NCBI GenBank assembly: GCA_963674605.1 | Contig: OY771474.1 | Span: forward strand, 3,032,341 to 3,096,340 | Source of the DNA: an uncultured Desulfobacterium sp. | Lineage (GTDB): Bacteria > Desulfobacterota > Desulfobacteria > Desulfobacterales > Desulfobacteraceae | Reading direction: 5' to 3' | Length of the DNA: 64,000 bases | Shown: piece by piece, positions 1-64,000 of the stretch | Numbering within the stretch: the first letter of the stretch is position 1 | How the letters are laid out: the number at the start of each line of letters is the position of its first letter | Notes under the pieces: model-generated | Told to the model about the DNA's origin: nothing | The model's input: the letters and a program-made list of their open reading frames with translations, nothing else | Databases searched by the model: none | Translations under genes and position numbers: made by a program

Positions 1-73
1 TTTTTTAAAGAACTGTATAATAGTTTAAGATTTATATGCAAAATACTACACTTTCAAAGGGAAAGGAAAAAAA

Positions 74-2425
74 ATGCGCTGGAAAAATCTAAGTATCGGG
101 AAACAAATTGCAACGGGATTCGGGACCGTAATTGTTTTTTTATTCTTACTGGGAATTTTATCTTTTACCGGTGTTGCAGGTATTGTAAAAAATGCCTCTG
201 AAGTAATCTACGGAAACATTCTGGACGCTGAGTTTGCCCAGAAAGAGGTGGATCATCTGAACTGGGCTGCAGATCTCAATGAGTTGATCACCGATGTGAG
301 CGTCACAAACCTGACCGTTCAGACAGACCACACACAATGTGGTCTGGGAAAATGGCTACATGGTGAGGGGCGCAATACGGCAGAGGCAATGATTCCGTCC
401 CTGGCTCCACTTTTAAAAGAAATGGAAATCCCCCATGAAAACCTTCATGCCTCCGCCAAACACATTGAAGCAGTTTACTCTGCTGCGGATCCCAAGTTAC
501 CCGGCCATATCTGCACCATGCTAAATCAGCACCTTGAGTGGGCAAGCACCATCCAACAGGGAATTCTTGAAAACCACAAGGCCATAGACGTTGGAACAAA
601 TCATACCATGTGCACATTTGGAAAATGGCTTTACAGCGATATAGCACTTAAGACAGGGGCATCCGATACCATCCTCGGGGAAATACTGGAACAGATTAAA
701 GCCCCCCATGAAAGACTCCACACCTCTGCCCAAAGAATAAAAACCACCTACCGACAGGTCCATGAAGGGCTCCAAGAAAACCTTCTCATGAAACTGGATG
801 ATCATAGAAAATGGATGGCAAAAGTGGCGGATGGTATTATCAGCATGAGTCAAATTGAAGCGGAAATGAATCCTGAAAAATGTGCTCTGGGAACATGGCT
901 GGCAAGAAATCAGACAAAAGCCTTGCTGGCAGAAGATACAACCCTCCATGATCTGTTCGCAAAAATTCAAGCCCCCCATGCAGCGCTTCATAAAAGCGTA
1001 ACAAAAATCAACAGGGCCATTGTTTTTAATGATATGGTAACGGCAAAACAAATATTTAATACTGAAGCCGAAGATAACTTAAAAAAACTGTCGGATATTC
1101 TTAACGAGGCCATACAATACGAAAGCAGTCTGGAAGACAGCCGTCTAAATGCCATTGAGATATTTAAAGACGTTACAATGCCGGACCTTATTCTTACAAA
1201 AGAGCTCCTGAGTAAACTTCAGGTAAGAGCACAGGAGTTACTGGAAGGTCAATTCAAGGCATCAGCTATATACGCCCATGAGACCACACCCAACATAAAA
1301 AAAGTTCAAGCCCTGCTGGGAACGATGCGTCAGACCGTAAAGGAAAACATATTGACGGATCAGGCCATGTTAAATGCAGCCAGCACAACCAGATATAATG
1401 TTATGGTTACGGGTATTGTGGCGGTTATCATGGGAATCTTTCTGGCCTTTTTCATTTCCCGGAGAATCATCCGACTGCTGAAAAGAATCAGCCTGGGCAT
1501 GGGAGAAGGAGCAGAACAAGTGACCTCTGCTGCCGGTCAGGTATCCTCTTCAAGCCAGTCCCTGGCTGAGGGAGCATCTGAACAGGCGGCATCCATAGAG
1601 GAAACATCTTCTTCCATGGAGGAAATGTCCTCAATGACCAAAAGGAATGCTGAAAATGCGAATCATGCTGACCGCTTAACAAGGGAAGCAGGATTAGTGG
1701 TGGGCCAGGCCAAAGAATCAATGGAAGAGTTAATCCAATCCATGGATGAAATATCAACGGCCAGCGAAGAGACATTTAGAATTATCAAAACCATTGACGA
1801 AATCGCATTCCAGACCAACCTTCTGGCCCTGAATGCCGCAGTGGAAGCGGCCCGGGCCGGTGAGGCCGGAACTGGTTTTGCCGTGGTGGCCAACGAAGTC
1901 CGGAATTTGGCCATGCGGGCCGCCGATGCCGCGAAAAACACCTCGGAACTCATTGAAGGCACCGTTAAAAAAGTCAATGCCGGGTCCACACTGGTCTCCA
2001 CCACCAATGAAGCCTTTATGAAGGTGGCGGACAGCACGGGCAAAGTGGCCAACCTGGTGTCTGAAATCAGCCAGGCATCCCAGGAACAGTCCAACGGCAT
2101 CAATCAGGTGAACATTGCCATTACGGAAATGGACAAAGTGGTTCAGCAAAATGCCGCCAATGCCGAAGAATCCGCATCTGCATCGGAAGAAATGAGCGCC
2201 CAGGCGGAACAGCTCAAGGAATATGTGGATGAACTGGTCATGGTTGTTACCGGAAAACGCAACAAGAGCTTCGGCATCAGCCGCCCGACCCACAGCCCAA
2301 CTCAAATGAAACGCCTCCGGCCTGTCCCCCGGAAAAAGGACAGCCAGTTGAGTTTTGGCACAAAAGAGATCAAGCCCAGCGAGGTGATCCCCTTTGATGA
2401 GGACACGGACTTCAGGGATTTTTAA
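74..2425 (+). CDS. Methyl-accepting chemotaxis protein with a large extracytoplasmic sensor region carrying three tandem CZB-type zinc-binding motifs
   Basis: Predicted TM1 at ~aa 15-37 and TM2 at ~aa 441-463. Three repeats of H-x2-W ... C-x-[LF]-G-x-W ... H-x3-H: HLNW..CGLGKW..HENLH, HLEW..CTFGKW..HERLH, HRKW..CALGTW..HAALH. C-terminal MCP signalling domain ([24 protein letters not shown]). Confidence 0.9.
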
Positions 2426-2824
2426 CCCCTAAAACTGCCAGTGGGGAGGGGGCAGGCCAGCCCCCCCTCTCACCGATCCCCCTGCAAATTCAATGGTGGA
2501 AACTTTCAGGGGGATCAGCTATGCCGGGGATTCAATGGTCAAGCCTTACCCCGTTCTCGCAAAACAGGCCAGCAAAAACTTGAACATCGCGTTATATGTG
2601 ATCATAAGATCATACTTCATAGGTGCCGGGACGATGCACTGTTTTTCTCAAATCAATCTTCCAAAAAACATTCTTATATCACCCCAACCAGACCTCATAC
2701 AGGAGGCGTCAAAGGCATTTTCCCCAGTCTTGTCATCTGGTCAATCATGTGCTAACACTAAGTTCAACTATGCTAAAAAAGCATTCCCTTTTCATTAAAT
2801 GCCTTATAATCAGGTGAGACAAAC

Positions 2825-3592
2825 ATGTCATCAAACCCATTCAGCATAAAAATAAATCGCCATAATTTCCCCCATGGATTTCCATGGACCATGGTAATTA
2901 TTTTTTTAATCATAACTGCCATGACCTCCCCCCTGAATGCGGAAACCCGCATTTTGTTTCTGGGAGACTCCCTCACCGCCGGATACGGGGTTGAACAGGA
3001 ACAGGCCTTCCCCTCCCTGCTCGGACCCTTGATCACCGCCGAAGGATACCCCGATGTAAAGCTCATCAACGCAGGCATCAGCGGTTCCACAACGGCCAGC
3101 GCCCTTTCCCGGCTTAAATGGTATAAACGGACCCGGCCAGACATCCTGTTCCTGGCCCTGGGGGCCAATGACGGCCTGCGGGGACTTTCCCTGTCCGCCA
3201 TGGAAAAACATCTGGACGACACCATAAGGATGGCGCTGGACCAAGGCATGACCGTTATTCTTGCCGGCATGGAAATCCCCCCCAATTACGGCCCGGCGTA
3301 CACCCGGCAGTTCAAACAGGTCTTCTTCTCCCTTGCGGAAAAACATTCCATTGTCCTGATGCCCTTTCTGCTGAAGGATGTGGCAGGAATGAGCCAGTAC
3401 AACCAGGCCGACGGTATCCATCCCACTGCTGCGGGCCACAGGATCATTGCCGCCAATGTCCTTCCCTATCTCGTCAAGGTATTAAAGGGACTGGACACCC
3501 CATCGGCCAGTGTAAATATTCGGTCAGGGCTCCATATTCGCCTGTTTTGGTCTGCTCATGCCCCAAACAGGCGAATATGGGGCACTGTCTAA
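2825..3592 (+). CDS. tesA: SGNH/GDSL hydrolase (TesA-like arylesterase / lysophospholipase L1). An alternative start at ATG 2891 gives a cleaner signal peptide.
   Basis: Block I motif FLGDSLTAGYG; GANDGLRG block; DGIHP (catalytic Asp/His). Followed by ybbA/ybbP-like ABC genes, the gene association known from E. coli tesA-ybbA-ybbP. The C-terminal ~35 aa run through a long hairpin and are probably incidental. Confidence 0.8.
   Translation: MSSNPFSIKINRHNFPHGFPWTMVIIFLIITAMTSPLNAETRILFLGDSLTAGYGVEQEQAFPSLLGPLITAEGYPDVKLINAGISGSTTASALSRLKWYKRTRPDILFLALGANDGLRGLSLSAMEKHLDDTIRMALDQGMTVILAGMEIPPNYGPAYTRQFKQVFFSLAEKHSIVLMPFLLKDVAGMSQYNQADGIHPTAAGHRIIAANVLPYLVKVLKGLDTPSASVNIRSGLHIRLFWSAHAPNRRIWGTV
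3532..3580. repeat. Long near-perfect inverted repeat (18/19-nt arms, 12-nt loop) in the 3' tail of the tesA-like ORF
   Basis: ccatattcgcctgttttgg (3532-3550) pairs with ccaaacaggcgaatatgg (3563-3580); the left arm has one extra t. Confidence 0.7.
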
Positions 3593-3618
3593 ACATTTAC
3601 ATAAGCAAGCTCAATCTT

Positions 3619-3776
3619 GGGCTTGGTCACAACATGAGCCACTTTGGGGTGGGGTCAGGCTTGCGTTATTGGCTTTATCGGTGGTTTTGGCGTTTGCAAA
3701 GGCTGTGGTCAATAACGCCAATAACACAAGCCTGACCCCGTTGACCTGTGACGGCAGGCCCATGTTGTGATCAAGC
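3619..3776. mobile_element. MITE-like element, type A (outer IR GCTTGGTCACAACATG, inner IR GGGGTCAGGCTTGCGTTATTGGC)
   Basis: Left end gggcttggtcacaacatgagccactttggggtggggtcaggcttgcgttattggc. Right end gccaataacacaagcctgaccccgttgacc...ggcccatgttgtgatcaagc. Related copies occur elsewhere in the window. Confidence 0.7.
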
Positions 3777-3867
3777 TTCGAATATTTACCGCCAGACATC
3801 ATAATTGGTGGCTTGCTCACAATAAGGGCCATTTATAAATCACTTTAAAAGACACCAGGGTAAACCC

Positions 3868-4548
3868 ATGAAAACCAAAGCAATCCTCACTGTCTCCCAT
3901 ATTAGAAAAGCCTATCCCCAGGCCGGTGCCGCCCCCCTCACAGTTATATTTGATACAAGTTTTAAAATCTACCCAGGCGAAACCGTTGCCGTCACCGGTC
4001 AATCCGGCAGTGGCAAAAGCACCCTCATGGCCCTGCTGGCAGGCCTTGACAGCCCTGATACCGGAAGCATCGTTCTCAACGACCGGGATATCAACACCAT
4101 GAACGAAGACCGTCTGGCCAAATTCCGGGCAGAACACATCGGCATTATTTTTCAGCAGTTTCACCTGATGCCCCATCTCACGGCAACAGAAAACATCATG
4201 CTGCCCCTGGAGATTTTAAAATACAAAAAAAAAGATATCCAGCATCGAACAAGGCAGGTACTGGAACAGGTCAATTTAACCCATCGGGAACGTCACCTGC
4301 CCTCCCAGCTCAGTGGTGGAGAATGCCAGCGAGTGGCCATTGCCCGGGCACTGGTGGTGAAACCGGCCCTGCTTCTGGCAGATGAGCCTACAGGGAATCT
4401 GGACTCCGACACCGGCGAACAGGTTGCGGATCTGCTCTTTGATCTGGTCACCGCTTCGGGCATGACCCTTATGGTGGTCACCCACAACAAAACCCTTGCC
4501 GGGCGATGCCAGAGAAGCCTTGAACTGAAAAAGGGGCAACTGCAATGA
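3868..4548 (+). CDS. ABC transporter ATP-binding protein (YbbA/LolD-like)
   Basis: Walker A GQSGSGKST, signature LSGGECQRVAIARAL, Walker B LLLADEPTGNLD. 4-nt overlap with the downstream permease gene. Confidence 0.9.
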   Translation: MKTKAILTVSHIRKAYPQAGAAPLTVIFDTSFKIYPGETVAVTGQSGSGKSTLMALLAGLDSPDTGSIVLNDRDINTMNEDRLAKFRAEHIGIIFQQFHLMPHLTATENIMLPLEILKYKKKDIQHRTRQVLEQVNLTHRERHLPSQLSGGECQRVAIARALVVKPALLLADEPTGNLDSDTGEQVADLLFDLVTASGMTLMVVTHNKTLAGRCQRSLELKKGQLQ

Positions 4549-7223
4549 ACCTGTGGATACGCCTGGCCGGAAAAGAACTGCTGAGAAACCATCGGTTTTC
4601 CCTTTTTTTTATCATCAATCTCTCCATCGGGCTGGTGGGATTCATTTCTCTCAATGCCTTTAACCACTCCATGGAAACCCATTTAAAAAACAATTTAAAG
4701 GAAATTCTCACGGCGGATATGGCCGTATATTCTTCAAGGCCCCTCACCCAGCCCGAAGAAAATATCATTGACACCGTGCTTGGCCCCCAACGCCAGACCG
4801 CCCGGCAGATCACTTTTTTCAGCATGATCTCGGGCAACGGGACTTCCCGGCTGGCCCGTATTGTGGCCATTGACGACAGCTTTCCCCTTTATGGAAGCAT
4901 CCGGTTTGAAGACCATCTGCCCGTATTAAACAGCAAAAATTCGTCCAGCCCCGGGCATACAGCCCTCAACGGCCCCACCCCCACGGCCTGGATCAGCCGG
5001 GATCTGGCCATGGTACTCAATGTAAAAAAAGGGGATCTTCTTGGCATCGGTGCCCAGAAGTTTCAGCTGGATGGCATTATAACCGCCACACCCACCGGGG
5101 CTGTTACCTCCCTGGAACTGGCCCCGGTGATTCACATCGGCATTTCCCGATTAAAAGAAACAAAACTTCTGGGGTTTGGCAGCCGTATTCGTTACACCCG
5201 TTATGACCGGCTGCCTTGGGGAACAGATATTCAACAGACCACAAAAACCCTTCGCACAGCTCTTTTGCCCCTGTTTGAGGGCGAACCCCAGATAAATGTC
5301 TACAACAGTGAAGATGTGAACCGAAACCTGGGCCGGGTATTTGGGTATTTCACCGGGTATCTGGGACTTGTGGCCATTGTGGCGTTGTTCCTTGCCGGTA
5401 TCGGAACGGCCTATCTGTTCCGGGGATATCTCAATGAACGCCTCAAGGAAATTGCCATTCTCATGAGTCTTGGTGCCGGTCGCCTGCAAACCTATGCGCT
5501 GCTGTTATGCCAGGTGATGCTGCTGGGCCTTGGAGCCACCATGGTCTCCGTGGCCCTGTCCTTTGTGGTGCTGCCCCTGTTCCCAGAGGTCATGAAGGGC
5601 CTGATTCCCCAGGATTTCAAGGCCGTTATAAATCCTGGAAGCCTGGGGCTGGCCGTATTTATGGGCACCCTTGGCAGTGTTATTTTCTGTCTTCCCGTGT
5701 TTGTGCGTATTCATAACTTAAAACCCCTGGTACTCTTACAGGGGATTTCCCCCTTTCAGAGGGCATCCAGTGACACCCAAACCCCAAAAACATGGGGACC
5801 TTTTAAAATCCCCACAAAACAGCAATACCTCCTGTTTATCAGTTTTATTCCCGGGGGCATGGCCTTCTGGGGCATGGCCATGGCCCAGACCCGTTCCCTT
5901 GAACGGGGCAGCCTGTTTCTGCTGGGGTTTATGGCCGTATTCGGCATCATGGCCCTCATCGGCCGGGGACTTCTGAGCCTTGCCGGACGATATTCGCGCA
6001 CCCACCGGGTCATGCCTGGAATTGCCCTGAGAAACCTTTTCCGTCACAGGCATGCCTCCATATCCTGTTTTGTCACCATTGCCATGGGGGCCTTTCTAAT
6101 AAATGTCATTCCCCAGGTGAAGAACGGTATCCTGGATGAAATCCGTCAGCCCCGGGGACTCCGGGTACCCGGTTTTTTTCTCTTTGACATTCAACCCGAA
6201 CAGCTTGCGCCCCTGGAAAATTTTCTTAAGGCAAAACAGCTTGAACTCACCAATGCCTCCCCCCTGGTACAGGGGCGTATCAACACCGTAAACGGTGGGG
6301 GATTTTACGAGGGCATGAAGGATAGAAAAAATACATTTTTAAGTAAATTTCAACAAAAAAATTCTCCGGAAACCGACAGCGGGCCCCGGGGAAACTTTCG
6401 CAGAAAAAATTTCACCTTTTCCTGGCGGGAAAAACTGGATGCATCGGAAACCATGGTTAAAGGAAGGCCTTTAAGCACCACCCCCTGGGATTTTGAAAGC
6501 AGCCAGCCCTTTGAGGTGTCCCTGGAAGAGGGTTTTGCCCGGCGATTTCACCTTGAAATCGGCGATGTCATGGGTTTTGATGTCCAGGGCATTGCCCTTG
6601 AAGGCCGGGTGGTAAACCTTCGCAAGGTTCGCTGGAACAGCTTTCAACCCAATTTTTTCATTCTCTTCCAGAAAGGGGTCCTTGATGAAGCGCCCCGGAC
6701 CTTTCTGGCATCCATTCCCCAGATGGAGGCGGCGGAGAAAATGCCCCTGCAAAATGCCATCATAGGCAAGTTTCCCAACATCTCCGTGCTGGATGTCAAT
6801 CAGACCGTGGCCCAGCTCATGGACATCACCCAGCGTCTGACCCTTTCCATCAATTTCATGGCCTGGCTGGCCATATTGGCCGGTCTGGTGGTCCTTTATT
6901 CCATTGTACGTCATGAAACCCGGACCCGGGCCTGGGAAATCAATTTATTAAAGGTGCTGGGGGCGGGGATCTCTGACATCCGGCAGATCATTGTGTTTGA
7001 ATTCGGTGTGCTGGGGACCACGGCGGCCCTGTTCGGCATTCTTTTAAGCCTGGGAGTCTCCTATGGGATTTCCTGGTTTTTCTTTGAAAAACTATGGGCT
7101 TTCCATCCAGGGTACATATTGTTTTCCCTGGGAGCCATCTCTTTTATATCCATGGCTACGGCCCTCATGGCCACGGGTCGGGTAATCCGCCAGAAACCGC
7201 TGGCTCTTTTGAGGACCATATAA
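4545..7223 (+). CDS. FtsX-family ABC transporter permease, duplicated type (YbbP-like, 892 aa)
   Basis: Two FtsX-like TM bundles separated by large loops. Translationally coupled to the ATPase, in ybbA-ybbP-like order. Confidence 0.8.
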   Translation: MNLWIRLAGKELLRNHRFSLFFIINLSIGLVGFISLNAFNHSMETHLKNNLKEILTADMAVYSSRPLTQPEENIIDTVLGPQRQTARQITFFSMISGNGTSRLARIVAIDDSFPLYGSIRFEDHLPVLNSKNSSSPGHTALNGPTPTAWISRDLAMVLNVKKGDLLGIGAQKFQLDGIITATPTGAVTSLELAPVIHIGISRLKETKLLGFGSRIRYTRYDRLPWGTDIQQTTKTLRTALLPLFEGEPQINVYNSEDVNRNLGRVFGYFTGYLGLVAIVALFLAGIGTAYLFRGYLNERLKEIAILMSLGAGRLQTYALLLCQVMLLGLGATMVSVALSFVVLPLFPEVMKGLIPQDFKAVINPGSLGLAVFMGTLGSVIFCLPVFVRIHNLKPLVLLQGISPFQRASSDTQTPKTWGPFKIPTKQQYLLFISFIPGGMAFWGMAMAQTRSLERGSLFLLGFMAVFGIMALIGRGLLSLAGRYSRTHRVMPGIALRNLFRHRHASISCFVTIAMGAFLINVIPQVKNGILDEIRQPRGLRVPGFFLFDIQPEQLAPLENFLKAKQLELTNASPLVQGRINTVNGGGFYEGMKDRKNTFLSKFQQKNSPETDSGPRGNFRRKNFTFSWREKLDASETMVKGRPLSTTPWDFESSQPFEVSLEEGFARRFHLEIGDVMGFDVQGIALEGRVVNLRKVRWNSFQPNFFILFQKGVLDEAPRTFLASIPQMEAAEKMPLQNAIIGKFPNISVLDVNQTVAQLMDITQRLTLSINFMAWLAILAGLVVLYSIVRHETRTRAWEINLLKVLGAGISDIRQIIVFEFGVLGTTAALFGILLSLGVSYGISWFFFEKLWAFHPGYILFSLGAISFISMATALMATGRVIRQKPLALLRTI

Positions 7224-7247
7224 CCATGGCATTACCCCATGGTTAAT

Positions 7248-7280
7248 CAAGCCTGACACCGGGAAGATGGGAATGTGCCC
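7248..7280. repeat. Solo fragment resembling the right terminus of the type-B MITE
   Basis: caagcctgacaccgggaagatgggaatgtgccc compared with the consensus aagcctgacccc...ccgggaaaatgggaatgcgccc. Confidence 0.4.
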
Positions 7281-7281
7281 G

Positions 7282-8184
7282 TCAACCCAGGTTCACACGA
7301 TTCCTTCCGGATTCCTTACTTTCATACAGACAGGTATCCGCCCGTTTGATGATGCTGTCAATGGTGTCATCTGCCTCAACCATTGTTGCTCCGATGGAGA
7401 TGGTGACCTTAAGCTGTTGGTCTTCATGGAGAATGTAAGAACTTGCCACCAGGTTCCGGATTCTATCTGCAATCAGAGCAAGATCCGCCCTGTCCACATT
7501 GCGGATGATACCGATAAATTCTTCTCCCCCCCAGCGCCCGAAAAGATCAAAGGGACGGGCATTAACTGTAAAGGTTTCAGCAACAAATTTAAGCACTTCA
7601 TCACCCACATCATGACCATAGGTATCGTTAAACCGCTTAAAATGATCAATGTCCATGAACAGCACACCAAAGGGAATATCAAATCGTTTTTTTTCCTCAA
7701 ATCGCTTTGTAAGTTCCGATTCAATGTAATTGCGGTTTGCCAGCTGGGTCAAATTATCAAGCAACGCCAGTTTTTCAAGCTCTTTGATGCGCAGGGAGCT
7801 TGCGTCATGACTGCTGATGTCCGTGAAAAGCTCCACCCCGCCGATAATATCACCGGTCTCATCGGTCAGGGTATTGACACGCACAGATACCGGGATTCTA
7901 TGTCCGTCCTTGTGGTGCATGTACACTTCAATTTCCCGGGCCTTTCCATCTGCAATGGTTTGAGCAAGGGGACACCTGCCCCTGCACAGACTGTTACCTT
8001 CACTGTCCACATGGGTAAGAATGTTGTCTGCACAGGATTTACCCACCACTTCTGAGGCGGAGAATCCGGATATCTTTTCAGCCGCCTTGTTCCAGTAGGT
8101 GATCACCCGATTCTTATCCACAAAATATAACCCATCATGAAGATTTTCTATAATGCGTTCATAGGCTTTCTGCTCCAGGGCCAT
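7282..8184 (-). CDS. PAS-domain diguanylate cyclase (GGDEF)
   Basis: N-terminal PAS (VITYWNKAAEKISGF). GGDEF domain with RWGGEEF active-site motif and DHFKRFNDTYGH. Confidence 0.9.
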   Translation of the reverse strand: MALEQKAYERIIENLHDGLYFVDKNRVITYWNKAAEKISGFSASEVVGKSCADNILTHVDSEGNSLCRGRCPLAQTIADGKAREIEVYMHHKDGHRIPVSVRVNTLTDETGDIIGGVELFTDISSHDASSLRIKELEKLALLDNLTQLANRNYIESELTKRFEEKKRFDIPFGVLFMDIDHFKRFNDTYGHDVGDEVLKFVAETFTVNARPFDLFGRWGGEEFIGIIRNVDRADLALIADRIRNLVASSYILHEDQQLKVTISIGATMVEADDTIDSIIKRADTCLYESKESGRNRVNLG

Positions 8185-8315
8185 GCAGTTTTCCTCTCAC
8201 TTAAATCAATGTCACAGATCTTCTGATTTTATGTTCATAAACGCCCGCCAGAAGGGTCATCCCCAGCGGTTAAAACCGGCCAGCCAACAAAAACTTGAAC
8301 ATCAAATGACAGGAA

Positions 8316-9278
8316 TCAGGCAGCCTTGTGCATAAAAGACAGGAACTGACTTTCCAGATAACGCACAGTCTCGGCAAATCCCCGTTTAAACTGCTCAGTC
8401 TGGGCATTGGTAAAATCAGCGAAAGCCACAAGATCAAAGGACTTCAGAAGATTGAGTTGTCCAAGCATCCCGTCTTCAATGGTCTGGATCAATAGCGGGA
8501 ATTGATGATTGTCCTTCCCTGCTGTGCCCATGTCGCAAATCCGTTGACCAAAGGCATCATTCTTATCTTTCCCCCTTTTTAGCAGGTCCTGGGTCATCAA
8601 GGTAAACATGGCATCCATTTTATTGCTCTTAATCAAGGTAGGACTGTGAAAAAAGGAAAAATTTTTTTCAACCGTCACCTTTGCCGTATTAAGCAGACGA
8701 ACCTTTTCAAACCAGTTCAGGGTGTATGCCTGGTAATCCTCCCGGGTCCAGTTTTTCCCTTCCCAGATGTGTGCCCGAATAATATTATTCATGCTTTCCA
8801 GGCAATCTGCCTGATTTTGAAAATCATAGTTTCCCAGCAATGCCCCGGATTGGAAAAGATCCCCACCGGGCCGGGTGGCATGTTCGGAAATCTCCGCACA
8901 CAAAATTCTCATTTCCTCTCCGGGTCTTGCAATGAGAATTTTATAAGAAGGGGCACCCTCCGGTACACGATGCAGTTCATCCGCCGTGTCTGGGGGGATC
9001 AGTTTATCTGCCAGTGGCGGGGGAAGAAACGCCGCCCATAGATGGGGGCTCAGATCCGCAATGGCCAGTGCTTTTTCAAAAACGGGGATATCAGAATCAT
9101 CCATAGAACCCATGGGAATAAGTTTTCCCGGTTCCAGATCCGGCTCAAAGAGCTTTAATGTGGCTTCAAGGGCCGCCTGCCAATGGGCACTTCTGGGATC
9201 TTTCCCCTTTTTCAACCACTTATTTACTTTTTTTTTCATCGGATTTTTCCCCATGAGCCTCATTCTCCCTGATTCCAT
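8316..9278 (-). CDS. Hypothetical protein (no recognisable domain); start uncertain, with several in-frame Met near the N-terminus
   Basis: Long uninterrupted ORF of 320 aa with soluble-looking composition. I recognise no motif. Confidence 0.5.
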   Translation of the reverse strand: MESGRMRLMGKNPMKKKVNKWLKKGKDPRSAHWQAALEATLKLFEPDLEPGKLIPMGSMDDSDIPVFEKALAIADLSPHLWAAFLPPPLADKLIPPDTADELHRVPEGAPSYKILIARPGEEMRILCAEISEHATRPGGDLFQSGALLGNYDFQNQADCLESMNNIIRAHIWEGKNWTREDYQAYTLNWFEKVRLLNTAKVTVEKNFSFFHSPTLIKSNKMDAMFTLMTQDLLKRGKDKNDAFGQRICDMGTAGKDNHQFPLLIQTIEDGMLGQLNLLKSFDLVAFADFTNAQTEQFKRGFAETVRYLESQFLSFMHKAA

Positions 9279-9300
9279 TAATTAGATAAATATCTTGAAT

Positions 9301-9360
9301 CCAAGTCTGACCCCATTGGCCCGCCAATTGTGACGGGTGGCAGATCTTGTGATCAGGCCC
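9301..9360. repeat. Solo right-end fragment of a type-A MITE
   Basis: agtctgaccccattggcccgccaattgtgacgggtggcagatcttgtgatcaggccc parallels the right end of the copy at 50084-50250. Confidence 0.6.
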
Positions 9361-9443
9361 ATAAAAACAGATTAACAGGGATGTTGTCAAATAATTTTGC
9401 AGACCATCATCATCTCCGCCTGATATTGTAATCCATTCCCACT

Positions 9444-9663
9444 GGGCGCATTCCCATTTTCCCGGTTTGGTCACAATATGGTTTGTTTGTCATAGTTGGT
9501 GGGGCCAACGGGGTCAGGCTTGTGTTATTAGAGCCTGAGTTTTTATGAGGCTCTATGATTTTGTCAAGACCCTGTGTTTAAAGGCAAATTTAAACAAAAG
9601 CGCCAATAACGCAAGCCTGACCCCTCTCTGACAAGCGCGAAGCGGGAAAATGGGAATGCGCCC
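9444..9663. mobile_element. MITE-like element, type B (220 bp) with 22-bp terminal inverted repeats and an 8-bp target-site duplication
   Basis: TIRs are gggcgcattcccattttcccgg ... cgggaaaatgggaatgcgccc. A perfect direct repeat TTCCCACT lies at 9436-9443 and 9664-9671. Confidence 0.85.
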
Positions 9664-9816
9664 TTCCCACTTTTTTCTTTGATAATTGCCGATCACTGTA
9701 TTATCATGCAGCATTAGCCGTCAATAACCTGCATCCAGCCTGTTCTGCGAAAATCCATCCATACCATCCGGATAACTGCCCCGATCATCGCCGGAAACAA
9801 GAAGAGAGGTGTCCCC

Positions 9817-10551
9817 ATGCGAATTGCCGTTTTTTCAGATATTCATTCCAACCAGGAGGCCCTCCAGGCGTTTATCCGCCATGCCGCCCGCCAGGGCATT
9901 AACAAATATGTCTGCCTGGGAGACATTGTGGGATATGGAGCAAATCCCAACCAGTGCATTGCCATGCTGCAGACCCTTCCCGACATCTGTTTCATCCTCG
10001 GCAATCATGACAATGCCGCCGTGGGACAGCGCAGCAACATGAACGGTGATGCCAACGCTGTCATGGCGTGGACCCGGCAGCAACTTTCCGAACAGAACCT
10101 TGGTTTTTTAAAAAAAATGAAGGTGGTCATAAAACACGAGGATCTATTTTTCTGCCATGCCACCCCCTACAATCCCTTGAACTGGTCCTACATTGCACAA
10201 CGAAACATCATCTCAAAAACCTTTGCAAGGAGCCGGGCCAAAATTATATTTGCCGGCCATACCCATACGCCCTCGGCCATTACCCGGAAAAATTTTTTCT
10301 GCGTCTATGTCAAAAGCCCCCTGAATAAAAGTGTAATACCCGCCGCAACCCTGAAACGACAGATCTTTAACTGCGGCAGCATCGGGCAGCCCAGGGACGG
10401 TGATCCCCGGGCCTCCTACCTGATTTATGACATGAAAAAACAGATGGTGGAATTCCACCGGGTGACCTATGATCATGGCACGGCGGCCCAAAAAATCATG
10501 GATGCCGGTCTTCCGCCATCCCTGGCGCTTCGCCTGGCAACAGGTGTATAA
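9817..10551 (+). CDS. Metallophosphoesterase (calcineurin-like, YfcE/MJ0936 type)
   Basis: MRIAVFSDIHSN (motif I), GDIVGYG (motif II), GNHD (motif III), GHTH (motif V). Confidence 0.85.
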   Translation: MRIAVFSDIHSNQEALQAFIRHAARQGINKYVCLGDIVGYGANPNQCIAMLQTLPDICFILGNHDNAAVGQRSNMNGDANAVMAWTRQQLSEQNLGFLKKMKVVIKHEDLFFCHATPYNPLNWSYIAQRNIISKTFARSRAKIIFAGHTHTPSAITRKNFFCVYVKSPLNKSVIPAATLKRQIFNCGSIGQPRDGDPRASYLIYDMKKQMVEFHRVTYDHGTAAQKIMDAGLPPSLALRLATGV

Positions 10552-10556
10552 AAAGC

Positions 10557-11918
10557 TTAGCCGGGAATCACATGCCCGTCACCAAAACGGGGAAAAGTCC
10601 GGGAAAGATCCTCCAGCAGCACCAGTGCGCTGGGGTAACGTTTTTCAAGACTGATTTCCAGGCAGGTAAGAATGATGCGATTCAAATCCGCAGAGATATC
10701 CGGCTTAATGCTCACAGGGGGCACCACGTGCATCTCCATGGAAATGTCCATGGGAAAAGAACTGTTATCGTGGCAGAAGGGTAATCGATGCAGACTCAAA
10801 AGATAGAGAATAATACCCAGCGCCCACACATCCGTGGCCAGGCTGCTTTTGCCGTCAAACTGTTCCGGGGGCATGAAATCCAGGGTGCCTTCACTGTGAT
10901 CCCCCCCATCCTGCCACACAAGATCCCCGGCAATACCGAAATCCAGAAGCTTCACATTGCCTGTGGGACTGATGATGATATTATCGGGCTTGATATCCCT
11001 GTGCATGATACTGTGATGGTGGGCATAGGCAGTAACGGAAACAAGCTGGAGAAACACATCCTCTTTCTGACGGGAGGTCATCCCCGACTCAAACAGCTCC
11101 GCAAGGGTATGCCCCGGTACATACTCCTGGATCAGCACAAACCGATCGTCCTCCTTGACCACTTCAATCAGATGCACCACATTGGGATGGTGTATCAGGC
11201 GCTTTAGAATGGCGGCGGCCCGAAGGGCACTGGTATTCATCTTTCTATTATGGGCAATCTTGGCCACAGCCATCTTCCCGGTGTCAATTTCTCTGACCTT
11301 CCACACCACGCCATCCCCGCCGGAACCCAGTTTTTGAATGCGCTCCCATCGATTGAATATAGGCCGGATATTCTTGCCCGATATCTGGGAACCGGGTGTA
11401 AAAAAGGATATGCCTTCACGGAGAAATTCCACGATGCGATGCCATAATTGTGCCCCCCCCCGAAAATCAGAAGGCCTGCCCCCACTGCCACGCGGGGAAG
11501 TGCTGATCACATTCCGGGAAACAGAGGCGTGAACCATGGCCTGACCACACTCTAACAATACCAGAAACCGGATGGAAAACCGACCTTCATGCAGGGGGAG
11601 CAGGCAATAATCATCTGCCCCTGCCTTAATGTAGGCCGTGGTTTGTGCTGCCCACTTTTCCGGAAGCAGGACCAGAACCGGAACGGGCTTCATCAGCTGT
11701 CTCCGAATCCAGCGCAGTTTTCTAAGCTGACGTCCCTGGTTGCCATCCACCTGCAGGACCACCAGGCACACGGGCTTGCGCCTGAAAAAAGAGCCGGAAT
11801 CTGAAGGCACATCCTCAACGGGAATACAAAGCTCAATGTCAAAGGAAGAGATCAACCGCTTTATAAGGGCTGTCTCCGTTTCCCTTCCCCCCATCAGCAC
11901 AATGATTTCACTACCCAT
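10557..11918 (-). CDS. Ser/Thr protein kinase (Hanks type) with a degenerate N-terminal receiver-like domain
   Basis: Kinase motifs GSGGDGVVWKV, VAKI, HRDIKPDNIII, DFGIA, PPE. The N-terminal ~125 aa have receiver-like strand/helix periodicity but lack the acidic pocket (see finding). Confidence 0.85.
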   Translation of the reverse strand: MGSEIIVLMGGRETETALIKRLISSFDIELCIPVEDVPSDSGSFFRRKPVCLVVLQVDGNQGRQLRKLRWIRRQLMKPVPVLVLLPEKWAAQTTAYIKAGADDYCLLPLHEGRFSIRFLVLLECGQAMVHASVSRNVISTSPRGSGGRPSDFRGGAQLWHRIVEFLREGISFFTPGSQISGKNIRPIFNRWERIQKLGSGGDGVVWKVREIDTGKMAVAKIAHNRKMNTSALRAAAILKRLIHHPNVVHLIEVVKEDDRFVLIQEYVPGHTLAELFESGMTSRQKEDVFLQLVSVTAYAHHHSIMHRDIKPDNIIISPTGNVKLLDFGIAGDLVWQDGGDHSEGTLDFMPPEQFDGKSSLATDVWALGIILYLLSLHRLPFCHDNSSFPMDISMEMHVVPPVSIKPDISADLNRIILTCLEISLEKRYPSALVLLEDLSRTFPRFGDGHVIPG

Positions 11919-11926
11919 GGCTTCCC

Positions 11927-13309
11927 CTATGACTGGTGCCTGGACCTCCCGTCCACATCGGGCAGGGTGATCCCAAGGCGGTTGATTTTTCTAAAAAGAG
12001 TGCTTTTATGCATCCCCAAAGCCCGGGCAGCAGCCTTGCGATTATAATGATTTTTTTCCAGCGCCCCCATGATGACACGAAACTCAGCCGATTTCACAGG
12101 ATCCCACGAAGCGGGACCATGGCTGTGTGCATCAAACTGTCGGGTTAATTTCACCGGCAGATGGTTCAGCTGGATATCGCCTTCACTGCAGAGAACAAAG
12201 GCATGCTCTATGATATTTTCCAACTCCCTGACGTTGCCGGGAAAGGTATGACCCATGAGAAGCGCAAGGGCCTGCTGGTCCATGCCTCGAACGGATTTCC
12301 CCCGCTGGACATTGAGGCAGCCAATGAAATGATCCACCAGAAGCGGCATATCTTCCATGCGTTCTCTTAAAGGAGGCAGGTTCAGCTGAACCACATTCAG
12401 ACGATAATACAAATCCTGGCGAAAGGACTGATCTGCCACCATTTCTTCAAGATTCTTATTGGAAGCAGAAATAATCCGCACATCTGCCCGTTCTTTTCTA
12501 ATGGCTCCAAGGGGCTGGAACTCCCGGGTTTCCAGCACCCGGAGCAGGCGCACCTGGAAGGCCGGACTGGTATCTCCGATTTCATCTAAAAAAATAGTCC
12601 CCCCCCGGGCCTGGGAAAAAAGCCCCGGTTTGTCCTTTACGGCATGGGTGAAGGCCCCGGCTTTATATCCGAACAGTTCCGATTCCAGCAGAGAATCGGG
12701 CAATGCCCCGCAGTTAATGGCCACAAAAGGTTCATTTTTTCGATGACTCAAGCCGTGGATGGCCTTTGCCATGAGTTCTTTTCCAGTACCGGTTTCTCCA
12801 CCGATCACCACGGTGCTGTCACTTTCCGCTATCTGGGGAAGCACATTGAAGATATCTTTTATGACCGCACACCGGCTGATGATATCCCCCATCTTCCAGG
12901 TACCGGACAATTTTTTTCTCAACTCTTCCACCAGACTGTGATCCCGAAAGGTTTCAACCCCCCCCAGCACCCTGCCGTCATGATCCCTTAAAAGGGAGGT
13001 GGAAACCGTTATGGGAACCTGCCCACCGTCCCTTCGGGTGATATGTGTGGCGGAACTGACAAATGACTTACCTTCCTTCATGGTTTTTTTCAGGGCACAC
13101 TCTTCACCGCACATGTTCGACTGAAAAACCTCCCAGCATTTTCTGCCGATGGCCTCTTGGGCATCCACACCGGTAATCTTTCCTGCGGCACGATTAAAGG
13201 ACATGATTCTCCAGTCCTCATCCACTGTGAACACTCCATCGGAAATACTCTCCAGAATTGTCTCTGTGGTACTCAAATCAAAGAGACCGTTGCCATACTT
13301 GTTTTTCAT
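11927..13309 (-). CDS. Sigma-54-dependent transcriptional activator (PAS - AAA+ - Fis-type HTH)
   Basis: PAS N-terminus. Walker A GETGTGKE and GAFTHA (GAFTGA-equivalent sigma-54 contact loop). Arg-finger region and C-terminal HTH (AAARALGMHKSTLFRKI). Lies 8 nt upstream of the kinase gene. Confidence 0.9.
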   Translation of the reverse strand: MKNKYGNGLFDLSTTETILESISDGVFTVDEDWRIMSFNRAAGKITGVDAQEAIGRKCWEVFQSNMCGEECALKKTMKEGKSFVSSATHITRRDGGQVPITVSTSLLRDHDGRVLGGVETFRDHSLVEELRKKLSGTWKMGDIISRCAVIKDIFNVLPQIAESDSTVVIGGETGTGKELMAKAIHGLSHRKNEPFVAINCGALPDSLLESELFGYKAGAFTHAVKDKPGLFSQARGGTIFLDEIGDTSPAFQVRLLRVLETREFQPLGAIRKERADVRIISASNKNLEEMVADQSFRQDLYYRLNVVQLNLPPLRERMEDMPLLVDHFIGCLNVQRGKSVRGMDQQALALLMGHTFPGNVRELENIIEHAFVLCSEGDIQLNHLPVKLTRQFDAHSHGPASWDPVKSAEFRVIMGALEKNHYNRKAAARALGMHKSTLFRKINRLGITLPDVDGRSRHQS

Positions 13310-13335
13310 TATATTTTTTCACCATTCTTTACTTT

Positions 13336-13430
13336 GGGCCTGGTCATAACAGGGGCCACCCGTCACATTTGATGGGCCAACGGAGTCAGGCCTATATCAT
13401 TGGTGTTATCGACCAAAGCCGGGGCAAGCC
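13336..13430. repeat. Half copy of a type-A MITE (reverse orientation), interrupted by the type-B element to its right
   Basis: gggcctggtcataacaggggccacccgtcacatttgatgggccaacggagtcaggcc... matches the reverse complement of the right half of the 50084-50250 copy. Confidence 0.6.
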
Positions 13431-13435
13431 AGAAA

Positions 13436-13632
13436 GGGCGCATTCCCATTTTCCCGCTTTGCTCACAACATGGTTTATTTGTCACAATTAGCGGAGCCAA
13501 CGGGGTCAGGCTTGTGTTATTGTGATTTTGTCAAGAACCTGTGTTTAAAGGCAAATTTAAACAAAAGCGTCAATAACGCAAGCCTGACCCCTCCCTGATT
13601 AAGTGTCAAGCCGGGAAAATGGGAATGCACCC
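13436..13632. mobile_element. MITE-like element, type B short variant (197 bp)
   Basis: TIRs are gggcgcattcccattttcccgc ... ccgggaaaatgggaatgcaccc. Flanks are GCCAGAAA and GCCCGAAA, a 7/8 duplication. Confidence 0.8.
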
Positions 13633-13951
13633 AGCCCGAAATGACATCGATAGTGCCCAGAACGCAAGCCCGCCCGCTCTCCCAAGTGGCCTCTTTACTA
13701 AATCAAGGGCTTGATGGGAACATCAGCCAATCAGTGCCTGGTCACAAGTCAAAACTCAATGATCCATTGAGTAAAGGATTTATGTTTTTTTGTCATGTCT
13801 TTTCTCAACAAAGAAACGCATTTCTGAAATCCTGCAGATCATACCGTCGCACATATGCACCTTTACATACCTGTGGTCGCTCCCACCATTAAAGACTCAA
13901 CATACTGATAAGATAACATATTTTTCAAGGCATCTCCTTTAAAAAAAGCAA

Positions 13952-13967
13952 TGGCATATTTTATGCT
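13952..13967 (+). promoter_or_regulatory. Candidate sigma-54 (-24/-12) promoter for the downstream selenoprotein gene
   Basis: TGGCATATTTTATGCT compared with the consensus TGGCAC-N5-TTGCW. GG and GC are at the canonical spacing, 96 nt upstream of the TTG start. A sigma-54 activator gene is divergent. Confidence 0.6.
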
Positions 13968-14062
13968 GTTAGTATTCCGGATATTTAAATGTACTGGAGA
14001 TGGATTTTATCTGAGAAGAGATCCTGAGAAGTCTTTTCCATCACAATTCAGGAGGAAAAATA

Positions 14063-15382
14063 TTGAGCGAACCTGCTATCAAATTGAGCAACAAAAAACG
14101 TACTACGTTTATGGACAAGGTCAAAGAGATACTGCCCGAAGGCGGTAATTTAAATCTCTGTCTGACCTGTGGCGCCTGTTCATCGGGTTGTCCTGCCACG
14201 GGCCTTGCCGGCATGGACCCCAGAAAGTTCCTGCGCATGGCAGCACTTGGCATGGATGATGAAATTGCAGCCTCGGACTGGCCCTGGATGTGCACCATGT
14301 GCATGCGCTGTATACATGTCTGCCCCATGGAAATTGATATTCCCCAGCTGGTCTACAATGCAAGGGCCCTGCGACCCAGGGAAGAAAGACCCAAGGGAAT
14401 CCTTGGTTCCTGTGACATGGCCCTTAGAAATGCCAGCACCAGCGCCATGGGCACAGCCCCGGATGATTTTGTTTTTGTTGTGGAAGATGTGGTCGAGGAA
14501 TATCGGGAAGCCCAGCCGGAATTTGCCGAGATGGAAGCCCCCATTGACAAAGAAGGGGCAGAATTTTTTCTGAACCAGAATTCAAGGGAACCGGTTACCG
14601 AACCTGATGAACTGGTACCCCTGTGGAAAATTCTCCACCTGGCCGGTGTGGACTGGACCTACGGCAGTGAAGGATGGGCAGGAGAGAACTACTGCATGTT
14701 CCTGGCCGATGATGATGCCTGGAAACATATCACCACCACAACAGCCAATCAGGCCACAAAGCTGGGGTGCAAGACGTTTCTCAACACCGAGTGAGGGCAC
14801 GTCACATTCTCAGTCCGGGCCGGACTGAAAAAATTCAACATTCCCCACGAATTTGAAGTAAAAAATATCTATGAATACTATGCCAAATGGATCCGGGAAG
14901 GCCGATTAAAGGTCAATTCCGACTGGAACAAGGACTTGAAAATCAAGTTCACCGTCCAGGATCCCTGTCAGATTGTCCGAAAAAGCTATGGGGATGCCAT
15001 TGCCGATGATCTTCGCTTTGTGGTGAAATCCGTGGTGGGGGAAGAAAATTTTATCGACATGACCCCCAACAAATCCAACAACTTCTGCTGCGGCGGCGGT
15101 GGCGGGTTTCTCCAATCCGGATTCAAGGATGAACGCCTGATTTACGGAAAGATCAAAGATGATCAGATCAAGGCCACCGGTGCCGATTACTGCATCGCTG
15201 CCTGCCATAACTGCCATGCACAAATCCATGAACTCAGTGAACATTACGGCGGCAATTACCCCGTGGTTCATCTGTGGTCCTTAATTGCCCTTTCTCTCGG
15301 GATTTTGGGTCCCAATGAAAGGGAATATCTGGGGGATGATCTCAAAGAGGTCAATGTATTCCACCCGGAAACTGCCATGTAA
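14063..15382 (+). CDS. Selenocysteine-containing Fe-S oxidoreductase (HdrD/GlpC-like: 2x[4Fe-4S] ferredoxin motifs + CCG cysteine-rich domains). The in-frame UGA at 14792-14794 is read as Sec.
   Basis: The two track ORFs (14063-14794 and 14936-15382) share one frame, and the TGA is the only stop between them. CLTCGACSSGCP and CTMCMRCIHVCP cluster motifs. CCG motif FCCGGGGG ... CHNC. A hairpin lies 19 nt after the UGA. RBS AGGAGG precedes the TTG start. Confidence 0.75.
14811..14827 (+). promoter_or_regulatory. Candidate bacterial SECIS hairpin
   Basis: cagtccg-ggc-cggactg: perfect 7-bp stem with a G-containing apical loop. It starts 19 nt downstream of the U of the in-frame UGA. Confidence 0.6.
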
Positions 15383-15413
15383 AACTGCTTCACCCATGCA
15401 GTAACTGGCGATC

Positions 15414-15442
15414 GGGAAGCCGTTGGGCGCGGCTTCCCGTTT
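15414..15442 (+). terminator. Possible intrinsic terminator after the selenoprotein gene
   Basis: gggaagccg-ttgggcg-cggcttccc followed by gttt. The U-tract is weak. Confidence 0.35.
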
Positions 15443-15834
15443 CCCCCTATCCATGCCGCCCCTGCCGATTAAAACATCTCCCCCCCCCCTGAAAAAAATC
15501 AAGAACATCTGAACTAAATAAATTCATCAATGCGGTGTACTCCAGAGCCATAAATTCTCATAACCTCTTGAAATTATTATACCAGGTCCAATGAATTCTC
15601 AAAGCCCAGACTTAATGATTTCAATGGGTTACCTAAAATCAAAAGAAACCATGGTGAGAACTTATGACTGACGAGTGGTGTAAATCTTCAGCTCGTGTCC
15701 ATGCCACCGCGCAGTCCCCAAAAAACATCTTTACCTAAAGGCACAACCCATTGTATATAGTGACTTAATTCAATACAAATAATCAAATATCATGACAAGC
15801 AACGGCATCTTGCCTTTTGAATAGGAGTTTTTTT

Positions 15835-17748
15835 GTGAATCATACCCTGGAACGGTGGAATACCACCAAATCCACAGACATCTACGGTGTTGAGGAATGG
15901 AGCGGCGGCTATTTCCACATTGCCGACAACGGTGAACTTATGGTGATGCCCTCACCGGGTGAAAAAGATCGGGCAGTGAGCATCAAACATATTGTTGAAG
16001 GCATCCGGGATCGCGGTCTGGACATGCCCGTACTGTTAAGAATTGAAAATATTTTAGATTCCCAGATTGCATCCCTGAACAACTGCTTTGCCCAGGCCAT
16101 GAAAGCCCTTAATTACAAAGGCAGATTCATGGGAGCCTACCCCATCAAGGTGAATCAGCAGCAACAGGTCATTGAAGCCATCACCCACTTCGGATCCCGG
16201 TATCACCATGGCCTGGAGGCGGGCAGCAAGGCAGAACTGGTGGCAGCCATGGGTATGCTCACCGATAAAAAAGCGCCCCTGATCTGCAATGGCTACAAGG
16301 ACGAAGAGTTCATTGATCTGGGGCTTTATGCCTCCAAAATTGGCTACAAATGTATCCTGGTGCTGGAAATGCCCAGTGAACTGCCCCTGATCATCGAACG
16401 TTCCAGAAAGCTGGGAGCCAAACCCATACTTGGCATTCGCATCAAGCTTGCGGCCCAGGCCGGAGGACACTGGGGAGAATCCGGCGGAGAAAGAAGCATA
16501 TTCGGTCTCAACACCACCCAAATGATTGAAGCGGTGGATCTTCTTGCCCAAGAGGGCATGCTGGACTGCCTGCAGATGGTTCATTACCACCTGGGCTCCC
16601 AGATATCCAATATCCGGGAGATCAGAACAGCCGTGAATGAAGCCTGCCGGGTCTATGCAGGTCTTGCCATGGAAGGAGCCAATGTAAACTATCTGGATCT
16701 GGGGGGCGGACTTGCCGTTGACTATGATGGCTCCCAATCCAATTTTTTAAGCAGCCGTAACTACACCTTAAGCGAGTACTGCACCGACATCATTGAGGCG
16801 GTGATGACCTCCCTTGATGAGGTGAACATCCCCCATCCTGTCATCATCACGGAATCGGGCAGAGCCCTGGTGGCCTACTACTCCATGCTCATCTTCAATG
16901 TTCTGGACGTCACCCGGTTTCAGCCGGAACCCCTTCCGGAAATCCTGCCGGACACCTGCCCTGCCCAGATCCGATATATGTACGATTCCCTGAAAGAACT
17001 TTCCATCCGGAACCTGCAGGAGTGCTTCAATGACATCATCTACTACCGGGATGAAGTCCGACAGATGTTCAATCACGGCAAAATGTCCCTCCGGGAACGA
17101 TCTCTGGCGGAAAAAATCTTCTGGACCACCATCAATGAAGTGGCAAGACTTTCCAGGGAGTTAAAGCATGTGGCACCGGAAATTGCCGACATAGAGCGGG
17201 TGCTGTCTGATATTTACTACTGCAACTTCAGCGTATTTCAGTCATTGCCTGATGCCTGGGCCATTGATCAGCTGTTTCCGGTGATGCCCATCCACAGGCT
17301 CCATGAAGAACCCACCAGAAAGGGAATCATTGCCGACATCACCTGCGACTGTGACGGCAAGATAGACCGGTTCATAGATCGTAAAAGTGTCAAACGCTTT
17401 CTGCCCCTGCATGAACTCACCGATGGCCAGGAATACTATCTGGCCACCTTTCTGGTGGGGGCCTACCAGGAAACCCTGGGGGATCTGCATAATCTGCTGG
17501 GGGATACCAATGTGGTCACTGTCAGGGTCCTTGAAAACGGAGAATATGAGTTTGTGGGAGAACTGGAAGGCGACTCTGTGGCCGATATTCTCTCCTATGT
17601 GGAATACGATCCCAAACGACTCCTGGTCCGTTTCAGAAAAACCGCAGAAAAAGCCGTGCGCCACGGCAACATCACGGCCCAGGAACGTCGGGAAATCATG
17701 CAGGCCTATGAAATGGGTCTCCGGGGCTACACCTATTTTGAAAGGTAA
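15835..17748 (+). CDS. speA: Biosynthetic arginine decarboxylase
   Basis: Typical SpeA N-terminus (WNTTKSTDIYGVEEWSGGYF), a PLP-binding fold and the expected length. The GTG start at 15835 is preferred over the track TTG at 15817 because AGGAG lies 7 nt upstream. Confidence 0.9.
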   Translation: MNHTLERWNTTKSTDIYGVEEWSGGYFHIADNGELMVMPSPGEKDRAVSIKHIVEGIRDRGLDMPVLLRIENILDSQIASLNNCFAQAMKALNYKGRFMGAYPIKVNQQQQVIEAITHFGSRYHHGLEAGSKAELVAAMGMLTDKKAPLICNGYKDEEFIDLGLYASKIGYKCILVLEMPSELPLIIERSRKLGAKPILGIRIKLAAQAGGHWGESGGERSIFGLNTTQMIEAVDLLAQEGMLDCLQMVHYHLGSQISNIREIRTAVNEACRVYAGLAMEGANVNYLDLGGGLAVDYDGSQSNFLSSRNYTLSEYCTDIIEAVMTSLDEVNIPHPVIITESGRALVAYYSMLIFNVLDVTRFQPEPLPEILPDTCPAQIRYMYDSLKELSIRNLQECFNDIIYYRDEVRQMFNHGKMSLRERSLAEKIFWTTINEVARLSRELKHVAPEIADIERVLSDIYYCNFSVFQSLPDAWAIDQLFPVMPIHRLHEEPTRKGIIADITCDCDGKIDRFIDRKSVKRFLPLHELTDGQEYYLATFLVGAYQETLGDLHNLLGDTNVVTVRVLENGEYEFVGELEGDSVADILSYVEYDPKRLLVRFRKTAEKAVRHGNITAQERREIMQAYEMGLRGYTYFER

Positions 17749-17763
17749 AAAAGGAGAATTTAA

Positions 17764-18954
17764 ATGTCAAAGGTATTAATCGTCGGAGCCGGGGGAGTGG
17801 GCAGTGTCACCACCCACAAATGCGCCCAGCTATCAGATATATTTACGGAAATTGTACTTGCCAGCCGAACCCTGTCCAAATGTGATGCCATTGCCCGGGA
17901 CATCCTTGAACGCACCGGCAAACAAATCACCACGGCCTGTCTGGATGCGGATAATGTAAAAGAAACCATTGCCTTCATTGAAAAGGTAAAGCCCGATGTG
18001 GTGGTGAACCTGGCCCTGCCATACCAGGACCTGCCCCTGATGGATGCCTGCCTTGCCACCGGGGTGGATTATCTGGACACGGCCAACTACGAGCCCCCGG
18101 ATGAGGCAAAGTTTGAATATAAATGGCAATGGGCCTACCGGGAAAAGTTTGAAGCAAAGGGACTCATGGCCCTGCTGGGTTCCGGGTTTGATCCAGGCGT
18201 CACCAATGTCTTCTGCGCCTGGGCCCAGAAGCATCACTTTGATGAAATTCATACCCTTGACATCATTGACTGCAATGCCGGGGACCACGGCCAGCACTTT
18301 GCCACCAACTTCAACCCGGAAATCAACATCCGGGAGATCACCCAGCGGGGCCGGTACTGGGAGCATGGCGAATGGGTGGAAACCGATCCCCTGTCCTGGT
18401 CCATGGACTATGATTTCCCCGAAGGCATCGGCAGCAAGAAATGCTATCTCATGTACCATGAGGAGCTGGAATCCCTGGTGATGCATCTCAAGGGCCTTAA
18501 ACGAGCCCGGTTCTGGATGACCTTTTCCCAGCAGTACTTAACCCACCTGAAAGTTCTTGAAAATGTGGGCATGACCGGCATTGACCCTGTAAATTACAAC
18601 GGCCAGGAGATTATTCCGTTAAAGTTTCTCAAGGCGGTGCTGCCGGAACCGGCATCCTTAGGTCCCCTTACCCAGGGTCGCACCTGCATTGGATGTTTAC
18701 TAAAGGGTATCAAGGACGGCAAAGAAAAAACCCTGTATGTATATAATATCTGCAGCCATGAAGAGGCCTTCAAAGAGGTGGGCTCCCAGGCCATCTCCTA
18801 CACCACCGGCGTACCAGCCATGATCGGTGCCATGCTCATGCTCCAGAAGAAATGGCATAAAAAAGGGGTGTGGCACATGGAACAGTTTGATCCAGATCCC
18901 TTCATGGATGCCTTGAACGCCCATGGCCTTCCCTGGAAAGCGGTGGAACTTTAA
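17764..18954 (+). CDS. Carboxy(nor)spermidine dehydrogenase (saccharopine dehydrogenase family)
   Basis: N-terminal Rossmann motif VGAGGVGS. Saccharopine-dehydrogenase-like C-terminal domain. Positioned between speA and nspC. Confidence 0.8.
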   Translation: MSKVLIVGAGGVGSVTTHKCAQLSDIFTEIVLASRTLSKCDAIARDILERTGKQITTACLDADNVKETIAFIEKVKPDVVVNLALPYQDLPLMDACLATGVDYLDTANYEPPDEAKFEYKWQWAYREKFEAKGLMALLGSGFDPGVTNVFCAWAQKHHFDEIHTLDIIDCNAGDHGQHFATNFNPEINIREITQRGRYWEHGEWVETDPLSWSMDYDFPEGIGSKKCYLMYHEELESLVMHLKGLKRARFWMTFSQQYLTHLKVLENVGMTGIDPVNYNGQEIIPLKFLKAVLPEPASLGPLTQGRTCIGCLLKGIKDGKEKTLYVYNICSHEEAFKEVGSQAISYTTGVPAMIGAMLMLQKKWHKKGVWHMEQFDPDPFMDALNAHGLPWKAVEL

Positions 18955-20123
18955 TGGATTACCCTGTACCCACGGCCTTTGATACCACAGCTTTACCCAC
19001 CCCCTGCTTTGTGGTGGATGAGGCGGCACTCGTGCACAACCTGGAGATTCTGGCATCGGTGAAGGAACAAACCGGATGCCGGATTCTCCTGGCCCTGAAG
19101 TGCTTTGCCATGTTCCGGGTCTTTCCCCTGCTTTCAAAGACCCTGGACGGCATCTGCGCAAGTTCCCCCCACGAGGCAAGGCTTGGAAGGGAAGAATTCG
19201 GCCGGGAGGTACACACCTTTGCTGCGGCCTATGCTGAAAGTGATATCAAAAGCCTGTGTGATACCACCGATCATCTGGTGTTCAACTCCTTTGCCCAGCT
19301 GGATCGCTTCCGGCCCCTGGTGGGGGACCTGACAAAAAAAAACGGCCGTCACATTGAACTTGGCATCCGCATCAACCCGGAGCATTCCGAAGGGGCCGTG
19401 CCCATTTACGATCCCTGTTCACCGGGATCCCGGCTGGGTATCCGGAAAAAGGCCTTTCCGGAAAACTTCCCCAAAGACATCACCGGCCTTCACTGGCACA
19501 ATCTGTGCGAACAGGATGCCGACTGCCTGGAACGTACTGTAACGGCCGTTGAAGAACGCTTTGGAGAATATATCCCCAAAGTGAAATACGTTAATTTCGG
19601 CGGGGGACATCACATCACCCGTCCGGGATATGATCTGGATCTGCTGGTGAAAATCATCCGGGAATTCAAGGCCAGATGGGGCAAAAACGTAATTCTTGAA
19701 CCAGGAGAAGCCGTGGCCCTGAACGCCGGTGTGCTGGTGGCAACGGTGCTGGACATTATAAAGGCGGACATGGACATTATCCTCATGGACGCATCGGTGC
19801 CCACCCACATGCCCGATGTTCTGGAGATGCCCTACCGTCCCCACATCGTGGGCTCAGCTCTCCCCGGGGAAAAGCCTTATACCTGCCGCATCGGCGGCCC
19901 CTCCTGCCTGGCAGGAGATGTGGCCGGGGAATATTCCTTTGATGCCCCCCTGTCGGTGGGGGACAAACTCATCTTCACGGACATGGCCATCTACACCATG
20001 GTAAAAACCAACACCTTTAACGGAGTACAGCTGCCGGCCATTGCCCTTTTGCCCGCCGGAAAAACCCAGCCGGAAATCATAAAAACCTTCGGGTATGAAG
20101 ATTTCAGATCCAGGCTTTCATAA
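18954..20123 (+). CDS. nspC: Carboxy(nor)spermidine decarboxylase
   Basis: Alanine-racemase-fold decarboxylase (group IV) sequence. The start overlaps the dehydrogenase stop. Polyamine gene context. Confidence 0.8.
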   Translation: MDYPVPTAFDTTALPTPCFVVDEAALVHNLEILASVKEQTGCRILLALKCFAMFRVFPLLSKTLDGICASSPHEARLGREEFGREVHTFAAAYAESDIKSLCDTTDHLVFNSFAQLDRFRPLVGDLTKKNGRHIELGIRINPEHSEGAVPIYDPCSPGSRLGIRKKAFPENFPKDITGLHWHNLCEQDADCLERTVTAVEERFGEYIPKVKYVNFGGGHHITRPGYDLDLLVKIIREFKARWGKNVILEPGEAVALNAGVLVATVLDIIKADMDIILMDASVPTHMPDVLEMPYRPHIVGSALPGEKPYTCRIGGPSCLAGDVAGEYSFDAPLSVGDKLIFTDMAIYTMVKTNTFNGVQLPAIALLPAGKTQPEIIKTFGYEDFRSRLS

Positions 20124-20129
20124 AAAGGG

Positions 20130-20805
20130 CATTATGCCGCCTCCGAGGACTGTCCTGCCCCCGGAGGCTCTGATGTCGATGGTCAAGAAACCATTTCCTT
20201 ATGACCTACATGGCAGTAATCACCTGTCACAACGAATAATGAAAATGGCATTATACCGCCGCCCCCCCCGACGGGCAATGGACCCGGACCGGAACTGTAG
20301 ACAGCTCAATTGTCCGGTTCCCATTGCCCATCGGGGGAGCGGCTCTGCTGAAGTTGCCTTGGAGGCTGCCTTTTCATATAAACCCGCATGTCCTGGTGGA
20401 CACAACGAAGATAGAAAATGGTAAATGCCATTATGCCGCCCCTCCCCCGACGGGCAATGGTCCCGGACCGGAACTGTAGACAGCTCGATTGTCCGGTTCC
20501 TATTGCCCATCGGGGGAGGGGCTCTGCTGAGGTCGACTTGAAGGCTACCTTTTCATACAACATGCATGGCAGTAGACACCTGCAACAACGAAAGTTGAAA
20601 CTCTAATCATTGCAGCACCTTGGAGGGATTTTCATATAAAACATACATGGCTGCTACCACCAGCCACAACGAAAAATGAAACTCTAATCATTGCAATTCT
20701 TTAAACGGAGTTTCATATAAAAACCCACATGGCAGTAATTACCTGCCACAACGAACAATGAAAAAGCAGTTGCTATCAGTATCCAGCACCTCCATATAAA
20801 AAAAA
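20130..20805 (+). repeat. Tandem array of about 8 modular structured elements ('C-family'): 1 degenerate + 2 full long-hairpin modules interleaved with 5 small-hairpin modules
   Basis: Recurrent unit: CATG-hairpin (e.g. tggcag-taattac-ctgcca) + ACAACGAAnAnTGAAA + variable insert + TTTTCATATAAA. Long-module core: ggcattatgccgcccctcccccgacgggcaatgg...ctattgcccatcgggggaggggctctgctgagg. Confidence 0.85.
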
Positions 20806-20820
20806 TAGATCGGAAAAAAA

Positions 20821-21705
20821 ATGAATAATACCCCTGATTTTATTGACTCGGAACTCACCCTCCGGGATGAAAACAATTCCCGGTTCCATGTCATTCCCGT
20901 TCCCATGGAAACCTCTGTATCCTATGGGGGGGGAACGGCCCAGGGCCCACGGGCCATTCTCATGGCCTCCCAACAGCTGGAAGCCTGGGATGGCCAATGC
21001 CTGCCCCTGGAGCAGGGCATTCACACAACAGGGCCTGTGGATTGCAAAGGAGCCGTTGAAGATATCCTGGCCCGCATTGAAAAGGCCGTATCAAAAGCCC
21101 TGGCCTTGAATGCCCTTCCCGTAATTCTCGGGGGGGAACACACCGTAACCCTGGGAGCATTGCGGGCGTTGAAAAAGGCATCATCCAAGGCTTTTGGCAT
21201 TGTACAGGTGGATGCCCATGCCGATCTCCGGGACACCTACGAGGAAAACCCTTTAAGCCATGCCTGCGTCATGCGAAGGGCCACCCAGGACCTTGGGATT
21301 CCCCTGGTTCAGCTGGGGGTTCGTGCCCTGTGCCGGGAAGAGGATCACTATCGTCGGGAAAAGAACATCACCTTTTTTGATGCCCGGCAGCTGCATCTCC
21401 AGGGCATTCCCGATGAGCTGTTGCCCCCGGATTTTCCCGATGACATTTACATCACCCTGGATGTGGACGGACTTGATCCATCTGTGATCCGGGCAACGGG
21501 CACACCGGTTCCCGGAGGACTTGGGTGGCAAGACACCCTGACCTTGCTTGAAAAAAGCATGCACAATAAAAAAGTGGTGGGGTTTGATGTTGTGGAACTG
21601 GCCCCCATGGCCGGAGACCATGCATCGGATTTTGCGGCGGCCCAACTGGTGTACAGCACCATGGGCATGATTAACAGGGCATGGGAAACTGCCCATGACG
21701 CTTAA
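20821..21705 (+). CDS. speB: Agmatinase (ureohydrolase family)
   Basis: Mn-binding motifs GGEHTVT, DAHADL and DVDGLDP. Polyamine cluster context. Confidence 0.85.
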   Translation: MNNTPDFIDSELTLRDENNSRFHVIPVPMETSVSYGGGTAQGPRAILMASQQLEAWDGQCLPLEQGIHTTGPVDCKGAVEDILARIEKAVSKALALNALPVILGGEHTVTLGALRALKKASSKAFGIVQVDAHADLRDTYEENPLSHACVMRRATQDLGIPLVQLGVRALCREEDHYRREKNITFFDARQLHLQGIPDELLPPDFPDDIYITLDVDGLDPSVIRATGTPVPGGLGWQDTLTLLEKSMHNKKVVGFDVVELAPMAGDHASDFAAAQLVYSTMGMINRAWETAHDA

Positions 21706-21803
21706 CAAATGTGGGTATGATCACAATACCGGCCATTTGTGGACAAAGCCCTGACTTTAAATGAAAACGCCTGTCCAGGGCTTTAAAAAACACAATGCCT
21801 GTC

Positions 21804-24062
21804 TCATTCCGGCTTAATGATCTGAACCGCAAAGGGCTGTTTCTGGTCCAGATGAACATCGCTCTGGGGAAAAGCAATGACAATACCTTCTTTGTTGAAG
21901 AGCTCATCAATTTTAAATCGAATGGCACTTTCCACCTGTTTTTTCTCCAAAACCAGATGAATCATGACCCAGAAATACAGTTCAAATACCAGGGCATTGT
22001 CTCCAAATTCTGAAAACAGCACAAAGGGTTCAGGGGTTTTAAGAACCCTGGAATTTTCTTTTGCCGCTGAAACGAGCAGTTTTTCCACAATCCTTACAGG
22101 AGAGCCATAGGCAACACCCAGGGATATTTTTGTCCGAATCGTATTGTCAGACAATGTCCAATTGGTGATATTTCTTTCAAGAAAACTGCTGTTTGGCACC
22201 AGCTTATGAACATTTTCTCCGGTTCGAACCCGGGTACACCTGGCACCGATCTCCTCAACCTTTCCAAGGAGGCCATCCACTTCAATGAGATCGCCGATGT
22301 TAATGGGACGCTCGCCCAGGATCATAAACCCTGAAATAAAATTATTGATCAGATTCTGGGCACCAAACCCCACACCAATGGCAACCGCACCACCCAAAAA
22401 CGCAAAGGCTGTCAGGGGAATATTAACAATCCTGAGGGCAAAGAGCACCACCAGCAGGTATGCCGCATAGGAGAGCATTTTATGGACCGCTGATGCGGTT
22501 GTCTCCTTGAATTGGGACTTTTCAAGGAACCTCACCCGCACGACATTCAATACAAATCGCGCAACAATAAATCCCACGGCCAGAATCAAAAATGCAACAA
22601 GGATTTTTCCCAGACTCACAGGACGATCATCCACGACCCAGATTTCAATTCTCCAGAATTCTCTGAATTTCTCCTTCAGACCCGAAACATGATCCGTTAC
22701 GGTGAGTTTCCCCTTCACCGATTTAATCTGATCAAAAAGGCGTTTCTCAATCTGGTCCGTGGACAGAATAACCGATTGATGCTCAAGACGTTTTTCAAGG
22801 CGTAACCGCAGGGCATCTATCTGGGATGACAGAGAACGCTTGATTTCAGGTTCAATGCCCTCATTTTGCATGAGCCCCTGAAGGGCTCCGGTTTTTTTCT
22901 GGATGGACACCAGATAGGTCTGCTGAATCTGTAAGGATTGATTTATATTACCGATGATGCGTTCTGTCTGTTTCTGGAGAGTGGATAATTGATCAGGAGA
23001 CAGCGTTTCCTTTATAAGGAAGTATCTCTGTTGCCAGGCGGCTTTCTGGCGATCCAGCATGACCAGGGTTTCTTCCTTAATCTCCAACATTACCGAATAG
23101 GTTTTCCGCCATTCCTCCCTGGCCTTTAAGTTGGCGTCAGAGAAATCTCTTTCTTTGACCTGGGTTGCCTTTTCAAAGCGCTGACGTGCCGCCATCCACT
23201 TGATCTCAGCGGCGTTAAGGTCTGCTTTGTTTTTCCCCATCTCTTTGTGGAGAGATTCCTTGAGCTGATCAATATTTGCCAGCTGACGCGCCAGGTCTTC
23301 ATCATCATATTGAAGGTTGGATCGAACAAAGGCCTCCTGCTCATTGATCATTCCCATCTGCTGGGTGATAAGCTCTTTTTCAAGGGCCATTTTCTTGAGT
23401 TCAGTCTTTCTTGCACTGATCCTGATCTTGAGATATTCCTGAACCAGGGTTGCCATGTCAATGGCCCAGACAATCTTACTTTTTTCCTCCTCCTGGGCCT
23501 TGTCCAGGAGTTCCCTGTGAAGTCTGAGCGATTTATTGACCGCTTCCAGCTCAGTGATATCATCCTCCATGGATTTTCTGACCAGATCCATGGAGATATC
23601 AATGGTGTTCCCGTTTTTTTCCAGATCAAAACGTTCTGCGAGCAGGGAATCATGGAAAGTTAACGGGTATGGAGGCCTTTTGGCCATGCCGTTTTGACGA
23701 TAATGTTCATAACGTGCCTGAAATTCACTGTTTTCCTTTTCAATACCTTCAATGCCTTCAACCGCAGCTGCAAGTTTTTCATAGGAGGTCTTTAACGAAA
23801 TAAGGTTGGATAGACGGATCTCCTCATCTTCGGGTTTGATGCCAAACTCCTGGACAAGTTTATCGCCCTGGGAACGGGATGCCTTTTCTATGGAAATTTC
23901 CAGATCCTTTATTTTCTGTGGGATGACCTCAATATCAAGGGCAGCATCCGGCAGACCTGTTTTTATTGGTGAATCCTGACCCATGGCCAGGGAAACACCA
24001 AATAAGAACAGGATTAAAACCCACAAACAATGGGTATGAAAATAACGCTTCATCCGTGTCAT
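21804..24062 (-). CDS. Mechanosensitive ion channel, MscK/MscS-family, with a long N-terminal periplasmic coiled-coil domain
   Basis: Signal peptide, ~450-aa coiled-coil region, multiple TM helices, and an MscS core (GDLIEVDGLLGKVEEIGARCTRVRTGENV..VPNSSF). Confidence 0.85.
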   Translation of the reverse strand: MTRMKRYFHTHCLWVLILFLFGVSLAMGQDSPIKTGLPDAALDIEVIPQKIKDLEISIEKASRSQGDKLVQEFGIKPEDEEIRLSNLISLKTSYEKLAAAVEGIEGIEKENSEFQARYEHYRQNGMAKRPPYPLTFHDSLLAERFDLEKNGNTIDISMDLVRKSMEDDITELEAVNKSLRLHRELLDKAQEEEKSKIVWAIDMATLVQEYLKIRISARKTELKKMALEKELITQQMGMINEQEAFVRSNLQYDDEDLARQLANIDQLKESLHKEMGKNKADLNAAEIKWMAARQRFEKATQVKERDFSDANLKAREEWRKTYSVMLEIKEETLVMLDRQKAAWQQRYFLIKETLSPDQLSTLQKQTERIIGNINQSLQIQQTYLVSIQKKTGALQGLMQNEGIEPEIKRSLSSQIDALRLRLEKRLEHQSVILSTDQIEKRLFDQIKSVKGKLTVTDHVSGLKEKFREFWRIEIWVVDDRPVSLGKILVAFLILAVGFIVARFVLNVVRVRFLEKSQFKETTASAVHKMLSYAAYLLVVLFALRIVNIPLTAFAFLGGAVAIGVGFGAQNLINNFISGFMILGERPINIGDLIEVDGLLGKVEEIGARCTRVRTGENVHKLVPNSSFLERNITNWTLSDNTIRTKISLGVAYGSPVRIVEKLLVSAAKENSRVLKTPEPFVLFSEFGDNALVFELYFWVMIHLVLEKKQVESAIRFKIDELFNKEGIVIAFPQSDVHLDQKQPFAVQIIKPE

Positions 24063-24412
24063 GCCGAAGGTAAATTTCCCAGCGGCTTTATGTTATCCAC
24101 AATAAAAGGGGTGCACCGGATGGCCACACTGTGTTTTTTCACCCAAATCCGGGCCATGGCAATGGATTCTCCGTCAATATTGGTTATACTGGCAAGCTCC
24201 TCGGCAAATCCAATATCTTGAATATTGAATTCATAATAAAAGGTATTGACGGTGAAGGGGTCGGCAATGAGAATCACCTTTGCCTTGTTGTGGGGATGCT
24301 TCTTGGGAGAACCGGAAAAAGGAATATGGGACGTCTTGTCCACATTTCTGGGTTTCTGGTATCTCTGAATCTCAAATTTTTCCTTTAACTCAACAAGATT
24401 AACAATGGCCAT
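24059..24412 (-). CDS. Small hypothetical protein, translationally coupled to the MscK-like gene
   Basis: 117-aa ORF whose stop overlaps the channel start (ATGA overlap). I recognise no motif. Confidence 0.5.
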   Translation of the reverse strand: MAIVNLVELKEKFEIQRYQKPRNVDKTSHIPFSGSPKKHPHNKAKVILIADPFTVNTFYYEFNIQDIGFAEELASITNIDGESIAMARIWVKKHSVAIRCTPFIVDNIKPLGNLPSA

Positions 24413-24590
24413 TATACTCCTCCTGAAATTAAATCTGAAATTCTATATATTGTGATGATGGCCTGCTCCCGGCCCGGTTACGAAACCACGGTTTGATTGT
24501 TTATTATACACCAAAAACGCCTTAAAAAAGAAGAGCTCTTTTCATTAAAATTATGTTTTAAAATATTTTATAAAATATTTTATAAAATGA

Positions 24591-24619
24591 TTGACATGCA
24601 TTCATATATATTTTATCTT
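24591..24619 (+). promoter_or_regulatory. Candidate sigma-70 promoter for the HisD-like cluster
   Basis: TTGACA - 17 nt - TATCTT, preceded by an AT-rich direct repeat (aaatattttata x2). It would give a ~180-nt leader. Confidence 0.4.
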
Positions 24620-24805
24620 GATACTCACCACTAAGACTTTCGTGCTTGATGCCAACAAAAACACCCATTGACAAGTCTTTGGGGAACAGCAGGATCAAGC
24701 GCCAACTTTCGGACAATAATGCCGATGATCGGCGTATAGATACCAAACCGTTACAGCCAAGGCATAAAAACCGCCAAGACCCTGTTAGACGGGGGGAGGG
24801 AATCC

Positions 24806-26116
24806 ATGGAATACATTAAAAAAGCCCTGAAAACCGCCACAACCAATACCCAGGAAATCCGCACCATTGTAAAAAGCCTTCTGTCAGATATTGAAGCCGG
24901 CGGAGAAGCCACCGTCCATGAACTGGCCCGGAAATTCGATAACTGGGAAGGAGATTTCATTCTCAGTGAAGAAAAGAAACAAAAACTCATTGCAACGGTG
25001 CCGGAAAGTGTAAAAGAAGATATACGCTTTGCCCACGCCCAGGTCAGTGGTTTTGCCAAGGCCCAACGACAGAGCATCACCGAATTTGAACACGAAACCC
25101 TGCCCGGAGTACGACTGGGCCAAAAAATAATCCCCATGGATGTGGCCGGATGCTACGTTCCGGGGGGGCGGTTTGCCCATGCCTGTTCCGCCATCATGAG
25201 CGTGGCCACAGCCAAGGCTGCAGGGGTTAAAACCATCATTGCCTGCTCCCCTCCCCGGGGGAATTCCATTGCACCGGCGGTTGTGTATGCCCTGGAAGTT
25301 GCCGGAGCCGACATTATCCTGGAAATGGGCGGCGTCCAGGCCGTTGCCACCATGGCCTTTGGTCTTTTCACCGGAAAACCTGCCAACATCCTTGTGGGAC
25401 CGGGAAATGCCTATGTGGCAGAAGCCAAGGCCATCCTTTCTTCAACGGGCAAATGCACCATTGACGTATTTGCAGGTCCCACCGAATCGGCCATCATCGC
25501 CGATGCCACCGCCGACCCCATGACCGTGGCCGTTGATCTGGTGTCCCAGGCCGAACACGGATACGATTCTCCGGTGTGGCTGTTCACCGACGACAAGGCA
25601 CTGGGGGAAAAGGTGCTTGAAATCATGCCCAGGGTCATCGCTGATCTGCCCGATCCCCAGGTGGCCCAAAGCTCCTGGGAAAACTACGGAGAAATAATTC
25701 TGTGCAAAGATCGTCAAGAACTCTGCCGGATAAATGATGATTATGCGGCAGAGCATGTCCAGGTAATGGCCCAAGATCTTGACTGGTGGCTGGCAAACCT
25801 CAACGCCTATGGTTCTCTGTTTCTCGGGGAAGGCAGCACCGTACCCCATGGAGACAAATGCTCCGGTACCAACCATATTCTGCCCACCAAAAAGGCCGGA
25901 TACTACTCCGGTGGTCTCAATGTACATAAATTCCTTAAAATATACACATGGCAGGAAATCAGCAAAGACGCCAACCGGGTGATCAGCGCTGCGGCATCGA
26001 GACTCTCCCGGGTGGAGGGTATGGAAGGTCATGCCAGGGCCTGTGACTGGCGGCTGAGAAAATATTTTCCCCAGAAAAATTGGAATTTTGAGGTATACGA
26101 CCAGGAAAAATATTAA
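24806..26116 (+). CDS. Histidinol-dehydrogenase-family NAD-dependent 4-electron alcohol-to-acid dehydrogenase (HisD/HpsN-like paralogue; not in a his context)
   Basis: GPGNAYVAEAK, SQAEHG, EH and GD..SGTNHILPT, which align with motifs around the E. coli HisD Zn ligands. No flanking gene is a his gene. Confidence 0.8.
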   Translation: MEYIKKALKTATTNTQEIRTIVKSLLSDIEAGGEATVHELARKFDNWEGDFILSEEKKQKLIATVPESVKEDIRFAHAQVSGFAKAQRQSITEFEHETLPGVRLGQKIIPMDVAGCYVPGGRFAHACSAIMSVATAKAAGVKTIIACSPPRGNSIAPAVVYALEVAGADIILEMGGVQAVATMAFGLFTGKPANILVGPGNAYVAEAKAILSSTGKCTIDVFAGPTESAIIADATADPMTVAVDLVSQAEHGYDSPVWLFTDDKALGEKVLEIMPRVIADLPDPQVAQSSWENYGEIILCKDRQELCRINDDYAAEHVQVMAQDLDWWLANLNAYGSLFLGEGSTVPHGDKCSGTNHILPTKKAGYYSGGLNVHKFLKIYTWQEISKDANRVISAAASRLSRVEGMEGHARACDWRLRKYFPQKNWNFEVYDQEKY

Positions 26117-26269
26117 TACCGGATGAGGGGTGCCCCGCCGGGTGCCCCTTTGCCATGCCGGAATAATACCTCTGTTCACGGAACCCAAGAATTTATTTTT
26201 TTGAACAAGGCCCCCCCGCAGACAACATATCAATGCGAGGATCAAGCCCGAATAACAGGAGATGTTCAC

Positions 26270-27481
26270 ATGGAAAAAACTGCTGCTGTATTTAAAAAAG
26301 ATTTTACCCTGCAGGAACCCATCTGCGAAGAAGGGATAGAAAAGGCACTTGAAATCCTGAAATCGGGAAAACTCCACCGGTACAATGTCGATGCCGGAGA
26401 AAAGGGAGAGGCAGCCCTCCTGGAAGAAGAATTCGCCGCCTACATGGGCAAAAAATACTGCCTTGCCTGTGCATCCTGCGGCAGCGCCATGTACATTGCC
26501 CTTAAAAGTGCCGGAGTCAAACCCGGGGACAAGGTATTGTGCAACGCCTACACCCTGGCCCCAGTGCCCGGTGCCATTGAAAATACCGGTGCCACCATTG
26601 AACTTGTGGACATCACCGACGACTACACCATTGACCTTAATGATCTGGAAAAAAAAGCCGCCCCGGCGGATGTCAAATGGTTTATGCTTTCCCACATGCG
26701 CGGCCACATCGCCCACATGGACCGCATCATGGAGATCTGCACCACCCACGGTCTGGTGCTCATTGAAGACTGTGCCCACACCATGGGGGCCACCTGGGAC
26801 GGGAAAAAATCCGGCAGCTTCGGCAAAGCAGGCTGTTTCAGCACCCAGACCTACAAGCACATGAATTCCGGTGAAGGCGGGCTTCTGGTCACCGACGATT
26901 CCGATCTCATTGCCCGGGCCATCATTCACTCCGGGTCTTACATGCTCTATGAACGGCACACCTCAAGACCTGCCATGGAGACCTTTGAACCACTGAAAAC
27001 CATGGTCCCCAACTACTCCAGCCGCATGGATAATCTAAGGGCCGCCATTTTAAGACCCCAGCTGCGGGATCTGGACACCCAGTGCCGACGGTGGAATGAG
27101 CGCTATGATCTTCTGGAAAAGGCCCTGGCCGCCATTGACGGCATCACCTGTCCCCAAAGAGATCCAAGGGAAAAATATGTGGGCAGTTCCATCCAGTTCT
27201 CCCTCAACAGCCAGGATGCCGGGACCATCCAGAATTTTCTGGCAGCCTGTCTGGAACAAGGGGTGGAACTCAAATGGTTCGGCAACAAGGAGCCCGTGGG
27301 ATTTACCAGTGCCTATGAGAGCTGGAAATACTTGGGAAATCTGCCGGATCTGCCCAACACCAGACGAATTCTCGCCGTGATGTGTGACATGCGAATTCCA
27401 TTGACATTTTCCCTTGAAGACTGTCAACTGATAGCTGAAATAATTGGTGAAGTTGCACAAAAGGTTCTTAAAAGGCCTTAA
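26270..27481 (+). CDS. DegT/DnrJ/EryC1/StrS-family PLP-dependent aminotransferase
   Basis: FSTQTYKHMNSGEGG (PLP-Lys motif of the family) and IEDCAH. The start was moved to ATG 26270 (AGGAG 9 nt upstream) because the track ORF's N-terminal 49 aa look non-coding. Confidence 0.8.
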   Translation: MEKTAAVFKKDFTLQEPICEEGIEKALEILKSGKLHRYNVDAGEKGEAALLEEEFAAYMGKKYCLACASCGSAMYIALKSAGVKPGDKVLCNAYTLAPVPGAIENTGATIELVDITDDYTIDLNDLEKKAAPADVKWFMLSHMRGHIAHMDRIMEICTTHGLVLIEDCAHTMGATWDGKKSGSFGKAGCFSTQTYKHMNSGEGGLLVTDDSDLIARAIIHSGSYMLYERHTSRPAMETFEPLKTMVPNYSSRMDNLRAAILRPQLRDLDTQCRRWNERYDLLEKALAAIDGITCPQRDPREKYVGSSIQFSLNSQDAGTIQNFLAACLEQGVELKWFGNKEPVGFTSAYESWKYLGNLPDLPNTRRILAVMCDMRIPLTFSLEDCQLIAEIIGEVAQKVLKRP

Positions 27482-27617
27482 TAAACTGCCCCCACACGCC
27501 ATTCAGGCCCCATGCGCTGTGGTAAAAATGACATTTACATGTAAAACAGTTAAAGACAACATCCATAACGGTCTGAACATCCAGTGCTATTTTTGATTTT
27601 CAGCCAAGGAGAAAAAC

Positions 27618-27998
27618 ATGAACAAAAAAACAGTCAATACCGCAAATGCCCCCGCTGCCATCGGCCCTTATTCCCAAGGCGTTGCCACAGGTAACCTGTT
27701 GTTCACCTCGGGCCAGCTGCCCATTGATCCGGCCACGGGAAAAATCCCCGATGTTTCCATTGAGGAACAGGCCCACATCGTATTTAAAAACCTCACTGCC
27801 ATTGCCGAGGAGGCCGGTACAAGCCTTGACAATGCCGTGAAAACCACCGTTTTTCTGTCGGATATAAATAATTTCCAGGCCGTAAACGGAGTCTATGCCC
27901 TTTACTTTAAAGAACCCTTTCCTGCCAGAAGTGCCTTCCAGGTGGCTGCTCTGCCCCTGGGTGCGGCCCTGGAAGTAGAGGCAATCTTTCAATTGTAA
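27618..27998 (+). CDS. ridA: RidA/YjgF-family reactive enamine/imine deaminase
   Basis: APAAIGPYSQG..LFTSGQLP, ARSAFQVAALPLGA.LEVE. Confidence 0.9.
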   Translation: MNKKTVNTANAPAAIGPYSQGVATGNLLFTSGQLPIDPATGKIPDVSIEEQAHIVFKNLTAIAEEAGTSLDNAVKTTVFLSDINNFQAVNGVYALYFKEPFPARSAFQVAALPLGAALEVEAIFQL

Positions 27999-28021
27999 GA
28001 AATATTTAAGGAACCTGAAAA

Positions 28022-29020
28022 ATGAACTTCACCAAATTTCCCAGAAGACACTATGTTAAGACCCCCACACCCCTTGAAGCCATGCCCCGTCTGAGCAAGG
28101 CCCTGGGAGGCGATGTTAATCTTTACATCAAACGCGACGATCTGCTCCCCGGTGCCGCCGGCGGTAACAAGACCCGTAAACTTGACTTCTGCATCGCCGA
28201 TGCCCTTGCAAAAGGAGCCGATGCCATCATCACCTGCGGTGCCGTGCAGTCCAACCACTGCCGTCTCACCGCCGCATGGTCTGCCAAGGAAGGACTGGAC
28301 TGCCACCTTGTGCTTGAAGAGCGGGTAAAGGGCTCCTACAAAAAAGAGGCCAGTGGAAATAATTTCCTGTTTGAACTGCTGGACGTTAAAACCATCGGTG
28401 TGGTGGCCGCAGGCTCTGACATGATGGCAGAGATGACAAAAAAAGCCGAAGCCCTGAAAGCACAGGGCAAAACCCCCTACATCATCCCCGGCGGTGCCTC
28501 CAACAGCATTGGCGCACTGGGATATGTTGCCTGCGCCGAAGAGACCATGAATCAGCTCAACGATATGCACCTTTCCATTGATCACATTGTGGTTCCCTCG
28601 GGATCTGCCGGTACCCACGCCGGTATGGTGGTGGGCATGACCGGTGTCAATGCAAACATTGCCATCTCCGGCATGAACGTATCCAGACCCAAAGCTGTCC
28701 AGGAAGAGATTGTTTACAAACTGGCCGTTGAAACCGCTGAAAAAGTGGGCGTAAAAAGCGGTGTGGCCCGGGAAGATCTTGTGTGCTTTGACGGCTATGT
28801 GGGACCGGGATACTCCATCCCCACCGACTCCATGGTGGAGGCGGTAAAGCTCTTCGCCATGAACGAAGCCATCCTTCTGGACCCGGTTTACTCCGGCAAG
28901 GCTGCTGCAGGACTCATTGATCTGGTGAGAAAAGGACATTTTCCCAAAGGAGCTAATGTGCTCTTCCTTCACACCGGCGGATCTCCGGCCCTGTATGCTT
29001 ATCTCGATACGTTCAGATAA
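28022..29020 (+). CDS. PLP-dependent lyase of the D-cysteine desulfhydrase / ACC deaminase / cysteate sulfo-lyase (DcyD/CuyA) family
   Basis: Colinear similarity to E. coli DcyD as I recall it: TPLE, KRDD, GGNKTRKL (PLP Lys), AVQSNH, SGSAGTHAG, LDPVYSGKA, HTGG. Confidence 0.85.
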   Translation: MNFTKFPRRHYVKTPTPLEAMPRLSKALGGDVNLYIKRDDLLPGAAGGNKTRKLDFCIADALAKGADAIITCGAVQSNHCRLTAAWSAKEGLDCHLVLEERVKGSYKKEASGNNFLFELLDVKTIGVVAAGSDMMAEMTKKAEALKAQGKTPYIIPGGASNSIGALGYVACAEETMNQLNDMHLSIDHIVVPSGSAGTHAGMVVGMTGVNANIAISGMNVSRPKAVQEEIVYKLAVETAEKVGVKSGVAREDLVCFDGYVGPGYSIPTDSMVEAVKLFAMNEAILLDPVYSGKAAAGLIDLVRKGHFPKGANVLFLHTGGSPALYAYLDTFR

Positions 29021-29034
29021 TTCTAAATCAATAC

Positions 29035-29061
29035 CCCCTGAGCTAAAGGCTCAGGGGTTTT
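29035..29061 (+). terminator. Rho-independent terminator after the DcyD/CuyA-like gene
   Basis: cccctgagc-taaag-gctcagggg followed by tttt. Confidence 0.7.
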
Positions 29062-29078
29062 CGGCATCCTTCATTCCC

Positions 29079-29140
29079 ACTTTACACTTTCATGGGATGA
29101 ATGGCCATTTTCTGGCACCCGCTCCTGAAAAGTGTAAAGT
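29079..29140. repeat. Perfect 12-bp inverted repeat separated by 38 nt
   Basis: actttacacttt (29079-29090) pairs with aaagtgtaaagt (29129-29140). Confidence 0.6.
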
Positions 29141-29261
29141 ACTTTTGATGTAATATGAATGATGCCGGGTTTTCTTGCTGTTTTTCTATAATTGCCACGG
29201 GCAGAGTGTCTTCTAAATCCAGCCTGCTCAAAACAAATAATGGGTCGCAGACGCGGAGCCA

Positions 29262-29492
29262 AATGGCATTATGCCCCCCCTCCCCCGACGGGCAATGGAC
29301 CCGGACCGGAACTGTAGACAGCTCGATTGTCCGGTTCCTATTGCCCATCGGGGGAGGGGCTCTGCTGAGGTAGACTTGAAGGCTACCTTTTCATATAACC
29401 TACATGGCTGTAACCACCAGCCACAACGAAAATAGAAAAAGCAGGGTATACGAATACCCAGCACCAAGAACCCGCTTTTTCATATAAAAAAA
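29262..29492 (+). repeat. C-family array: one long-hairpin module + one small-hairpin module, ending 9 nt before the racemase start codon
   Basis: aaatggcattatgccccccctcccccgacgggcaatggacccggaccggaactgtagacagctcgattgtccggttcctattgcccatcggggg...ttttcatataa, then catggctgtaaccaccagccacaacgaaaatagaaaa...tttttcatataaaaaaa. Confidence 0.85.
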
Positions 29493-29501
29493 GACAGGAT
29501 A

Positions 29502-30227
29502 ATGAACCAGGAAAAAGAAAAAATAGTGGGTATTCTGGGCGGCATGGGACCCGAAGCCACCGTGGATCTCATGCAGCGCATCATCCGCCTCACACCGGCC
29601 ACCGATGACATTGATCACATCCGATGCATTGTGGACAACAACCCCAAGGTGCCCTCCCGGATCAAGGCCATCATTGAAGGCGACGGGGAAGACCCAGGAC
29701 CCTGCATGGCTGACATGGGCAAACGATTGGAAACCTGGGGGGCGGATTTTCTGGTCATTCCCTGTAATACAGCCCATTTCTACTATGATGCGGTGAACCA
29801 GGCGGTGAGCATCCCCGTCCTTCATCTAATTGATTTGGTGGTGGAAAAGGTGAAAAAGACCTATCCCCAGAGTCAGCGGGTGGGCATTCTGGCATCTCCG
29901 GCCATCCGCATCACCGGGCTGTACCAGAAACGCCTGGCACCCCTTGGCATTGAGCCGGTATATCCAGATCAAAAACACCAGGAAATCCTTTTCAAGGTAA
30001 TCAAAGATGTTAAAGCAGGGAACACAGGAGAAGATGTTCTGGAACGTTACAAAGCTGTGTGCCGCAACCTGATGTCCCGTCAGGCGGGACATGCCATTGT
30101 GGCCTGTACCGAACTCAGCGCACTTGAAGGCCCTCTGCCCATGGACACCATGGATGCCGCGGAACTGCTGGCCATGGAAATTGTGGATGTGATCAAAGGG
30201 GGAAAGGAACTTGACAAAACACCATGA
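29502..30227 (+). CDS. Aspartate/glutamate-racemase-family amino-acid racemase
   Basis: GILGGMGPEAT. Both catalytic Cys motifs are present (PCNTAH and ACTELS). Confidence 0.85.
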   Translation: MNQEKEKIVGILGGMGPEATVDLMQRIIRLTPATDDIDHIRCIVDNNPKVPSRIKAIIEGDGEDPGPCMADMGKRLETWGADFLVIPCNTAHFYYDAVNQAVSIPVLHLIDLVVEKVKKTYPQSQRVGILASPAIRITGLYQKRLAPLGIEPVYPDQKHQEILFKVIKDVKAGNTGEDVLERYKAVCRNLMSRQAGHAIVACTELSALEGPLPMDTMDAAELLAMEIVDVIKGGKELDKTP

Positions 30228-30401
30228 ATATGATGTTGAACTCCAGGGAAAGAATAGAATTTGATCGTCGGGTAAAACGCGGTGATCACGCTTGATCACA
30301 ACATCGACCACTCTTGGAAGAGGATTGCCTTGAGCCGTTCGGGAGAAACTGACATCATCGCGGAAAAGGAGCCGTATTCTTTGGCTGGAAAAAAATCTTC
30401 C

Positions 30402-31034
30402 ATGAAATCTCTCATGGCCTATGAAAAAATCAGAGACATCATACTTTCCGGTGAGAAACTGCCGGGAACCCGTCTTATCCTTTCGGATCTTGAGTCGGAA
30501 CTGGGTATCGGCCGGGGTCCCATAAGAGAAGCCTTGATGCGACTGGATCGCTCCGGTCTGGTCAAAAATATCCCCTACAAGGGTGCTTTGGTGGCCACTC
30601 CTCCCAAACAAAAGGAAATTCTTCATATCTACGACATACGTGTGGACCTGGAAGTCAAGCTGGCCCAGGAAGCCATGTCCAACTTGTCTCCAACCGATCT
30701 GGCTGAACTTGAGGCCCTGCACCGGGAAATGCTGGAAATCCCCCCCAACTATTACAGCCTGGATCGGCAGTTTCACAATATCATCTACCAGGCTTCGGAT
30801 CTGCCCCACCTGCACAGTATTGTAAAAAAACTGATCCTGCCCGTGGAAACCTTTCTCAATGCCTACCACCAAAAAACAGAAGACTATCAGCGATTCAACC
30901 AGGAGCATGCCCGAATTATTTCCAGCCTGAAGGAACAAGATCCCCAGGGCCTTAAAGAGGCCCTGACCAATAACATTCAAGGCGGACTTGAAATAATAGA
31001 AAAAACCTACAGCAGGATGGTCAGAAGACCATGA
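30402..31034 (+). CDS. GntR-family (FadR/FCD subfamily) transcriptional regulator
   Basis: Winged HTH (AYEKIRDIILSGEKLPGTRL..SDLESELGIGRGPIREALMRL) plus a helical FCD-like C-terminal domain. The start at ATG 30402 is preferred over the track start at 30282. Confidence 0.75.
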   Translation: MKSLMAYEKIRDIILSGEKLPGTRLILSDLESELGIGRGPIREALMRLDRSGLVKNIPYKGALVATPPKQKEILHIYDIRVDLEVKLAQEAMSNLSPTDLAELEALHREMLEIPPNYYSLDRQFHNIIYQASDLPHLHSIVKKLILPVETFLNAYHQKTEDYQRFNQEHARIISSLKEQDPQGLKEALTNNIQGGLEIIEKTYSRMVRRP

Positions 31035-31037
31035 CCA

Positions 31038-31541
31038 TCAGCCGGGGCAGGGAGGGTCATTTAAATCCCTTCGCAGTTTCTGAAGGGTCAGATGGGTTTC
31101 TATCCGGGCCAGCAGCTCCTCTGCCTGGAAGGGTTTTGTAAGATAATCCACCCCGCCTGCGGAAAAACTTTTCACCTTATCGTGGACATTATCCAAGAAC
31201 GCACCCGATATGGGCGCATTCCCATTTTCCTGGTTTGGTCACAATATGGTTTGTTTGTCATAGTTGGTGGGGCCAACGGGGTCAGGCTATGTGGTATTAG
31301 AGCCTGAGTTTTTATCAGGCTCTATGATTTTGTCAAGAACCTGTGTTTAAAGGCAAATTTAAACAAAAGCGCCAATAACGCAAGCCTGACCCCTCTCTGA
31401 TTAAGCGCGAACCGGGAAAATGGGAATGCGCCCCACCCGATATCCTTCCTCTCCCAGTATTCTTACAAAAAACTTTACATTTTCCCGGATATCGTCAACC
31501 ACCACGATATTACCCTTACAAGCCGCTGCATTTTCTTTCAC
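31038..31541 (-). pseudogene. Decayed response-regulator (receiver) gene: N- and C-terminal fragments in different frames, separated by a type-B MITE
   Basis: Minus-strand N-fragment (GTG at 31541): KENAAACKGNIVVVDDIRENVKFFVRILGEEGYRV. C-fragment: FLDNVHDKVKSFSAGGVDYLTKPFQAEELLARIETHL...*. The central ~55 aa of a receiver domain are absent. Confidence 0.7.
31212..31433. mobile_element. MITE-like element, type B (222 bp), flanked by a 10-bp direct repeat
   Basis: TIRs are gggcgcattcccattttcctgg ... ccgggaaaatgggaatgcgccc. CACCCGATAT lies at 31202-31211 and 31434-31443. Confidence 0.85.
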
Positions 31542-31763
31542 AATCAGACTCCCTTTCTCATTATCCTCAAAATTTCAGCATATTCAAATCCATCTGCCAA
31601 CACCTTTATTTCCCTTGCAAGCCCCTTGTCCTCATCTTCCATATGGAGGATCATCCGATGAATCAATGTTATATCCGCCCGCTGCACGGCATCTTCCATG
31701 TCATTACACAGGCCCGGAGACAAGCAATCGGCACGGCTTTGGAAGGTTTGCTGCTCTTCCCAC

Positions 31764-31906
31764 TGTGGGGTGGGGTCAGGCTTGCGTTATTGAGGCTTTT
31801 GCTTAAAATCTTCTTTATGCACAGGTGTTTGTCAAAAACACAAGAACACAAGCCTGACCCCGTTGGCCCGCCAATAACGATGAATGGTCCATGTTATGAC
31901 CACACC
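31764..31906. repeat. Type-A MITE copy, left end truncated
   Basis: tggggtggggtcaggcttgcgttattg ... cacaagcctgaccccgttggcccgccaataacgatgaatggtccatgttatgaccacaccc. Confidence 0.6.
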
Positions 31907-31989
31907 CACGACATCTATTTGCAATAGTTTTATATATGAGATAGTCTACATTGATTCATGATTAATTCCAAGCAATTGCAGGAGCAGAT

Positions 31990-34900
31990 ATGCCCTTTAA
32001 AATTTCAAATAATTTTCTGATCAATATTTTCAAGGTAAAATCAATCCGCTCGCTGATGCTCATGGCCATCATTGTGTTCAGTACATTGATCGCCTTTGAT
32101 CGCTTTGTCATCTATCCCTCCTTTATTAAACAACTGGCCCATAATACGGAAAACGAAGCCCTAAGGCTTGCCAGACACCTGGCTCCGGAACTACAACCAT
32201 GGTTTTCCGTCCCCCAGAGCCACAAAATTGATCCTGTGACCATGGCAAAACTGGAAAAGGTCCAAAAAGATTTTGATCTTTTCAAAATTGACCTTTTTGA
32301 TGAAAACGGACACCGTTTTTACTCCACCATGCCAAAGGATATCGGTAAACCCAATCACAATGGATATTTCACGGATATTGTAAGCCAGGGAAAAATTTTC
32401 AGCCGCATGGTGAAACAAAAAACCCTGTCCCTGGAGGGAACCCCCATCAGCACAGATATGGTGGAAAGTTATTATCCCATCATGGAAGACAATCAATTTA
32501 AAGGTGCTCTGGAACTTTACTATGATGTCACCACCCGAATCAATGATCTGAAAAAACAGATCCTCATCTCCATGGCCCTCATGTCGGGACTTGCCCTGGC
32601 CCTTTCCCTGATTATACTTGTAGTTCTAAAGGAAATGGCCGACACAATGGTCAAACAACAGAAAACACGGGAGGCCCTGGAGGCAAGTGAATCCCATCAC
32701 CGGGAACTGGTCCAGGGTGTCAACGGTATTATTGTTCGATTTAATACAGACTGTCGCATCCTGTTTCTGAACCGGTATGGTCTGAAATTTTTCGGCTTAC
32801 AGGAAGATCAGATAAAGGATCGTCATCTGCTCACCAGCCTTGCACCGCCCTCGGCCCCAGGTAAATGCTGCGGAAACATGGCTGACATGTTTGAAGCGCT
32901 GTGCCGGGAACCGGACTCCCTTCCCCATGATGAAAACCAACACATTGATAACAATGGAAAAGAAACCTGGATTGCATGGACCAACAAACCCATCAGAAAC
33001 GACCGGGGTGACATTGTGGAAATTTTGTCCATCGGCATTGACATCACCCAGCAGAAAAAAACGGAACAACGTATCCAGGAACTGTTGAACAATACCATGC
33101 ACATGCTTGAAAGTATGCCCTTTGGTATCATCATCGTGGGAAAAGACCGCACCATCCGCAGCGCCAACCGGGTGGCCCTGGCGCTTATGGGCATTGAAGA
33201 TGAAACCGATATTGTGGGTAAAATATGCCATAACCGCATCTGCCCGGCAGAGCAATGCAACTGCCCGGTTCTGGATCTCGGGCAGACCGTGGACAGTTCC
33301 GAACGAATACTCATTGGGAAAGACAACAAACAGATTCCCATTATCAAAACCGTTCTTTCAACGGTCCTTGAAGGCGAGGAGGTTCTACTGGAAGCCTTTG
33401 TGGATATTTCCGAATTGAACCAGGTAAAAAATGACCTGGAAAGTGCCAACTTAAAGCTGGAGATCGCCCTGGCAGAGGCCCGAATCATGGCAGACAAAGC
33501 AGGCATTGCCAACAAGGCAAAAAGTGAATTCCTGGCCAACATGAGCCATGAAATCCGCACACCGCTGAACGGGGTAATCGGCATGACCCAGATTCTAATG
33601 GATACGAATCTGCAGGAAGATCAGCACAGATATGCCCGGATCATCCAGAACAGCGGCACCTCTCTTTTAAATATCATCAATGACATCCTGGATTTTTCTA
33701 AAATCGAAGCCGGAAAACTTGAAATGGAAACCATTGCCTTTGATCTTCGGTCTCTTTTAAGCGATTTTTCCGCCATGATGTCCCTGAGAATTGAAAAAAA
33801 AGGCCTGGAATTTATCTGTTCTGCCAGCCCCGACGTTCCCTCCAGGTTATTGGGAGACCCTGGCAGGCTGCGTCAGATATTGATTAATCTGGTGGGCAAT
33901 TCCGTGAAATTCACCCACCAGGGAGAAATTTCAGTTCAGGTGAGTATTGTGTCTGAAACCCCGGAACAGACCATACTGCAATTTTCCGTGAAAGATACGG
34001 GTATTGGTATTGCTCCCGAACAGCAAAAGAATCTGTTTGAAAGCTTTTCCCAGGCAGACACCTCCACCACCCGGAAATATGGGGGAACCGGATTGGGACT
34101 GAGCATTTCCCGGACGCTTTGCCGGATGATGGGAGGAGACATCCACGTCAACAGTGAAGAGGGCCGGGGATCTGAGTTCTACTTTACCGCGCAATTTAAA
34201 AAACAAAAGGGACAAGCCCCCACACCATTTCCCCCGACACCCAAACCGGATCTCAGGGGATTAACGGTGATGGTCGTGGATGACAATGAAACCAATCGTC
34301 AGGTCATCTCCACCCAGCTTCAGGCCTGGGAGATGATCCCCACTGTTTACCCCGACGGTCCCACAGCCCTTGAGGGCTATCGTGAAACCATGGAAAAGGG
34401 CCAAACCTTTGACCTGGCCATCCTGGACATGCAGATGCCGGAAATGGATGGGTTGACCCTGGCACGCCTGATACAGGAACAGCAGGGGAAGGTACCCCAC
34501 CTGATCATGATGACCTCCGTGGGGCAGGTGGGTGATGCCAGAAGATTTAAAAAGGCCGGTTTTGCAGCGTACCTGGTAAAACCGGTGGGGCAGCAGGATA
34601 TCCTGGACACCCTGTCCAGCATTATTTCAGGAAATGGGACCGCCACGGAACTCCAGCCCATTCTCACCCGACACACCGTCCGGGAAATGCGTCGTAAAAA
34701 CATCCGAATACTGCTGGCCGAGGATAATATGGTAAACCAGCATGTGGCCATAAAATTCCTGAAAAAAATAGGACACAACGGGGTTGACGCGGTTAAAAAT
34801 GGAAAAGAGGCCCTCAAAGCCCTTGAAACCATCCCCTACGACCTGGTACTCATGGACGTTCAAATGCCGGAAATGGACGGCATTGAAGCCACCCGCTGCA

Positions 34901-35073
34901 TCCGGGATGTCCAGTCCGGATGCCTAAACCACGCCGTTCCCATCATTGCCATGACAGCCCATGCCATGAAAAGCGACCGGGACAGATGTCTTGAAGCCGG
35001 TATGAACGATCATATCAGCAAGCCGGTAAATCCAGAGATTCTGGCCCAGACCATTGAAAAATGGTTAAATTAG
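31990..35073 (+). CDS. Hybrid sensor histidine kinase (TM - extracytoplasmic domain - TM - PAS x2 - HisKA - HATPase_c - REC - REC)
   Basis: H-box [17 protein letters not shown] boxes ([27 protein letters not shown]). Two receivers ([21 protein letters not shown]; [21 protein letters not shown]). Confidence 0.9.
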
Positions 35074-35198
35074 TGCCTACCTGACCACATTCAGGGTTAT
35101 CTGGGCTTCCGCCTCCAACAGAGAATCTTGTTAAAATAACCACACACGCCCGGGGCTTGACCGCAACACCTGCCATGCTATCGGGACCAAACCTTCCA

Positions 35199-35639
35199 TC
35201 AGCGATTACCGGTGGACCCGAACCCTCCCTGTCCCCGGAGGGTTTCCGACAACTCCCCGGTCACCTGAACTTCAGGGCGCAGCACCGGCATAATAACCAT
35301 CTGGGCGATTTTCATACCGGCAACCACATGAAAGGACTTTCTGGAATGATTGATCAGGATAACCCCGATTTCCCCTCTATACCCTTCATCAATGGTTCCC
35401 GGACTGTTCAGAACGGTGATGCCATTTTTATATGCCAGACCGCTGCGGGGACGAATCTGGGCCTCGGTGTCCGGGGGTAATTCAATTTTGATCCCCGTGT
35501 GAACCAGGGAAAAATCCCCCGGTTCCAGGGTCAGCGCCTCAACGGAAAAAAGATCCAGCCCGGAATCATCTTTGTGGGCGTACCGGGGAAGAATGGCATC
35601 CGCCCTGGTTCTGGTCACTTTCAGTATCGTTTTATTCAT
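35199..35639 (-). CDS. dut: dUTP diphosphatase
   Basis: Trimeric dUTPase motifs: AHKDDSGLDL, RPRSGLA, GTIDEGYRGEI, RGQGGFGSTG. Confidence 0.95.
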   Translation of the reverse strand: MNKTILKVTRTRADAILPRYAHKDDSGLDLFSVEALTLEPGDFSLVHTGIKIELPPDTEAQIRPRSGLAYKNGITVLNSPGTIDEGYRGEIGVILINHSRKSFHVVAGMKIAQMVIMPVLRPEVQVTGELSETLRGQGGFGSTGNR

Positions 35640-35737
35640 TCAATCCCCCATGATCGGGTTTTACGAACTTGTTTTCAAGGATGTTCAGCCGTTGTGGGCA
35701 GGTGAAACCCCAGGGTCGGCCCAAGGGGGTTAAAATG

Positions 35738-35796
35738 GGGCTTGGTCACAGCATGGGCCACTTTGGGGTGGGGTCAGTTTGGGGTGGGGTCAGGCC
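35738..35796. repeat. Type-A MITE left-end fragment with an internal 16-nt duplication
   Basis: ggggcttggtcacagcatgggccactttggggtggggtcag + tttggggtggggtcaggccc. Confidence 0.55.
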
Positions 35797-35903
35797 CTTA
35801 AAATGCTTCAGTCATGGCCTATTCATGTCAAAAAGAAACACTTTTAACACCAGACAGAAATACCTGCCCTCCCCAAGCCAGCCACCATACAATTAAGCCC
35901 GGA

Positions 35904-36539
35904 CTATCTGATGAAATTGGTTAAAACCTTGGCAGTCCTCTCCGGCGCCGGCACCTGTTTTTTACCGGCCTCCATGACCTTCATCAACCAGGCCATGTTT
36001 CTCCCCAGCACTTCCATGATCTGTTTACCTTCGGCATCCTGTTCCATCTCACCGGGGTTTGTCCCATGGGCCACATTCCAATAATTGGAATTGGGCATGA
36101 TCATTTCAGAATAGATGATATAGTGATTGAGTTCATCCATGGTGGGAATACCGCCGGAACGCCGCACCGCAGCCACGCTTGCCCCCACCTTGTGACGATA
36201 CAGGCTGTTGTTGGTGGTGGCCACAAAAAAAGCCCGGTCCAGAAAGGATTTCATGGTACCTGCCACCCCGGAAAAATACACCGGGGAACCCAGCAAAATA
36301 CCATCTGCCTGTTTTATTTTCTGTATCCATTCATTGACAGGGTCATCTTCAATGACACATTTTTCATTTTGTTTTTTGGCACAGGTTAAACAGGCCAGGC
36401 ATCCCCGGATACTTTCCTTTCCCACATGGATAAGCTCGGTTTCGATTCCCTGTTTTTCAATTTCTCCCAATACGGTGTTAAGACAACCGGCTGTATTTCC
36501 TTTCTTCCGCGGACTGCCGTTAAATGCAACAACTTTCAT
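35904..36539 (-). CDS. NADPH-dependent FMN reductase / iron-sulfur flavoprotein-like protein
   Basis: MKVVAFNGSPRKKGNT (flavodoxin-like FMN site) and a Cys cluster CLACLTC...C typical of Isf-type proteins. Confidence 0.8.
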   Translation of the reverse strand: MKVVAFNGSPRKKGNTAGCLNTVLGEIEKQGIETELIHVGKESIRGCLACLTCAKKQNEKCVIEDDPVNEWIQKIKQADGILLGSPVYFSGVAGTMKSFLDRAFFVATTNNSLYRHKVGASVAAVRRSGGIPTMDELNHYIIYSEMIMPNSNYWNVAHGTNPGEMEQDAEGKQIMEVLGRNMAWLMKVMEAGKKQVPAPERTAKVLTNFIR

Positions 36540-36767
36540 ACTTAGGCTCCTTTAAGTTATGCAGGACTAAAAAAAACAGGACCATCATAAATACGCAACA
36601 ATCCATTCACGTTACCAATGGGTTTGACCATAATCATTCCATGGGAGCAGGTCAACCCGGATATGAGCTTTGCCTTGGAACAACGCCCAACCAACCTGCC
36701 GCTCTGCCTGGAAATTCACCTTGCCTGTGCTGGGAAAAACAGGGCCGAGGCCCGACTCATTTTCCCC

Positions 36768-36796
36768 TTGACAGACTGTAAAGAGGGTGTTTAAAT
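36768..36796 (+). promoter_or_regulatory. Candidate sigma-70 promoter upstream of the TonB-system cluster
   Basis: TTGACA (36768-36773) - 17 nt - TTAAAT (36791-36796). Confidence 0.45.
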
Positions 36797-36888
36797 ACCC
36801 CCGATCACATAAGTGCCAAGAAGGCGCAAGTAAAATTGAAGTTGAAGTAATAAAAGCTGTAGTGGTTGAATTAATGCCAGGCCAAGAA

Positions 36889-36940
36889 GGCCAGCCACCG
36901 GTACCTCCGGTGAACTGGAATTCCTGGCCTTTTTTGTTTT
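36889..36940 (+). terminator. Intrinsic-terminator-like hairpin + U-tract inside the leader (attenuator or 3' end of a ~135-nt sRNA)
   Basis: ggccag...caccgg-tacct-ccggtg...ctggcc followed by TTTTTTGTTTT. It lies 40 nt upstream of the first CDS of the cluster. Confidence 0.5.
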
Positions 36941-36978
36941 CAGGGCATGTTGACACAGTCCCAAGCGAGGGAAAAACC

Positions 36979-37761
36979 ATGCATAAAAACCGAGTCATCC
37001 CGTATCTGACAGTTCTGGCGTGTTTTCTGACGACCATGTCCCCACCCTGGCCGGTCCAGGCCGGGGAAGTGAAAAAACAGATTGAAGCACCGGTACACAA
37101 GGCGGTCCAGATCGAGCAGAAAACCCAGGCAGCCCAGTCCCAATGGCGAAATGAAAAAGAGAAAAAAACCCAAATATTTGATGAGCTGGAAACACAGATC
37201 AAAGCCCTTGAAGTAGAAAAGGCCCGGCAGATGGATGAACAACAGGCCTTAACGGCAGGGATTGAACGAAAAAAGCAGGAACTGTGGGATATCGAGCAGA
37301 TTTCAGCCCAGATCTCCCCCTTTCTGGATCAGCTCCTTGGGCGAATCCAGGATTTTTCCCGCCGGGATCTGCCCTTTTTGCAGGAGGAGCGCACCAGCCG
37401 AATGTCGGCTCTGATAAGCCTGTCCCATGACCCCAAGGTGCCGGTGAGCGAACGGTTTAGAAAAATCATGGAAGCCCTGATGGTGGAAGCGGAATACGGC
37501 CAGACCATTGAAGTCCATCAGCAGACCATTAACCTGTCAGGCCAGGATACCCTGGTGAACATCTTCAGACTGGGCCGCCTGAATCTCTTTTATCAGACCC
37601 TGGACAAGCACTACTGCGGGGGGTACAACACCGCAAAAAAAGACTGGGAGCCACTTGACATTGCCCATCTCAAAGACATTCAGGCCGCAATTGACATGGG
37701 GTCCAAACGTAAACCCGTGGAACTCCTGGACCTGCCCCTGGGAAGGATTGCCGTCCAATGA
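36979..37761 (+). CDS. DUF3450-type coiled-coil periplasmic protein (TtpB-like component of TonB2-type systems)
   Basis: Signal peptide, long coiled coil, and first position in a ttpB-ttpC-exbB-exbD-tonB-ttpD-like gene order. The start was moved to ATG 36979. Confidence 0.6.
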   Translation: MHKNRVIPYLTVLACFLTTMSPPWPVQAGEVKKQIEAPVHKAVQIEQKTQAAQSQWRNEKEKKTQIFDELETQIKALEVEKARQMDEQQALTAGIERKKQELWDIEQISAQISPFLDQLLGRIQDFSRRDLPFLQEERTSRMSALISLSHDPKVPVSERFRKIMEALMVEAEYGQTIEVHQQTINLSGQDTLVNIFRLGRLNLFYQTLDKHYCGGYNTAKKDWEPLDIAHLKDIQAAIDMGSKRKPVELLDLPLGRIAVQ

Positions 37762-39200
37762 AAAAACCCTTTAAAAACCCCATGACCATGTCTCTTTTCC
37801 TTTTCGGATTGTGCATTTTTGCCATGCCTGCATGGGGTGAAGATATCCGAGTGGTCCGCATGGAAACCGAAAAGATCCAGGCGAGCATGAAACAAAAAGC
37901 CGCCGAGGAGCTGCGCGTCGCCCAAAAGGCTGCTGCCCAAGCCAGACAAACCATCACCCGGGATCGGGACTCCCTGGACCAGGCCATTGCCCGCCTGACA
38001 CAGCAGGCCCGAAATCTTAAAGAAGAGATAAAAACCCTGGAAACCCAAAATGAGACCCTTGCCGAAACCGACACTGCCCTGTCCCAACAGCTGGAAAATT
38101 CCCAGGGCATGGTCAGGGAACTGTCAGGCGTGATCCGCATGAACGCCAAGGACATTGATACCCTTTTAAGCAGCAATTTTCTGTCCGGGGTCTACCACAC
38201 GGATACCGCATTCCTCAATGACATTGTGGAACAGTCCGTGTTCCCGGCAATGGACCATATCAGGAAAATGGCGGATCTCCTCTTTGACCGTATCCAGCAC
38301 GGGGGTGCTGTCAACCTTGACACCTGTGGCATTGTGGACCGCACCGGCAAGACCGTTGAGGCCCGGGTTCTCATGGTGGGCTGTTTCACCGCAGCCTATC
38401 GCCTGGGCGAAGAAACCGGATTTTTAAGCTACACCCCGGGGGAGGGAAAATTATTTGCCCTGTCCAAGCTGCCCCCGGCCAGCATGCAGAAAAAGATCAT
38501 CCAATATATGGAGGGAAAACGGGAGGCCGTGCCCATGGACATCTCCCGGGGCGGGGCCTTGAATCAGCTTTCCTACCAGCTGAGTCTCTGGGAACAGATT
38601 CCCAAGGGCGGCCCCATTGTCTGGCCCATCCTGGCCATCCTGGTCATCGGCTGCCTTATTACCCTGGAGCGCATTGTGTTCCTGCTGTACCGAAAAATCA
38701 AGCTTGAGAAAGTCGTTTCTCAAATTGAAGACTCCGCGGTGGCCCAAAACTGGCAAGCCTGCCGGGAGACCTGTGCACGCTATGCCAAAAATCCCGTGAT
38801 CCGGGTCATCCGGGCAGGCCTCTCCAGCCGGGAACTGCCCAGGGAAGACATGGAAAATACGGTCCAGGAAGCCATCCTCAGGGAAATTCCTCCCATGGAA
38901 CGTTTTTTGTCCACCATGGGGATGCTGGCGGCCATTGCCCCGCTTCTGGGGCTTTTGGGAACGGTCACGGGCATGATCGACACCTTCCATGTCATCACCA
39001 TGCACGGCACAGGGGATCCCCGAATGATGTCCGGCGGCATTTCCGAGGCCCTGGTCACCACCATGCTGGGCCTTTCCGTGGCCATTCCCATCATGCTGGC
39101 CCACACCCTTTTAAACCGGTCCGTGGAAAACACCGTGGGTCTCATGGAGGAAAAGGCCGTGGCCCTGATCAACATCATCCAGAAAATGCAGGGGGCCTGA
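37758..39200 (+). CDS. Long MotA/TolQ/ExbB-family proton-channel protein with an N-terminal periplasmic coiled-coil extension (TtpC-like)
   Basis: C-terminal ExbB core (LGLLGTVTGMIDTF, GGISEALVTTMLGLSVAIP) preceded by a ~270-aa extension. 4-nt overlap with the upstream gene. Confidence 0.8.
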   Translation: MKKPFKNPMTMSLFLFGLCIFAMPAWGEDIRVVRMETEKIQASMKQKAAEELRVAQKAAAQARQTITRDRDSLDQAIARLTQQARNLKEEIKTLETQNETLAETDTALSQQLENSQGMVRELSGVIRMNAKDIDTLLSSNFLSGVYHTDTAFLNDIVEQSVFPAMDHIRKMADLLFDRIQHGGAVNLDTCGIVDRTGKTVEARVLMVGCFTAAYRLGEETGFLSYTPGEGKLFALSKLPPASMQKKIIQYMEGKREAVPMDISRGGALNQLSYQLSLWEQIPKGGPIVWPILAILVIGCLITLERIVFLLYRKIKLEKVVSQIEDSAVAQNWQACRETCARYAKNPVIRVIRAGLSSRELPREDMENTVQEAILREIPPMERFLSTMGMLAAIAPLLGLLGTVTGMIDTFHVITMHGTGDPRMMSGGISEALVTTMLGLSVAIPIMLAHTLLNRSVENTVGLMEEKAVALINIIQKMQGA

Positions 39201-39811
39201 TGCCAAGCCGAATCCAGGATATCCTCACACCCACGGTGGAGTTGATCCAGGCCGGAGGTGTGGTAATGGCTCCGCTAATCTTTCTGAGCCTTATCATGTG
39301 GCTTTTGATCATCGAACGGGCCTTTTTTTTCCGCAGGCTATACCGTAAAAACATGACCGCCCGCACCGCGCTTACCTTTATCCACCAGAATCAAATGCCG
39401 GATCCTGCCCAGTACCGGGGAGCCATCAGCCTGCTGGTCACCGAATTCATCGCCAGCAAAACCGGAAACCGGCGACTGGACCGACACCTGCTGGACGCAT
39501 CCGTGGCCCGGATCAACCGTCGGCTCACCCGGTTTCTGGCCCTCATCGGCGTATTGGCAGCCATGGCCCCGCTTTTAGGGTTGCTTGGCACGGTGACGGG
39601 CATGATCAGCACCTTTGACGTGCTGGCCGTGTTTGGCACGGGTAATGCCAAAGCCATGGCCGGCGGCATCTCCCAGTCCCTGATCACCACCCAGACCGGA
39701 CTCATCGTGGCCATCCCAGGTCTTTACATGAAGGGATTTCTGGACCGGCGGGCGGACACCCTGGGCCAACGCATCCTGCGGGTGGGGCTTTACCTGAAAA
39801 GGCACGTATAA
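39200..39811 (+). CDS. exbB: MotA/TolQ/ExbB proton-channel protein
   Basis: LGLLGTVTGMISTF, GGISQSLITTQTGLIVAIPG. The start overlaps the upstream stop. Confidence 0.85.
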   Translation: MPSRIQDILTPTVELIQAGGVVMAPLIFLSLIMWLLIIERAFFFRRLYRKNMTARTALTFIHQNQMPDPAQYRGAISLLVTEFIASKTGNRRLDRHLLDASVARINRRLTRFLALIGVLAAMAPLLGLLGTVTGMISTFDVLAVFGTGNAKAMAGGISQSLITTQTGLIVAIPGLYMKGFLDRRADTLGQRILRVGLYLKRHV

Positions 39812-40076
39812 ATATACATGGCAGTAAGCACCTGCCACAACGAAAATTGAAACTCTTATTATTACAGCATTTTGGACGGAGTTTCTTATAAACCCGCATG
39901 TCCTGGCGGATACAACGAATATTGAAAATGGTAAATGGCATCATGCCGCCCCTCCCCCGACGGGCAATGGGCCCGGACCGGAACTGTAGACAGCTCGATT
40001 GTCCGGTTCCTATTGCCCATCGGGGGAGGGGCTCTGCTGAGGTAGACTTGAAGGCTACCTTTTCATATAAAAAAAA
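39806..40076 (+). repeat. C-family array (2 small-hairpin modules + 1 long-hairpin module) filling the exbB-exbD intergenic space
   Basis: It begins at the exbB stop (gtataaatatacatggcagtaagcacctgccacaacgaaaattgaaa) and ends ttttcatataaaaaaaa, 14 nt before the exbD ATG. Confidence 0.85.
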
Positions 40077-40090
40077 TCTCAGGAAGAATC

Positions 40091-40510
40091 ATGCTGAACA
40101 TATCTGCAGGCAGAAGGCACAAAAAAGGAACCCTGGAGCTGAACATCGCCCCGCTCATTGATATGGTCTTCATCCTGCTGATCTTCTTCCTTGTCACCAC
40201 CAGCTTTGTCAAGGAAACAGGCATTGATGTGACACGACCCACGGCCTCCACGGCCACTTCCCAGTCCAAAGCCACCATCCTCATCGCCGTGGACAGTCAA
40301 AACCGGATCTTCATGGACCACCGGGAGATTGATATCCGGGCGGTGCGGGCCAACACCGAGCGAGCCCTGTCCGAAAACCCGGACGGTGTGGTGGTGGTGG
40401 TGGCGGACACGGCCAGCAGCACAGGCACGGCCATCCAGGTCATGGACGGCTGCCGCGTGGCCGGAGCCACCAATGTATCTTTGGCCGCCGCCCTGCCGGA
40501 GGGACAATGA
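40091..40510 (+). CDS. exbD: Biopolymer transport protein ExbD/TolR
   Basis: LNIAPLIDMVFILLIFFLVTTSF TM segment and a periplasmic ExbD fold. Confidence 0.9.
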   Translation: MLNISAGRRHKKGTLELNIAPLIDMVFILLIFFLVTTSFVKETGIDVTRPTASTATSQSKATILIAVDSQNRIFMDHREIDIRAVRANTERALSENPDGVVVVVADTASSTGTAIQVMDGCRVAGATNVSLAAALPEGQ

Positions 40511-41199
40511 AACAAGCACGCAGCAACGGCATTTTAAGCCTCAACGGAAATTGGTATGCCTGGGCCGGGGCACTCATCAGTACCCTGGCCCTTAACCTGG
40601 CTCTTTTCACCCTGATTCCCACCCTCATGAAACCCCATGCCCCTGCCCTCTGCCCTGGACCCATGATCCCCCAGATCCAGCTGACCCGACTCAAGCGCAA
40701 ACCACCGGAACCCGTCAAAAAAAAACCCACGCCCCTGGTGGAAGAAAAACCGCAGCAAGCTCCGTCCAAACCCCGGGCCACCCACCGGCCAACCCGGCAG
40801 CCCCTGGCCCTTGCCTTTGAGATCAACACCAGACTGCCGGGGGGGCCCCAGACCCTGTCCCTGCCCCGGATCATGTCCGGGTCACTGGATACCCTGAATC
40901 TTTCCCCCCTCTTTTCCCCGGGAGATCTGGATCATCCCCTCACCGTTCTGTCCAGGATCCCGCCGGTGTATCCGTTCAAGGCCAAAAACCGGGGCATTGA
41001 AGGATGGGTGGATGTGGCCTTTGTGGTCACAGAACAGGGCCTTGTGGAACAGATAAGCATTCTGGCAGCCCAACCGGAAAAAGTCTTTAACAAAAACGTC
41101 ATTGAATGCCTGTCCGCCTGGCGGTTCAAGCCGGGCACCATCGGCGGAGAGCCGGTGAAAACCCAGGCCAGGACACGCATCCGCTTTGAATTAAATTGA
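40507..41199 (+). CDS. tonB: TonB-family energy transducer
   Basis: N-terminal TM, a Pro/Lys-rich spacer (KRKPPEPVKKKPTPLVEEKPQQAPSKP), and a C-terminal TonB_C domain (PVYPFKAKNRGIEGWVDVAFVV...). Confidence 0.85.
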   Translation: MKQARSNGILSLNGNWYAWAGALISTLALNLALFTLIPTLMKPHAPALCPGPMIPQIQLTRLKRKPPEPVKKKPTPLVEEKPQQAPSKPRATHRPTRQPLALAFEINTRLPGGPQTLSLPRIMSGSLDTLNLSPLFSPGDLDHPLTVLSRIPPVYPFKAKNRGIEGWVDVAFVVTEQGLVEQISILAAQPEKVFNKNVIECLSAWRFKPGTIGGEPVKTQARTRIRFELN

Positions 41200-41208
41200 G
41201 GTGACCCC

Positions 41209-42573
41209 ATGAAACACAGACACCCCCTGATATTCATGATCATGGCCTGGACAGTCCTTTTGGGCCTGCTGATTCCCCAGGCCCATGCCCATGGGGCAAA
41301 GGATCCGGGAAAAAATATACCCGTACCGATCCAGCGCCTGCTCATCAAGGTCCGGAATCTTATGGACCAGGAAAACTATAATGGTGCCATCAAGCTGATC
41401 CGCACCGCCAGGAAAACATCGGAGGGCAAATCCCAGGCCGATACAGGCTCTGCAGCCTGCATCCATCCCATGGTCTGCCTGGCCCTGGGAAACTGTTATC
41501 TGATGCTCCCGGATTATGCCCAGGCCGAGTCCGCCTATCTTGCCGCCCTGGACCTGGCCCCGGATTTCATGGATGCCCGGGTCAACCTGGCCAGGGTATA
41601 CTCGGACACCAGCCAATTCGGCAAGGCGTCACAGGCGTTTGTGGCCGCCTATGAGCTGTCCCATCCCAGGCAACCGGACTATTTGTACTACAGCGCGGTC
41701 ATGGCCCTCACCGACGGACGCACAGAAACGGCCATCGACCATTTTGAACGCCTCTTTGCGGCCCATCCGGACCAGGTGGTGAACCCATGGCGGGAAAACT
41801 TTGCCAATGCTCTGATGACAGGCAATCACTGGAAAAGGGCCGTCCCCGTGGTCCGGTATCTTGCAGAGCATGCCGCACCCCAAGACACAATTAAATGGCA
41901 GGAGACCCTGCTCCAGATTTTTTTACAGACCAACGACCTTAAACAGGCCCTGGCCCATGCCACCACCCTGTCCAGGGAAGCATGCACCGTGCCCAAATGG
42001 TGGAAGGCCCTGGTCCATATCAACCTTGGGCTGGGGCATTATGACCGAGCCCTGGAGAACCTCATCATTTACGGTTTCTTATCCCCCCTGACCCGGGAGG
42101 AAAAAAAACTATTTGCAGACCTGAGCCTCCAGCTTCAGATCCCGGCCCGGGCGGTGGGTATCTATGAAACATTGCTGGCCAAAACCCAAGGCTCGCCCCT
42201 GGATAGTAAAGAAGAAAAGCAGATGGTCCAGCGCCTGGCCAATGCCTACCGACAGCTGGATCAGGGAGACCGGGCCCTGGCCCTGCTGAACCGCTTTGAC
42301 CCCAGGGCCTGCAATGCGGAACTGCTCTTGCTAAAGGGGGATCTGCTATACGAGGCCAAAGCCTTTAAAGCGGCGGATGAGGCCTACCGCATGGCGGCCA
42401 GGGCCGATTGTCCCCGCAAAGGCCAGGCATGGCTCATGGCAGGGTATGCGGCCTGGCAGTACAATGATCTGAAAGCCAGCCGCAACGCCTTTGAAAAGGC
42501 TGCCCGGTTCAAGCGGCATAGAAAGGATGCCCTGGCAGCCATGGCCCAGCTGAAAAGGACAAAGCAAATGTAA
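41209..42573 (+). CDS. Tetratricopeptide-repeat protein with signal peptide (TtpD-like position)
   Basis: Multiple TPR-like helical repeats. The position after tonB matches the TonB2-type cluster order. Confidence 0.7.
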   Translation: MKHRHPLIFMIMAWTVLLGLLIPQAHAHGAKDPGKNIPVPIQRLLIKVRNLMDQENYNGAIKLIRTARKTSEGKSQADTGSAACIHPMVCLALGNCYLMLPDYAQAESAYLAALDLAPDFMDARVNLARVYSDTSQFGKASQAFVAAYELSHPRQPDYLYYSAVMALTDGRTETAIDHFERLFAAHPDQVVNPWRENFANALMTGNHWKRAVPVVRYLAEHAAPQDTIKWQETLLQIFLQTNDLKQALAHATTLSREACTVPKWWKALVHINLGLGHYDRALENLIIYGFLSPLTREEKKLFADLSLQLQIPARAVGIYETLLAKTQGSPLDSKEEKQMVQRLANAYRQLDQGDRALALLNRFDPRACNAELLLLKGDLLYEAKAFKAADEAYRMAARADCPRKGQAWLMAGYAAWQYNDLKASRNAFEKAARFKRHRKDALAAMAQLKRTKQM

Positions 42574-42835
42574 AACCAGGACGTAAATATTCGGGTGGGT
42601 TATGTCAATGTTTGGTCAACAACAAAGATATTCCGGCATATCCCATTGCACACAAAAAAAAGGCAGCCGCGCTCCGGGCAAGGAACCTGCGACTGCCTTT
42701 GTGGCGTGCTCCGGGACGAATCCGGGAGACGGATTATCATACCACTGCGTCTGCCCAGCGTCAACGGTGCCGAAAATTTACAGATCCCACCGGATGAAAT
42801 AGATGATAACCTTAAATAAAAACGGGAGTACGCAG

Positions 42836-44986
42836 ATGAAATGGATAAGGCTCCACATCCTTGTATTAACGGCAAGTTTCTTGTACCTGGGTCTGGCCCC
42901 TCTTTATGCCCTGGAAGAACAAACAGACACCCCAACAGAAAACCGGATACAGCAGATTGAAGAGATGGTGGTGGAGGAAAAGGCCGGCGCTCCAGGCTAT
43001 GTTCCATCTCCCTCCCAGACCACCATTGAACTGGACAACATCGACTTCATCGGGCCACCAACCTCTGTTCTGGATGCTTTCAAAACCCAGGCCATGGTGG
43101 ATTTCAGGGGCGAGTCCACCCTGGATCCCGGGGTGGACAGCGTGTATCTCAACGGATTCAGTTCCAAACGTTTTGTCACGGCCATGGATGGAGTTACCCT
43201 CCAGAAAACCGGAGGAAGGAAATCCAGCAATATCGTGGACTGGGCACAACTGCCCGGCTTTTTACTGGAATCCATTGAGATCCTGCCCGGTCCCCACTGT
43301 GCTGTGTATGATGCCAAAAGCATCGGCGGCGTGCTGAACCTGAAGACAAAAGCCCCCTGTTTCCATGACAGCCGGGTGCCGGAACTGACCCTGACCTCAA
43401 GCTACAGTTCATACAACACCGTGTCCAACACCGCAGTGATCCAGGGCGGCGTGGACAAGTTTACCTATGACCTGGCTTACCAGAGCTATATGACCGACGG
43501 ATACCTTCGCCACAACGACACGGAAATCAACACCGGATACGCCCGTCTCGGGCTGGTGCTGCCCGGAGACGGGTTTATCACCGTGAGCGGCTCTGTCTCC
43601 GACATTAATCGGGACGCTGCAGTAAAAAATCCCGGCAGTACCCAGAGCGGAGAAACCGATATGGACAACGATTATCCCGAGGTCACCGGCAGCATCTGGA
43701 ACCCCTGGCAGGAACCCACCTGGGACAGTGAATCCCAATCTTACCGACTGGCCTATGCCCAGTCTCTGGGCATAGGCAGAATCAATGCCACTGCTTACTA
43801 CGGAGAAGACACCAGGGATCGGGCCTACCTGGACTGGATAAGCAGTTCTGAACCCACCCAGGGCACCTATCTCACCTCCATGGAAACGGACTGGTGGCAG
43901 CGGGGGGGGAAGATCACGGACGAAATAAAGTGGGCCGACAACCAGACCACCACCCTGGGATGTGACCTGACCCAGCTCTATGATGAGGCAGTGGATGATT
44001 CCAAGACCGAACGCGTTCGGAAAAAAGGGGCTTTTCTCCAGCACAAATGGGGCATCATTGAAAATGTGGAAACAACCCTGGGCCTGCGGTACGAAGATGT
44101 AAACACCTGGGTGAGCAACTGGTCCAACGGCAAGGCGCATAACACCGCCTACGACAAATATGTGGAGCGCCGGTTTGACCAGTTCATACCCAAAAGTTTT
44201 ACCACCTGGAAAATGGACCATGTGGCCCCCTGGCTCCGGGACACCTCCCTGTCGGCCGGAATCAGCAAAATCTGGCATGCCCCGGACTACCACGGCGACT
44301 ACAACCCCCAGGGACGTCCGGCCGGCATCACCCTGGACCCCGAGCACGGTATGGGCTACGACCTGATCTTCAGCCGAAGGGTCTGGCACGACATCAACCT
44401 CAAAATGGGCTACTCCTTTTACGAAATCAAGGATTTCATGGCCACCAACTCCTCCTATGCCCAATATTCAGGTGCCAGTGCCGGCGCCCTGCGGTACAGC
44501 GACTATAAAGTCAATCTGGAAGAAGTTCACCGCCACGCCGCCACCCTGGAGCTGGGGGGGCATATCACCGACGACTTCTCCTTTTACCTGACCTGGGCCT
44601 GGCAAAAATTCTACAACCGGGGCGACGAGCCGGCCGGAGAAACGGAACTGGACCAGCGGCCCGAACACCAGGTGGGGGCGGGTCTGCGCTACACCCTCAA
44701 TGACAAAACAACCCTGATGCTGGACTACACCTACCAGAGCGATGAGACCACCGAGGTTTCCGAAGAGGTGTCCAATGATGTCTGGAGCTTCCACGAAGTG
44801 GACAACCCGGCCCACAGCGTGGTGGATGTGGGAGTCAAGTACAAATGCTTCGAGCATGCCGGACGGCTTAAGAGCGGCACCTTAAATGTTTATATCAAAA
44901 ACCTGCTGGACGAGGAGTATTATGATGCCTCCGGCTATCCGGCCACGGACCAGACCATCGGCGTCTCTTTCAGTGTAAAAATCTGA
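42836..44986 (+). CDS. TonB-dependent outer-membrane receptor
   Basis: Signal peptide, plug-domain motifs (...VDFRGES..., SKRFVTAMDGVTLQ), a beta-barrel and a C-terminal aromatic-rich terminus (GVSFSVKI). The start was moved to ATG 42836 (GGGAG RBS). Confidence 0.85.
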   Translation: MKWIRLHILVLTASFLYLGLAPLYALEEQTDTPTENRIQQIEEMVVEEKAGAPGYVPSPSQTTIELDNIDFIGPPTSVLDAFKTQAMVDFRGESTLDPGVDSVYLNGFSSKRFVTAMDGVTLQKTGGRKSSNIVDWAQLPGFLLESIEILPGPHCAVYDAKSIGGVLNLKTKAPCFHDSRVPELTLTSSYSSYNTVSNTAVIQGGVDKFTYDLAYQSYMTDGYLRHNDTEINTGYARLGLVLPGDGFITVSGSVSDINRDAAVKNPGSTQSGETDMDNDYPEVTGSIWNPWQEPTWDSESQSYRLAYAQSLGIGRINATAYYGEDTRDRAYLDWISSSEPTQGTYLTSMETDWWQRGGKITDEIKWADNQTTTLGCDLTQLYDEAVDDSKTERVRKKGAFLQHKWGIIENVETTLGLRYEDVNTWVSNWSNGKAHNTAYDKYVERRFDQFIPKSFTTWKMDHVAPWLRDTSLSAGISKIWHAPDYHGDYNPQGRPAGITLDPEHGMGYDLIFSRRVWHDINLKMGYSFYEIKDFMATNSSYAQYSGASAGALRYSDYKVNLEEVHRHAATLELGGHITDDFSFYLTWAWQKFYNRGDEPAGETELDQRPEHQVGAGLRYTLNDKTTLMLDYTYQSDETTEVSEEVSNDVWSFHEVDNPAHSVVDVGVKYKCFEHAGRLKSGTLNVYIKNLLDEEYYDASGYPATDQTIGVSFSVKI

Positions 44987-45123
44987 TCATAACAAAGGCT
45001 TCCTTCATATTACCCCAAAAGGAATGGACACTTTTTTCAAGAAGATCCCCAGAAAATAAGGAAAGGCTTTAAACAAGTGCCAATGGTGAATGAAGGAAGC
45101 ACATAAAAAAAGGAAAATTTCCC

Positions 45124-46038
45124 ATGGAAAATCAAATAATCTCCCAAACCTTCTGGGAATCGCAATGGCAAAAAGCCCTTGACAGATCCGAATCTGATTC
45201 CCCCGGGGTGGACAATGCCCCGGAAAAAAGGCAGATGACACGCTGGAATAAGATGGCAAAGGACTTTGCCCAGCGCACCGCCACCCAAAAATCCAGAGAA
45301 AACCGGGACAAAACCATTGGACTGCTTGCAGACAAAGAAATCCTTACACCGGAAACCCGGGTTCTGGACATCGGTGCCGGCCCGGGTGCCTGGGCCCTGG
45401 CCATGGCCCGACACTGCGCCCATGTCACCGCCCTTGAGCCTGCCCGGGGCATGACTGATATCATCACCGACAGAATGAAGGCCGAAGGGGTGGACAACAT
45501 CACCATTGACCAGCGAACCTGGCAGGAAGTGGATCTTGAACAAAGCAACTATAAAAACGCTTTTCACCTGGTCTTTGCCTCCATGACTCCTGGCATCGAC
45601 GGACCTGGAGCCCTGGAAAAAATGATGGGAGCATCCCGGGAATTCTGCTATATGAGTGGTTTTTCCGGGCCGGGCATGCACCAGCAGTTTGCCCCGTTAT
45701 GGAAAAAATTCTTTGATGCGCCCATGCCCCAAAGGAGCAATGACATCATCTATCCCTTCAACCTGCTCTATGCCATGGGCTTTCGCCCGGATCTGACCTT
45801 TTCCTGGTGGAACCGGGATATCCAGTGGGACAGAGACCATACCATCCGCCATTTCGTCAACTTTTTTGAATCCCACATGGAAATCACCCCGGAGGCCCGG
45901 GCTATGATTGCCGATTATGTAGACACCCGGTGTCCCAACGGAGAATACCAACCTGAAAAACCGGTGTGCCGGGGGACCATGATCTGGTCCGTCCACAAGG
46001 ACGGCTCTTCTCAGACAGGTCAAAGGCTTTCACCATGA
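45124..46038 (+). CDS. Class I SAM-dependent methyltransferase
   Basis: Motif I VLDIGAGPGAWALAMA, plus downstream acidic and post-I motifs. Confidence 0.75.
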   Translation: MENQIISQTFWESQWQKALDRSESDSPGVDNAPEKRQMTRWNKMAKDFAQRTATQKSRENRDKTIGLLADKEILTPETRVLDIGAGPGAWALAMARHCAHVTALEPARGMTDIITDRMKAEGVDNITIDQRTWQEVDLEQSNYKNAFHLVFASMTPGIDGPGALEKMMGASREFCYMSGFSGPGMHQQFAPLWKKFFDAPMPQRSNDIIYPFNLLYAMGFRPDLTFSWWNRDIQWDRDHTIRHFVNFFESHMEITPEARAMIADYVDTRCPNGEYQPEKPVCRGTMIWSVHKDGSSQTGQRLSP

Positions 46039-46052
46039 GAGAGGCTTTTCCA

Positions 46053-46179
46053 CAGCAATTTCCGGTCACGATCTAATCGTCTGATATTATTCGATATTTA
46101 CCAATATGATTTCGCAACGCCAAAAGCTATAAATTGAATTATTTTAGACGGTTATCATGATTCAGGCCGGAAATGGCTG
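46053..46179. mobile_element. Small TIR element ('type D', 127 bp) with a 9-bp target-site duplication
   Basis: Imperfect 21-bp TIRs cagcaatttccggtcacgatc / gattcaggccggaaatggctg (16/21), with an AT-rich core. GCTTTTCCA lies at 46044-46052 and 46180-46188. Confidence 0.65.
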
Positions 46180-46187
46180 GCTTTTCC

Positions 46188-46337
46188 ATGCCTTTTATCG
46201 CCCATGACCTGCACCCGGCGCGAAAAATCTCCCACCGGATCTATGTTCTGAAAAAAGGCGTCATGACGATCCAGGGGGCAGGATTTGAGATTTTCGGAAC
46301 TTCCAGCCAGGCACTGTCAGCGGCCATGTTTAATTGA
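46188..46337 (+). pseudogene. C-terminal remnant of an ABC-transporter ATPase
   Basis: MPFIAHDLHPARKISHRIYVLKKGVMTIQGAGFEIF... resembles the H-loop/D-loop-distal end (F[IV][ST]HDL...[AS]DR[IV].V[LM]..G.IVE) of peptide/nickel-type ABC ATPases. No upstream Walker motifs are present. Confidence 0.5.
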
Positions 46338-46342
46338 ACCTT

Positions 46343-47350
46343 TCAATCATCATTTTGTAAATCCCGACCAAGCAATTCGCACCCCGTTATCTTATATTGG
46401 CTAACCGCATTGCGACCATTGGTTTTGGAATGATAAAGTGCAACATCGGCTTCATGGATCATCTGAAGATAATTTTGAACATCGGGCCGGAACGAAACAA
46501 CCCCAATACTGATACTGGTTTTAATTTCGACATCCTGAAAATTGGTGACAATTTCTTCTATGTTTCTGCAAAGCCTTTGGGAAAGCGTTGAAGCGCTTTC
46601 CAGGGTGGTCTCCGGCAAAAGAATAATAAATTCTTCTCCACCGTACCGCCCCAGAACATCCGCAGCACGGAGATGATGCTGTAAGGTTGCCCCGACGTTT
46701 TTCAGGACTTCATCCCCGGCAAGATGTCCATGGGTATCGTTTACAACCTTAAATTTGTCGATGTCGCAAAAAACAATGGAAAACGCATTGCCATATCTCT
46801 TGGCCTTCTCAAACTCAAGCTCAATCTGCCTTTCCACATAGGCCCTGTTATACAACGAAGTCAGATTGTCGTGATTGGTCATCTGTTCAAGGGTTCTGTT
46901 AATATCCTTGATCTCGGCAAATTTCATCTGGGAGATAACCACATCTGTCATATCATGGATGGTGATACAGACATAAACGCCTCCGGTCAATTCATTTTTA
47001 ACAGGGATAAATGTACAATCCTGATGCATAAAGTCAATATTTTCACCTGTCATCATACTGTTATGACTGAACCGAAAAAGATAGGGTTTCTGTGTCCACG
47101 AAACAAACGCATAATTCCTGATAAGCCGGACACTTTTTAATTTTAATTCAAGCCACTGCTCGGGTAGATAGGGAAAAACATCAAACAAATTTTTTCCCAC
47201 CAAATCCGCCTCATCAATACCGCTGTGTTTTGCCATGAACTGATTCCAGACCACGATCCGGTTTTGCTCGTCAAGAACAGTCATACCGATATTGATATGA
47301 TTAAGGATATTATATAAAGTTTGGATATTGTCGATGCCCATATGCTTCAT
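46343..47350 (-). CDS. PAS-domain diguanylate cyclase (GGDEF)
   Basis: PAS N-terminus. GGDEF domain with RYGGEEF and DKFKVVNDTHGH. Confidence 0.9.
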   Translation of the reverse strand: MKHMGIDNIQTLYNILNHINIGMTVLDEQNRIVVWNQFMAKHSGIDEADLVGKNLFDVFPYLPEQWLELKLKSVRLIRNYAFVSWTQKPYLFRFSHNSMMTGENIDFMHQDCTFIPVKNELTGGVYVCITIHDMTDVVISQMKFAEIKDINRTLEQMTNHDNLTSLYNRAYVERQIELEFEKAKRYGNAFSIVFCDIDKFKVVNDTHGHLAGDEVLKNVGATLQHHLRAADVLGRYGGEEFIILLPETTLESASTLSQRLCRNIEEIVTNFQDVEIKTSISIGVVSFRPDVQNYLQMIHEADVALYHSKTNGRNAVSQYKITGCELLGRDLQNDD

Positions 47351-47985
47351 AATTCCGACAACAGTTTATCAAGGGACTTGTTAATAGCTTTGATGGCCGC
47401 TTCGGAAATAAAAATCAACAAATCACTTTTAAAGGATTTTTCCCTGAGGTTAAACGTGATCTTGGAAAGAAGCGTATAGTCCCACTTTAAATTTCGTCGC
47501 TTAAAGGTCTCATAGGCGACGATCCTTAATTCTTTATGCTCAGATAACAGCTCCGGTGGAGAGAAGGTCATTCCCTTATTAAATAGCTGTGTTGATATGC
47601 TGTTAAGGCATGCACCCACCATCAAATTACTCAACTCAAGCATGAAGTCCATCTCTTCAACGAGATTCATCTGGTTGGAAATGCCAAGAATTTCAGAAAA
47701 ACGCTGGCGGGTTTCATCATTAAAAATAACAATGGCTTCCCCTTCCATAAAGGCGGCATTGTAAAAGGTCTGCCTTAGAAGCGTTACCTTTTCCGTTTCC
47801 CCGAAAACGCTTTCTTGAAGCACTTTTTCTGCCAGCTTTTCCGCTTTAACAATCTGAATGTCAGGAACAGACAGATCCACAAAGGAGTTCAGGATAGAAG
47901 CCAAGTCACTTCCGGCCTGTCCCATGGCCAGATTGACCACCTCTTTCAGCATCTCATATTGATCTTCAGTCAGGTCAATGCTCAT
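47347..47985 (-). CDS. CheC-like CheY-P phosphatase family protein
   Basis: Two copies of the CheC active-site motif E-x2-N-x22-P: EVVN + 22 + P and ELSN + 22 + P. Confidence 0.75.
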   Translation of the reverse strand: MSIDLTEDQYEMLKEVVNLAMGQAGSDLASILNSFVDLSVPDIQIVKAEKLAEKVLQESVFGETEKVTLLRQTFYNAAFMEGEAIVIFNDETRQRFSEILGISNQMNLVEEMDFMLELSNLMVGACLNSISTQLFNKGMTFSPPELLSEHKELRIVAYETFKRRNLKWDYTLLSKITFNLREKSFKSDLLIFISEAAIKAINKSLDKLLSEL

Positions 47986-48365
47986 TTTATCATTCCACGA
48001 TCCTTTAAGAGTTTAGTCAAAGGGACGATGTTCAGTGGACGCTCTTTTTTAATATATCCAATGGCACCAAGGGACTTGACAACTTCTTCCGCCTGGGGTT
48101 GAATATCTGCAGTTAAAACGATCACATTGGCTTTAATGCCCTTTGCTTGTAAGGTTTCAAGGACTTCATAGCCTGTCTTTTCAGGCATGGTCAAATCCAG
48201 AAAGACCAGGCTGTACTCAGAAGCGTACAAACACTCCAGGGCCTCATTACCGTTACCTGCTTCCGTGATATTGAGTTCATGATTATTAAAAATAGACGAA
48301 AGTTCTTTTGCAATAACCTTTCGCATAATTTTGGAATCATCAACCAGCAAAATTGATATACTCAT
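47982..48365 (-). CDS. Single-domain response regulator (CheY-like receiver)
   Basis: ILLVDDS, the phospho-acceptor context LVFLDLTMP, VIVLTA, and K in GYIKK. Confidence 0.9.
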   Translation of the reverse strand: MSISILLVDDSKIMRKVIAKELSSIFNNHELNITEAGNGNEALECLYASEYSLVFLDLTMPEKTGYEVLETLQAKGIKANVIVLTADIQPQAEEVVKSLGAIGYIKKERPLNIVPLTKLLKDRGMIK

Positions 48366-48494
48366 ATTTTTTCCCTTTGTCTTTCATATATGCCGCAACG
48401 AGCTATTTAAGCGTAACCCTTGGAGAGTATTTTAATAATTTAGATCTATCACTATGATGTTCAACCTTTTTCTGCCAATTAGCCAGAACTGTTC

Positions 48495-48588
48495 CAGGCC
48501 TGTGTTATTGGCATTATAGAGCAAAGCCGCGGCAAACCCCAAACGCCACCGATAATGCCCATAACAAAAGCATGGCCCCTTTCCATCA
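48495..48588. repeat. Minimal 'core' copy of the type-A repeat (inner inverted repeat only, degenerate)
   Basis: caggcctgtgttattggcattatagagcaaagccgcggcaaaccccaaacgccaccgataatgcccataacaaaagcatgg. Confidence 0.5.
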
Positions 48589-48650
48589 TAGGAAGATACA
48601 TCAATTGCCGGCATTTTGGCAAGATTAACATAAAAATGGCATGGACAAAT

Positions 48651-48840
48651 CGGGCTTGGTCACAACATGGGCCACCCTTGGTGGGGGTCAGGCCTGCCTC
48701 ATTGACGCTTGTGTTAATGTTTGCTTGGAAACACAGGTAGTTGTCAAACGCATGAAGCCTGAAAAAACATCAGCCATCAATAACACAAGCCTGACCATCC
48801 CAATGACCCCACCCCAAAGTGGTCTCATTCTGTCCGGCCC
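48651..48840. mobile_element. Type-A MITE copy with a type-B-like central segment; right end degenerate
   Basis: gggcttggtcacaacatgggccacccttggtgggggtcaggcc ... caataacacaagcctgacc...ccccaccccaaagtggtctcat. It abuts the lysR-type gene stop. Confidence 0.65.
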
Positions 48841-48845
48841 CTCGG

Positions 48846-49724
48846 CTATTGCAGCCGAAACTCCTTTATATGCTCAATGAGGTATTGAAACTTTTTCAGT
48901 AATAAATTACGGGATTTCAGATAAATATTGATGTGATCATTCAGAATATCCAGCTCCGGAAATAAGGCCACAAGATGGCCTTCCTCCAGCTCCCGTAATA
49001 CGGTATATCGGGGTACAAAAGCCACCCCCATGTTGCAAAGTGCCCCATTTATCATTCCCCGAACATGATTAATGCGTGTGACCCGATCAAAAAGCACCTG
49101 TTGATCCAGGGGAAGAATGTGGATGAAATTATCCCACCAGGCAAGTTCTTTATCCTGGGAAAAAACATTGCACCGTGCCAGATCTTCCACAGTGGTGATG
49201 TTCTGCCTGCGGATGTACCGGGGTGAGGCAATTACCGCATACTCCTCTTGAAACAGGGTGATGGTTTCAATATCCGGACGAACATGGGGTTTACAGTCAA
49301 TGATAAGATCCAGCTCATCATCCAGAAGGAGTTGAAACAGATTATGACTCAAGGTAAAATCAACGTGAATATCCGGATGGGTTTCAAAAAAAACCTCCAT
49401 ACCCTTCAGGAGCACACTGACCCCGAACTCCACCGTGGAACCCACGCGGATCAGTTCCGGATATTTTTTTGTCTTCATCAGAAGATCCCGGGTTTTCTCC
49501 ACTTCAGAGAAAATCTTATGACAGCTTTTAAACAGAATTTTCCCTTCACTGGTCAGGGCAAAGGCATTTCTTTTCTTTTCCACCAGGGTAAGGTTCAAGC
49601 TTTCTTCCAGGTTCTTAATGGCGTGGCTCACTGCGGACTGGGTCACAAAACGTTTCCGGGCACATTTGGAATAACTTTTCACCTGGGCCAGTACATAAAA
49701 TGTGTTCAGCTTGTTTAAGTCCAT
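48846..49724 (-). CDS. LysR-family transcriptional regulator
   Basis: N-terminal HTH (LNKLNTFYVLAQVKSYSKCARKRFVTQSAVSHAIKNLE) plus a LysR substrate-binding domain. Confidence 0.9.
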   Translation of the reverse strand: MDLNKLNTFYVLAQVKSYSKCARKRFVTQSAVSHAIKNLEESLNLTLVEKKRNAFALTSEGKILFKSCHKIFSEVEKTRDLLMKTKKYPELIRVGSTVEFGVSVLLKGMEVFFETHPDIHVDFTLSHNLFQLLLDDELDLIIDCKPHVRPDIETITLFQEEYAVIASPRYIRRQNITTVEDLARCNVFSQDKELAWWDNFIHILPLDQQVLFDRVTRINHVRGMINGALCNMGVAFVPRYTVLRELEEGHLVALFPELDILNDHINIYLKSRNLLLKKFQYLIEHIKEFRLQ

Positions 49725-49769
49725 GATACTTCTCTCTTCTGCTCCTCATTTGCCTTTTCTCGTTCACTT

Positions 49770-49920
49770 CCATGTCGGCCCGCCGGGGGCTCTGCTATCG
49801 GTATTTTCATATAACCCACATGTCCTGGCGGACACAACGAATATTGAAAATGGTAAATGGCATTATGCCGCCCCTCCCCCGACGGGCAATGGACCCGGCC
49901 CGGAACCGTAGGCGGGGATT
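49770..49920 (+). repeat. C-family array remnant: 3' stub of a long module + small module + 5'-truncated long module
   Basis: ccgggggctctgctatcggtattttcatataa / cccacatgtcctggcggacacaacgaatattgaaaatggtaaatggcattatgccgcccctcccccgacgggcaatggacccgg, then divergence. Confidence 0.75.
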
Positions 49921-50083
49921 TTTTGTTATTAAAAATATTCAAATAAAATATGAATATTATGAATTTTACTTATACACTCTTTTATGGTTATAAATAAAGC
50001 ATAAAACAAGCTGGAAGTTGCCAGGAGATATCAATCTACACCGTTACCGTAAAAGCACATTACTCCCGTTGGCCTGACAATTA

Positions 50084-50250
50084 GGGCTTGGTCACAACAT
50101 GGGCCACTTTAGGGTGGGGTCAGGCTTGCGTTATTGGCATTATCGTTGGTTTTGGCTTTTTCACAGGCTGTGGTCGATAACGCCAATAACACAAGCCTGA
50201 CCCCGTTGGCCCATTAAATGTGACGGGTGGCCCACGCTGTGACCAAGCCC
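50084..50250. mobile_element. Type-A MITE (167 bp) with a perfect 8-bp target-site duplication, inserted into the end fragment of an older copy
   Basis: gggcttggtcacaacatgggccac ... gtggcccacgctgtgaccaagccc. GACAATTA lies at 50076-50083 and 50251-50258. The joined flanks resemble a type-A right end. Confidence 0.85.
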
Positions 50251-50343
50251 GACAATTATAATGACTGGCCGATGTTATGATCAAGCTCGAAACATTATTT
50301 TTTATCATTGTCCATATTATCCATAAAACCCAAGGAGGCTGTC

Positions 50344-51975
50344 ATGTCCAACGCCATTTACCAGATTGCAAAACCGGAAACTGAAAAACTTCTTTCCTAT
50401 CTGCCGGGAAGTGATGAAAAAATACGCCTGAAAAAACGTATTACGGAAATGAAAGCTGAGACCATTGAGATTCCGTTGATCATCGGCGGCAAGGAAGTTC
50501 GCACCGGTCGTACCGGCACCTGTGTTATCCCCCACAACCATTCCCATGTCCTTGCCACCTATCACATGGCAGGCCCGGAAGAAATGCAGATGGCCATTGA
50601 TGCCGCCCTTAACGCCAGGAAAATCTGGGCAGAAACCCCCTGGGAACATCGACTGGCTGTTTTTCTGAAAGCCGCCGAACTCCTTGGTGGTCCCTGGCGG
50701 GAAACCCTGAATGCCGCCACCATGCTGTGCCAGGGTAAAAGCGTGTATGAGGCAGAAGCCGATGCCGCCTGCGAGCTCATGGATTTTTTTCGTTTCGGCA
50801 GCTATTATGTCAGGCAAATCATGGAAGAACAGCCCCGGACGGTGCAGGGTATGTTCAACCGCATGGAGTATCGTCCCCTGGAGGGCTTTATCCTTGCCGT
50901 CACCCCCTTTAATTTCACCGCCATTGGCGGTAACCTGCCCTCCTCCCCAGCCATGGCCGGTAACACCACCATATGGAAACCCTCCTCCACGGCCATCTAT
51001 TCCAATTATCAGGTCATGAAGCTTTTAATGGAAGCCGGTCTGCCGGGCGGGGTCATCAACTTTGTCCCCGGTCCCGGCAGCGTTATCGGTCCCATTGCCA
51101 TGGCCCATCCCATGCTGGCGGGTATTCATTTCACCGGTTCCACCGCCACCTTCAACAACATGTGGCGCACCGTGGCATCCAACCTGGAAACCTATCGCAG
51201 TTATCCCAGAATTGTGGGGGAAACCGGCGGCAAAGATTTTCTGTTTGCCCATGCATCAGCGGACAGAGAAGCTGTGGTCCATGCCATCATCGGCGGGGCC
51301 TTTTCCTACCAAGGACAAAAATGCTCCGCCACCTCCAGGGCCTATATTCCCAGAAGTATCTGGCCGGACATAAAAGAGGGATTAATCCGGGAGACCGCAG
51401 ATCTAAAGCCCGGAAATGTGGAGGATTTCACCCACTACATGGGTGCTGTCATTGACCAGTCATCCTTTGATAATATAAAAGCATACATTGATACGGCTGA
51501 AAAATCGCCTGAAGCAGACATTATCATCGGGGGAAAATGCAGCGATGAAACTGGCTTTTTTGTGGACCCCACGGTGATCGTAAGCACCAATCCCCATTTT
51601 AAAACCATGGAAGAAGAAATCTTCGGACCCGTGGTCACTATTTTTATATATGAGGATAAAGACTATGAAGCCACCCTGGATATATGCGAATCCACATCGG
51701 AATACGCCCTCACCGGTGCCATTTTTGCCCAGGATCGACTGGCCATTGTTGAGATGGAAAAACGATTGACCTATTCCGCAGGCAACTTTTACATCAATGA
51801 TAAAACCACAGGTGCTTTTGTGGGCCTCCAGCCCTTTGGCGGCGCCAGGGCCTCGGGAACCAATGAAAAGGTGGGCAGCCGACACAATATGTCCCGATGG
51901 ATGATCCCCAGAACCATCAAGGAAAATTACAATCCCGCAAAGAATTACAGGCTGCCACTGATGAAAGAATCCTGA
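50344..51975 (+). CDS. L-glutamate gamma-semialdehyde (1-pyrroline-5-carboxylate) dehydrogenase, aldehyde dehydrogenase superfamily
   Basis: Catalytic Glu (VGETGGKDF) and Cys (YQGQKCSATSR) motifs. Length and N-terminal extension are typical of PruA/RocA-type P5CDH. The start was moved to ATG 50344 (AGGAGG RBS). Confidence 0.8.
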   Translation: MSNAIYQIAKPETEKLLSYLPGSDEKIRLKKRITEMKAETIEIPLIIGGKEVRTGRTGTCVIPHNHSHVLATYHMAGPEEMQMAIDAALNARKIWAETPWEHRLAVFLKAAELLGGPWRETLNAATMLCQGKSVYEAEADAACELMDFFRFGSYYVRQIMEEQPRTVQGMFNRMEYRPLEGFILAVTPFNFTAIGGNLPSSPAMAGNTTIWKPSSTAIYSNYQVMKLLMEAGLPGGVINFVPGPGSVIGPIAMAHPMLAGIHFTGSTATFNNMWRTVASNLETYRSYPRIVGETGGKDFLFAHASADREAVVHAIIGGAFSYQGQKCSATSRAYIPRSIWPDIKEGLIRETADLKPGNVEDFTHYMGAVIDQSSFDNIKAYIDTAEKSPEADIIIGGKCSDETGFFVDPTVIVSTNPHFKTMEEEIFGPVVTIFIYEDKDYEATLDICESTSEYALTGAIFAQDRLAIVEMEKRLTYSAGNFYINDKTTGAFVGLQPFGGARASGTNEKVGSRHNMSRWMIPRTIKENYNPAKNYRLPLMKES

Positions 51976-53121
51976 TCACATTGCAGACCAATTGGGGAGG
52001 GAATTTAAATCCTCCCCATCATGCACCATCACCCTGTTACGCCCACCGTTTTTGGCCTTGTAAAGGGCGGTATCCGCCTGAAAAACCAGCAACTTAGGTC
52101 TTTGATTGGTTTCAGGAATACAACAGGCTATCCCCATACTGATGGTTGTTTTTATTTTTTCGCCATTGTAATCAAGTACAGAATCGGCTACCTTCCCTCG
52201 GAAAGTTTCCGCCAGCGCCACGGCGGCATTAATGCCCTTATCCGGCAGAAGCACAACAAATTCCTCACCACCATACCTTGCCACCACATCTGTTTCCCGC
52301 TTAAAAACCTCCAGAAGACAACGGCTGAGCAACTGCAGATATTCATCTCCGGCCATATGCCCGAAGGTGTCATTTATCCTTTTGAACAAATCAATATCGC
52401 ACATGACAAGGCAGATTGGGTTTTGCCGCCGGGCACAAAGCCCCCATGCCAGATGAAAAAGTTCATCAAAATGGCGACGATTGTAAAGGCCTGTCAATAC
52501 GTCTATGCGGCTGGCCTGCTTCAACTCCCTGGATTTTTTTTCAAGGAGGAATTCATTTTCAAGGGCTCTCCAGTATTCATCGCTGCCCCGCAGGGTAATC
52601 ATGACAAGATACAGGGAGTAACAAAGGATAAATGCGCCCAGGGTGACATTGTTTCCCCTGATAAAAACAGCCAGGGAACCAGGCAGAAACATCAACATAT
52701 TATAAGCGATCGCAAGCCGCCTTTCCGGCAGAAAAGAGACAACCCCGCCGGCACAGAACCCCACAGTACAGATGGTCATCAGCAACTGCACTTTCTGTTC
52801 GCCTTCCTGGAATAAAAAATAGGCCTGTCCTGTGCCCCAGGCCAGGGCCGTGAATACCACAGTGATCAGGAAAATAGTGTTGTTGAGTCGCTCAAACCTC
52901 TCTGATGAGTTCGCGGCGATCAACAAATGGCTGAAACGAAATCCACAGATCACCGTCTGGACAGTCAGAAAAGAAATGGAAAATTGGGAATGTCGATAAA
53001 AATAGTCATCGGAAAACAAAAGAAGATAGGGAATGAGAAGATAAAAAAAGATACCAAGAGTAGATCTCTTTTTTAAATCTCTGATGACCCGACGGTTAAT
53101 TCGATGTTTTTGAAAAGTCAT
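51976..53121 (-). CDS. Membrane-anchored diguanylate cyclase (multi-TM N-terminus + GGDEF)
   Basis: About 6 predicted TM helices, then RYGGEEF and DLFKRINDTFGH. Confidence 0.85.
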   Translation of the reverse strand: MTFQKHRINRRVIRDLKKRSTLGIFFYLLIPYLLLFSDDYFYRHSQFSISFLTVQTVICGFRFSHLLIAANSSERFERLNNTIFLITVVFTALAWGTGQAYFLFQEGEQKVQLLMTICTVGFCAGGVVSFLPERRLAIAYNMLMFLPGSLAVFIRGNNVTLGAFILCYSLYLVMITLRGSDEYWRALENEFLLEKKSRELKQASRIDVLTGLYNRRHFDELFHLAWGLCARRQNPICLVMCDIDLFKRINDTFGHMAGDEYLQLLSRCLLEVFKRETDVVARYGGEEFVVLLPDKGINAAVALAETFRGKVADSVLDYNGEKIKTTISMGIACCIPETNQRPKLLVFQADTALYKAKNGGRNRVMVHDGEDLNSLPNWSAM

Positions 53122-53441
53122 TCTCTACTCCCGCAAATCAATGTAAACCCTGAAGTATAGTCTTGAAGCTCAACATGAGAACAGTGTTTTCATCTTTTTC
53201 TATATCAGATTCACAGGGAAAAAAACAAAATAATTACATTAATTATGTAATTGGCGTCAAGATCAAGACTTACAGAGCGCTTTTTGGGGGTATGGGTTCG
53301 GATGGTTTTAAGGCATTTCCCGGTAAAAACGTCAAAGAAAGCAGGAAAATACCCGTTTTGAGGCCTTTAAGTCATAATATAGCTCAATCTGAAGGAAAAC
53401 AAAGAGGAGGAAACACACCCTTTTGAGGGGGCATGGGTTTT

Positions 53442-53637
53442 GGGCGCATTCCCATTTTCCCGGTTCGCGCTTAATCAAAGAGGGGTCAGGCTTGCGTTAT
53501 TGGCGCTTTTATTTAAATTTGCCTTTAAACACAGGCTCTTGACAAAATTACAATAACACAAGCCTGACCCCGTTGGCCCCACCAACTATGACAAACAAAC
53601 CATATTGTGACCAAACCGGGAAAATGGGAGTGCGCCC
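53442..53637. mobile_element. MITE-like element, type B short variant, internal sequence inverted relative to the other type-B copies; lies 7 nt downstream of the phoR stop
   Basis: TIRs are gggcgcattcccattttcccgg ... ccgggaaaatgggagtgcgccc. Flanks are TGGGTTTT and TGGGATTT (7/8). Confidence 0.8.
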
Positions 53638-53644
53638 TGGGATT

Positions 53645-55423
53645 TTATGCGGGAATGGAGAGGGTAAAGACCGTGCCCCTGCCTTTCTCACTGGTGACAC
53701 GTATCTTGCCATGGTGATACTGAACAATGTGCTTGACAATGGCAAGGCCCAGGCCGGTGCCCCCTTCATTTCGGGTTCTTGCCTTGTCCACCCGGTAAAA
53801 CCGGTTAAAAATCTTGGGCAGGTGTTCACTGGCTATGCCATTGCCATTATCCTTGATGACAATATCCACATGATTTTCCTGCCGTTTAACCTTTACGGAC
53901 ACGGCACTGCCATGGGGACTGTATTTGACGGCATTGTCCAGCAGATTAAGAAGGGCCTGCTCCATTAAAATGGGGTCCACCCGGGCACAGATATCCCCGG
54001 GGCAATCCACACTGACGCTGATCTCCTTTTTCTCCATGTGGGGCTGACAAGTATGCAGGGCGCCTTGGATCAAGGTGTTAATATCCTGAGGCTCAAAGAC
54101 CACATCGGTTCCCTGGAGTCTTTCCAGCCGGGATAAGGCCAGCAGATCGTTGATCAAGGCAATCATCCGATTGACGTTCTTTTCAATTATTTTCAGAAAA
54201 TTCTCACAGGCGTCCGGATCATTGCGGGATATCATTTCCTGCAGGGTCTCAATGAATCCCTTTATGGCTGTCAGCGGAGTCTGAAGTTCATGGGATACAT
54301 TGGCAGCGAAATCCTTGTGCATGCTTTCAAGACGACGCAGACGGGTAATTTCATGGAAAATGATCAAGGTTCCCATGCGAACTTCCCCGTCATCATAAAG
54401 GGCTGTGGAATGAATTTTTAAAATAATGTCCCCATCACCGGAAAGCACAATGTCTGCTTCCACCGGTTCATGGGTGGCCAGTGCCTGTTGGATAAAATTC
54501 TGCAGGGGCATGTTTCTGACGATTTCCAATATATACCGACTCTTGAGATTAGATGCAGAAAAGCCGAACACCCTTGCAGCTGCAGCATTGATAGTAATGA
54601 TACGCTCTTCATTATCAATGGCAATCACCCCTTCCTGCATGCTGGCGTGCACCGCCTCAAGCTCCTTGGTTCGGGTTTTAAGGGTCTTAATCTTATCATC
54701 AAGCCTTTCCGCCATTTGATTCATGATCTGGGCAAGCTCGGAAAGCTCTTCGGATTCGGGCACGGCCAGACGTGCCTCCAGGTTGCCTCCGGCAAATACC
54801 ACAGCACCCTTTTTCATCTGCTCCATGGGGCGGGTAATTCTACGACTTACATACAAGCTTGCAAGTGCTGCCCCAAGAAGGGTTAAGAGAAAGGCAAAAA
54901 GAGCATTGTTCCGAATACCTTCTATTTCCGCATCAATTGTGGATATGGAAATCGCCGTTCGCACAACCCCGATCATGCCGTTATCCCCCATCACCGGAAG
55001 AGCGATGTACATCATGCGTTGGCCCAGGGTCTCGCTGTATCGTATGGAAATGCCTTTTTTCCGTTTTAAGGCGGACATGATTTCAGGCCTCTTCATATGA
55101 TTTTCCATGGATTGGATATCCCCAAAGGAATCCCCGATAACCACCCCCGACGGAAGCATCACCGTTACCCGGGTACCGGTAATGTCACCGATTTCCCTGC
55201 ACTGCTGATGAATATAATCGCTGTTGTGGTGTGTATTTCCCAAAAGATCCGCAAATTTATGCTGCAGCAGTTTTGCCCGGATGGTCAACTCTTCTTCGGC
55301 ATTTTCAATGAAGACTGTCTTGTAATAATTCGTGGTCCAGGCGGTGACAGCCAGTAGCGACAAAACAGTGATCACCAGGAATGCCGGAAAAATCTGCCAG
55401 ATTAGTTTTTTTTTCTTGTTCAT
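53645..55423 (-). CDS. phoR: Phosphate-regulon-type sensor histidine kinase (TM - HAMP - PAS - HisKA - HATPase_c)
   Basis: H-box FAANVSHELQTPLTAIKG. N/G boxes (NLLDNAVKYS, DNGNGI, GGTGLGLAIVK). Downstream of phoU-phoB. Confidence 0.8.
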   Translation of the reverse strand: MNKKKKLIWQIFPAFLVITVLSLLAVTAWTTNYYKTVFIENAEEELTIRAKLLQHKFADLLGNTHHNSDYIHQQCREIGDITGTRVTVMLPSGVVIGDSFGDIQSMENHMKRPEIMSALKRKKGISIRYSETLGQRMMYIALPVMGDNGMIGVVRTAISISTIDAEIEGIRNNALFAFLLTLLGAALASLYVSRRITRPMEQMKKGAVVFAGGNLEARLAVPESEELSELAQIMNQMAERLDDKIKTLKTRTKELEAVHASMQEGVIAIDNEERIITINAAAARVFGFSASNLKSRYILEIVRNMPLQNFIQQALATHEPVEADIVLSGDGDIILKIHSTALYDDGEVRMGTLIIFHEITRLRRLESMHKDFAANVSHELQTPLTAIKGFIETLQEMISRNDPDACENFLKIIEKNVNRMIALINDLLALSRLERLQGTDVVFEPQDINTLIQGALHTCQPHMEKKEISVSVDCPGDICARVDPILMEQALLNLLDNAVKYSPHGSAVSVKVKRQENHVDIVIKDNGNGIASEHLPKIFNRFYRVDKARTRNEGGTGLGLAIVKHIVQYHHGKIRVTSEKGRGTVFTLSIPA

Positions 55424-55546
55424 TTGTTTATGTTTAATGCTCCGTTAACAGGGTTGTTGGGTGCTGGGTTTCAAATTCAAACTTCTGGATTCCGGCAACT
55501 GGGCTCTGGGCTCTGAATTTTTTCAGGATGTCGCTTGTTTTATGAA

Positions 55547-56233
55547 TCATTCCCGAAAACGGTATCCCACGCCCCGGACGGTTTCAATGACCGAGGCATG
55601 GTTTTTCAGTTTTTTCCGCAAACCCACAACAATGACGTCCACACTTCTTTCCGTAACGGCATAATTATCCCCATGGATGGCATCAACAATCTGATTGCGG
55701 GTAAACACCCAACCTTTTTTGCCTGCCAGAAAGGACAGCAGTTCAAACTCAGAACGGGTCAGATCCATCACCTCCCCCGCAAGGGTGATGACATGCCTTT
55801 TTCGATCAATGATAATATCTCCCTCCTGTCTGATATCCTGGGCATCCACGGCATTTTTTACTCGACGGCGAAGGATGGCCCGGATACGTGCGATGAGCAC
55901 CTTGGGACTGAAGGGTTTGGCAATATAATCATTGGCTCCCAGTTCCAGCCCGGCAACGATGTCAGTCTCTTCTCCCTTGGCTGTGAGCATTACAATGGGT
56001 AAACCCTGGGTAAGGCTTTGACGTCTCAGGTGACGGGTAACCTCAAGACCGTCAATGCCCGGAAGCATCAGGTCCAGTACAATGAGATCCGGACGGGACT
56101 GTGTGGCTATTTTAATGGCATCTTCCCCGGTCTTGGCCGTCAAGATAACATAGCCTTCATGGGTTAAATTATATTTAATCAATTCAAGGATATCTTCTTC
56201 ATCGTCCACAATCAGAATGGTTTCTTTTGCCAT
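55547..56233 (-). CDS. phoB: OmpR/PhoB-family response regulator
   Basis: Receiver (ILIVDDEEDI..LDLMLPGIDG) plus a winged-helix domain (LTRSEFELLSFLA...VDVIVVGLRKKL...IETVRGVGYRF). Confidence 0.85.
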   Translation of the reverse strand: MAKETILIVDDEEDILELIKYNLTHEGYVILTAKTGEDAIKIATQSRPDLIVLDLMLPGIDGLEVTRHLRRQSLTQGLPIVMLTAKGEETDIVAGLELGANDYIAKPFSPKVLIARIRAILRRRVKNAVDAQDIRQEGDIIIDRKRHVITLAGEVMDLTRSEFELLSFLAGKKGWVFTRNQIVDAIHGDNYAVTERSVDVIVVGLRKKLKNHASVIETVRGVGYRFRE

Positions 56234-56323
56234 TTCATCTCTTCCTGTTGTTTAATCAGCTGTAAATAAAGATCGGACCTGCTAACAACATAAGCCACCT
56301 GTCACAATTGGCGATCCAATGGG

Positions 56324-56971
56324 TCAGGTATGCCGGATAATCTCGCCTTCGATAAGATAAATCACCTCTTCAGCAATATTGGTGCTGTGATCTCCTATGC
56401 GCTCCAGGTGCCTTGAAATCAGGTACATGTTAATTATTTCACTTACCATTTCCGGATGTTTCTGGATATCTTTTTTCATGGAATCATAGGCCTCATTTCG
56501 CATGCGATTGACCTGTTTGTCCATGTTCCGGACATCACAGGCCATGTCCACATTCCATCTGACCAGTGCATCCAGGCTCAGCTTCAGCATCTTTGCCGCC
56601 TGATTGGCCATGGCAGTATAGTCATACTTGAACTTGTCAGGAGCCTGGGAAGAGGTTTCAAACCGCCTTGCTATATTGGCCGCATAATCGGCAATGCGCT
56701 CCAGATCATTATTGATCTTGATAACCGCCACCAAAAACCGCAGGTCCGTGGCAACGGGCTGGTACAATGCCAGTATTTTCAGACACTCCTCTTCCAATTC
56801 TATTTCCCGCTGATCAATTTCAACATCCGTTTCAATGATCTTCCGGGCCAAATGGATATCAGCGGTTTTAATGGCATGCATGGCTTGTTGAAGGCGATCT
56901 TCCACCATGGTCCCCAGAGCCAGAAGCTTTTTTTTTATTTTTTCTATTTCATTATGCAAATGCCCTGCCAT
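56324..56971 (-). CDS. phoU: Phosphate signalling complex protein PhoU
   Basis: Duplicated PhoU repeats with E(R)I(A/G)D metal-binding motifs (DLERIADYA, HLERIGDHS). Confidence 0.9.
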   Translation of the reverse strand: MAGHLHNEIEKIKKKLLALGTMVEDRLQQAMHAIKTADIHLARKIIETDVEIDQREIELEEECLKILALYQPVATDLRFLVAVIKINNDLERIADYAANIARRFETSSQAPDKFKYDYTAMANQAAKMLKLSLDALVRWNVDMACDVRNMDKQVNRMRNEAYDSMKKDIQKHPEMVSEIINMYLISRHLERIGDHSTNIAEEVIYLIEGEIIRHT

Positions 56972-57093
56972 GTATTTTTCTCCTTAACTGAATTTTTAAA
57001 TTACAAGAGCCTCGCCAATTATCTTTTTGATCAGCGTATCAGCAGTATTGATGTACTTCTACTCGACGTTCAAATTTTTGTTGGCCGGTTTTG

Positions 57094-57196
57094 CCATAAC
57101 GGGCTCCGACTTGTGCCATTGTTTTTATAAACCAAAGCCGGGGCGAACCCCAAATGCCACCGATCATGCCCATAACGCAAGTCTGCCCCCTCCCCA
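57094..57196. repeat. Degenerate core copy of the type-A repeat
   Basis: ccataacgggctccgacttgtgccattg...caaagccggggcgaaccccaaatgccaccgatcatgcccataacgcaagtctgcccc. Confidence 0.45.
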
Positions 57197-57729
57197 TTAT
57201 ATGTCAATATAAAAAAGCTTGATCATCAAGTTACAACTTCCATTGCTTTGTATCAGAAAACATTTATTGCAAAGCGTGAAAAAAAAATAATGCATGCCCG
57301 ATAAACTTTCACAAATCAATCAACACCAAAAATTGAGCAAACATGACTCCGAATTAAACCCATTAGATTTATTGTTAAGCAATAGTATACGCCTGCTATG
57401 TTAGAATTTTGTTATGATTATGTTAAGAGTGAATTAAATCTGCTCAAATTGTAACCAAACACAATACCATGCCTGATAAAGATCCTGTCTGACGAGCTTG
57501 ATCACAACATGGGCTAGTTTTCAACACCCCGGCCCAACCAGCTGTCCACCCATGAAAACATGATAGTCATATGAACTAAATCCGATGTTTATTGGATAAT
57601 ATCAAAATAAATCTGATTAATTTTAATATATTTGCAATTCATATGATTTTAGATTTGACATAGATCATATCTTTATACTATGCTTCCATTCGATCAGTAA
57701 AATTCTTAAACTTTTGTGAAGGAAAAAAA

Positions 57730-58104
57730 ATGGAAACTGTCTTTGCACAAAAAGCCCCGAAAGCTGTAGGTCCTTATTGCCACGGAATTAAACATGATAA
57801 CCTTCTGTTCACCTCGGGCCAAATTGCCCTTGACCCCGAAACAGACGATCTGATCCGTGGAGATGTTCAGGAAGAGACCAGACAGGTATTAAAAAACCTG
57901 GAAGCAATTCTGAATGCCGCCGGAACCACCAAAGACAAAGTGATAAAGGTTACTGTCTTCATAAGCAATATGGACGATTTTTCTTTAATCAACGAAGTGT
58001 ATGCTGATTTTTTTGCCCCACACACACCAGCCCGGGCCTGTGTTCAGGTGGCAAGACTTCCCCTGGATGTAAAAGTAGAAATGGAGATGATAGCAGCAAT
58101 ATAA
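57730..58104 (+). CDS. ridA: RidA/YjgF-family enamine/imine deaminase (second copy)
   Basis: APKAVGPYCHG..LFTSGQI, ARACVQVARLPLDVKVEME. Confidence 0.9.
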   Translation: METVFAQKAPKAVGPYCHGIKHDNLLFTSGQIALDPETDDLIRGDVQEETRQVLKNLEAILNAAGTTKDKVIKVTVFISNMDDFSLINEVYADFFAPHTPARACVQVARLPLDVKVEMEMIAAI

Positions 58105-58247
58105 ACGGTTTTCCTCAAGAGTACCAAACCCTTCAAAATATGAATCACTTACCATCATTATAAGGGAGCTCACGTCTTTTATCATGTCTATAACGGCAAT
58201 ATTAAGAAACAATTATAGCGCAGACCCATCCATCCTACGAGGTAAGC

Positions 58248-59003
58248 ATGACGATTTTAGAAACTGAGAAATTAAGTAAACATTTTGGAGGTCTAATCGC
58301 CGTCAATGAGGTCACCATGAGCGTACAAAAAGGTGAAATCGTAGGCCTGATCGGACCCAATGGGGCAGGAAAAACAACGCTGCTCAATGCCATGGCAGGT
58401 TCAAATCCCCCAACATTTGGCAAGGTTCATTTTGATGGGGTTGATACAACCGGTTTTAGTCCGGAAAAAATGTGTCGCCGTGGTCTTTCCAGAACCTTCC
58501 AAATCCCCCAACCCTTTCCCAACATGCCCGCCATTCATAATGTTCTGTGTTCAACCCTGTTTGGGAATAGAATAAAAATTGATGATCCCATTGCACATTG
58601 TCGTTCCATGCTTGAATATGTCGAGTTTCCCATGAATGAACAGACCATCACGTCCAATCTGAACACCATGCAGCTTAAAAGGCTGGATCTGGCAAGGGCG
58701 CTTGCCAGCCATCCCAAGTTACTTTTTCTCGATGAGATGGCCGCAGGCCTGACAGATGGCGAACTCCACGACATCACAAAGCTGATCCTGAAAATAAGGG
58801 ATTCAGGGGTTACCATCGTAATGGTTGAACATCTTATGAAACTGATTTTAAATGTATGTGACCGACTGGTGGTGATTCAGTTCGGCAGCAAAATAGCTGA
58901 GGGAGCAACCCGAGATGTGGCCCAGGACCCCCAAGTCATGAAGGCATACCTGGGAAGCAACCGAAAAAAGACAAAACAAACACCCAAACAAGGAAATTCG
59001 TAA
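58248..59003 (+). CDS. livG: Branched-chain/hydrophobic amino-acid ABC transporter ATP-binding protein (LivG type)
   Basis: Walker A GPNGAGKTT plus the LivG-type N- and C-terminal extensions. Operon with livF/H/M-type genes. Confidence 0.85.
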   Translation: MTILETEKLSKHFGGLIAVNEVTMSVQKGEIVGLIGPNGAGKTTLLNAMAGSNPPTFGKVHFDGVDTTGFSPEKMCRRGLSRTFQIPQPFPNMPAIHNVLCSTLFGNRIKIDDPIAHCRSMLEYVEFPMNEQTITSNLNTMQLKRLDLARALASHPKLLFLDEMAAGLTDGELHDITKLILKIRDSGVTIVMVEHLMKLILNVCDRLVVIQFGSKIAEGATRDVAQDPQVMKAYLGSNRKKTKQTPKQGNS

Positions 59004-59713
59004 TGTTACTTGAAGTCTCCTCTCTCAACGCAGGATACGGTTTTCTGCAGATTCTTCGAGATGTGCACCTCTCCATTGACACAGGCGAATTTGTCTGCCT
59101 TGTCGGTCCCAACGGATCGGGGAAAAGTACCACATTAAAAAGCATCTTCGGAATGTTGCCCAAGGTTTCAGGCTCCATAAAATTTTCAGGTGAAGAACTG
59201 GTGGGCCTGCCGGGATATGAAGTGTACCGGAAAGGTATTGCCTACGTTTCAGAATCCATGAATCTGTTTACCCAAATGACGGTCCAGGAGAACCTTCTTC
59301 TGGGCGCATATATGGAGCGAAATAAAAAGAAGATTCAAGAGCGTGTTCAATACATCTATGCACTTTTTCCCCGTCTGGAAGAGAGAAAGAACCAATTATC
59401 AGGCACCCTCAGCGGGGGTGAACGGAAAATGGTTGCACTTGCCAGGGCTCTCATGGGAAGCCCTAGTCTTGTCCTGGTAGATGAGCCCTCTTTCGGCCTG
59501 GCTCCCCAGATGACAGAAGCTGTTTTTGATGCCCTTGACACCCTCAATTCCAAAGAGAACCTGACCATTCTGGTGGTTGAACAAAATGTTGAACTGACTC
59601 TTGAATACAGTCATCGGGGATATGTTTTGGAAAATGGTGCGATAACGCTGGAAGGAACCAGCCAGGAACTAAATAATAATGCTCATGTCCGCAAAGCCTT
59701 TCTGGGGGTATAA
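59003..59713 (+). CDS. livF: Branched-chain amino-acid ABC transporter ATP-binding protein (LivF type)
   Basis: GPNGSGKST, LSGGERKMVALARAL, LVLVDEPS. Confidence 0.85.
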   Translation: MLLEVSSLNAGYGFLQILRDVHLSIDTGEFVCLVGPNGSGKSTTLKSIFGMLPKVSGSIKFSGEELVGLPGYEVYRKGIAYVSESMNLFTQMTVQENLLLGAYMERNKKKIQERVQYIYALFPRLEERKNQLSGTLSGGERKMVALARALMGSPSLVLVDEPSFGLAPQMTEAVFDALDTLNSKENLTILVVEQNVELTLEYSHRGYVLENGAITLEGTSQELNNNAHVRKAFLGV

Positions 59714-59716
59714 CAA

Positions 59717-60748
59717 ATGGCAGAAAAGAAATATTATTCCGAGGCACTGCAGTGGTGCAGATCCTCTGCAGGCATAATTGTTCTGGGTTCTTTTATCCTA
59801 ATGGTAATGGGCACCTATTTTCGTGGCCCCTATCTACTCATAAACACTATTGTAACCGGAGGAATGCTGGCGCTGGTTTCCATGGGACTGGCACTGGTCT
59901 TCGGCGTGATGAATGTCGGCATGTTTGCCCATGGTGAATTTTTCATGCTGGGAACCCTTGTGGCTTTTTATGCATCTAATTTTTCAAGGGAATTACTTGG
60001 AAGTAACCCCAATGCCCTTCTTGTCAATCTTTCCCCCCTGATTGTTATTCTTTCCGCCGGGCTTGTGGGGGCCATCGCAGGTGTCATTATTGAGTTTCTC
60101 ATTTTCAGACCCCTGCGCGCCAGAAACCGGGACAACTGGGTCATGAATACCTTTCTTCTCACCGTTGGTATCAGCATCATCATGGTCAATATCCACCAGC
60201 TGGGATTTGGAACTGAATTTAAAGGCATTATCGGCCATTGGAGCGGCAGGCCGTTTAAGTTATTTAGCGTTTTTATCAGCCGGGACCGGGTGTTTACTCT
60301 GTTATTATCCCTTGTGATTATTGCGGGTTTCGGAGGATTCATGAAATTTACCCGGATCGGCAGGGCCATACGGGCCGTAAGCCAGGATGAAACCGGGGCC
60401 ATGATGGTGGGAATCGGTCTTCCCGGCATATTAATGTTTACCATGGCATTAAGTTGTGGCCTTGCATCCATAGCAGGCGCAAGCCTTCTGTTCATGTACC
60501 CATCCTATCCCACAGTGGGGCTGGAACCATTGTACATGGCATGGTTTGTTGTCATTCTGGTGGGCCTTGGCAACATCACCGGTGCCCTCATGGGGGGATT
60601 CATCGTTGCACTGTTTAAAATTCTCACCGTTGAATTTATCGGTGCGGGATGGGAATTTGTTATACCAACCATTTTCATCATGATCATTCTGGTATTTAAA
60701 CCCAATGGTATCTTCGGATCTGAAGTCCGGGGACTCTTGGATCAATAA
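59717..60748 (+). CDS. livH: Branched-chain amino-acid ABC transporter permease (LivH type)
   Basis: Polytopic membrane protein with the conserved AVSQDETGAMMVGI loop typical of LivH. Confidence 0.8.
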   Translation: MAEKKYYSEALQWCRSSAGIIVLGSFILMVMGTYFRGPYLLINTIVTGGMLALVSMGLALVFGVMNVGMFAHGEFFMLGTLVAFYASNFSRELLGSNPNALLVNLSPLIVILSAGLVGAIAGVIIEFLIFRPLRARNRDNWVMNTFLLTVGISIIMVNIHQLGFGTEFKGIIGHWSGRPFKLFSVFISRDRVFTLLLSLVIIAGFGGFMKFTRIGRAIRAVSQDETGAMMVGIGLPGILMFTMALSCGLASIAGASLLFMYPSYPTVGLEPLYMAWFVVILVGLGNITGALMGGFIVALFKILTVEFIGAGWEFVIPTIFIMIILVFKPNGIFGSEVRGLLDQ

Positions 60749-60753
60749 ATTAG

Positions 60754-61785
60754 GTGGGACATATGCTTTTATATCAAAACAATAAAAATATGGATGGATT
60801 TCAGCGAATCCTTGATAAAATGTGCCTGACGCCCTTGGGTTTCTTCGCAATCATTCTTCTGATCCTCCTGCCCCAGATTCCTGGGATGAATGCCCAGTAT
60901 CTGGTGAGATGGTTCACTCTTGCAGCATTTCTGGCCGCATGCAGCATAGTTTTTGACTTTACATCCGGCTTTATAAATATCGTAAATTTTGGTTTCATGG
61001 CCTTTGCAGGTCTCGGTGGATATGCATCCGCGATTATCGTAAACAACACAGGAATCATTCCCTGGGTCGGAATGCTGTTTGCAATGTTTATCACCGGCTT
61101 ACTTGGCTTTTTCACAGGAATAATCACCCTGCGATTGAGAGGCATTTTTGCAGCGGTCATGACATGGTTTGTGGCACTGTCCCTCATGGGTCTGGCAACC
61201 AAACTTGTGAATCTCACCCAGGGTCCTTCGGGACTCATTGTACCCAAACTGTACCAGACGGCATCCAACATCCCCTATTATTATACCGCCATTGCCATGC
61301 TGGTCGTCTGTTACACCATCTGCGCCGTCATTGTTCGAAGCAAAAACGGTATCGCTTTCCAGGCCATTGGACAGAACATGGAAGCTGCCAGGGCTTCAGG
61401 GATCAATCCTGTCTATTACCGCCTCTTAAATTTTACCGTCAGCTGCATCCTTGCCGGTGCCCTGGGCGCATTTTACGCCCATTACTTTGGTGTCCTGACA
61501 CCCGAGGTAATGCATACCAGTAAAACAGTGGAGGTGCTTGCCATCTCGTTCATCGGCGGAAGAGCCAGTTTGTGGGGAGGGGCCGCCACGGCATTTCCTT
61601 TTATAATTGCCATGGAAAGTATAAGATCCGCCCTGTCCAACCTGCCCGGGGTTCACCTTGTCATCTATGGGATTTTTCTTATCCTGGTCATGATCTACTA
61701 CCCGGGAGGCGTTGCAGGCATTTATTCTGAAATCGTTGATAAAACAAAAAACAACAAATTGATTTCCTGGCTGGCGGCGCGATGA
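60754..61785 (+). CDS. livM: Branched-chain amino-acid ABC transporter permease (LivM type); start uncertain
   Basis: Polytopic membrane protein with the AIGQNMEAARASGIN loop typical of LivM. Confidence 0.8.
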   Translation: MGHMLLYQNNKNMDGFQRILDKMCLTPLGFFAIILLILLPQIPGMNAQYLVRWFTLAAFLAACSIVFDFTSGFINIVNFGFMAFAGLGGYASAIIVNNTGIIPWVGMLFAMFITGLLGFFTGIITLRLRGIFAAVMTWFVALSLMGLATKLVNLTQGPSGLIVPKLYQTASNIPYYYTAIAMLVVCYTICAVIVRSKNGIAFQAIGQNMEAARASGINPVYYRLLNFTVSCILAGALGAFYAHYFGVLTPEVMHTSKTVEVLAISFIGGRASLWGGAATAFPFIIAMESIRSALSNLPGVHLVIYGIFLILVMIYYPGGVAGIYSEIVDKTKNNKLISWLAAR

Positions 61786-61846
61786 GCCGGCTTCGTAATA
61801 TAAAGGGGCCGGTAAGGCCCCATTAAACATCCTTAACCTTTATTAA

Positions 61847-63112
61847 ATGGAGAAAAAAATGCGCTTTTTCAAATCATTACTGGTCATTCCGGCCCTGATG
61901 CTTCTTTTATCAGGTACGGCGTTTTCAAATGATAACGTATTTAAAATCGGAGTCTGTGCAAGCTTCACAGGTTCAAATGCAACCTGGGGTGACAATACCA
62001 AAGCCGCAACCCAGGAAGCATTTGCAGAAATCAACAATAAAATCGGTGATTACGATATTGAACTGGTATGGGTGGACACAGAAGGTGACCCGGCCAAGGG
62101 TACCGGCGCCCTTTCAGAGGCGGTTGAACGAAAAGGCATTGATATCGTTTTTTACAACGTATTATCCGAGGTGGCAGTTGCCATGATAGATGTCGCCGCT
62201 CAGTACCAGATCCCCTACTTTTGTGGGTTGGGGGCAACAGAAATCATAAATGACAAGTATTTATCCAACCCTGAAAAGTATAAATACTACGGTGGAAAAG
62301 GGTGGCCTTCAGCTTCCAAACTTGTGGGTGGATATGTTGATGCCATCAACGACGCATACGACAGAGGCATCTGGATACCGAAAAACAGAAAAGTTGTTGT
62401 TTACGGTGCGGACAACGGATGGGGACGCTCAATTGGAAAAGCCTTGAAACAACTCCTGACAGATACCGGTTGGGAGGTTGTTATGGAAGAGTATCTTGCC
62501 ATAAACCAGATGGATCACTATCCGCTCATCGCTAAAATTCAAAAAGCCGATTCATCACTTCTTGTGGGCACTCTGAATATTCCGCCGTTGATGTTCAGCT
62601 TTGTAAAACAGCTGGGTGAAATGGGATATGATGGCCTCGTGGTTGCCGAAGCGCTCAGCTGGGCTGGCAACTGGTATGAAATGACGGGAGCTGCCTCCAA
62701 TTACCTTCTGGACATGAGCCCCCAGCTGGCCTCAAAAGACGCCGTTGCCTGGGCCGATCGCATGGAAAAAAAATACGGTTTCCGTCCCAGTGCTGCTGCA
62801 GGAGCGCTTCCCTATGATTACGCCCGTTTTCTTATCAAAAGCCTGAAACGTGCCCTTGAAAAACATGAAAAACTGGACAGAGCCGCCTATCTTGACATTA
62901 TGCTGTCAGAAGTGATCACCGGGAAATTGACCTATACCATGGAAGAAGGTGCCCTGCTCATGAAAGAGTACCAGTACACAAAGGAGTCCATGCCCGATCC
63001 GGTGGTCAGCCCGGACCATTTTGCATTCCCTGTTGTACAGTACATGGACGGAAAACCCATCATCGTATTTCCGTCCCACCTGAAACAGGCGGATTTGAAA
63101 ATTAAAAAATAG
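61847..63112 (+). CDS. Periplasmic substrate-binding protein of the Leu/Ile/Val-binding (type I PBP) family. An alternative start at ATG 61859 has better RBS spacing.
   Basis: Signal peptide (MRFFKSLLVIPALMLLLSGTAFS), a type I PBP-like sequence, and last position in the liv-type operon. Confidence 0.75.
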   Translation: MEKKMRFFKSLLVIPALMLLLSGTAFSNDNVFKIGVCASFTGSNATWGDNTKAATQEAFAEINNKIGDYDIELVWVDTEGDPAKGTGALSEAVERKGIDIVFYNVLSEVAVAMIDVAAQYQIPYFCGLGATEIINDKYLSNPEKYKYYGGKGWPSASKLVGGYVDAINDAYDRGIWIPKNRKVVVYGADNGWGRSIGKALKQLLTDTGWEVVMEEYLAINQMDHYPLIAKIQKADSSLLVGTLNIPPLMFSFVKQLGEMGYDGLVVAEALSWAGNWYEMTGAASNYLLDMSPQLASKDAVAWADRMEKKYGFRPSAAAGALPYDYARFLIKSLKRALEKHEKLDRAAYLDIMLSEVITGKLTYTMEEGALLMKEYQYTKESMPDPVVSPDHFAFPVVQYMDGKPIIVFPSHLKQADLKIKK

Positions 63113-63349
63113 TGTTTTCCAACTGTTTTGTTCTTCAATAGTCATCTAAACACACCCTTTGATGTACCAGGGCAGGTTTGTGGTTGATGTATACGCCAAT
63201 CAATCCAGACCTGCTCTAATTAACAATTCAATCCTAATGTACATCCATTTCCCATTTATTGTGCCAGACCAACACATCCCATTGCGCAACACCTCGGACG
63301 TATTGAGCGAGGCTTTACGCCATACTTAAACCTATGCAGCAAATCACTT

Positions 63350-63532
63350 GTGTATATCCTGCCCTTTGGCACACCGGAACAGGTATCTGATGAGGTAAAA
63401 CGAAACATCGATATTCTGGCACCTGGTGGCGGATTTGTATTTGCCACTGTACACAACGTAACTGAAGGCGTACCCCTGGAAAATATTGTAGCTGCATATG
63501 AAACAGCTCTGGAATATGGCAGCAACCGTTAA
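63350..63532 (+). pseudogene. C-terminal remnant (~60 aa) of a uroporphyrinogen-decarboxylase (URO-D/MtaA-like) family gene
   Basis: GTPEQVSDEVKRNIDILAPGGGFVFATVHNVTEGVPLENIVAAYETALEYG matches the family C-terminus. There is an in-frame stop at 63236-63238, and no family-like sequence lies upstream. Confidence 0.55.
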
Positions 63533-63541
63533 GTTATAATA

Positions 63542-63569
63542 CTCCCCGGCTTTGCCGGGGAGCTGTTTT
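63542..63569 (+). terminator. Rho-independent terminator
   Basis: ctccccggc-ttt-gccggggag followed by ctgtttt. Confidence 0.7.
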
Positions 63570-63670
63570 CCAGGTTCGTCGTTGGCAATGTTGATTTATG
63601 CAAAAAAGCGAACTGCCATGGAAATTACAGGTAAAACCACCTATTACCCTCGGTCCCCATGGCACTGTTT

Positions 63671-64000
63671 CTATGCCCAGATATCGCCGATCTTAAACCC
63701 GTTGGGAAAGGGGTCGGTATAATCCAGCACCATGGTATTAAAACCCGTAATCCAAGCCTGGCCACCCACTGTGGGCACAACTGCCCTTTTATCGCCAATG
63801 CGGGTCTCTTCCACCAGTTCACCATAAAAAATATTGCCGAGAATGCCTTCATGTCGAAACTTCTCATTAATGGCAAGTTCACCCTTGGCATGTAGCACCG
63901 CCATTTTGGCACAGGTACCGGTACCGCAGGGGCAGCGGTCGATGGCCCCTGTCCATGTGGAAGGGTTGTCCCAATCCAGGGGACCGGATGCCACGGTCAC
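63671..64000 (-). CDS. Proline racemase / 4-hydroxyproline epimerase family protein, C-terminal part only (the gene continues beyond the window)
   Basis: DRCPCGTGTCAKMA motif (second catalytic Cys region) and the conserved C-terminus VGGQAWITG. Confidence 0.8.
   Translation of the reverse strand: MTVASGPLDWDNPSTWTGAIDRCPCGTGTCAKMAVLHAKGELAINEKFRHEGILGNIFYGELVEETRIGDKRAVVPTVGGQAWITGFNTMVLDYTDPFPNGFKIGDIWA

Follow-up and report, generated by a model that had tools for sequence, protein, structure and literature searches.

The spacer between nspC and speB most probably consists of clustered gene-less miniatures, non-autonomous derivatives of an IS110-family insertion sequence (IS) that are presumably moved in trans. 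The array looks like selfish mobile DNA rather than regulatory RNA. It spans 697 nt and comprises six units arranged head-to-tail, instead of the approximately eight modules proposed in an earlier note on this DNA; five of them carry a hairpin and a conserved core, and the leading unit is partial and lacks both. The flanking genes are those named previously: the closest homologues of the upstream gene, nspC, carry the name carboxynorspermidine decarboxylase (Desulfocicer niacini, 96% identity), and the downstream gene, speB, belongs to the arginase/agmatinase family.

Each unit is built from a hairpin, a ACAACGAA box, a variable segment and a TTTCATATAA tail, an anatomy that the earlier note had described correctly, and can be written as xTAAC-CATG-hairpin-CACAACGAA-NNNT-GAAAxyz at its start and zyxTTTCATATAA at its end. 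The xyz triplet differs between unit subtypes (CTC, GTC, ATG, AAG or CAC). A direct TATAA(C/A) box is shared by both ends, whose hairpins are unlike each other, the right one being hypervariable. Units in the window, by which we mean the whole 64-kb stretch of DNA analysed here, are 81–180 nt long, the miniatures measuring ~81–86 nt, and TRF reports an 81-nt period at 20555–20763. The 23-bp long hairpins pointed out before are present, and the array spacer folds with a z-score of -11 relative to shuffled sequence. A codon-usage scorer found no ORF with coding signal in the units.

Related units recur at three other sites, all on the + strand of the window. The core ACAACGAANNNNGAAA has nine copies in the window, all on the + strand, against a chance expectation of 0.37, and further copies of the terminal box and of the long-module head GGCATTATGCCGCC are found where the earlier note placed them. 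A covariance model derived from the units and run with filters off yielded eight matches on the + strand of the window and no real match on the - strand, in keeping with the earlier observation that reverse-orientation copies are absent from it. We count ~12 units in the 64 kb (Table 1).

Table 1. Coordinates of the units, their ends and the associated host features in the window.
Feature	Position	Strand	Description
Host-supplied insertion target	20116–20127	+	nspC 3' end GGC TTT CAT AA; stop codon 20121–20123
Unit M0, partial	20128–20206	+	No left-end hairpin, no core; only cargo-type hairpins GGCATTATGCC and GCCTCCGAGG...CCCCGGAGGC; degenerate tail TTCCTTATGACC
Unit M1, long	20207–20382	+	Cargo is a ~23-bp-stem hairpin
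M1 left end	20209–20244	+	CATG-GCAGTAATCACCTGTC-ACAACGAATAATGAAA
M1 right end	20372–20382	+	TTTCATATAAA
Unit M2, long	20383–20560	+	Cargo is a long hairpin
M2 left end	20387–20417	+	CATGTCCTGGTGGACACAACGAAGATAGAAA
M2 right end	20551–20560	+	TTTCATACAA
Unit M3, 81-nt miniature	20561–20641	+	Covariance model 58.7 bits; after the core, subterminal inverted repeat GAAACTC.../...GGATTTTC, then TTTCATATAAAA
M3 left-end hairpin and core	20565–20600	+
Unit M4, 82-nt miniature	20642–20723	+	Top covariance-model match, 92.6 bits, E = 1e-23; variable region closed by inverted repeat GAAACTC/GAGTTTC
Unit M5, miniature	20724–20805	+	Covariance model 41.5 bits; right end degenerate, CTCCATATAA plus A-run; speB start codon (20821) 15 nt downstream
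Second site	29179–29492	+	Between PLP-dependent enzyme gene and Asp/Glu racemase gene; holds a miniature and a long unit that is degenerate; covariance model 66.7 bits; preceded by T-rich TTTTTCTATAA
Second-site miniature	29394–29489	+
Third site	39806–40076	+	Within exbB–exbD operon; one miniature and one long unit; covariance model 88.7 bits
Third-site miniature	39808–39893	+
exbB stop codon (GTA TAA)	39809–39811	+	Third site begins directly after it
Fourth site	49770–49912	+	Between divergent LysR-family and aldehyde dehydrogenase genes; partial tail and a unit truncated by unrelated AT-rich DNA
Fourth-site partial tail	49770–49814	+

The identity of the unit ends emerges from locus L030, where a 1745-bp unit bounded by ATAACCCACATGTCCTGGCGGACACAACGAAGCATGAAACAC... 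and ...GTGTTTCATATAA lies head-to-tail among ordinary units. It contains a transposase gene (3015–4268) that matches PF01548 (DEDD_Tnp_IS110; E = 3.9e-23) and PF02371 (Transposase_20; E = 3.8e-16) and whose homologues are named IS110 family transposase. We recovered 18 distinct insertion sites of this autonomous IS (loci L030, L117 and L120–L136), which is 1.70–1.77 kb long (1696–1766 bp) and encodes a 418-aa DEDD transposase. Among the copies, similarity extends from (A)ATAAC..CATG to GTGTTTCATATAA(A), and the flanks at most of the 18 sites are unrelated, non-unit DNA; one copy is located between two ORFs that both match Phage_integrase and that are apparently the halves of a split integrase gene. 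Because IS similarity begins and stops exactly at the unit motifs and the flanks are unrelated, these motifs are the IS ends and the small units are gene-less miniature derivatives.

The window units contain both IS ends in the same order and orientation, with the right end TTTCATATAA present and the transposase gene missing; the 64-kb window of the 6.06-Mb source genome holds no transposase gene at all. The left end of the unit at the fourth site is identical to that of the L030 IS over ATAAC...ACAACGAA (31/31 nt), and the M2 left end matches it at 40 of 47 positions. A unit retains ~45 nt of the IS left end and ~15 nt of its right end. GAAAxyz and zyxTTTC are the subterminal inverted repeat of the element, and the segment between the ends is dispensable, its content being the transposase gene plus a conserved 72-nt non-coding unit in the full IS and a short loop, long foreign hairpin or microsatellite in the miniatures. 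Units directly follow the IS in L030, L132, L135 and L136, and a related genome (OY764894.2) contains both the IS and many units.

Alternatively, the units could form an independent, older repeat family that the IS110-family element uses as its preferred target, the ends then belonging to the target. Repeated palindromes are documented targets of IS110-family elements (PMC12288879), and the L030 transposase unit does sit inside an array of units. Such a scenario would, however, need a complete, identically cut target at each unrelated place, including the apparently split integrase gene, with IS-copy identity beginning and ending exactly at the motifs, and we consider it very improbable. The related idea that the L030 IS had merely inserted into a unit was dropped, since the hairpin plus core and the tail are the ends of the IS itself at 18 independent sites.

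Insertion of both IS and units occurs in a single orientation, beside a T-rich stretch followed by ATAA, which resembles their own right end (TTTCAT-ATAA). The logo of the 18 IS insertion sites reads TTYYNA/ATAA (slashes mark the junction), with ATAA at both junctions, and units without a preceding unit show TTTYRT/ATAA. Host-encoded targets are found in nspC (...CTTTCATAA/), the 3' end of which mimics the element's right end TTTCATA(TA)A, and in exbB (...GTA TAA/), a site that was struck independently by two different unit types. No target-site duplication past the shared (T)ATAA was detected, nor any other direct repeat at the 18 IS sites; at L123, we read a shared AACC at the junctions. The earlier statement that the units lack terminal inverted repeats and ordinary target-site duplications is upheld.

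We attribute the head-to-tail arrays to the resemblance between the target and the element's own right end. Each insertion would regenerate the target at its tail, so that new copies would land beside old ones and arrays would lengthen. By analogy with characterized IS110-family systems, the miniatures would leave as circles and be reintegrated in trans through the IS transposase and its guide (seek/bridge) RNA. Counting against such movement of every subtype, the xyz triplet is CAC in all IS copies seen; if these bases have to match one guide RNA, a single IS could not mobilize all the unit subtypes.

Comparison of orthologous spacers indicates that unit content turns over fast between close relatives. 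The nspC–speB spacer measures 697, 526, 374 and 572 nt in four genomes, and array content differs among genomes with 91–96% identical NspC; M0 is the first unit in L110 too. In a fifth genome (L111), the spacer is only 35 nt long and empty, the site reading ...GGCTTTCATAA/CCCCTATTCAGG.... The exbB–exbD spacer is 279 nt long here and 12–20 nt long and empty in three relatives (L113, L115 and L116), and in L114 a 55-nt spacer has, at this insertion point, just the 5' half of another unit type.

These alleles bear on the proposal that the units are cis-acting operon RNA elements involved in processing, stability, translation or attenuation and kept for tuning the downstream gene; the earlier note had raised operon-internal elements for processing, stability or attenuation. 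Several observations are compatible with it. At each of the four window sites the units have the sense orientation and stop ~14–21 nt short of the next start codon, counted from the final TATAA (the interval of 9–15 nt given before is obtained only if the trailing A-run is included), and the array transcript would fold stably. Both unit hairpins covary strongly (89% paired versus 74% in shuffles), with 11 of 15 pairs changing on both sides. Copies outside Desulfobacteraceae are mostly sense (13 versus 2) and often run from the stop codon of the preceding gene to a Shine-Dalgarno-like CATAGGAG, and those in Acidobacteriota always follow the stop codon of one permease family; the sense bias outside Desulfobacteraceae and the permease context could reflect a host function.

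Against a cis-acting role, the array is missing from the same operon in a relative and varies in composition among near relatives, the downstream genes are functionally unrelated, and both unit ends are accounted for as IS ends. The constant gene orientation reported previously holds at the four window sites and breaks down in other genomes, where arrays between co-directional genes are sense in 35 cases and antisense in 18 (18/53). Stem mismatches comprise 52 G-U and 44 A-C, without the G-U excess expected of RNA. We take this balance, the antisense arrays and the hairpin covariation together as marks of an element that acts at the DNA level. By the scan that we used, the + strand of the array has neither a sigma-70 promoter nor an intrinsic terminator-like hairpin followed by a U-run, at odds with the claim that each module ends in such a structure. 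Terminator-like structures are predicted for 57/140 units in the antisense orientation versus 19/140 in the sense orientation. We therefore regard regulatory RNA elements in cis as highly unlikely, and the array would have no dedicated role in nspC–speB expression and would merely be tolerated in the transcript.

A second RNA-based possibility is that each unit is a small RNA gene, the array being either a set of tandem sRNAs, as also put forward in the earlier note, or a set of miniature guide RNAs whose GAAAxyz pairs with their own right end. The 3' non-coding region of the IS (~350–470 nt) contains a conserved 72-nt unit (L030 4383–4455) that matches both IS ends, includes a covarying hairpin and is laid out like the small units as ATAAC-ATG...CACAACNAA...hairpin...CATATAAAAC, which makes it a candidate guide RNA on sequence grounds; no Rfam model matches the IS loci or their non-coding regions. 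SeekRNAs are usually encoded in the 3' non-coding region in the IS1111 family and in some IS110-family members (PMC11187229). Within each unit, xyz and zyx covary, and every unit hairpin is preceded, ~7 nt upstream, by a TATAA(C) box. However, a suitably spaced -35 element is missing and the scan revealed neither a promoter nor a terminator on the + strand, the G-U and A-C mismatches are balanced, and the xyz/zyx complementarity is equally explained by the subterminal inverted repeat. Bridge RNAs such as that of IS621 have two guide loops, for which an 85-nt unit leaves little room. Small RNA genes are hence highly improbable.

A more specific version, in which each miniature is a self-contained donor encoding a guide-like RNA (hairpin, CACAACGAA and GAAAxyz) that matches its own right end, is unlikely. 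Were the units self-guiding, the arrays would be self-extending landing pads for an RNA-guided DEDD recombinase, each unit a natural minimal ~85-nt bridge-recombination substrate diversified into many guide/end subtypes, and the xyz/zyx covariation would reflect guide–donor matching and not a simple inverted repeat.

The earlier note also considered palindrome-associated (PATE-like) elements of the IS200/IS605 type, moved as single-stranded DNA by a Y1 HUH transposase (TnpA), with or without TnpB. Its view of the units as selfish DNA from an IS devoid of terminal inverted repeats and duplications stands, and this absence, the hairpins near both ends and insertion 3' of a fixed short sequence would suit such elements. 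The family does not stand: the autonomous element bounded by these ends codes for a DEDD transposase of the IS110 family, and its identity refutes the assignment. Moreover, PATE-like elements have similar subterminal hairpins at their two ends, whereas those of the units are dissimilar, the right one hypervariable, and the 64-kb window contains no Y1 or TnpB gene. An orientation bias following replication was likewise not detectable once gene direction was set aside. Local GC skew tracks gene direction, and in divergent or convergent contexts unit orientation splits 19 versus 20 relative to strand composition; the window itself has a constant negative GC skew with all units on the + strand. 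We give the IS200/IS605 reading next to no weight.

Other candidates were rejected. REP/RAYT (REPIN) elements, palindromes of 20–40 nt set as inverted doublets and accompanied by a RAYT gene with REPs on either side, do not fit, as the units are arranged head-to-tail and the GTAG motif is absent, and only ordinary genes, and no transposase, lie between oppositely oriented copies. In integron attC sites, an imperfect palindrome is bounded by inverted core sites, R'' (RYYYAAC) on one side and R' (GTTRRRY) on the other; the units have a direct TATAA(C/A) box at both ends and no GTTRRRY at the 3' end. The consensus features of the self-cleaving hammerhead, twister, pistol and hatchet ribozymes do not match, nor do their Rfam models. 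A mini-ORF or leader peptide (AUG...UGA in one hairpin type) was discarded because two hairpin types place the conserved core in different reading frames. The units are not CRISPR, as stated before: CRISPR repeats are short, identical and separated by unique spacers, whereas here the variable segments, too, recur at several loci and in several genomes, and the window has no cas genes. Searches with Rfam 15 returned no match at gathering thresholds for the window, 19 loci from other phyla and the IS loci, and at E-value thresholds only chance miRNA-like matches on the long hairpin, in agreement with the earlier failure to place the elements in an ncRNA class. No viral contig matched the unit pattern. 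Full-text literature on the motif and on Desulfobacteraceae intergenic repeats contained no description of the unit family; the earlier label of undescribed is nevertheless only partly apt, as the kind of mobile element to which the family belongs is known.

The closest parallel is ISPpu9, an IS110-family element of Pseudomonas putida KT2440 with a 43-bp A box containing an inverted repeat and a 16-bp B box. The same boxes enclose a small ssr9 module, which is arranged head-to-tail and circularizes on its own (PMC12288879). In both systems, a transposase unit is placed between a left box of ~43 bp with an inverted repeat and a right box of ~16 bp, a gene-less module with the same boxes adjoins the IS head-to-tail and elsewhere also occurs alone, insertion is site-specific with a short core common to IS and target, and the module is read as a selfish passenger using the transposase. 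The window miniatures differ in being far more numerous (~12 units in 64 kb) and shorter (~81–86 nt), with many subtypes, varied cargo and arrays of up to six, and they share no sequence similarity with the ISPpu9 boxes. The target here resembles the element's own right end and is not a REP sequence, whereas IS621 and ISPpu9 use REP sequences as targets.

The parent IS resembles IS110/IS1111 elements such as IS621, ISEc11 and ISEc21 (PMC11187229) in its DEDD transposase with PF01548 and PF02371, its lack of terminal inverted repeats, its orientation- and sequence-specific insertion and its long non-coding regions. It combines traits of both groups, as the 418-aa transposase has the size typical of the IS110 subgroup, and the longer downstream non-coding region and subterminal inverted repeats are IS1111-like. 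Remote transposase relatives (48–52% identity) are encoded in an acidobacterial MAG and in another deltaproteobacterial MAG just 3' of the same hairpin and core, and in Alicyclobacillus and Burkholderia, whose relatives have 38% identity, the same layout, CAT-hairpin-...GAA-GGATGAA, is kept. A cargo placed between IS ends is transposed in the presence of the transposase and the seekRNA (PMC11187229), and a cargo with only the IS ends would likewise be movable here.

As internal-deletion derivatives of an IS that keep only its ends, are abundant and intergenic and would be moved in trans, the units also recall MITEs. In contrast to MITEs, they have neither terminal inverted repeats nor a staggered-cut duplication, their parent is a DEDD recombinase element and not a DDE transposon, and head-to-tail arrays are the rule. 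They share with REP/BIME and REPIN/RAYT sequences a short, structured, extragenic nature, a frequent location within operons and a mosaic of modules, and lack the conserved GTAG-type tetranucleotide, inverted pairs and tie to a Y1 RAYT gene. Mycobacterium MIRU and Streptococcus pneumoniae BOX elements are likewise modular units of 40–100 bp found in tandem in operon spacers, mostly co-oriented with genes, some of them overlapping the upstream stop codon. There is no sequence relationship to either, and the parent IS of the window units is identified, whereas no autonomous parent element is known to be established for MIRU or BOX.

The bridge- and seek-RNA-guided recombinases under development for genome engineering come from IS110/IS1111 elements, and the units show how little DNA an IS110-family element may need to move: an IS naturally reduced to ~45 nt of left end and ~15 nt of right end, then multiplied. 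Related units are found in several Desulfobacteraceae genera, and the same left-end layout occurs in Acidobacteriota and other phyla. Because they are reduced, multiplied and widespread, the units provide a ready comparative data set on donor requirements, on the relation of the target to the element's own end and on cargo tolerance.

Our findings explain a conspicuous class of structured intergenic DNA in the large genomes of sulfate reducers; the genome paper of Desulfobacterium autotrophicum remarked on an unusual repeat load and left it unexplained (PMC2702500). They also caution against riboswitch-like or sRNA annotations for such arrays. Gene pairs as tightly coupled as exbB–exbD and nspC–speB can bear 280–700 nt of inserted structured DNA, and the natural empty and filled alleles make the effect on polycistronic expression directly testable.

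The spacer between nspC, whose product has closest homologues named carboxynorspermidine decarboxylase and is 96% identical to that of Desulfocicer niacini, and the arginase/agmatinase-family gene speB is made of head-to-tail repeats. Most likely, this array consists of miniature non-autonomous IS110-family elements clustered in tandem and is selfish DNA rather than regulatory RNA. It comprises units M0–M5, of which M0 lacks the hairpin and core, has an 81-nt period (TRF) and folds far better than shuffled sequence (z = -11). The ACAACGAANNNNGAAA box occurs nine times in the window, on the + strand every time (0.37 copies expected by chance), and the TTTCATATAA tail and GGCATTATGCCGCC head of the long units are repeated at all four sites named in an earlier note on this DNA; the window holds about 12 units in total. 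With filters off, a covariance model based on 30 compact units scored eight hits on the + strand of the window and none that is genuine on the - strand; the window units had no Rfam match. These data uphold the tandem array, its recurrence at three other sites, the lack of reverse-orientation copies in the window and the lack of a known ncRNA class, as put forward in the earlier note, with six units instead of about eight and slightly corrected spacing.

A covariance model and a search of related genomes had also been proposed there, and units were found well beyond the source genus. A pattern scan using one genome per species recovered at least 108 stretches; among the matches listed, the majority lie in genomes and MAGs of Desulfobacterium, Desulfocicer and Desulfobacter and the remainder in Acidobacteriota, Syntrophobacter, Desulfomonile, Bryobacterales and a Moorella MAG. 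The consensus of the copies listed reads (T)ATAAC, 1-4 nt, CA, a hairpin closed by UG...CA, CAACGAA, NNN and UGAAAxyz, followed by a highly variable insert, zyxUUUCA and UAUAA, where xyz/zyx are variable bases of a subterminal inverted repeat. Among the 132 model hits at the loci listed, both helices covary strongly, with changes on both sides at 11 of 15 pairs. Pairing amounts to 96.6% in the left hairpin; for all helix cells it is 89%, compared with 74% in shuffles. The alignment behind these figures was fitted to the model and is biased toward the structure. We found no earlier description of these units in the literature.

Several copies show additional features. In many units the variable region is filled by runs resembling microsatellites, (CCCAGTAC)n or (AGCTGTTAGC)n, that differ in copy number, and the site-4 unit is interrupted midway through its long hairpin by an AT-rich stretch (TTTTTTGTTATTAAAAATATTCAAATAAAATATGAATATTATG...). 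In a Syntrophobacter MAG (OY762941.1; L001, L012, L066, L100), the loop of another palindromic repeat, GTCATTCCGGCGAAC...AAAGGCCGGAATCC, contains the unit, and the two form a composite repeated element. At nine loci from Acidobacteriota and others, each copy begins 5 nt past the stop codon of a gene for a large FtsX-type permease whose C-terminus reads ...RVDP(I/M)VALRYE*, and the readable right ends run into CATAGGAG (6 of 9 loci) and then the next gene. The conserved permease gene end resembles the target sequence, so it may be a recurrent target in Acidobacteriota; alternatively, these copies may have a host role.

Locations of the genes, spacers and repeats discussed (L numbers denote loci fetched from other genomes)
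Feature	Location	Details
nspC	window 18954-20123	PLP-dependent decarboxylase domain (Pfam Orn_DAP_Arg_deC)
speB	window 20821-21705	downstream of spacer
Unit sites	window 20128-20805, 29179-29492, 39806-40076, 49770-49912	nspC-speB; second site; exbB-exbD; site 4
nspC-speB spacer	window	697 nt; six units
nspC-speB spacer	L109	526 nt; unit content unlike window's; NspC 96% identity
nspC-speB spacer	L110	374 nt; unit content unlike window's; NspC 91% identity
nspC-speB spacer	L112 (D. vacuolatum)	572 nt; other unit types; NspC 84% identity
nspC-speB spacer	L111 (OY764894.2)	35 nt; empty; NspC 84% identity
Microsatellite-filled units	L010, L019, L023, L026, L027, L047, L052, L065, L093, L098, L107; window 20764-20790, 29439-29477	
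AT-rich stretch in site-4 unit	window 49913-50060	
Permease-linked copies	L008, L009, L028, L039, L044, L046, L079, L094, L097	
72-nt unit of the IS	L030 4383-4455; L117 2535-2606; L120 2311-2382; L130 2303-2374	
Second IS left end	L129 1937-2038	
Second repeat family	window 3511-3601, 3611-3746, 9294-9668, 13335-13637, 31212-31438, 31735-31908	both strands
Second repeat family (continued)	window 35733-35795, 48479-48796, 50076-50250, 53441-53642, 57090-57201	both strands
MITE-like element	window 3511-3601; L109 ~4466-4630; L110 ~5440-5620	

The origin of the units is indicated by an array at locus L030, in which the variable insert of one 'unit' is a 418-aa gene (Pfam DEDD_Tnp_IS110 and Transposase_20); the left boundary of this unit is ATAACCCACATGTCCTGGCGGACACAACGAAGCATGAAACAC and its right boundary GTGTTTCATATAA. 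A tblastn search of all loci with this transposase identified relatives of 85-87% identity on three Desulfobacter curvatus contigs and of 48-52% identity in an acidobacterial MAG (L041) and another deltaproteobacterial MAG (L108), the latter two directly downstream of the same hairpin and core. We sampled 18 distinct insertion sites, from two multi-copy and one single-copy transposase variants plus L030. At every site, similarity begins at (A)ATAAC-CC-CCATG-hairpin-CACAACAAA-NNNT-GAAACAC and stops at GTGTTTCATATAA(A), 1696-1766 bp from its onset, whereas the DNA outside is at most sites unrelated and not unit-like. It follows that the hairpin and core form the left end of the insertion sequence itself and the tail its right end, and these limits argue against our first reading of L030 as an IS inserted into a unit. 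GAAACAC/GTGTTTC is the subterminal inverted repeat of the IS. At one site, the two flanking open reading frames both match Phage_integrase, which we read as a putatively split integrase gene; at another locus (L129), a second IS left end lies ~60 nt past the right end of the first, placing two copies near-tandem. The left end of the L030 IS matches the site-4 unit at 31 of 31 nt and M2 at 40 of 47, and no transposase gene was found within the 64-kb window. IS110-family elements with 38% protein identity (Alicyclobacillus, Burkholderia plasmids) open their upstream non-coding region with CAT-hairpin-...GAA-GGATGAA; the core is common to several phyla because distant members of the family keep this left-end layout.

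The IS 3' non-coding region holds a conserved 72-nt unit, ATAAC-ATG-...CACAACNAA-CTGT-hairpin-CG-CATATAAAAC, whose hairpin covaries between IS variants and which is a candidate seek/bridge (guide) RNA with matches to both IS ends. The xyz bases vary between unit subtypes and are CAC in all IS copies seen; if xyz must match the guide, several IS/guide variants or self-encoded guides would be needed, the latter reading resting on this difference.

Comparison of the orthologous polyamine operon from five genomes, including the source window, shows that the arrays are dispensable and quick to change. The empty L111 site reads ...GGCTTTCATAA|CCCCTATTC...ATG, so the array starts directly after the 3' end of nspC itself, which mimics a unit tail. 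Units are also variably present downstream of speA and of speB in these loci. The exbB-exbD spacer is 279 nt in the window compared with 12-20 nt, empty, in three relatives, and L114 carries a unit of a different type, its 5' half only, at the identical point, just past the GTA TAA stop codon. The window and L114 copies are independent insertions beside host-encoded (T)ATAA.

The window also contains an unrelated, commoner repeat family in both orientations (blocks GGGGTCAGGCTTGCGTTATTG, GCTTGGTCACAACATGGGCCAC and GGGCGCATTCCCATTTTCCCGG), which forms long inverted pairs of up to 184 nt with 88-99% complementarity. A MITE-like element has terminal inverted repeats TGTAAATATTCGGT...ACCGAATATTTACA; its L109 copy interrupts the core of a unit and is accompanied by what looks like a 9-bp duplication (ACAACGAAG).

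ATAA is preceded by TTYYNA at IS left flanks and by TTTYRT at units without a preceding unit, both resembling the right end TTTCAT-ATAA. Both junctions hold ATAA, as expected for a shared crossover core, and no other target duplication was seen there. Each insertion would thus recreate a good target at its own tail, which would yield head-to-tail arrays and units placed directly after an IS, an arrangement present in L030, L132, L135 and L136. Judging from family knowledge and the papers cited below, movement would occur in trans via a circular intermediate, guided by RNA.

The earlier note had listed operon RNA elements and tandem sRNAs among its candidate roles and had found the units always in gene orientation. 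Between co-directional genes at the loci listed, arrays are indeed sense-biased (42 sense and 18 antisense for exact-core hits; 35 and 18 for model hits under stricter gene calling), as scored with a codon-usage gene caller written for the loci. The 18 antisense arrays, which have well-scoring genes on their flanks, show that the rule fails across genomes, and arrays are as common in divergent and convergent spacers among these loci. Stem mismatches are balanced (52 G-U and 44 A-C), without the G-U excess expected of copies kept as folded one-strand RNA. Together with the empty sites and the IS ends, these observations disfavour an RNA function. A bias following replication, also suggested, was not detected either: local GC skew follows gene direction, and with gene direction set aside unit orientation shows no link to it (19 versus 20). 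GC skew stays negative (-0.02 to -0.09) throughout the window (1-64000) despite ~70% of coding length lying on the + strand, an unusual combination. Units resemble intrinsic terminators threefold more often in antisense (57/140) than in sense (19/140), which could alone favour sense copies inside operons. T-rich sequence followed by ATAA would arise naturally in gene orientation, at TAA stop codons and -10-like boxes. We infer that this target context and the terminator-like antisense copies can explain the sense bias without RNA function.

The closest precedent for an IS with miniature units is ISPpu9 of Pseudomonas putida, whose tnp lies between a 43-bp A box that contains an inverted repeat and a B box of 16 bp; a small module, ssr9, bears A' and B' boxes and is found head-to-tail beside it as well as alone, circles of tnp, tnp plus ssr9 or ssr9 alone were detected, and the authors termed ssr9 a selfish passenger (PMC12288879). 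Siddiquee et al. reported that a transposase and its seekRNA move cargo flanked by IS ends, and that IS1111-group elements have their longer non-coding region downstream, IS110-group elements mainly upstream (PMC11187229). Our IS has mixed traits: its 418-aa transposase is the size of the IS110 subgroup, whereas its longer 3' non-coding region and subterminal inverted repeats are traits of the other group. The IS200/IS605-type, PATE-like origin considered in the earlier note is contradicted by the IS110-family DEDD transposase of the full-length element, and PATEs, REPs, attC sites and, in agreement with that note, CRISPR repeats were rejected on the features tested. The annotation of such structured spacers needs correcting, and the units bear on how RNA-guided DEDD recombinases choose their targets and how small a donor can be.

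Follow-up and report, generated by a model that had tools for sequence, protein, structure and literature searches.

A cluster of six genes was found on the forward strand of the analyzed window, a stretch of 64 kb from a Desulfocicer-like member of the Desulfobacteraceae. Judged by sequence comparison, the probability is about 0.85 that this cluster is a copy of an operon for D-cysteinolate degradation reported in December 2025, with a predicted role in the dissimilation of D-cysteinolate to pyruvate, ammonia, and respirable sulfite. The genes are hpsN, cuyC, ridA, cuyA, cuyB, and a gene for a regulator of the GntR/FCD type. All six ORFs listed in an earlier note on this DNA were confirmed, with corrected starts for cuyC and the regulator. 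D-cysteinolate (D-2-amino-3-hydroxypropane-1-sulfonate) is an algal and marine osmolyte. The genes hpsN-cuyC-cuyA-cuyB were characterized as a D-cysteinolate pathway in a study of enzymes from Bilophila sp. 4_1_30 and of the physiology of Desulfovibrio litoralis (PMC12814064; JBC, December 2025). Because this operon is already in print, the pathway is not novel, and the statement of the earlier note that a combination of HisD-like protein, DegT protein, racemase, and lyase had not been described is out of date; the chemistry itself was well read there. Thus, the cluster is real, by its sequences functional, and already known.

In the predicted pathway, the PLP enzyme CuyC, which has the DegT fold, would racemize D-cysteinolate to L-cysteinolate. 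HpsN, which has the HisD fold and uses Zn and NAD+, would oxidize the primary alcohol to the acid in two steps, releasing L-cysteate and 2 NADH. L-cysteate would be converted to D-cysteate by the CuyB-like two-Cys racemase and then cleaved by CuyA, a PLP-dependent β-eliminating lyase, to sulfite and 2-aminoacrylate. The enamine/imine would be hydrolyzed to pyruvate and NH3 more rapidly through RidA. Pyruvate would enter central metabolism, and sulfite would serve as the electron acceptor for dissimilatory sulfite reduction, bypassing ATP-dependent sulfate activation. An operon for D-cysteinolate dissimilation would therefore also provide for dissimilation of L-cysteate. The steps of CuyC, HpsN, and CuyA are predicted from 68-72% identity to assayed enzymes, and we infer the RidA step, how the genes are regulated, and what becomes of sulfite. 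It is the taxonomy of the host that suggests sulfite respiration; no dsr or apr genes were found in the 64 kb window. The earlier note had likewise proposed oxidation of a cysteinolate-type C3 amino-alcohol sulfonate to cysteate by the HisD-like enzyme, racemization and CuyA-type cleavage of cysteate, capture of the enamine by RidA, and use of sulfite as the electron acceptor, all in agreement with the published pathway. Of the two products it had named, sulfite and sulfide, only the former is retained.

The product of hpsN (24806-26116) belongs to the NAD+/Zn-dependent four-electron dehydrogenases of the HisD fold (Pfam: PF00815, 420 bits) and is predicted to be an L-cysteinolate dehydrogenase forming L-cysteate. 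It scored 517 bits with the Cupriavidus pinatubonensis HpsN structure 8V35, aligned over almost its full length, and about 220 bits with the structures of HisD. The earlier note had held that clustering with true HisD would speak against its reading; the protein groups with HpsN. His125 corresponds to the diagnostic, HpsN-specific His126, the Zn-binding and catalytic residues are conserved, and the sulfonate-recognizing His and Lys residues are present. Identity to the assayed HpsN of Bilophila sp. 4_1_30 is 72.5% across 436 aa. Since homologues of HpsN also oxidize (R)-DHPS, the substrate is not fixed by sequence alone, and (R)-DHPS may be an additional substrate.

The second gene, cuyC, was assigned to positions 26270-27481, in an ORF open from 26123, and encodes a PLP enzyme of the DegT/DnrJ/EryC1 fold (Pfam: PF01041). 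Its start was moved to 26270, in agreement with a gene call of 403 aa (P0001), homologues of 397-404 aa, and an AGGAG 8 nt upstream. The protein is predicted to be a PLP-dependent cysteinolate racemase interconverting the D- and L-forms. It is 68.3% identical (559 bits) to EGW44077.1, encoded by the DegT-family gene inside the hpsN-cuyC-cuyA-cuyB cluster of Bilophila sp. 4_1_30, which we take as the assayed CuyC; the best-scoring sugar aminotransferase structure gave only 115 bits. In public annotations, the DegT homologues are named "dTDP-4-amino-4,6-dideoxygalactose transaminase". The Bilophila CuyC exchanged the α-proton of D-cysteinolate, and NADH was formed with it in an HpsN-dependent manner, PLP and NAD+ being the only cofactors listed, with no amino acceptor (PMC12814064). 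The earlier note had proposed an aminotransferase with an amination or deamination step; this was abandoned, the 68%-identical Bilophila orthologue being a PLP-dependent cysteinolate racemase.

An alternative route, half proposed in the earlier note, would start from (R)-DHPS, oxidized by HpsN to (R)-sulfolactate and further to sulfopyruvate, with the DegT protein as a sulfopyruvate/cysteate aminotransferase, followed by CuyB and CuyA. HpsN homologues do oxidize (R)-DHPS, the Bilophila enzyme more slowly (PMC12814064), proteins of the DegT fold are usually aminotransferases, and conversion of sulfopyruvate to cysteate has been described in the literature. This route is nevertheless unlikely, given the α-proton exchange by the Bilophila CuyC and its feeding of HpsN with no listed amino acceptor. 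Moreover, neither a sulfolactate dehydrogenase (SlcD/ComC), already reported as missing from the cluster in the earlier note, nor a homologue of HpsO or HpsP was found in the cluster or elsewhere in the window.

The protein encoded by cuyA (28022-29020) is a PLP-dependent lyase of the DcyD/ACC-deaminase family (Pfam: PF00291), predicted to act as a D-cysteate sulfo-lyase yielding pyruvate, NH3, and sulfite. It passes the NCBIfam equivalog model NF052482 (533 bits; cutoff 450) and is below the cutoff of every equivalog model for D-cysteine desulfhydrase or ACC deaminase. Its identity is 71.7% to the assayed CuyA of Bilophila sp. 4_1_30 and 71% to the CuyA locus of Bilophila wadsworthia. The gene ridA (27618-27998) encodes an enamine/imine deaminase (TIGR00004, 167.6 bits; cutoff 106.25), predicted to hydrolyze the 2-aminoacrylate/iminopyruvate released by CuyA. 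In 30 of the 131 cuyC loci, it is flanked by cuyC and cuyA, and RidA is also present in the clusters of B. wadsworthia and Bilophila sp.

The racemase gene, cuyB (29502-30227), encodes a PLP-independent two-Cys enzyme of the Asp/Glu family (Pfam: PF01177). Both catalytic Cys, pointed out in the earlier note, have aligned counterparts in 1JFL, the aspartate racemase of Pyrococcus horikoshii. The protein scored 283 bits with the CuyB model NF052483 (cutoff 190) and 170 bits with the generic asp_race model; the CuyB model is not specific, a true aspartate racemase also passing it with 246 bits. Identity is 32% to BwCuyB, the only characterized CuyB, 29% to CuyB of Bilophila sp. 4_1_30, and 38% to an archaeal aspartate racemase. 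With only 32% identity to BwCuyB, the step from L- to D-cysteate depends on the HMM and on conserved linkage, and on this basis the protein is predicted to be a cysteate racemase. A gene for cuyB is found downstream of cuyA in 37 of the 131 loci, and the statement in the earlier note that cysteate racemases adjoin cuyA proved correct (PMC11193023).

The resemblance to aspartate racemase, as close as that to BwCuyB, fits another reading, by which a different 2-amino alcohol would be oxidized to an amino acid, racemized by an Asp-type racemase, and cleaved by a lyase of the D-cysteine desulfhydrase or D-serine type, with RidA cleaning up. A partial activity of CuyA on D-cysteine and D-serine has been reported (PMC11193023). 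We consider this reading very improbable in view of the sulfonate-recognizing His and Lys in HpsN, the scores of the lyase above the CuyA cutoff and below all those for DcyD and ACC deaminase, and the 68-72% identity of the three well-conserved enzymes to those of sulfonate pathways. Finally, chance adjacency of housekeeping genes, namely a histidine-biosynthetic hisD and genes for an ACC deaminase and a sugar-nucleotide aminotransferase, as the transaminase annotation and the hisD model TIGR00069 (399 bits; cutoff 243.8) might imply, is effectively refuted by the preference for HpsN over HisD, by conserved synteny, and by the surroundings, where no histidine, sugar-nucleotide, or ACC genes occur, as the earlier note had observed; the hisD model is not discriminating, because the assayed Bilophila HpsN passes it too (405 bits).

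Another 21 loci share the exact order of the six genes, each with an annotation as Desulfobacterales or "delta proteobacterium". Of the 131 cuyC loci, 36 have hpsN, cuyA, and cuyB no more than 8 kb from cuyC. With this repetition in 21 independent loci and this linkage, the gene order is beyond chance, and the synteny suggested as a check in the earlier note is strong. The dN/dS values against the closest full-length relative (L002) are 0.05-0.15 for all six genes. No homologues of TRAP, APC, SDF, or BCCT transporters or of the TauE exporter were found within the 64 kb, and the earlier remark that the cluster has neither a transporter nor a sulfite exporter was borne out. The only transport genes that Pfam detected in the window are those of an FtsX-type ABC pair, a TonB system, and, 27 kb away, a Liv-type ABC system, none of them related. 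Linked uptake of the sulfonate type in relatives is represented by TRAP transporters in Desulfobacterales, adjoining most of the clusters but missing here, and in Bilophila by TauE and an APC permease.

The spacer between cuyA and cuyB is 481 bp long, compared with 75 bp in the closest relative and 31-308 bp in relatives where cuyB directly follows cuyA. Directly 3' of the cuyA stop codon lies a G+C-rich hairpin followed by UUUU (29035-29057, forward strand; -19.2 kcal/mol, z -3.5), also found in the scan. The terminator of the earlier note is thus a true hairpin, terminator-like or attenuating; the closest relative has a different hairpin at the equivalent position. The spacer is enlarged by a MITE/REP-like intergenic repeat (29261-29400, about 140 nt) that forms a hairpin (-74 kcal/mol, z -6.9). 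Copies with 91-98% identity were found at 39933-40070, 20423-20593, and 20243-20381, and a partial copy at 49855-49911. The repeat is missing in the closest relative, and its insertion here is lineage-specific. The "C-family array" of the earlier note is a single copy of this repeat. Because of the hairpin and the repeat, co-transcription of cuyB and gntR with the upstream genes is uncertain.

The regulator gene (30402-31034, in an ORF open from GTG 30282) encodes a GntR protein with an FCD effector domain (Pfam: PF00392, PF07729), most likely starting at ATG 30402 and having 210 aa. It is the conserved final gene of the cluster, with 56-86% identity among syntenic loci. A motif scan revealed two tandem ATTTTATAAAAT palindromes on the forward strand (24565-24576 and 24577-24588), the only matches in the 64 kb, where 0.29 were expected at up to one mismatch. 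In 305 loci totaling 4.1 Mb, the 600 bp upstream of hpsN or dctP contain 56 of the 64 exact ATTTTATAAAAT sites. Of the 59 loci with a GntR of the window type, 34 have the motif, versus 8 of the 246 without such a regulator. The palindromes are likely the site for the GntR/FCD regulator of the cluster, a candidate operator. A sigma-70-like promoter (TTGACA-17 nt-TATCTT, 24591-24619, forward strand; 10 of 12 consensus positions) begins 2 nt 3' of them and about 190 nt 5' of hpsN, and the same layout of palindrome and TTGACA recurs in many related loci. The regulator probably controls the hpsN promoter through these palindromes adjoining the -35 box, with cysteinolate or cysteate as its probable effector.

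Among known systems, the P. horikoshii aspartate racemase 1JFL shares the two-Cys mechanism with the racemase of the window, but the order of scores is reversed (374 bits with asp_race for the aspartate racemase, above its CuyB score), and, unlike it, the window-type racemase is always linked to cuyA. HisD (Escherichia coli 1K75, Medicago 5VLD) resembles HpsN in the PF00815 fold, the octahedral Zn, and the four-electron oxidation of a 2-amino alcohol to an L-amino acid. HisD lacks an equivalent of His126, usually having Leu at this position (PMC11382572), and differs in its his operon context. The hpsRNOUP-suyAB system of C. pinatubonensis (HpsN structures 8V35/8V36; PMC11382572) has the fold, the Zn site, and the sulfonate-binding His and Lys in common with HpsN here. 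There, however, SuyAB cleaves the sulfolactate formed from the substrate, (R)-DHPS; in the window, CuyC, CuyB, and CuyA take the place of hpsO/hpsP and suyAB.

The L-cysteate cluster of B. wadsworthia, with genes for an SDF transporter, cuyB, ridA, cuyA, and gntR (Liu et al., J Biol Chem 2024; PMC11193023), matches the pathway here in its lower half, with a racemase, a D-cysteate sulfo-lyase, RidA, and a GntR-type regulator. Having neither hpsN nor cuyC, it offers no entry for cysteinolate, whereas the window has both genes and no linked SDF transporter. The Bilophila sp. 4_1_30 cluster differs in the position of ridA, which follows gntR there and lies between cuyC and cuyA here, in its APC permease and TauE exporter, and in having neither the cuyA-cuyB repeat nor, as in the Bilophila loci generally, the ATTTTATAAAAT motif. 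With identities of 29 and 27% to their Bilophila counterparts, the racemase and the regulator are probably both non-orthologous replacements. In contrast, the four enzyme genes agree in their order and all lie on one strand, followed by a GntR/FCD gene, and the predicted chemistry and the physiological role of sulfite as electron acceptor match those of the window.

The six plus-strand ORFs (24806-31034) were found where the earlier note had placed them, with revised starts for the DegT and regulator genes, and all of the families that it assigned were confirmed with Pfam and NCBIfam (PF00815, PF01041, TIGR00004, PF00291, PF01177, and GntR plus FCD). The best-supported reading, with a probability of about 0.85, is that this cluster encodes the published D-cysteinolate pathway. 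The genes cuyA and cuyB are often accompanied by a gene for an HpsN homologue and by a DegT-family gene named cuyC (Liu et al., J Biol Chem, December 2025, PMC12814064). The CuyC of Bilophila sp. 4_1_30 exchanged the alpha-proton of D-cysteinolate, as a racemase does; the HpsN of this strain converted L-cysteinolate to cysteate and did not oxidise the D isomer, and its CuyA converted D-cysteate to sulfite and pyruvate (PMC12814064). Additionally, the cluster-bearing Desulfovibrio litoralis grew with D-cysteinolate as the source of the electron acceptor sulfite (PMC12814064). For B. wadsworthia, CuyB and the D-selectivity of CuyA had been established in an earlier paper of the same group (PMC11193023). 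A regulator, RidA, and a transporter are not mentioned in the main text of the 2025 paper (PMC12814064). Thus, the system is already known, and the statement of the earlier note that the combination was not a described pathway does not hold. The chemistry that this note proposed was largely correct; the exception is the step of the DegT protein, taken there for an amination or deamination, which would be a racemisation.

For the window, the following route is predicted. CuyC would racemise D-cysteinolate to L-cysteinolate, which would be oxidised by HpsN to L-cysteate. The CuyB-like racemase would turn L-cysteate into D-cysteate, CuyA would cleave the latter to sulfite and aminoacrylate, and RidA would finish the conversion to pyruvate and NH3. 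The sulfite would then be respired, and the hpsN promoter would be gated by the GntR/FCD protein. Sulfite or sulfate respiration by the host is suggested by its closest named relatives, Desulfocicer niacini and D. vacuolatum, both Desulfobacteraceae. No dsr, apr, or sat genes were found among the window ORFs scanned with Pfam.

The gene cuyC (26270-27481, plus strand) starts at 26270 (gene call P0001, 403 aa), with AGGAG 8 nt upstream and homologues of 397-404 aa. Its product has the DegT/DnrJ/EryC1 fold (PF01041, 210 bits). The Lys of TQTYKHMNSGEGG shows no variation in alignment A1 and matches the PLP Lys region of 7B0D. No CuyC model of NCBIfam matched this protein; the best match was PseC, with 127 bits vs. 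a cutoff of 423. The published CuyC similarity cluster is bounded by E <= 1e-110 and about 45% identity or more to the Bilophila CuyC (PMC12814064). With 68.3% identity to EGW44077.1 of Bilophila sp. 4_1_30 (559 bits, E reported as 0.0), the window protein falls within these bounds. This reference was found via cluster membership and then via contig JH114233.1; a protein search with a gut Desulfovibrio CuyC had no named Bilophila protein among the matches listed. Homologues of HpsN, CuyA, and CuyB are all encoded at most 3 ORFs from cuyC, inside the limit of 5 ORFs, and this arrangement is kept in relatives. The best-supported prediction for this protein is thus a cysteinolate racemase. An alternative route through DHPS and sulfopyruvate would use the DegT protein as a transaminase; we consider this route improbable.

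The D-cysteate sulfo-lyase CuyA, a PF00291 protein of the DcyD/ACC-deaminase family, is assigned by the equivalog model NF052482, with 533 bits vs. a cutoff of 450. Its scores are below the cutoffs of the sister NCBIfam models, namely DcyD (295-306 vs. 429-610), ACC deaminase (257 vs. 392), and XcbE (290 vs. 450). It is 71.7% identical to the CuyA of Bilophila sp. 4_1_30 and 71% identical to that of the B. wadsworthia ATCC 49260 locus. These scores speak against a route for a non-sulfonate amino alcohol or a D-amino acid, which is very improbable. RidA is recognised by TIGR00004 with 167.6 bits vs. a cutoff of 106.25. At about 57751-58086 (plus strand), just upstream of a Liv-type (branched-chain-amino-acid-type) ABC transporter at 58248-63112, lies another RidA-like coding region; its tblastn identity to the Bilophila RidA is 42%.

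HpsN (24806-26116) has the histidinol-dehydrogenase fold over its full length (PF00815, 420 bits, residues 10-417; Pfam) and is 72.5% identical to the assayed HpsN of Bilophila sp. 4_1_30 over all 436 residues. In C. pinatubonensis HpsN (8V35), His126 mediates sulfonate recognition and sets HpsN apart from HisD (PMC11382572). The window His125 (in GGRFAH) aligns with this residue (in GRYAH). The Zn ligands and catalytic residues Gln248, His251, His411, Asp352, Lys353, Glu318, His319, and His359 are all conserved in the phmmer alignment with 8V35, inspected by eye; among the functional residues compared, only Ser226 is exchanged, for Thr. The HisD-like protein does not cluster with bona fide HisD, a grouping that the earlier note had named as fatal to its proposal: it scores 517 bits against the Cupriavidus HpsN structures vs. 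201-221 bits against seven HisD structures (phmmer, PDB). It also passes the TIGR00069 hisD model with 399 bits, as does the assayed Bilophila HpsN with 405 bits; therefore, the hisD label does not discriminate between the two enzymes. A reading of the cluster as housekeeping hisD and sugar-aminotransferase genes, for which such labels are the evidence, is effectively excluded by us. All three alternatives are thus weakly supported or effectively excluded, and the best-supported prediction for HpsN is an NAD+-dependent L-cysteinolate dehydrogenase. Public names for CuyC homologues are those of sugar aminotransferases. Public databases label the cluster proteins 'histidinol dehydrogenase', 'dTDP-4-amino-4,6-dideoxygalactose transaminase', and 'D-cysteine desulfhydrase', so genome-based surveys of the sulfur cycle will miss these genes.

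The racemase (29502-30227) has the Asp/Glu racemase fold (PF01177), and both catalytic Cys residues recognised earlier, in PCNTAH and ACTE, align with those of the aspartate racemase of Pyrococcus horikoshii (1JFL). The characterised B. wadsworthia cysteate racemase, BwCuyB, was found in the ATCC 49260 locus and is 51% identical to the CuyB of Bilophila sp. 4_1_30 (50.8% published). The window racemase is 32% identical to BwCuyB over 244 aa, which falls short of close homology and of strict membership by homology to a characterised enzyme. It is 28.6% identical to the CuyB of Bilophila sp. 4_1_30 and 38% identical to the true aspartate racemase of P. horikoshii. The NCBIfam model NF052483 (racemase_CuyB, cutoff 190 bits) was compared with the generic asp_race model. 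The window racemase prefers the CuyB model (283 vs. 170 bits), and the reverse is true for the P. horikoshii enzyme (246 vs. 374 bits). BwCuyB barely passes the CuyB model, with 191.8 bits (asp_race, 123 bits), and the CuyB of Bilophila sp. 4_1_30 fails it, with 175 bits (asp_race, 106 bits). Since an aspartate racemase passes and a Bilophila CuyB fails, NF052483 is not specific, and caution is needed in its use. Racemases of the window type follow cuyA in 37 of 131 cuyC-anchored loci among the matches listed, in Desulfobacterales and Gammaproteobacteria. The HMM preference and the constant linkage to cuyA favour a cysteate racemase, and on these grounds the step would work like CuyB. Aspartate racemases may act on cysteate as well; a search of the available literature on this activity returned nothing usable.

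Conservation of the cluster was analyzed in genome scans anchored on CuyC, which gave, among the matches listed, 131 loci flanked on each side by 4.5 kb or more. Within 8 kb of cuyC, hpsN was found in 62 of these loci, cuyA in 45, cuyB in 37, ridA in 30, and the window-type gntR in 33; hpsN, cuyA, and cuyB were found together in 36. The exact six-gene order of the window, for which the earlier note had asked in related genomes, occurs in 21 of the 131 listed loci, all annotated as Desulfobacterales or 'delta proteobacterium'. Desulfocicer vacuolatum DSM 3385 and three species of Desulfoluna are among them. The named organisms with the closest CuyC among the matches listed are Desulfocicer niacini (94% identity) and D. 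vacuolatum (83%), a genus in Desulfobacteraceae. A locus of D. litoralis DSM 11393 was absent among the matches listed (alignment-based scan; D. cuneatus CuyC scan). The closest full-length relative among the matches listed, an uncultured 'Desulfobacterium' MAG (L002), has 91% DNA identity across hpsN-cuyA. All six genes have dN/dS of 0.05-0.15 relative to L002, which argues that they are maintained by selection. The full operon with RidA and GntR is widespread among Desulfobacterales and evolves there under purifying selection.

Variant clusters were also observed. In Desulfofustis sp. PB-SRB1 (L037, 2223-12906), a cluster without hpsN, cuyA, and cuyB contains, after ATTTTATAAAAT and a TTGACA promoter, genes for a class-V aminotransferase, cuyC, gntR, and a TauA/SsuA-like ABC transporter, with a divergent short-chain dehydrogenase and a TauE exporter nearby. 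Similar cuyC-gntR pairs are present in the loci L024, L025, L044, and L052, and cuyC without adjacent hpsN in L029 and L036. We speculate that clusters of the L037 type could serve a different, transaminative route from cysteinolate, e.g., towards a DHPS-type intermediate.

A TRAP transporter (dctPQM) is encoded directly upstream of hpsN in most Desulfobacterales relatives, and between cuyC and ridA in Desulfoluna. It was found neither in the window nor in the three closest relatives, D. vacuolatum included. Queries with TRAP DctPQM, APC permease, SDF, BCCT, EamA, and TauE had no tblastn match in the window or in the loci of these relatives. With no TRAP, APC, SDF, BCCT, or TauE homologue within 64 kb, uptake and sulfite handling have no local explanation. 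Adjoining hpsN on its upstream side is a gene for an MscS-family channel (752 aa, 21804-24062, minus strand). It was considered as an osmolyte-related partner and rejected, since L001 and L002, the two closest relatives, lack this gene in an otherwise collinear region; the gene marks a lineage-specific insertion or deletion. Two further gene groups lie in the window. A polyamine-biosynthesis-like run (15817-21705, plus strand), conserved in L001 and L002, encodes an arginine decarboxylase, a saccharopine-dehydrogenase-family protein (carboxynorspermidine dehydrogenase-like), an Orn/DAP/Arg decarboxylase-family protein, and an agmatinase/arginase-family protein. A TonB-dependent uptake cluster (36787-44986), unrelated to the pathway, encodes two DUF3450/ExbB-like proteins, a further MotA/ExbB-family protein, TonB, a TPR protein, and a TonB-dependent receptor.

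The regulator, most likely starting at ATG 30402 (plus strand), has an N-terminal GntR winged helix (PF00392, 44.6 bits) and a C-terminal FCD domain (PF07729, 74.1 bits). Only two exact copies of the palindrome ATTTTATAAAAT are present in the window. They form a tandem pair at 24565-24588, and a promoter-like site, TTGACA-17-TATCTT, follows 2 nt downstream of this pair, ahead of hpsN. In 305 fetched loci (4.1 Mb), 64 exact sites were found, many loci having the site directly beside TTGACA. Most sites (56 of 64) are at most 600 bp upstream of hpsN or dctP. Seven of the other 8 come from cuyC-anchored loci without hpsN ahead of cuyC (Desulfofustis-type and one Desulfoluna MAG), and most of these seven adjoin a TTGACA-like sequence. 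The palindrome was found in 34 of 59 loci with the window-type GntR vs. 8 of 246 loci without it. No conserved palindrome that could be a second operator was found upstream of gntR. As a testable model built from sequence, we infer both a pairing of ATTTTATAAAAT, as candidate operator, with the GntR/FCD regulator and an effector for the latter.

The spacer between cuyA and cuyB is 481 bp long in the window, 75 bp in L002, and 31-308 bp in relatives with cuyB directly after cuyA. The hairpin after cuyA, noted previously as a terminator, is real (29035-29057, -19.2 kcal/mol, z -3.5). The excess length corresponds to a repeat of about 140 nt (29261-29400) that forms a long hairpin (-74 kcal/mol, z -6.9). 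The window contains at least four further intergenic copies, among them those at 39933-40070, 20243-20381, 20423-20593, and 49855-49911, with 91-98% mutual identity. The repeats fold into very stable long hairpins (-74 to -80 kcal/mol, z about -7), and copies are also present in L001 and D. vacuolatum (L042). In the whole window, no Rfam family scored up to its gathering threshold, so the spacer hairpins and the repeat correspond to no known RNA; the repeat probably represents a mobile element of the MITE/REP type in this lineage. Directly upstream of cuyB, both the window (29435-29481) and L002 (10755-10800) have a short hairpin with a T-run after it; thus, a stem-loop ahead of cuyB may be conserved independently of the repeat insertion. 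A second, unrelated family of intergenic repeats (up to 223 bp, 96% identity) is represented at 31211-31433, 9443-9663, 53442-53637, and 13436-13628; shorter pieces lie near 3640-3740 and 50112-50212. One copy lies inside the 955-bp spacer between the GntR gene and a downstream hybrid histidine kinase gene.

Cysteinolate is an abundant algal osmolyte, and its catabolism matters for the sulfur cycle in the sea and in the gut; from its breakdown, sulfate reducers obtain sulfite and are spared the ATP-costly activation of sulfate. The residual novelty of the window lies in the divergent racemase lineage, the operator motif, and the absent transporter. The Desulfobacterales operon could be a distinct variant that combines an independent recruitment of an Asp racemase, GntR/FCD control at the ATTTTATAAAAT palindrome beside the -35 box, and absence of the linked TRAP system in the Desulfocicer lineage, a tentative reading to which we give slightly under even odds. 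If true, cysteinolate catabolism would gain its first regulator-operator model, uptake in the Desulfocicer lineage would proceed via a carrier other than a linked TRAP system, and the motif would be a lead that may help to locate the missing, unlinked transporter. Compared with the window, the locus of Bilophila sp. 4_1_30 (JH114233.1) has a different order: APC permease, hpsN, cuyC, cuyA, cuyB, TauE, GntR/FCD, and RidA. The window regulator is 27% identical to the GntR/FCD protein of this strain, and the window racemase, 29-32% identical to the Bilophila CuyB proteins and closer to the archaeal aspartate racemase, may have been recruited independently of them.
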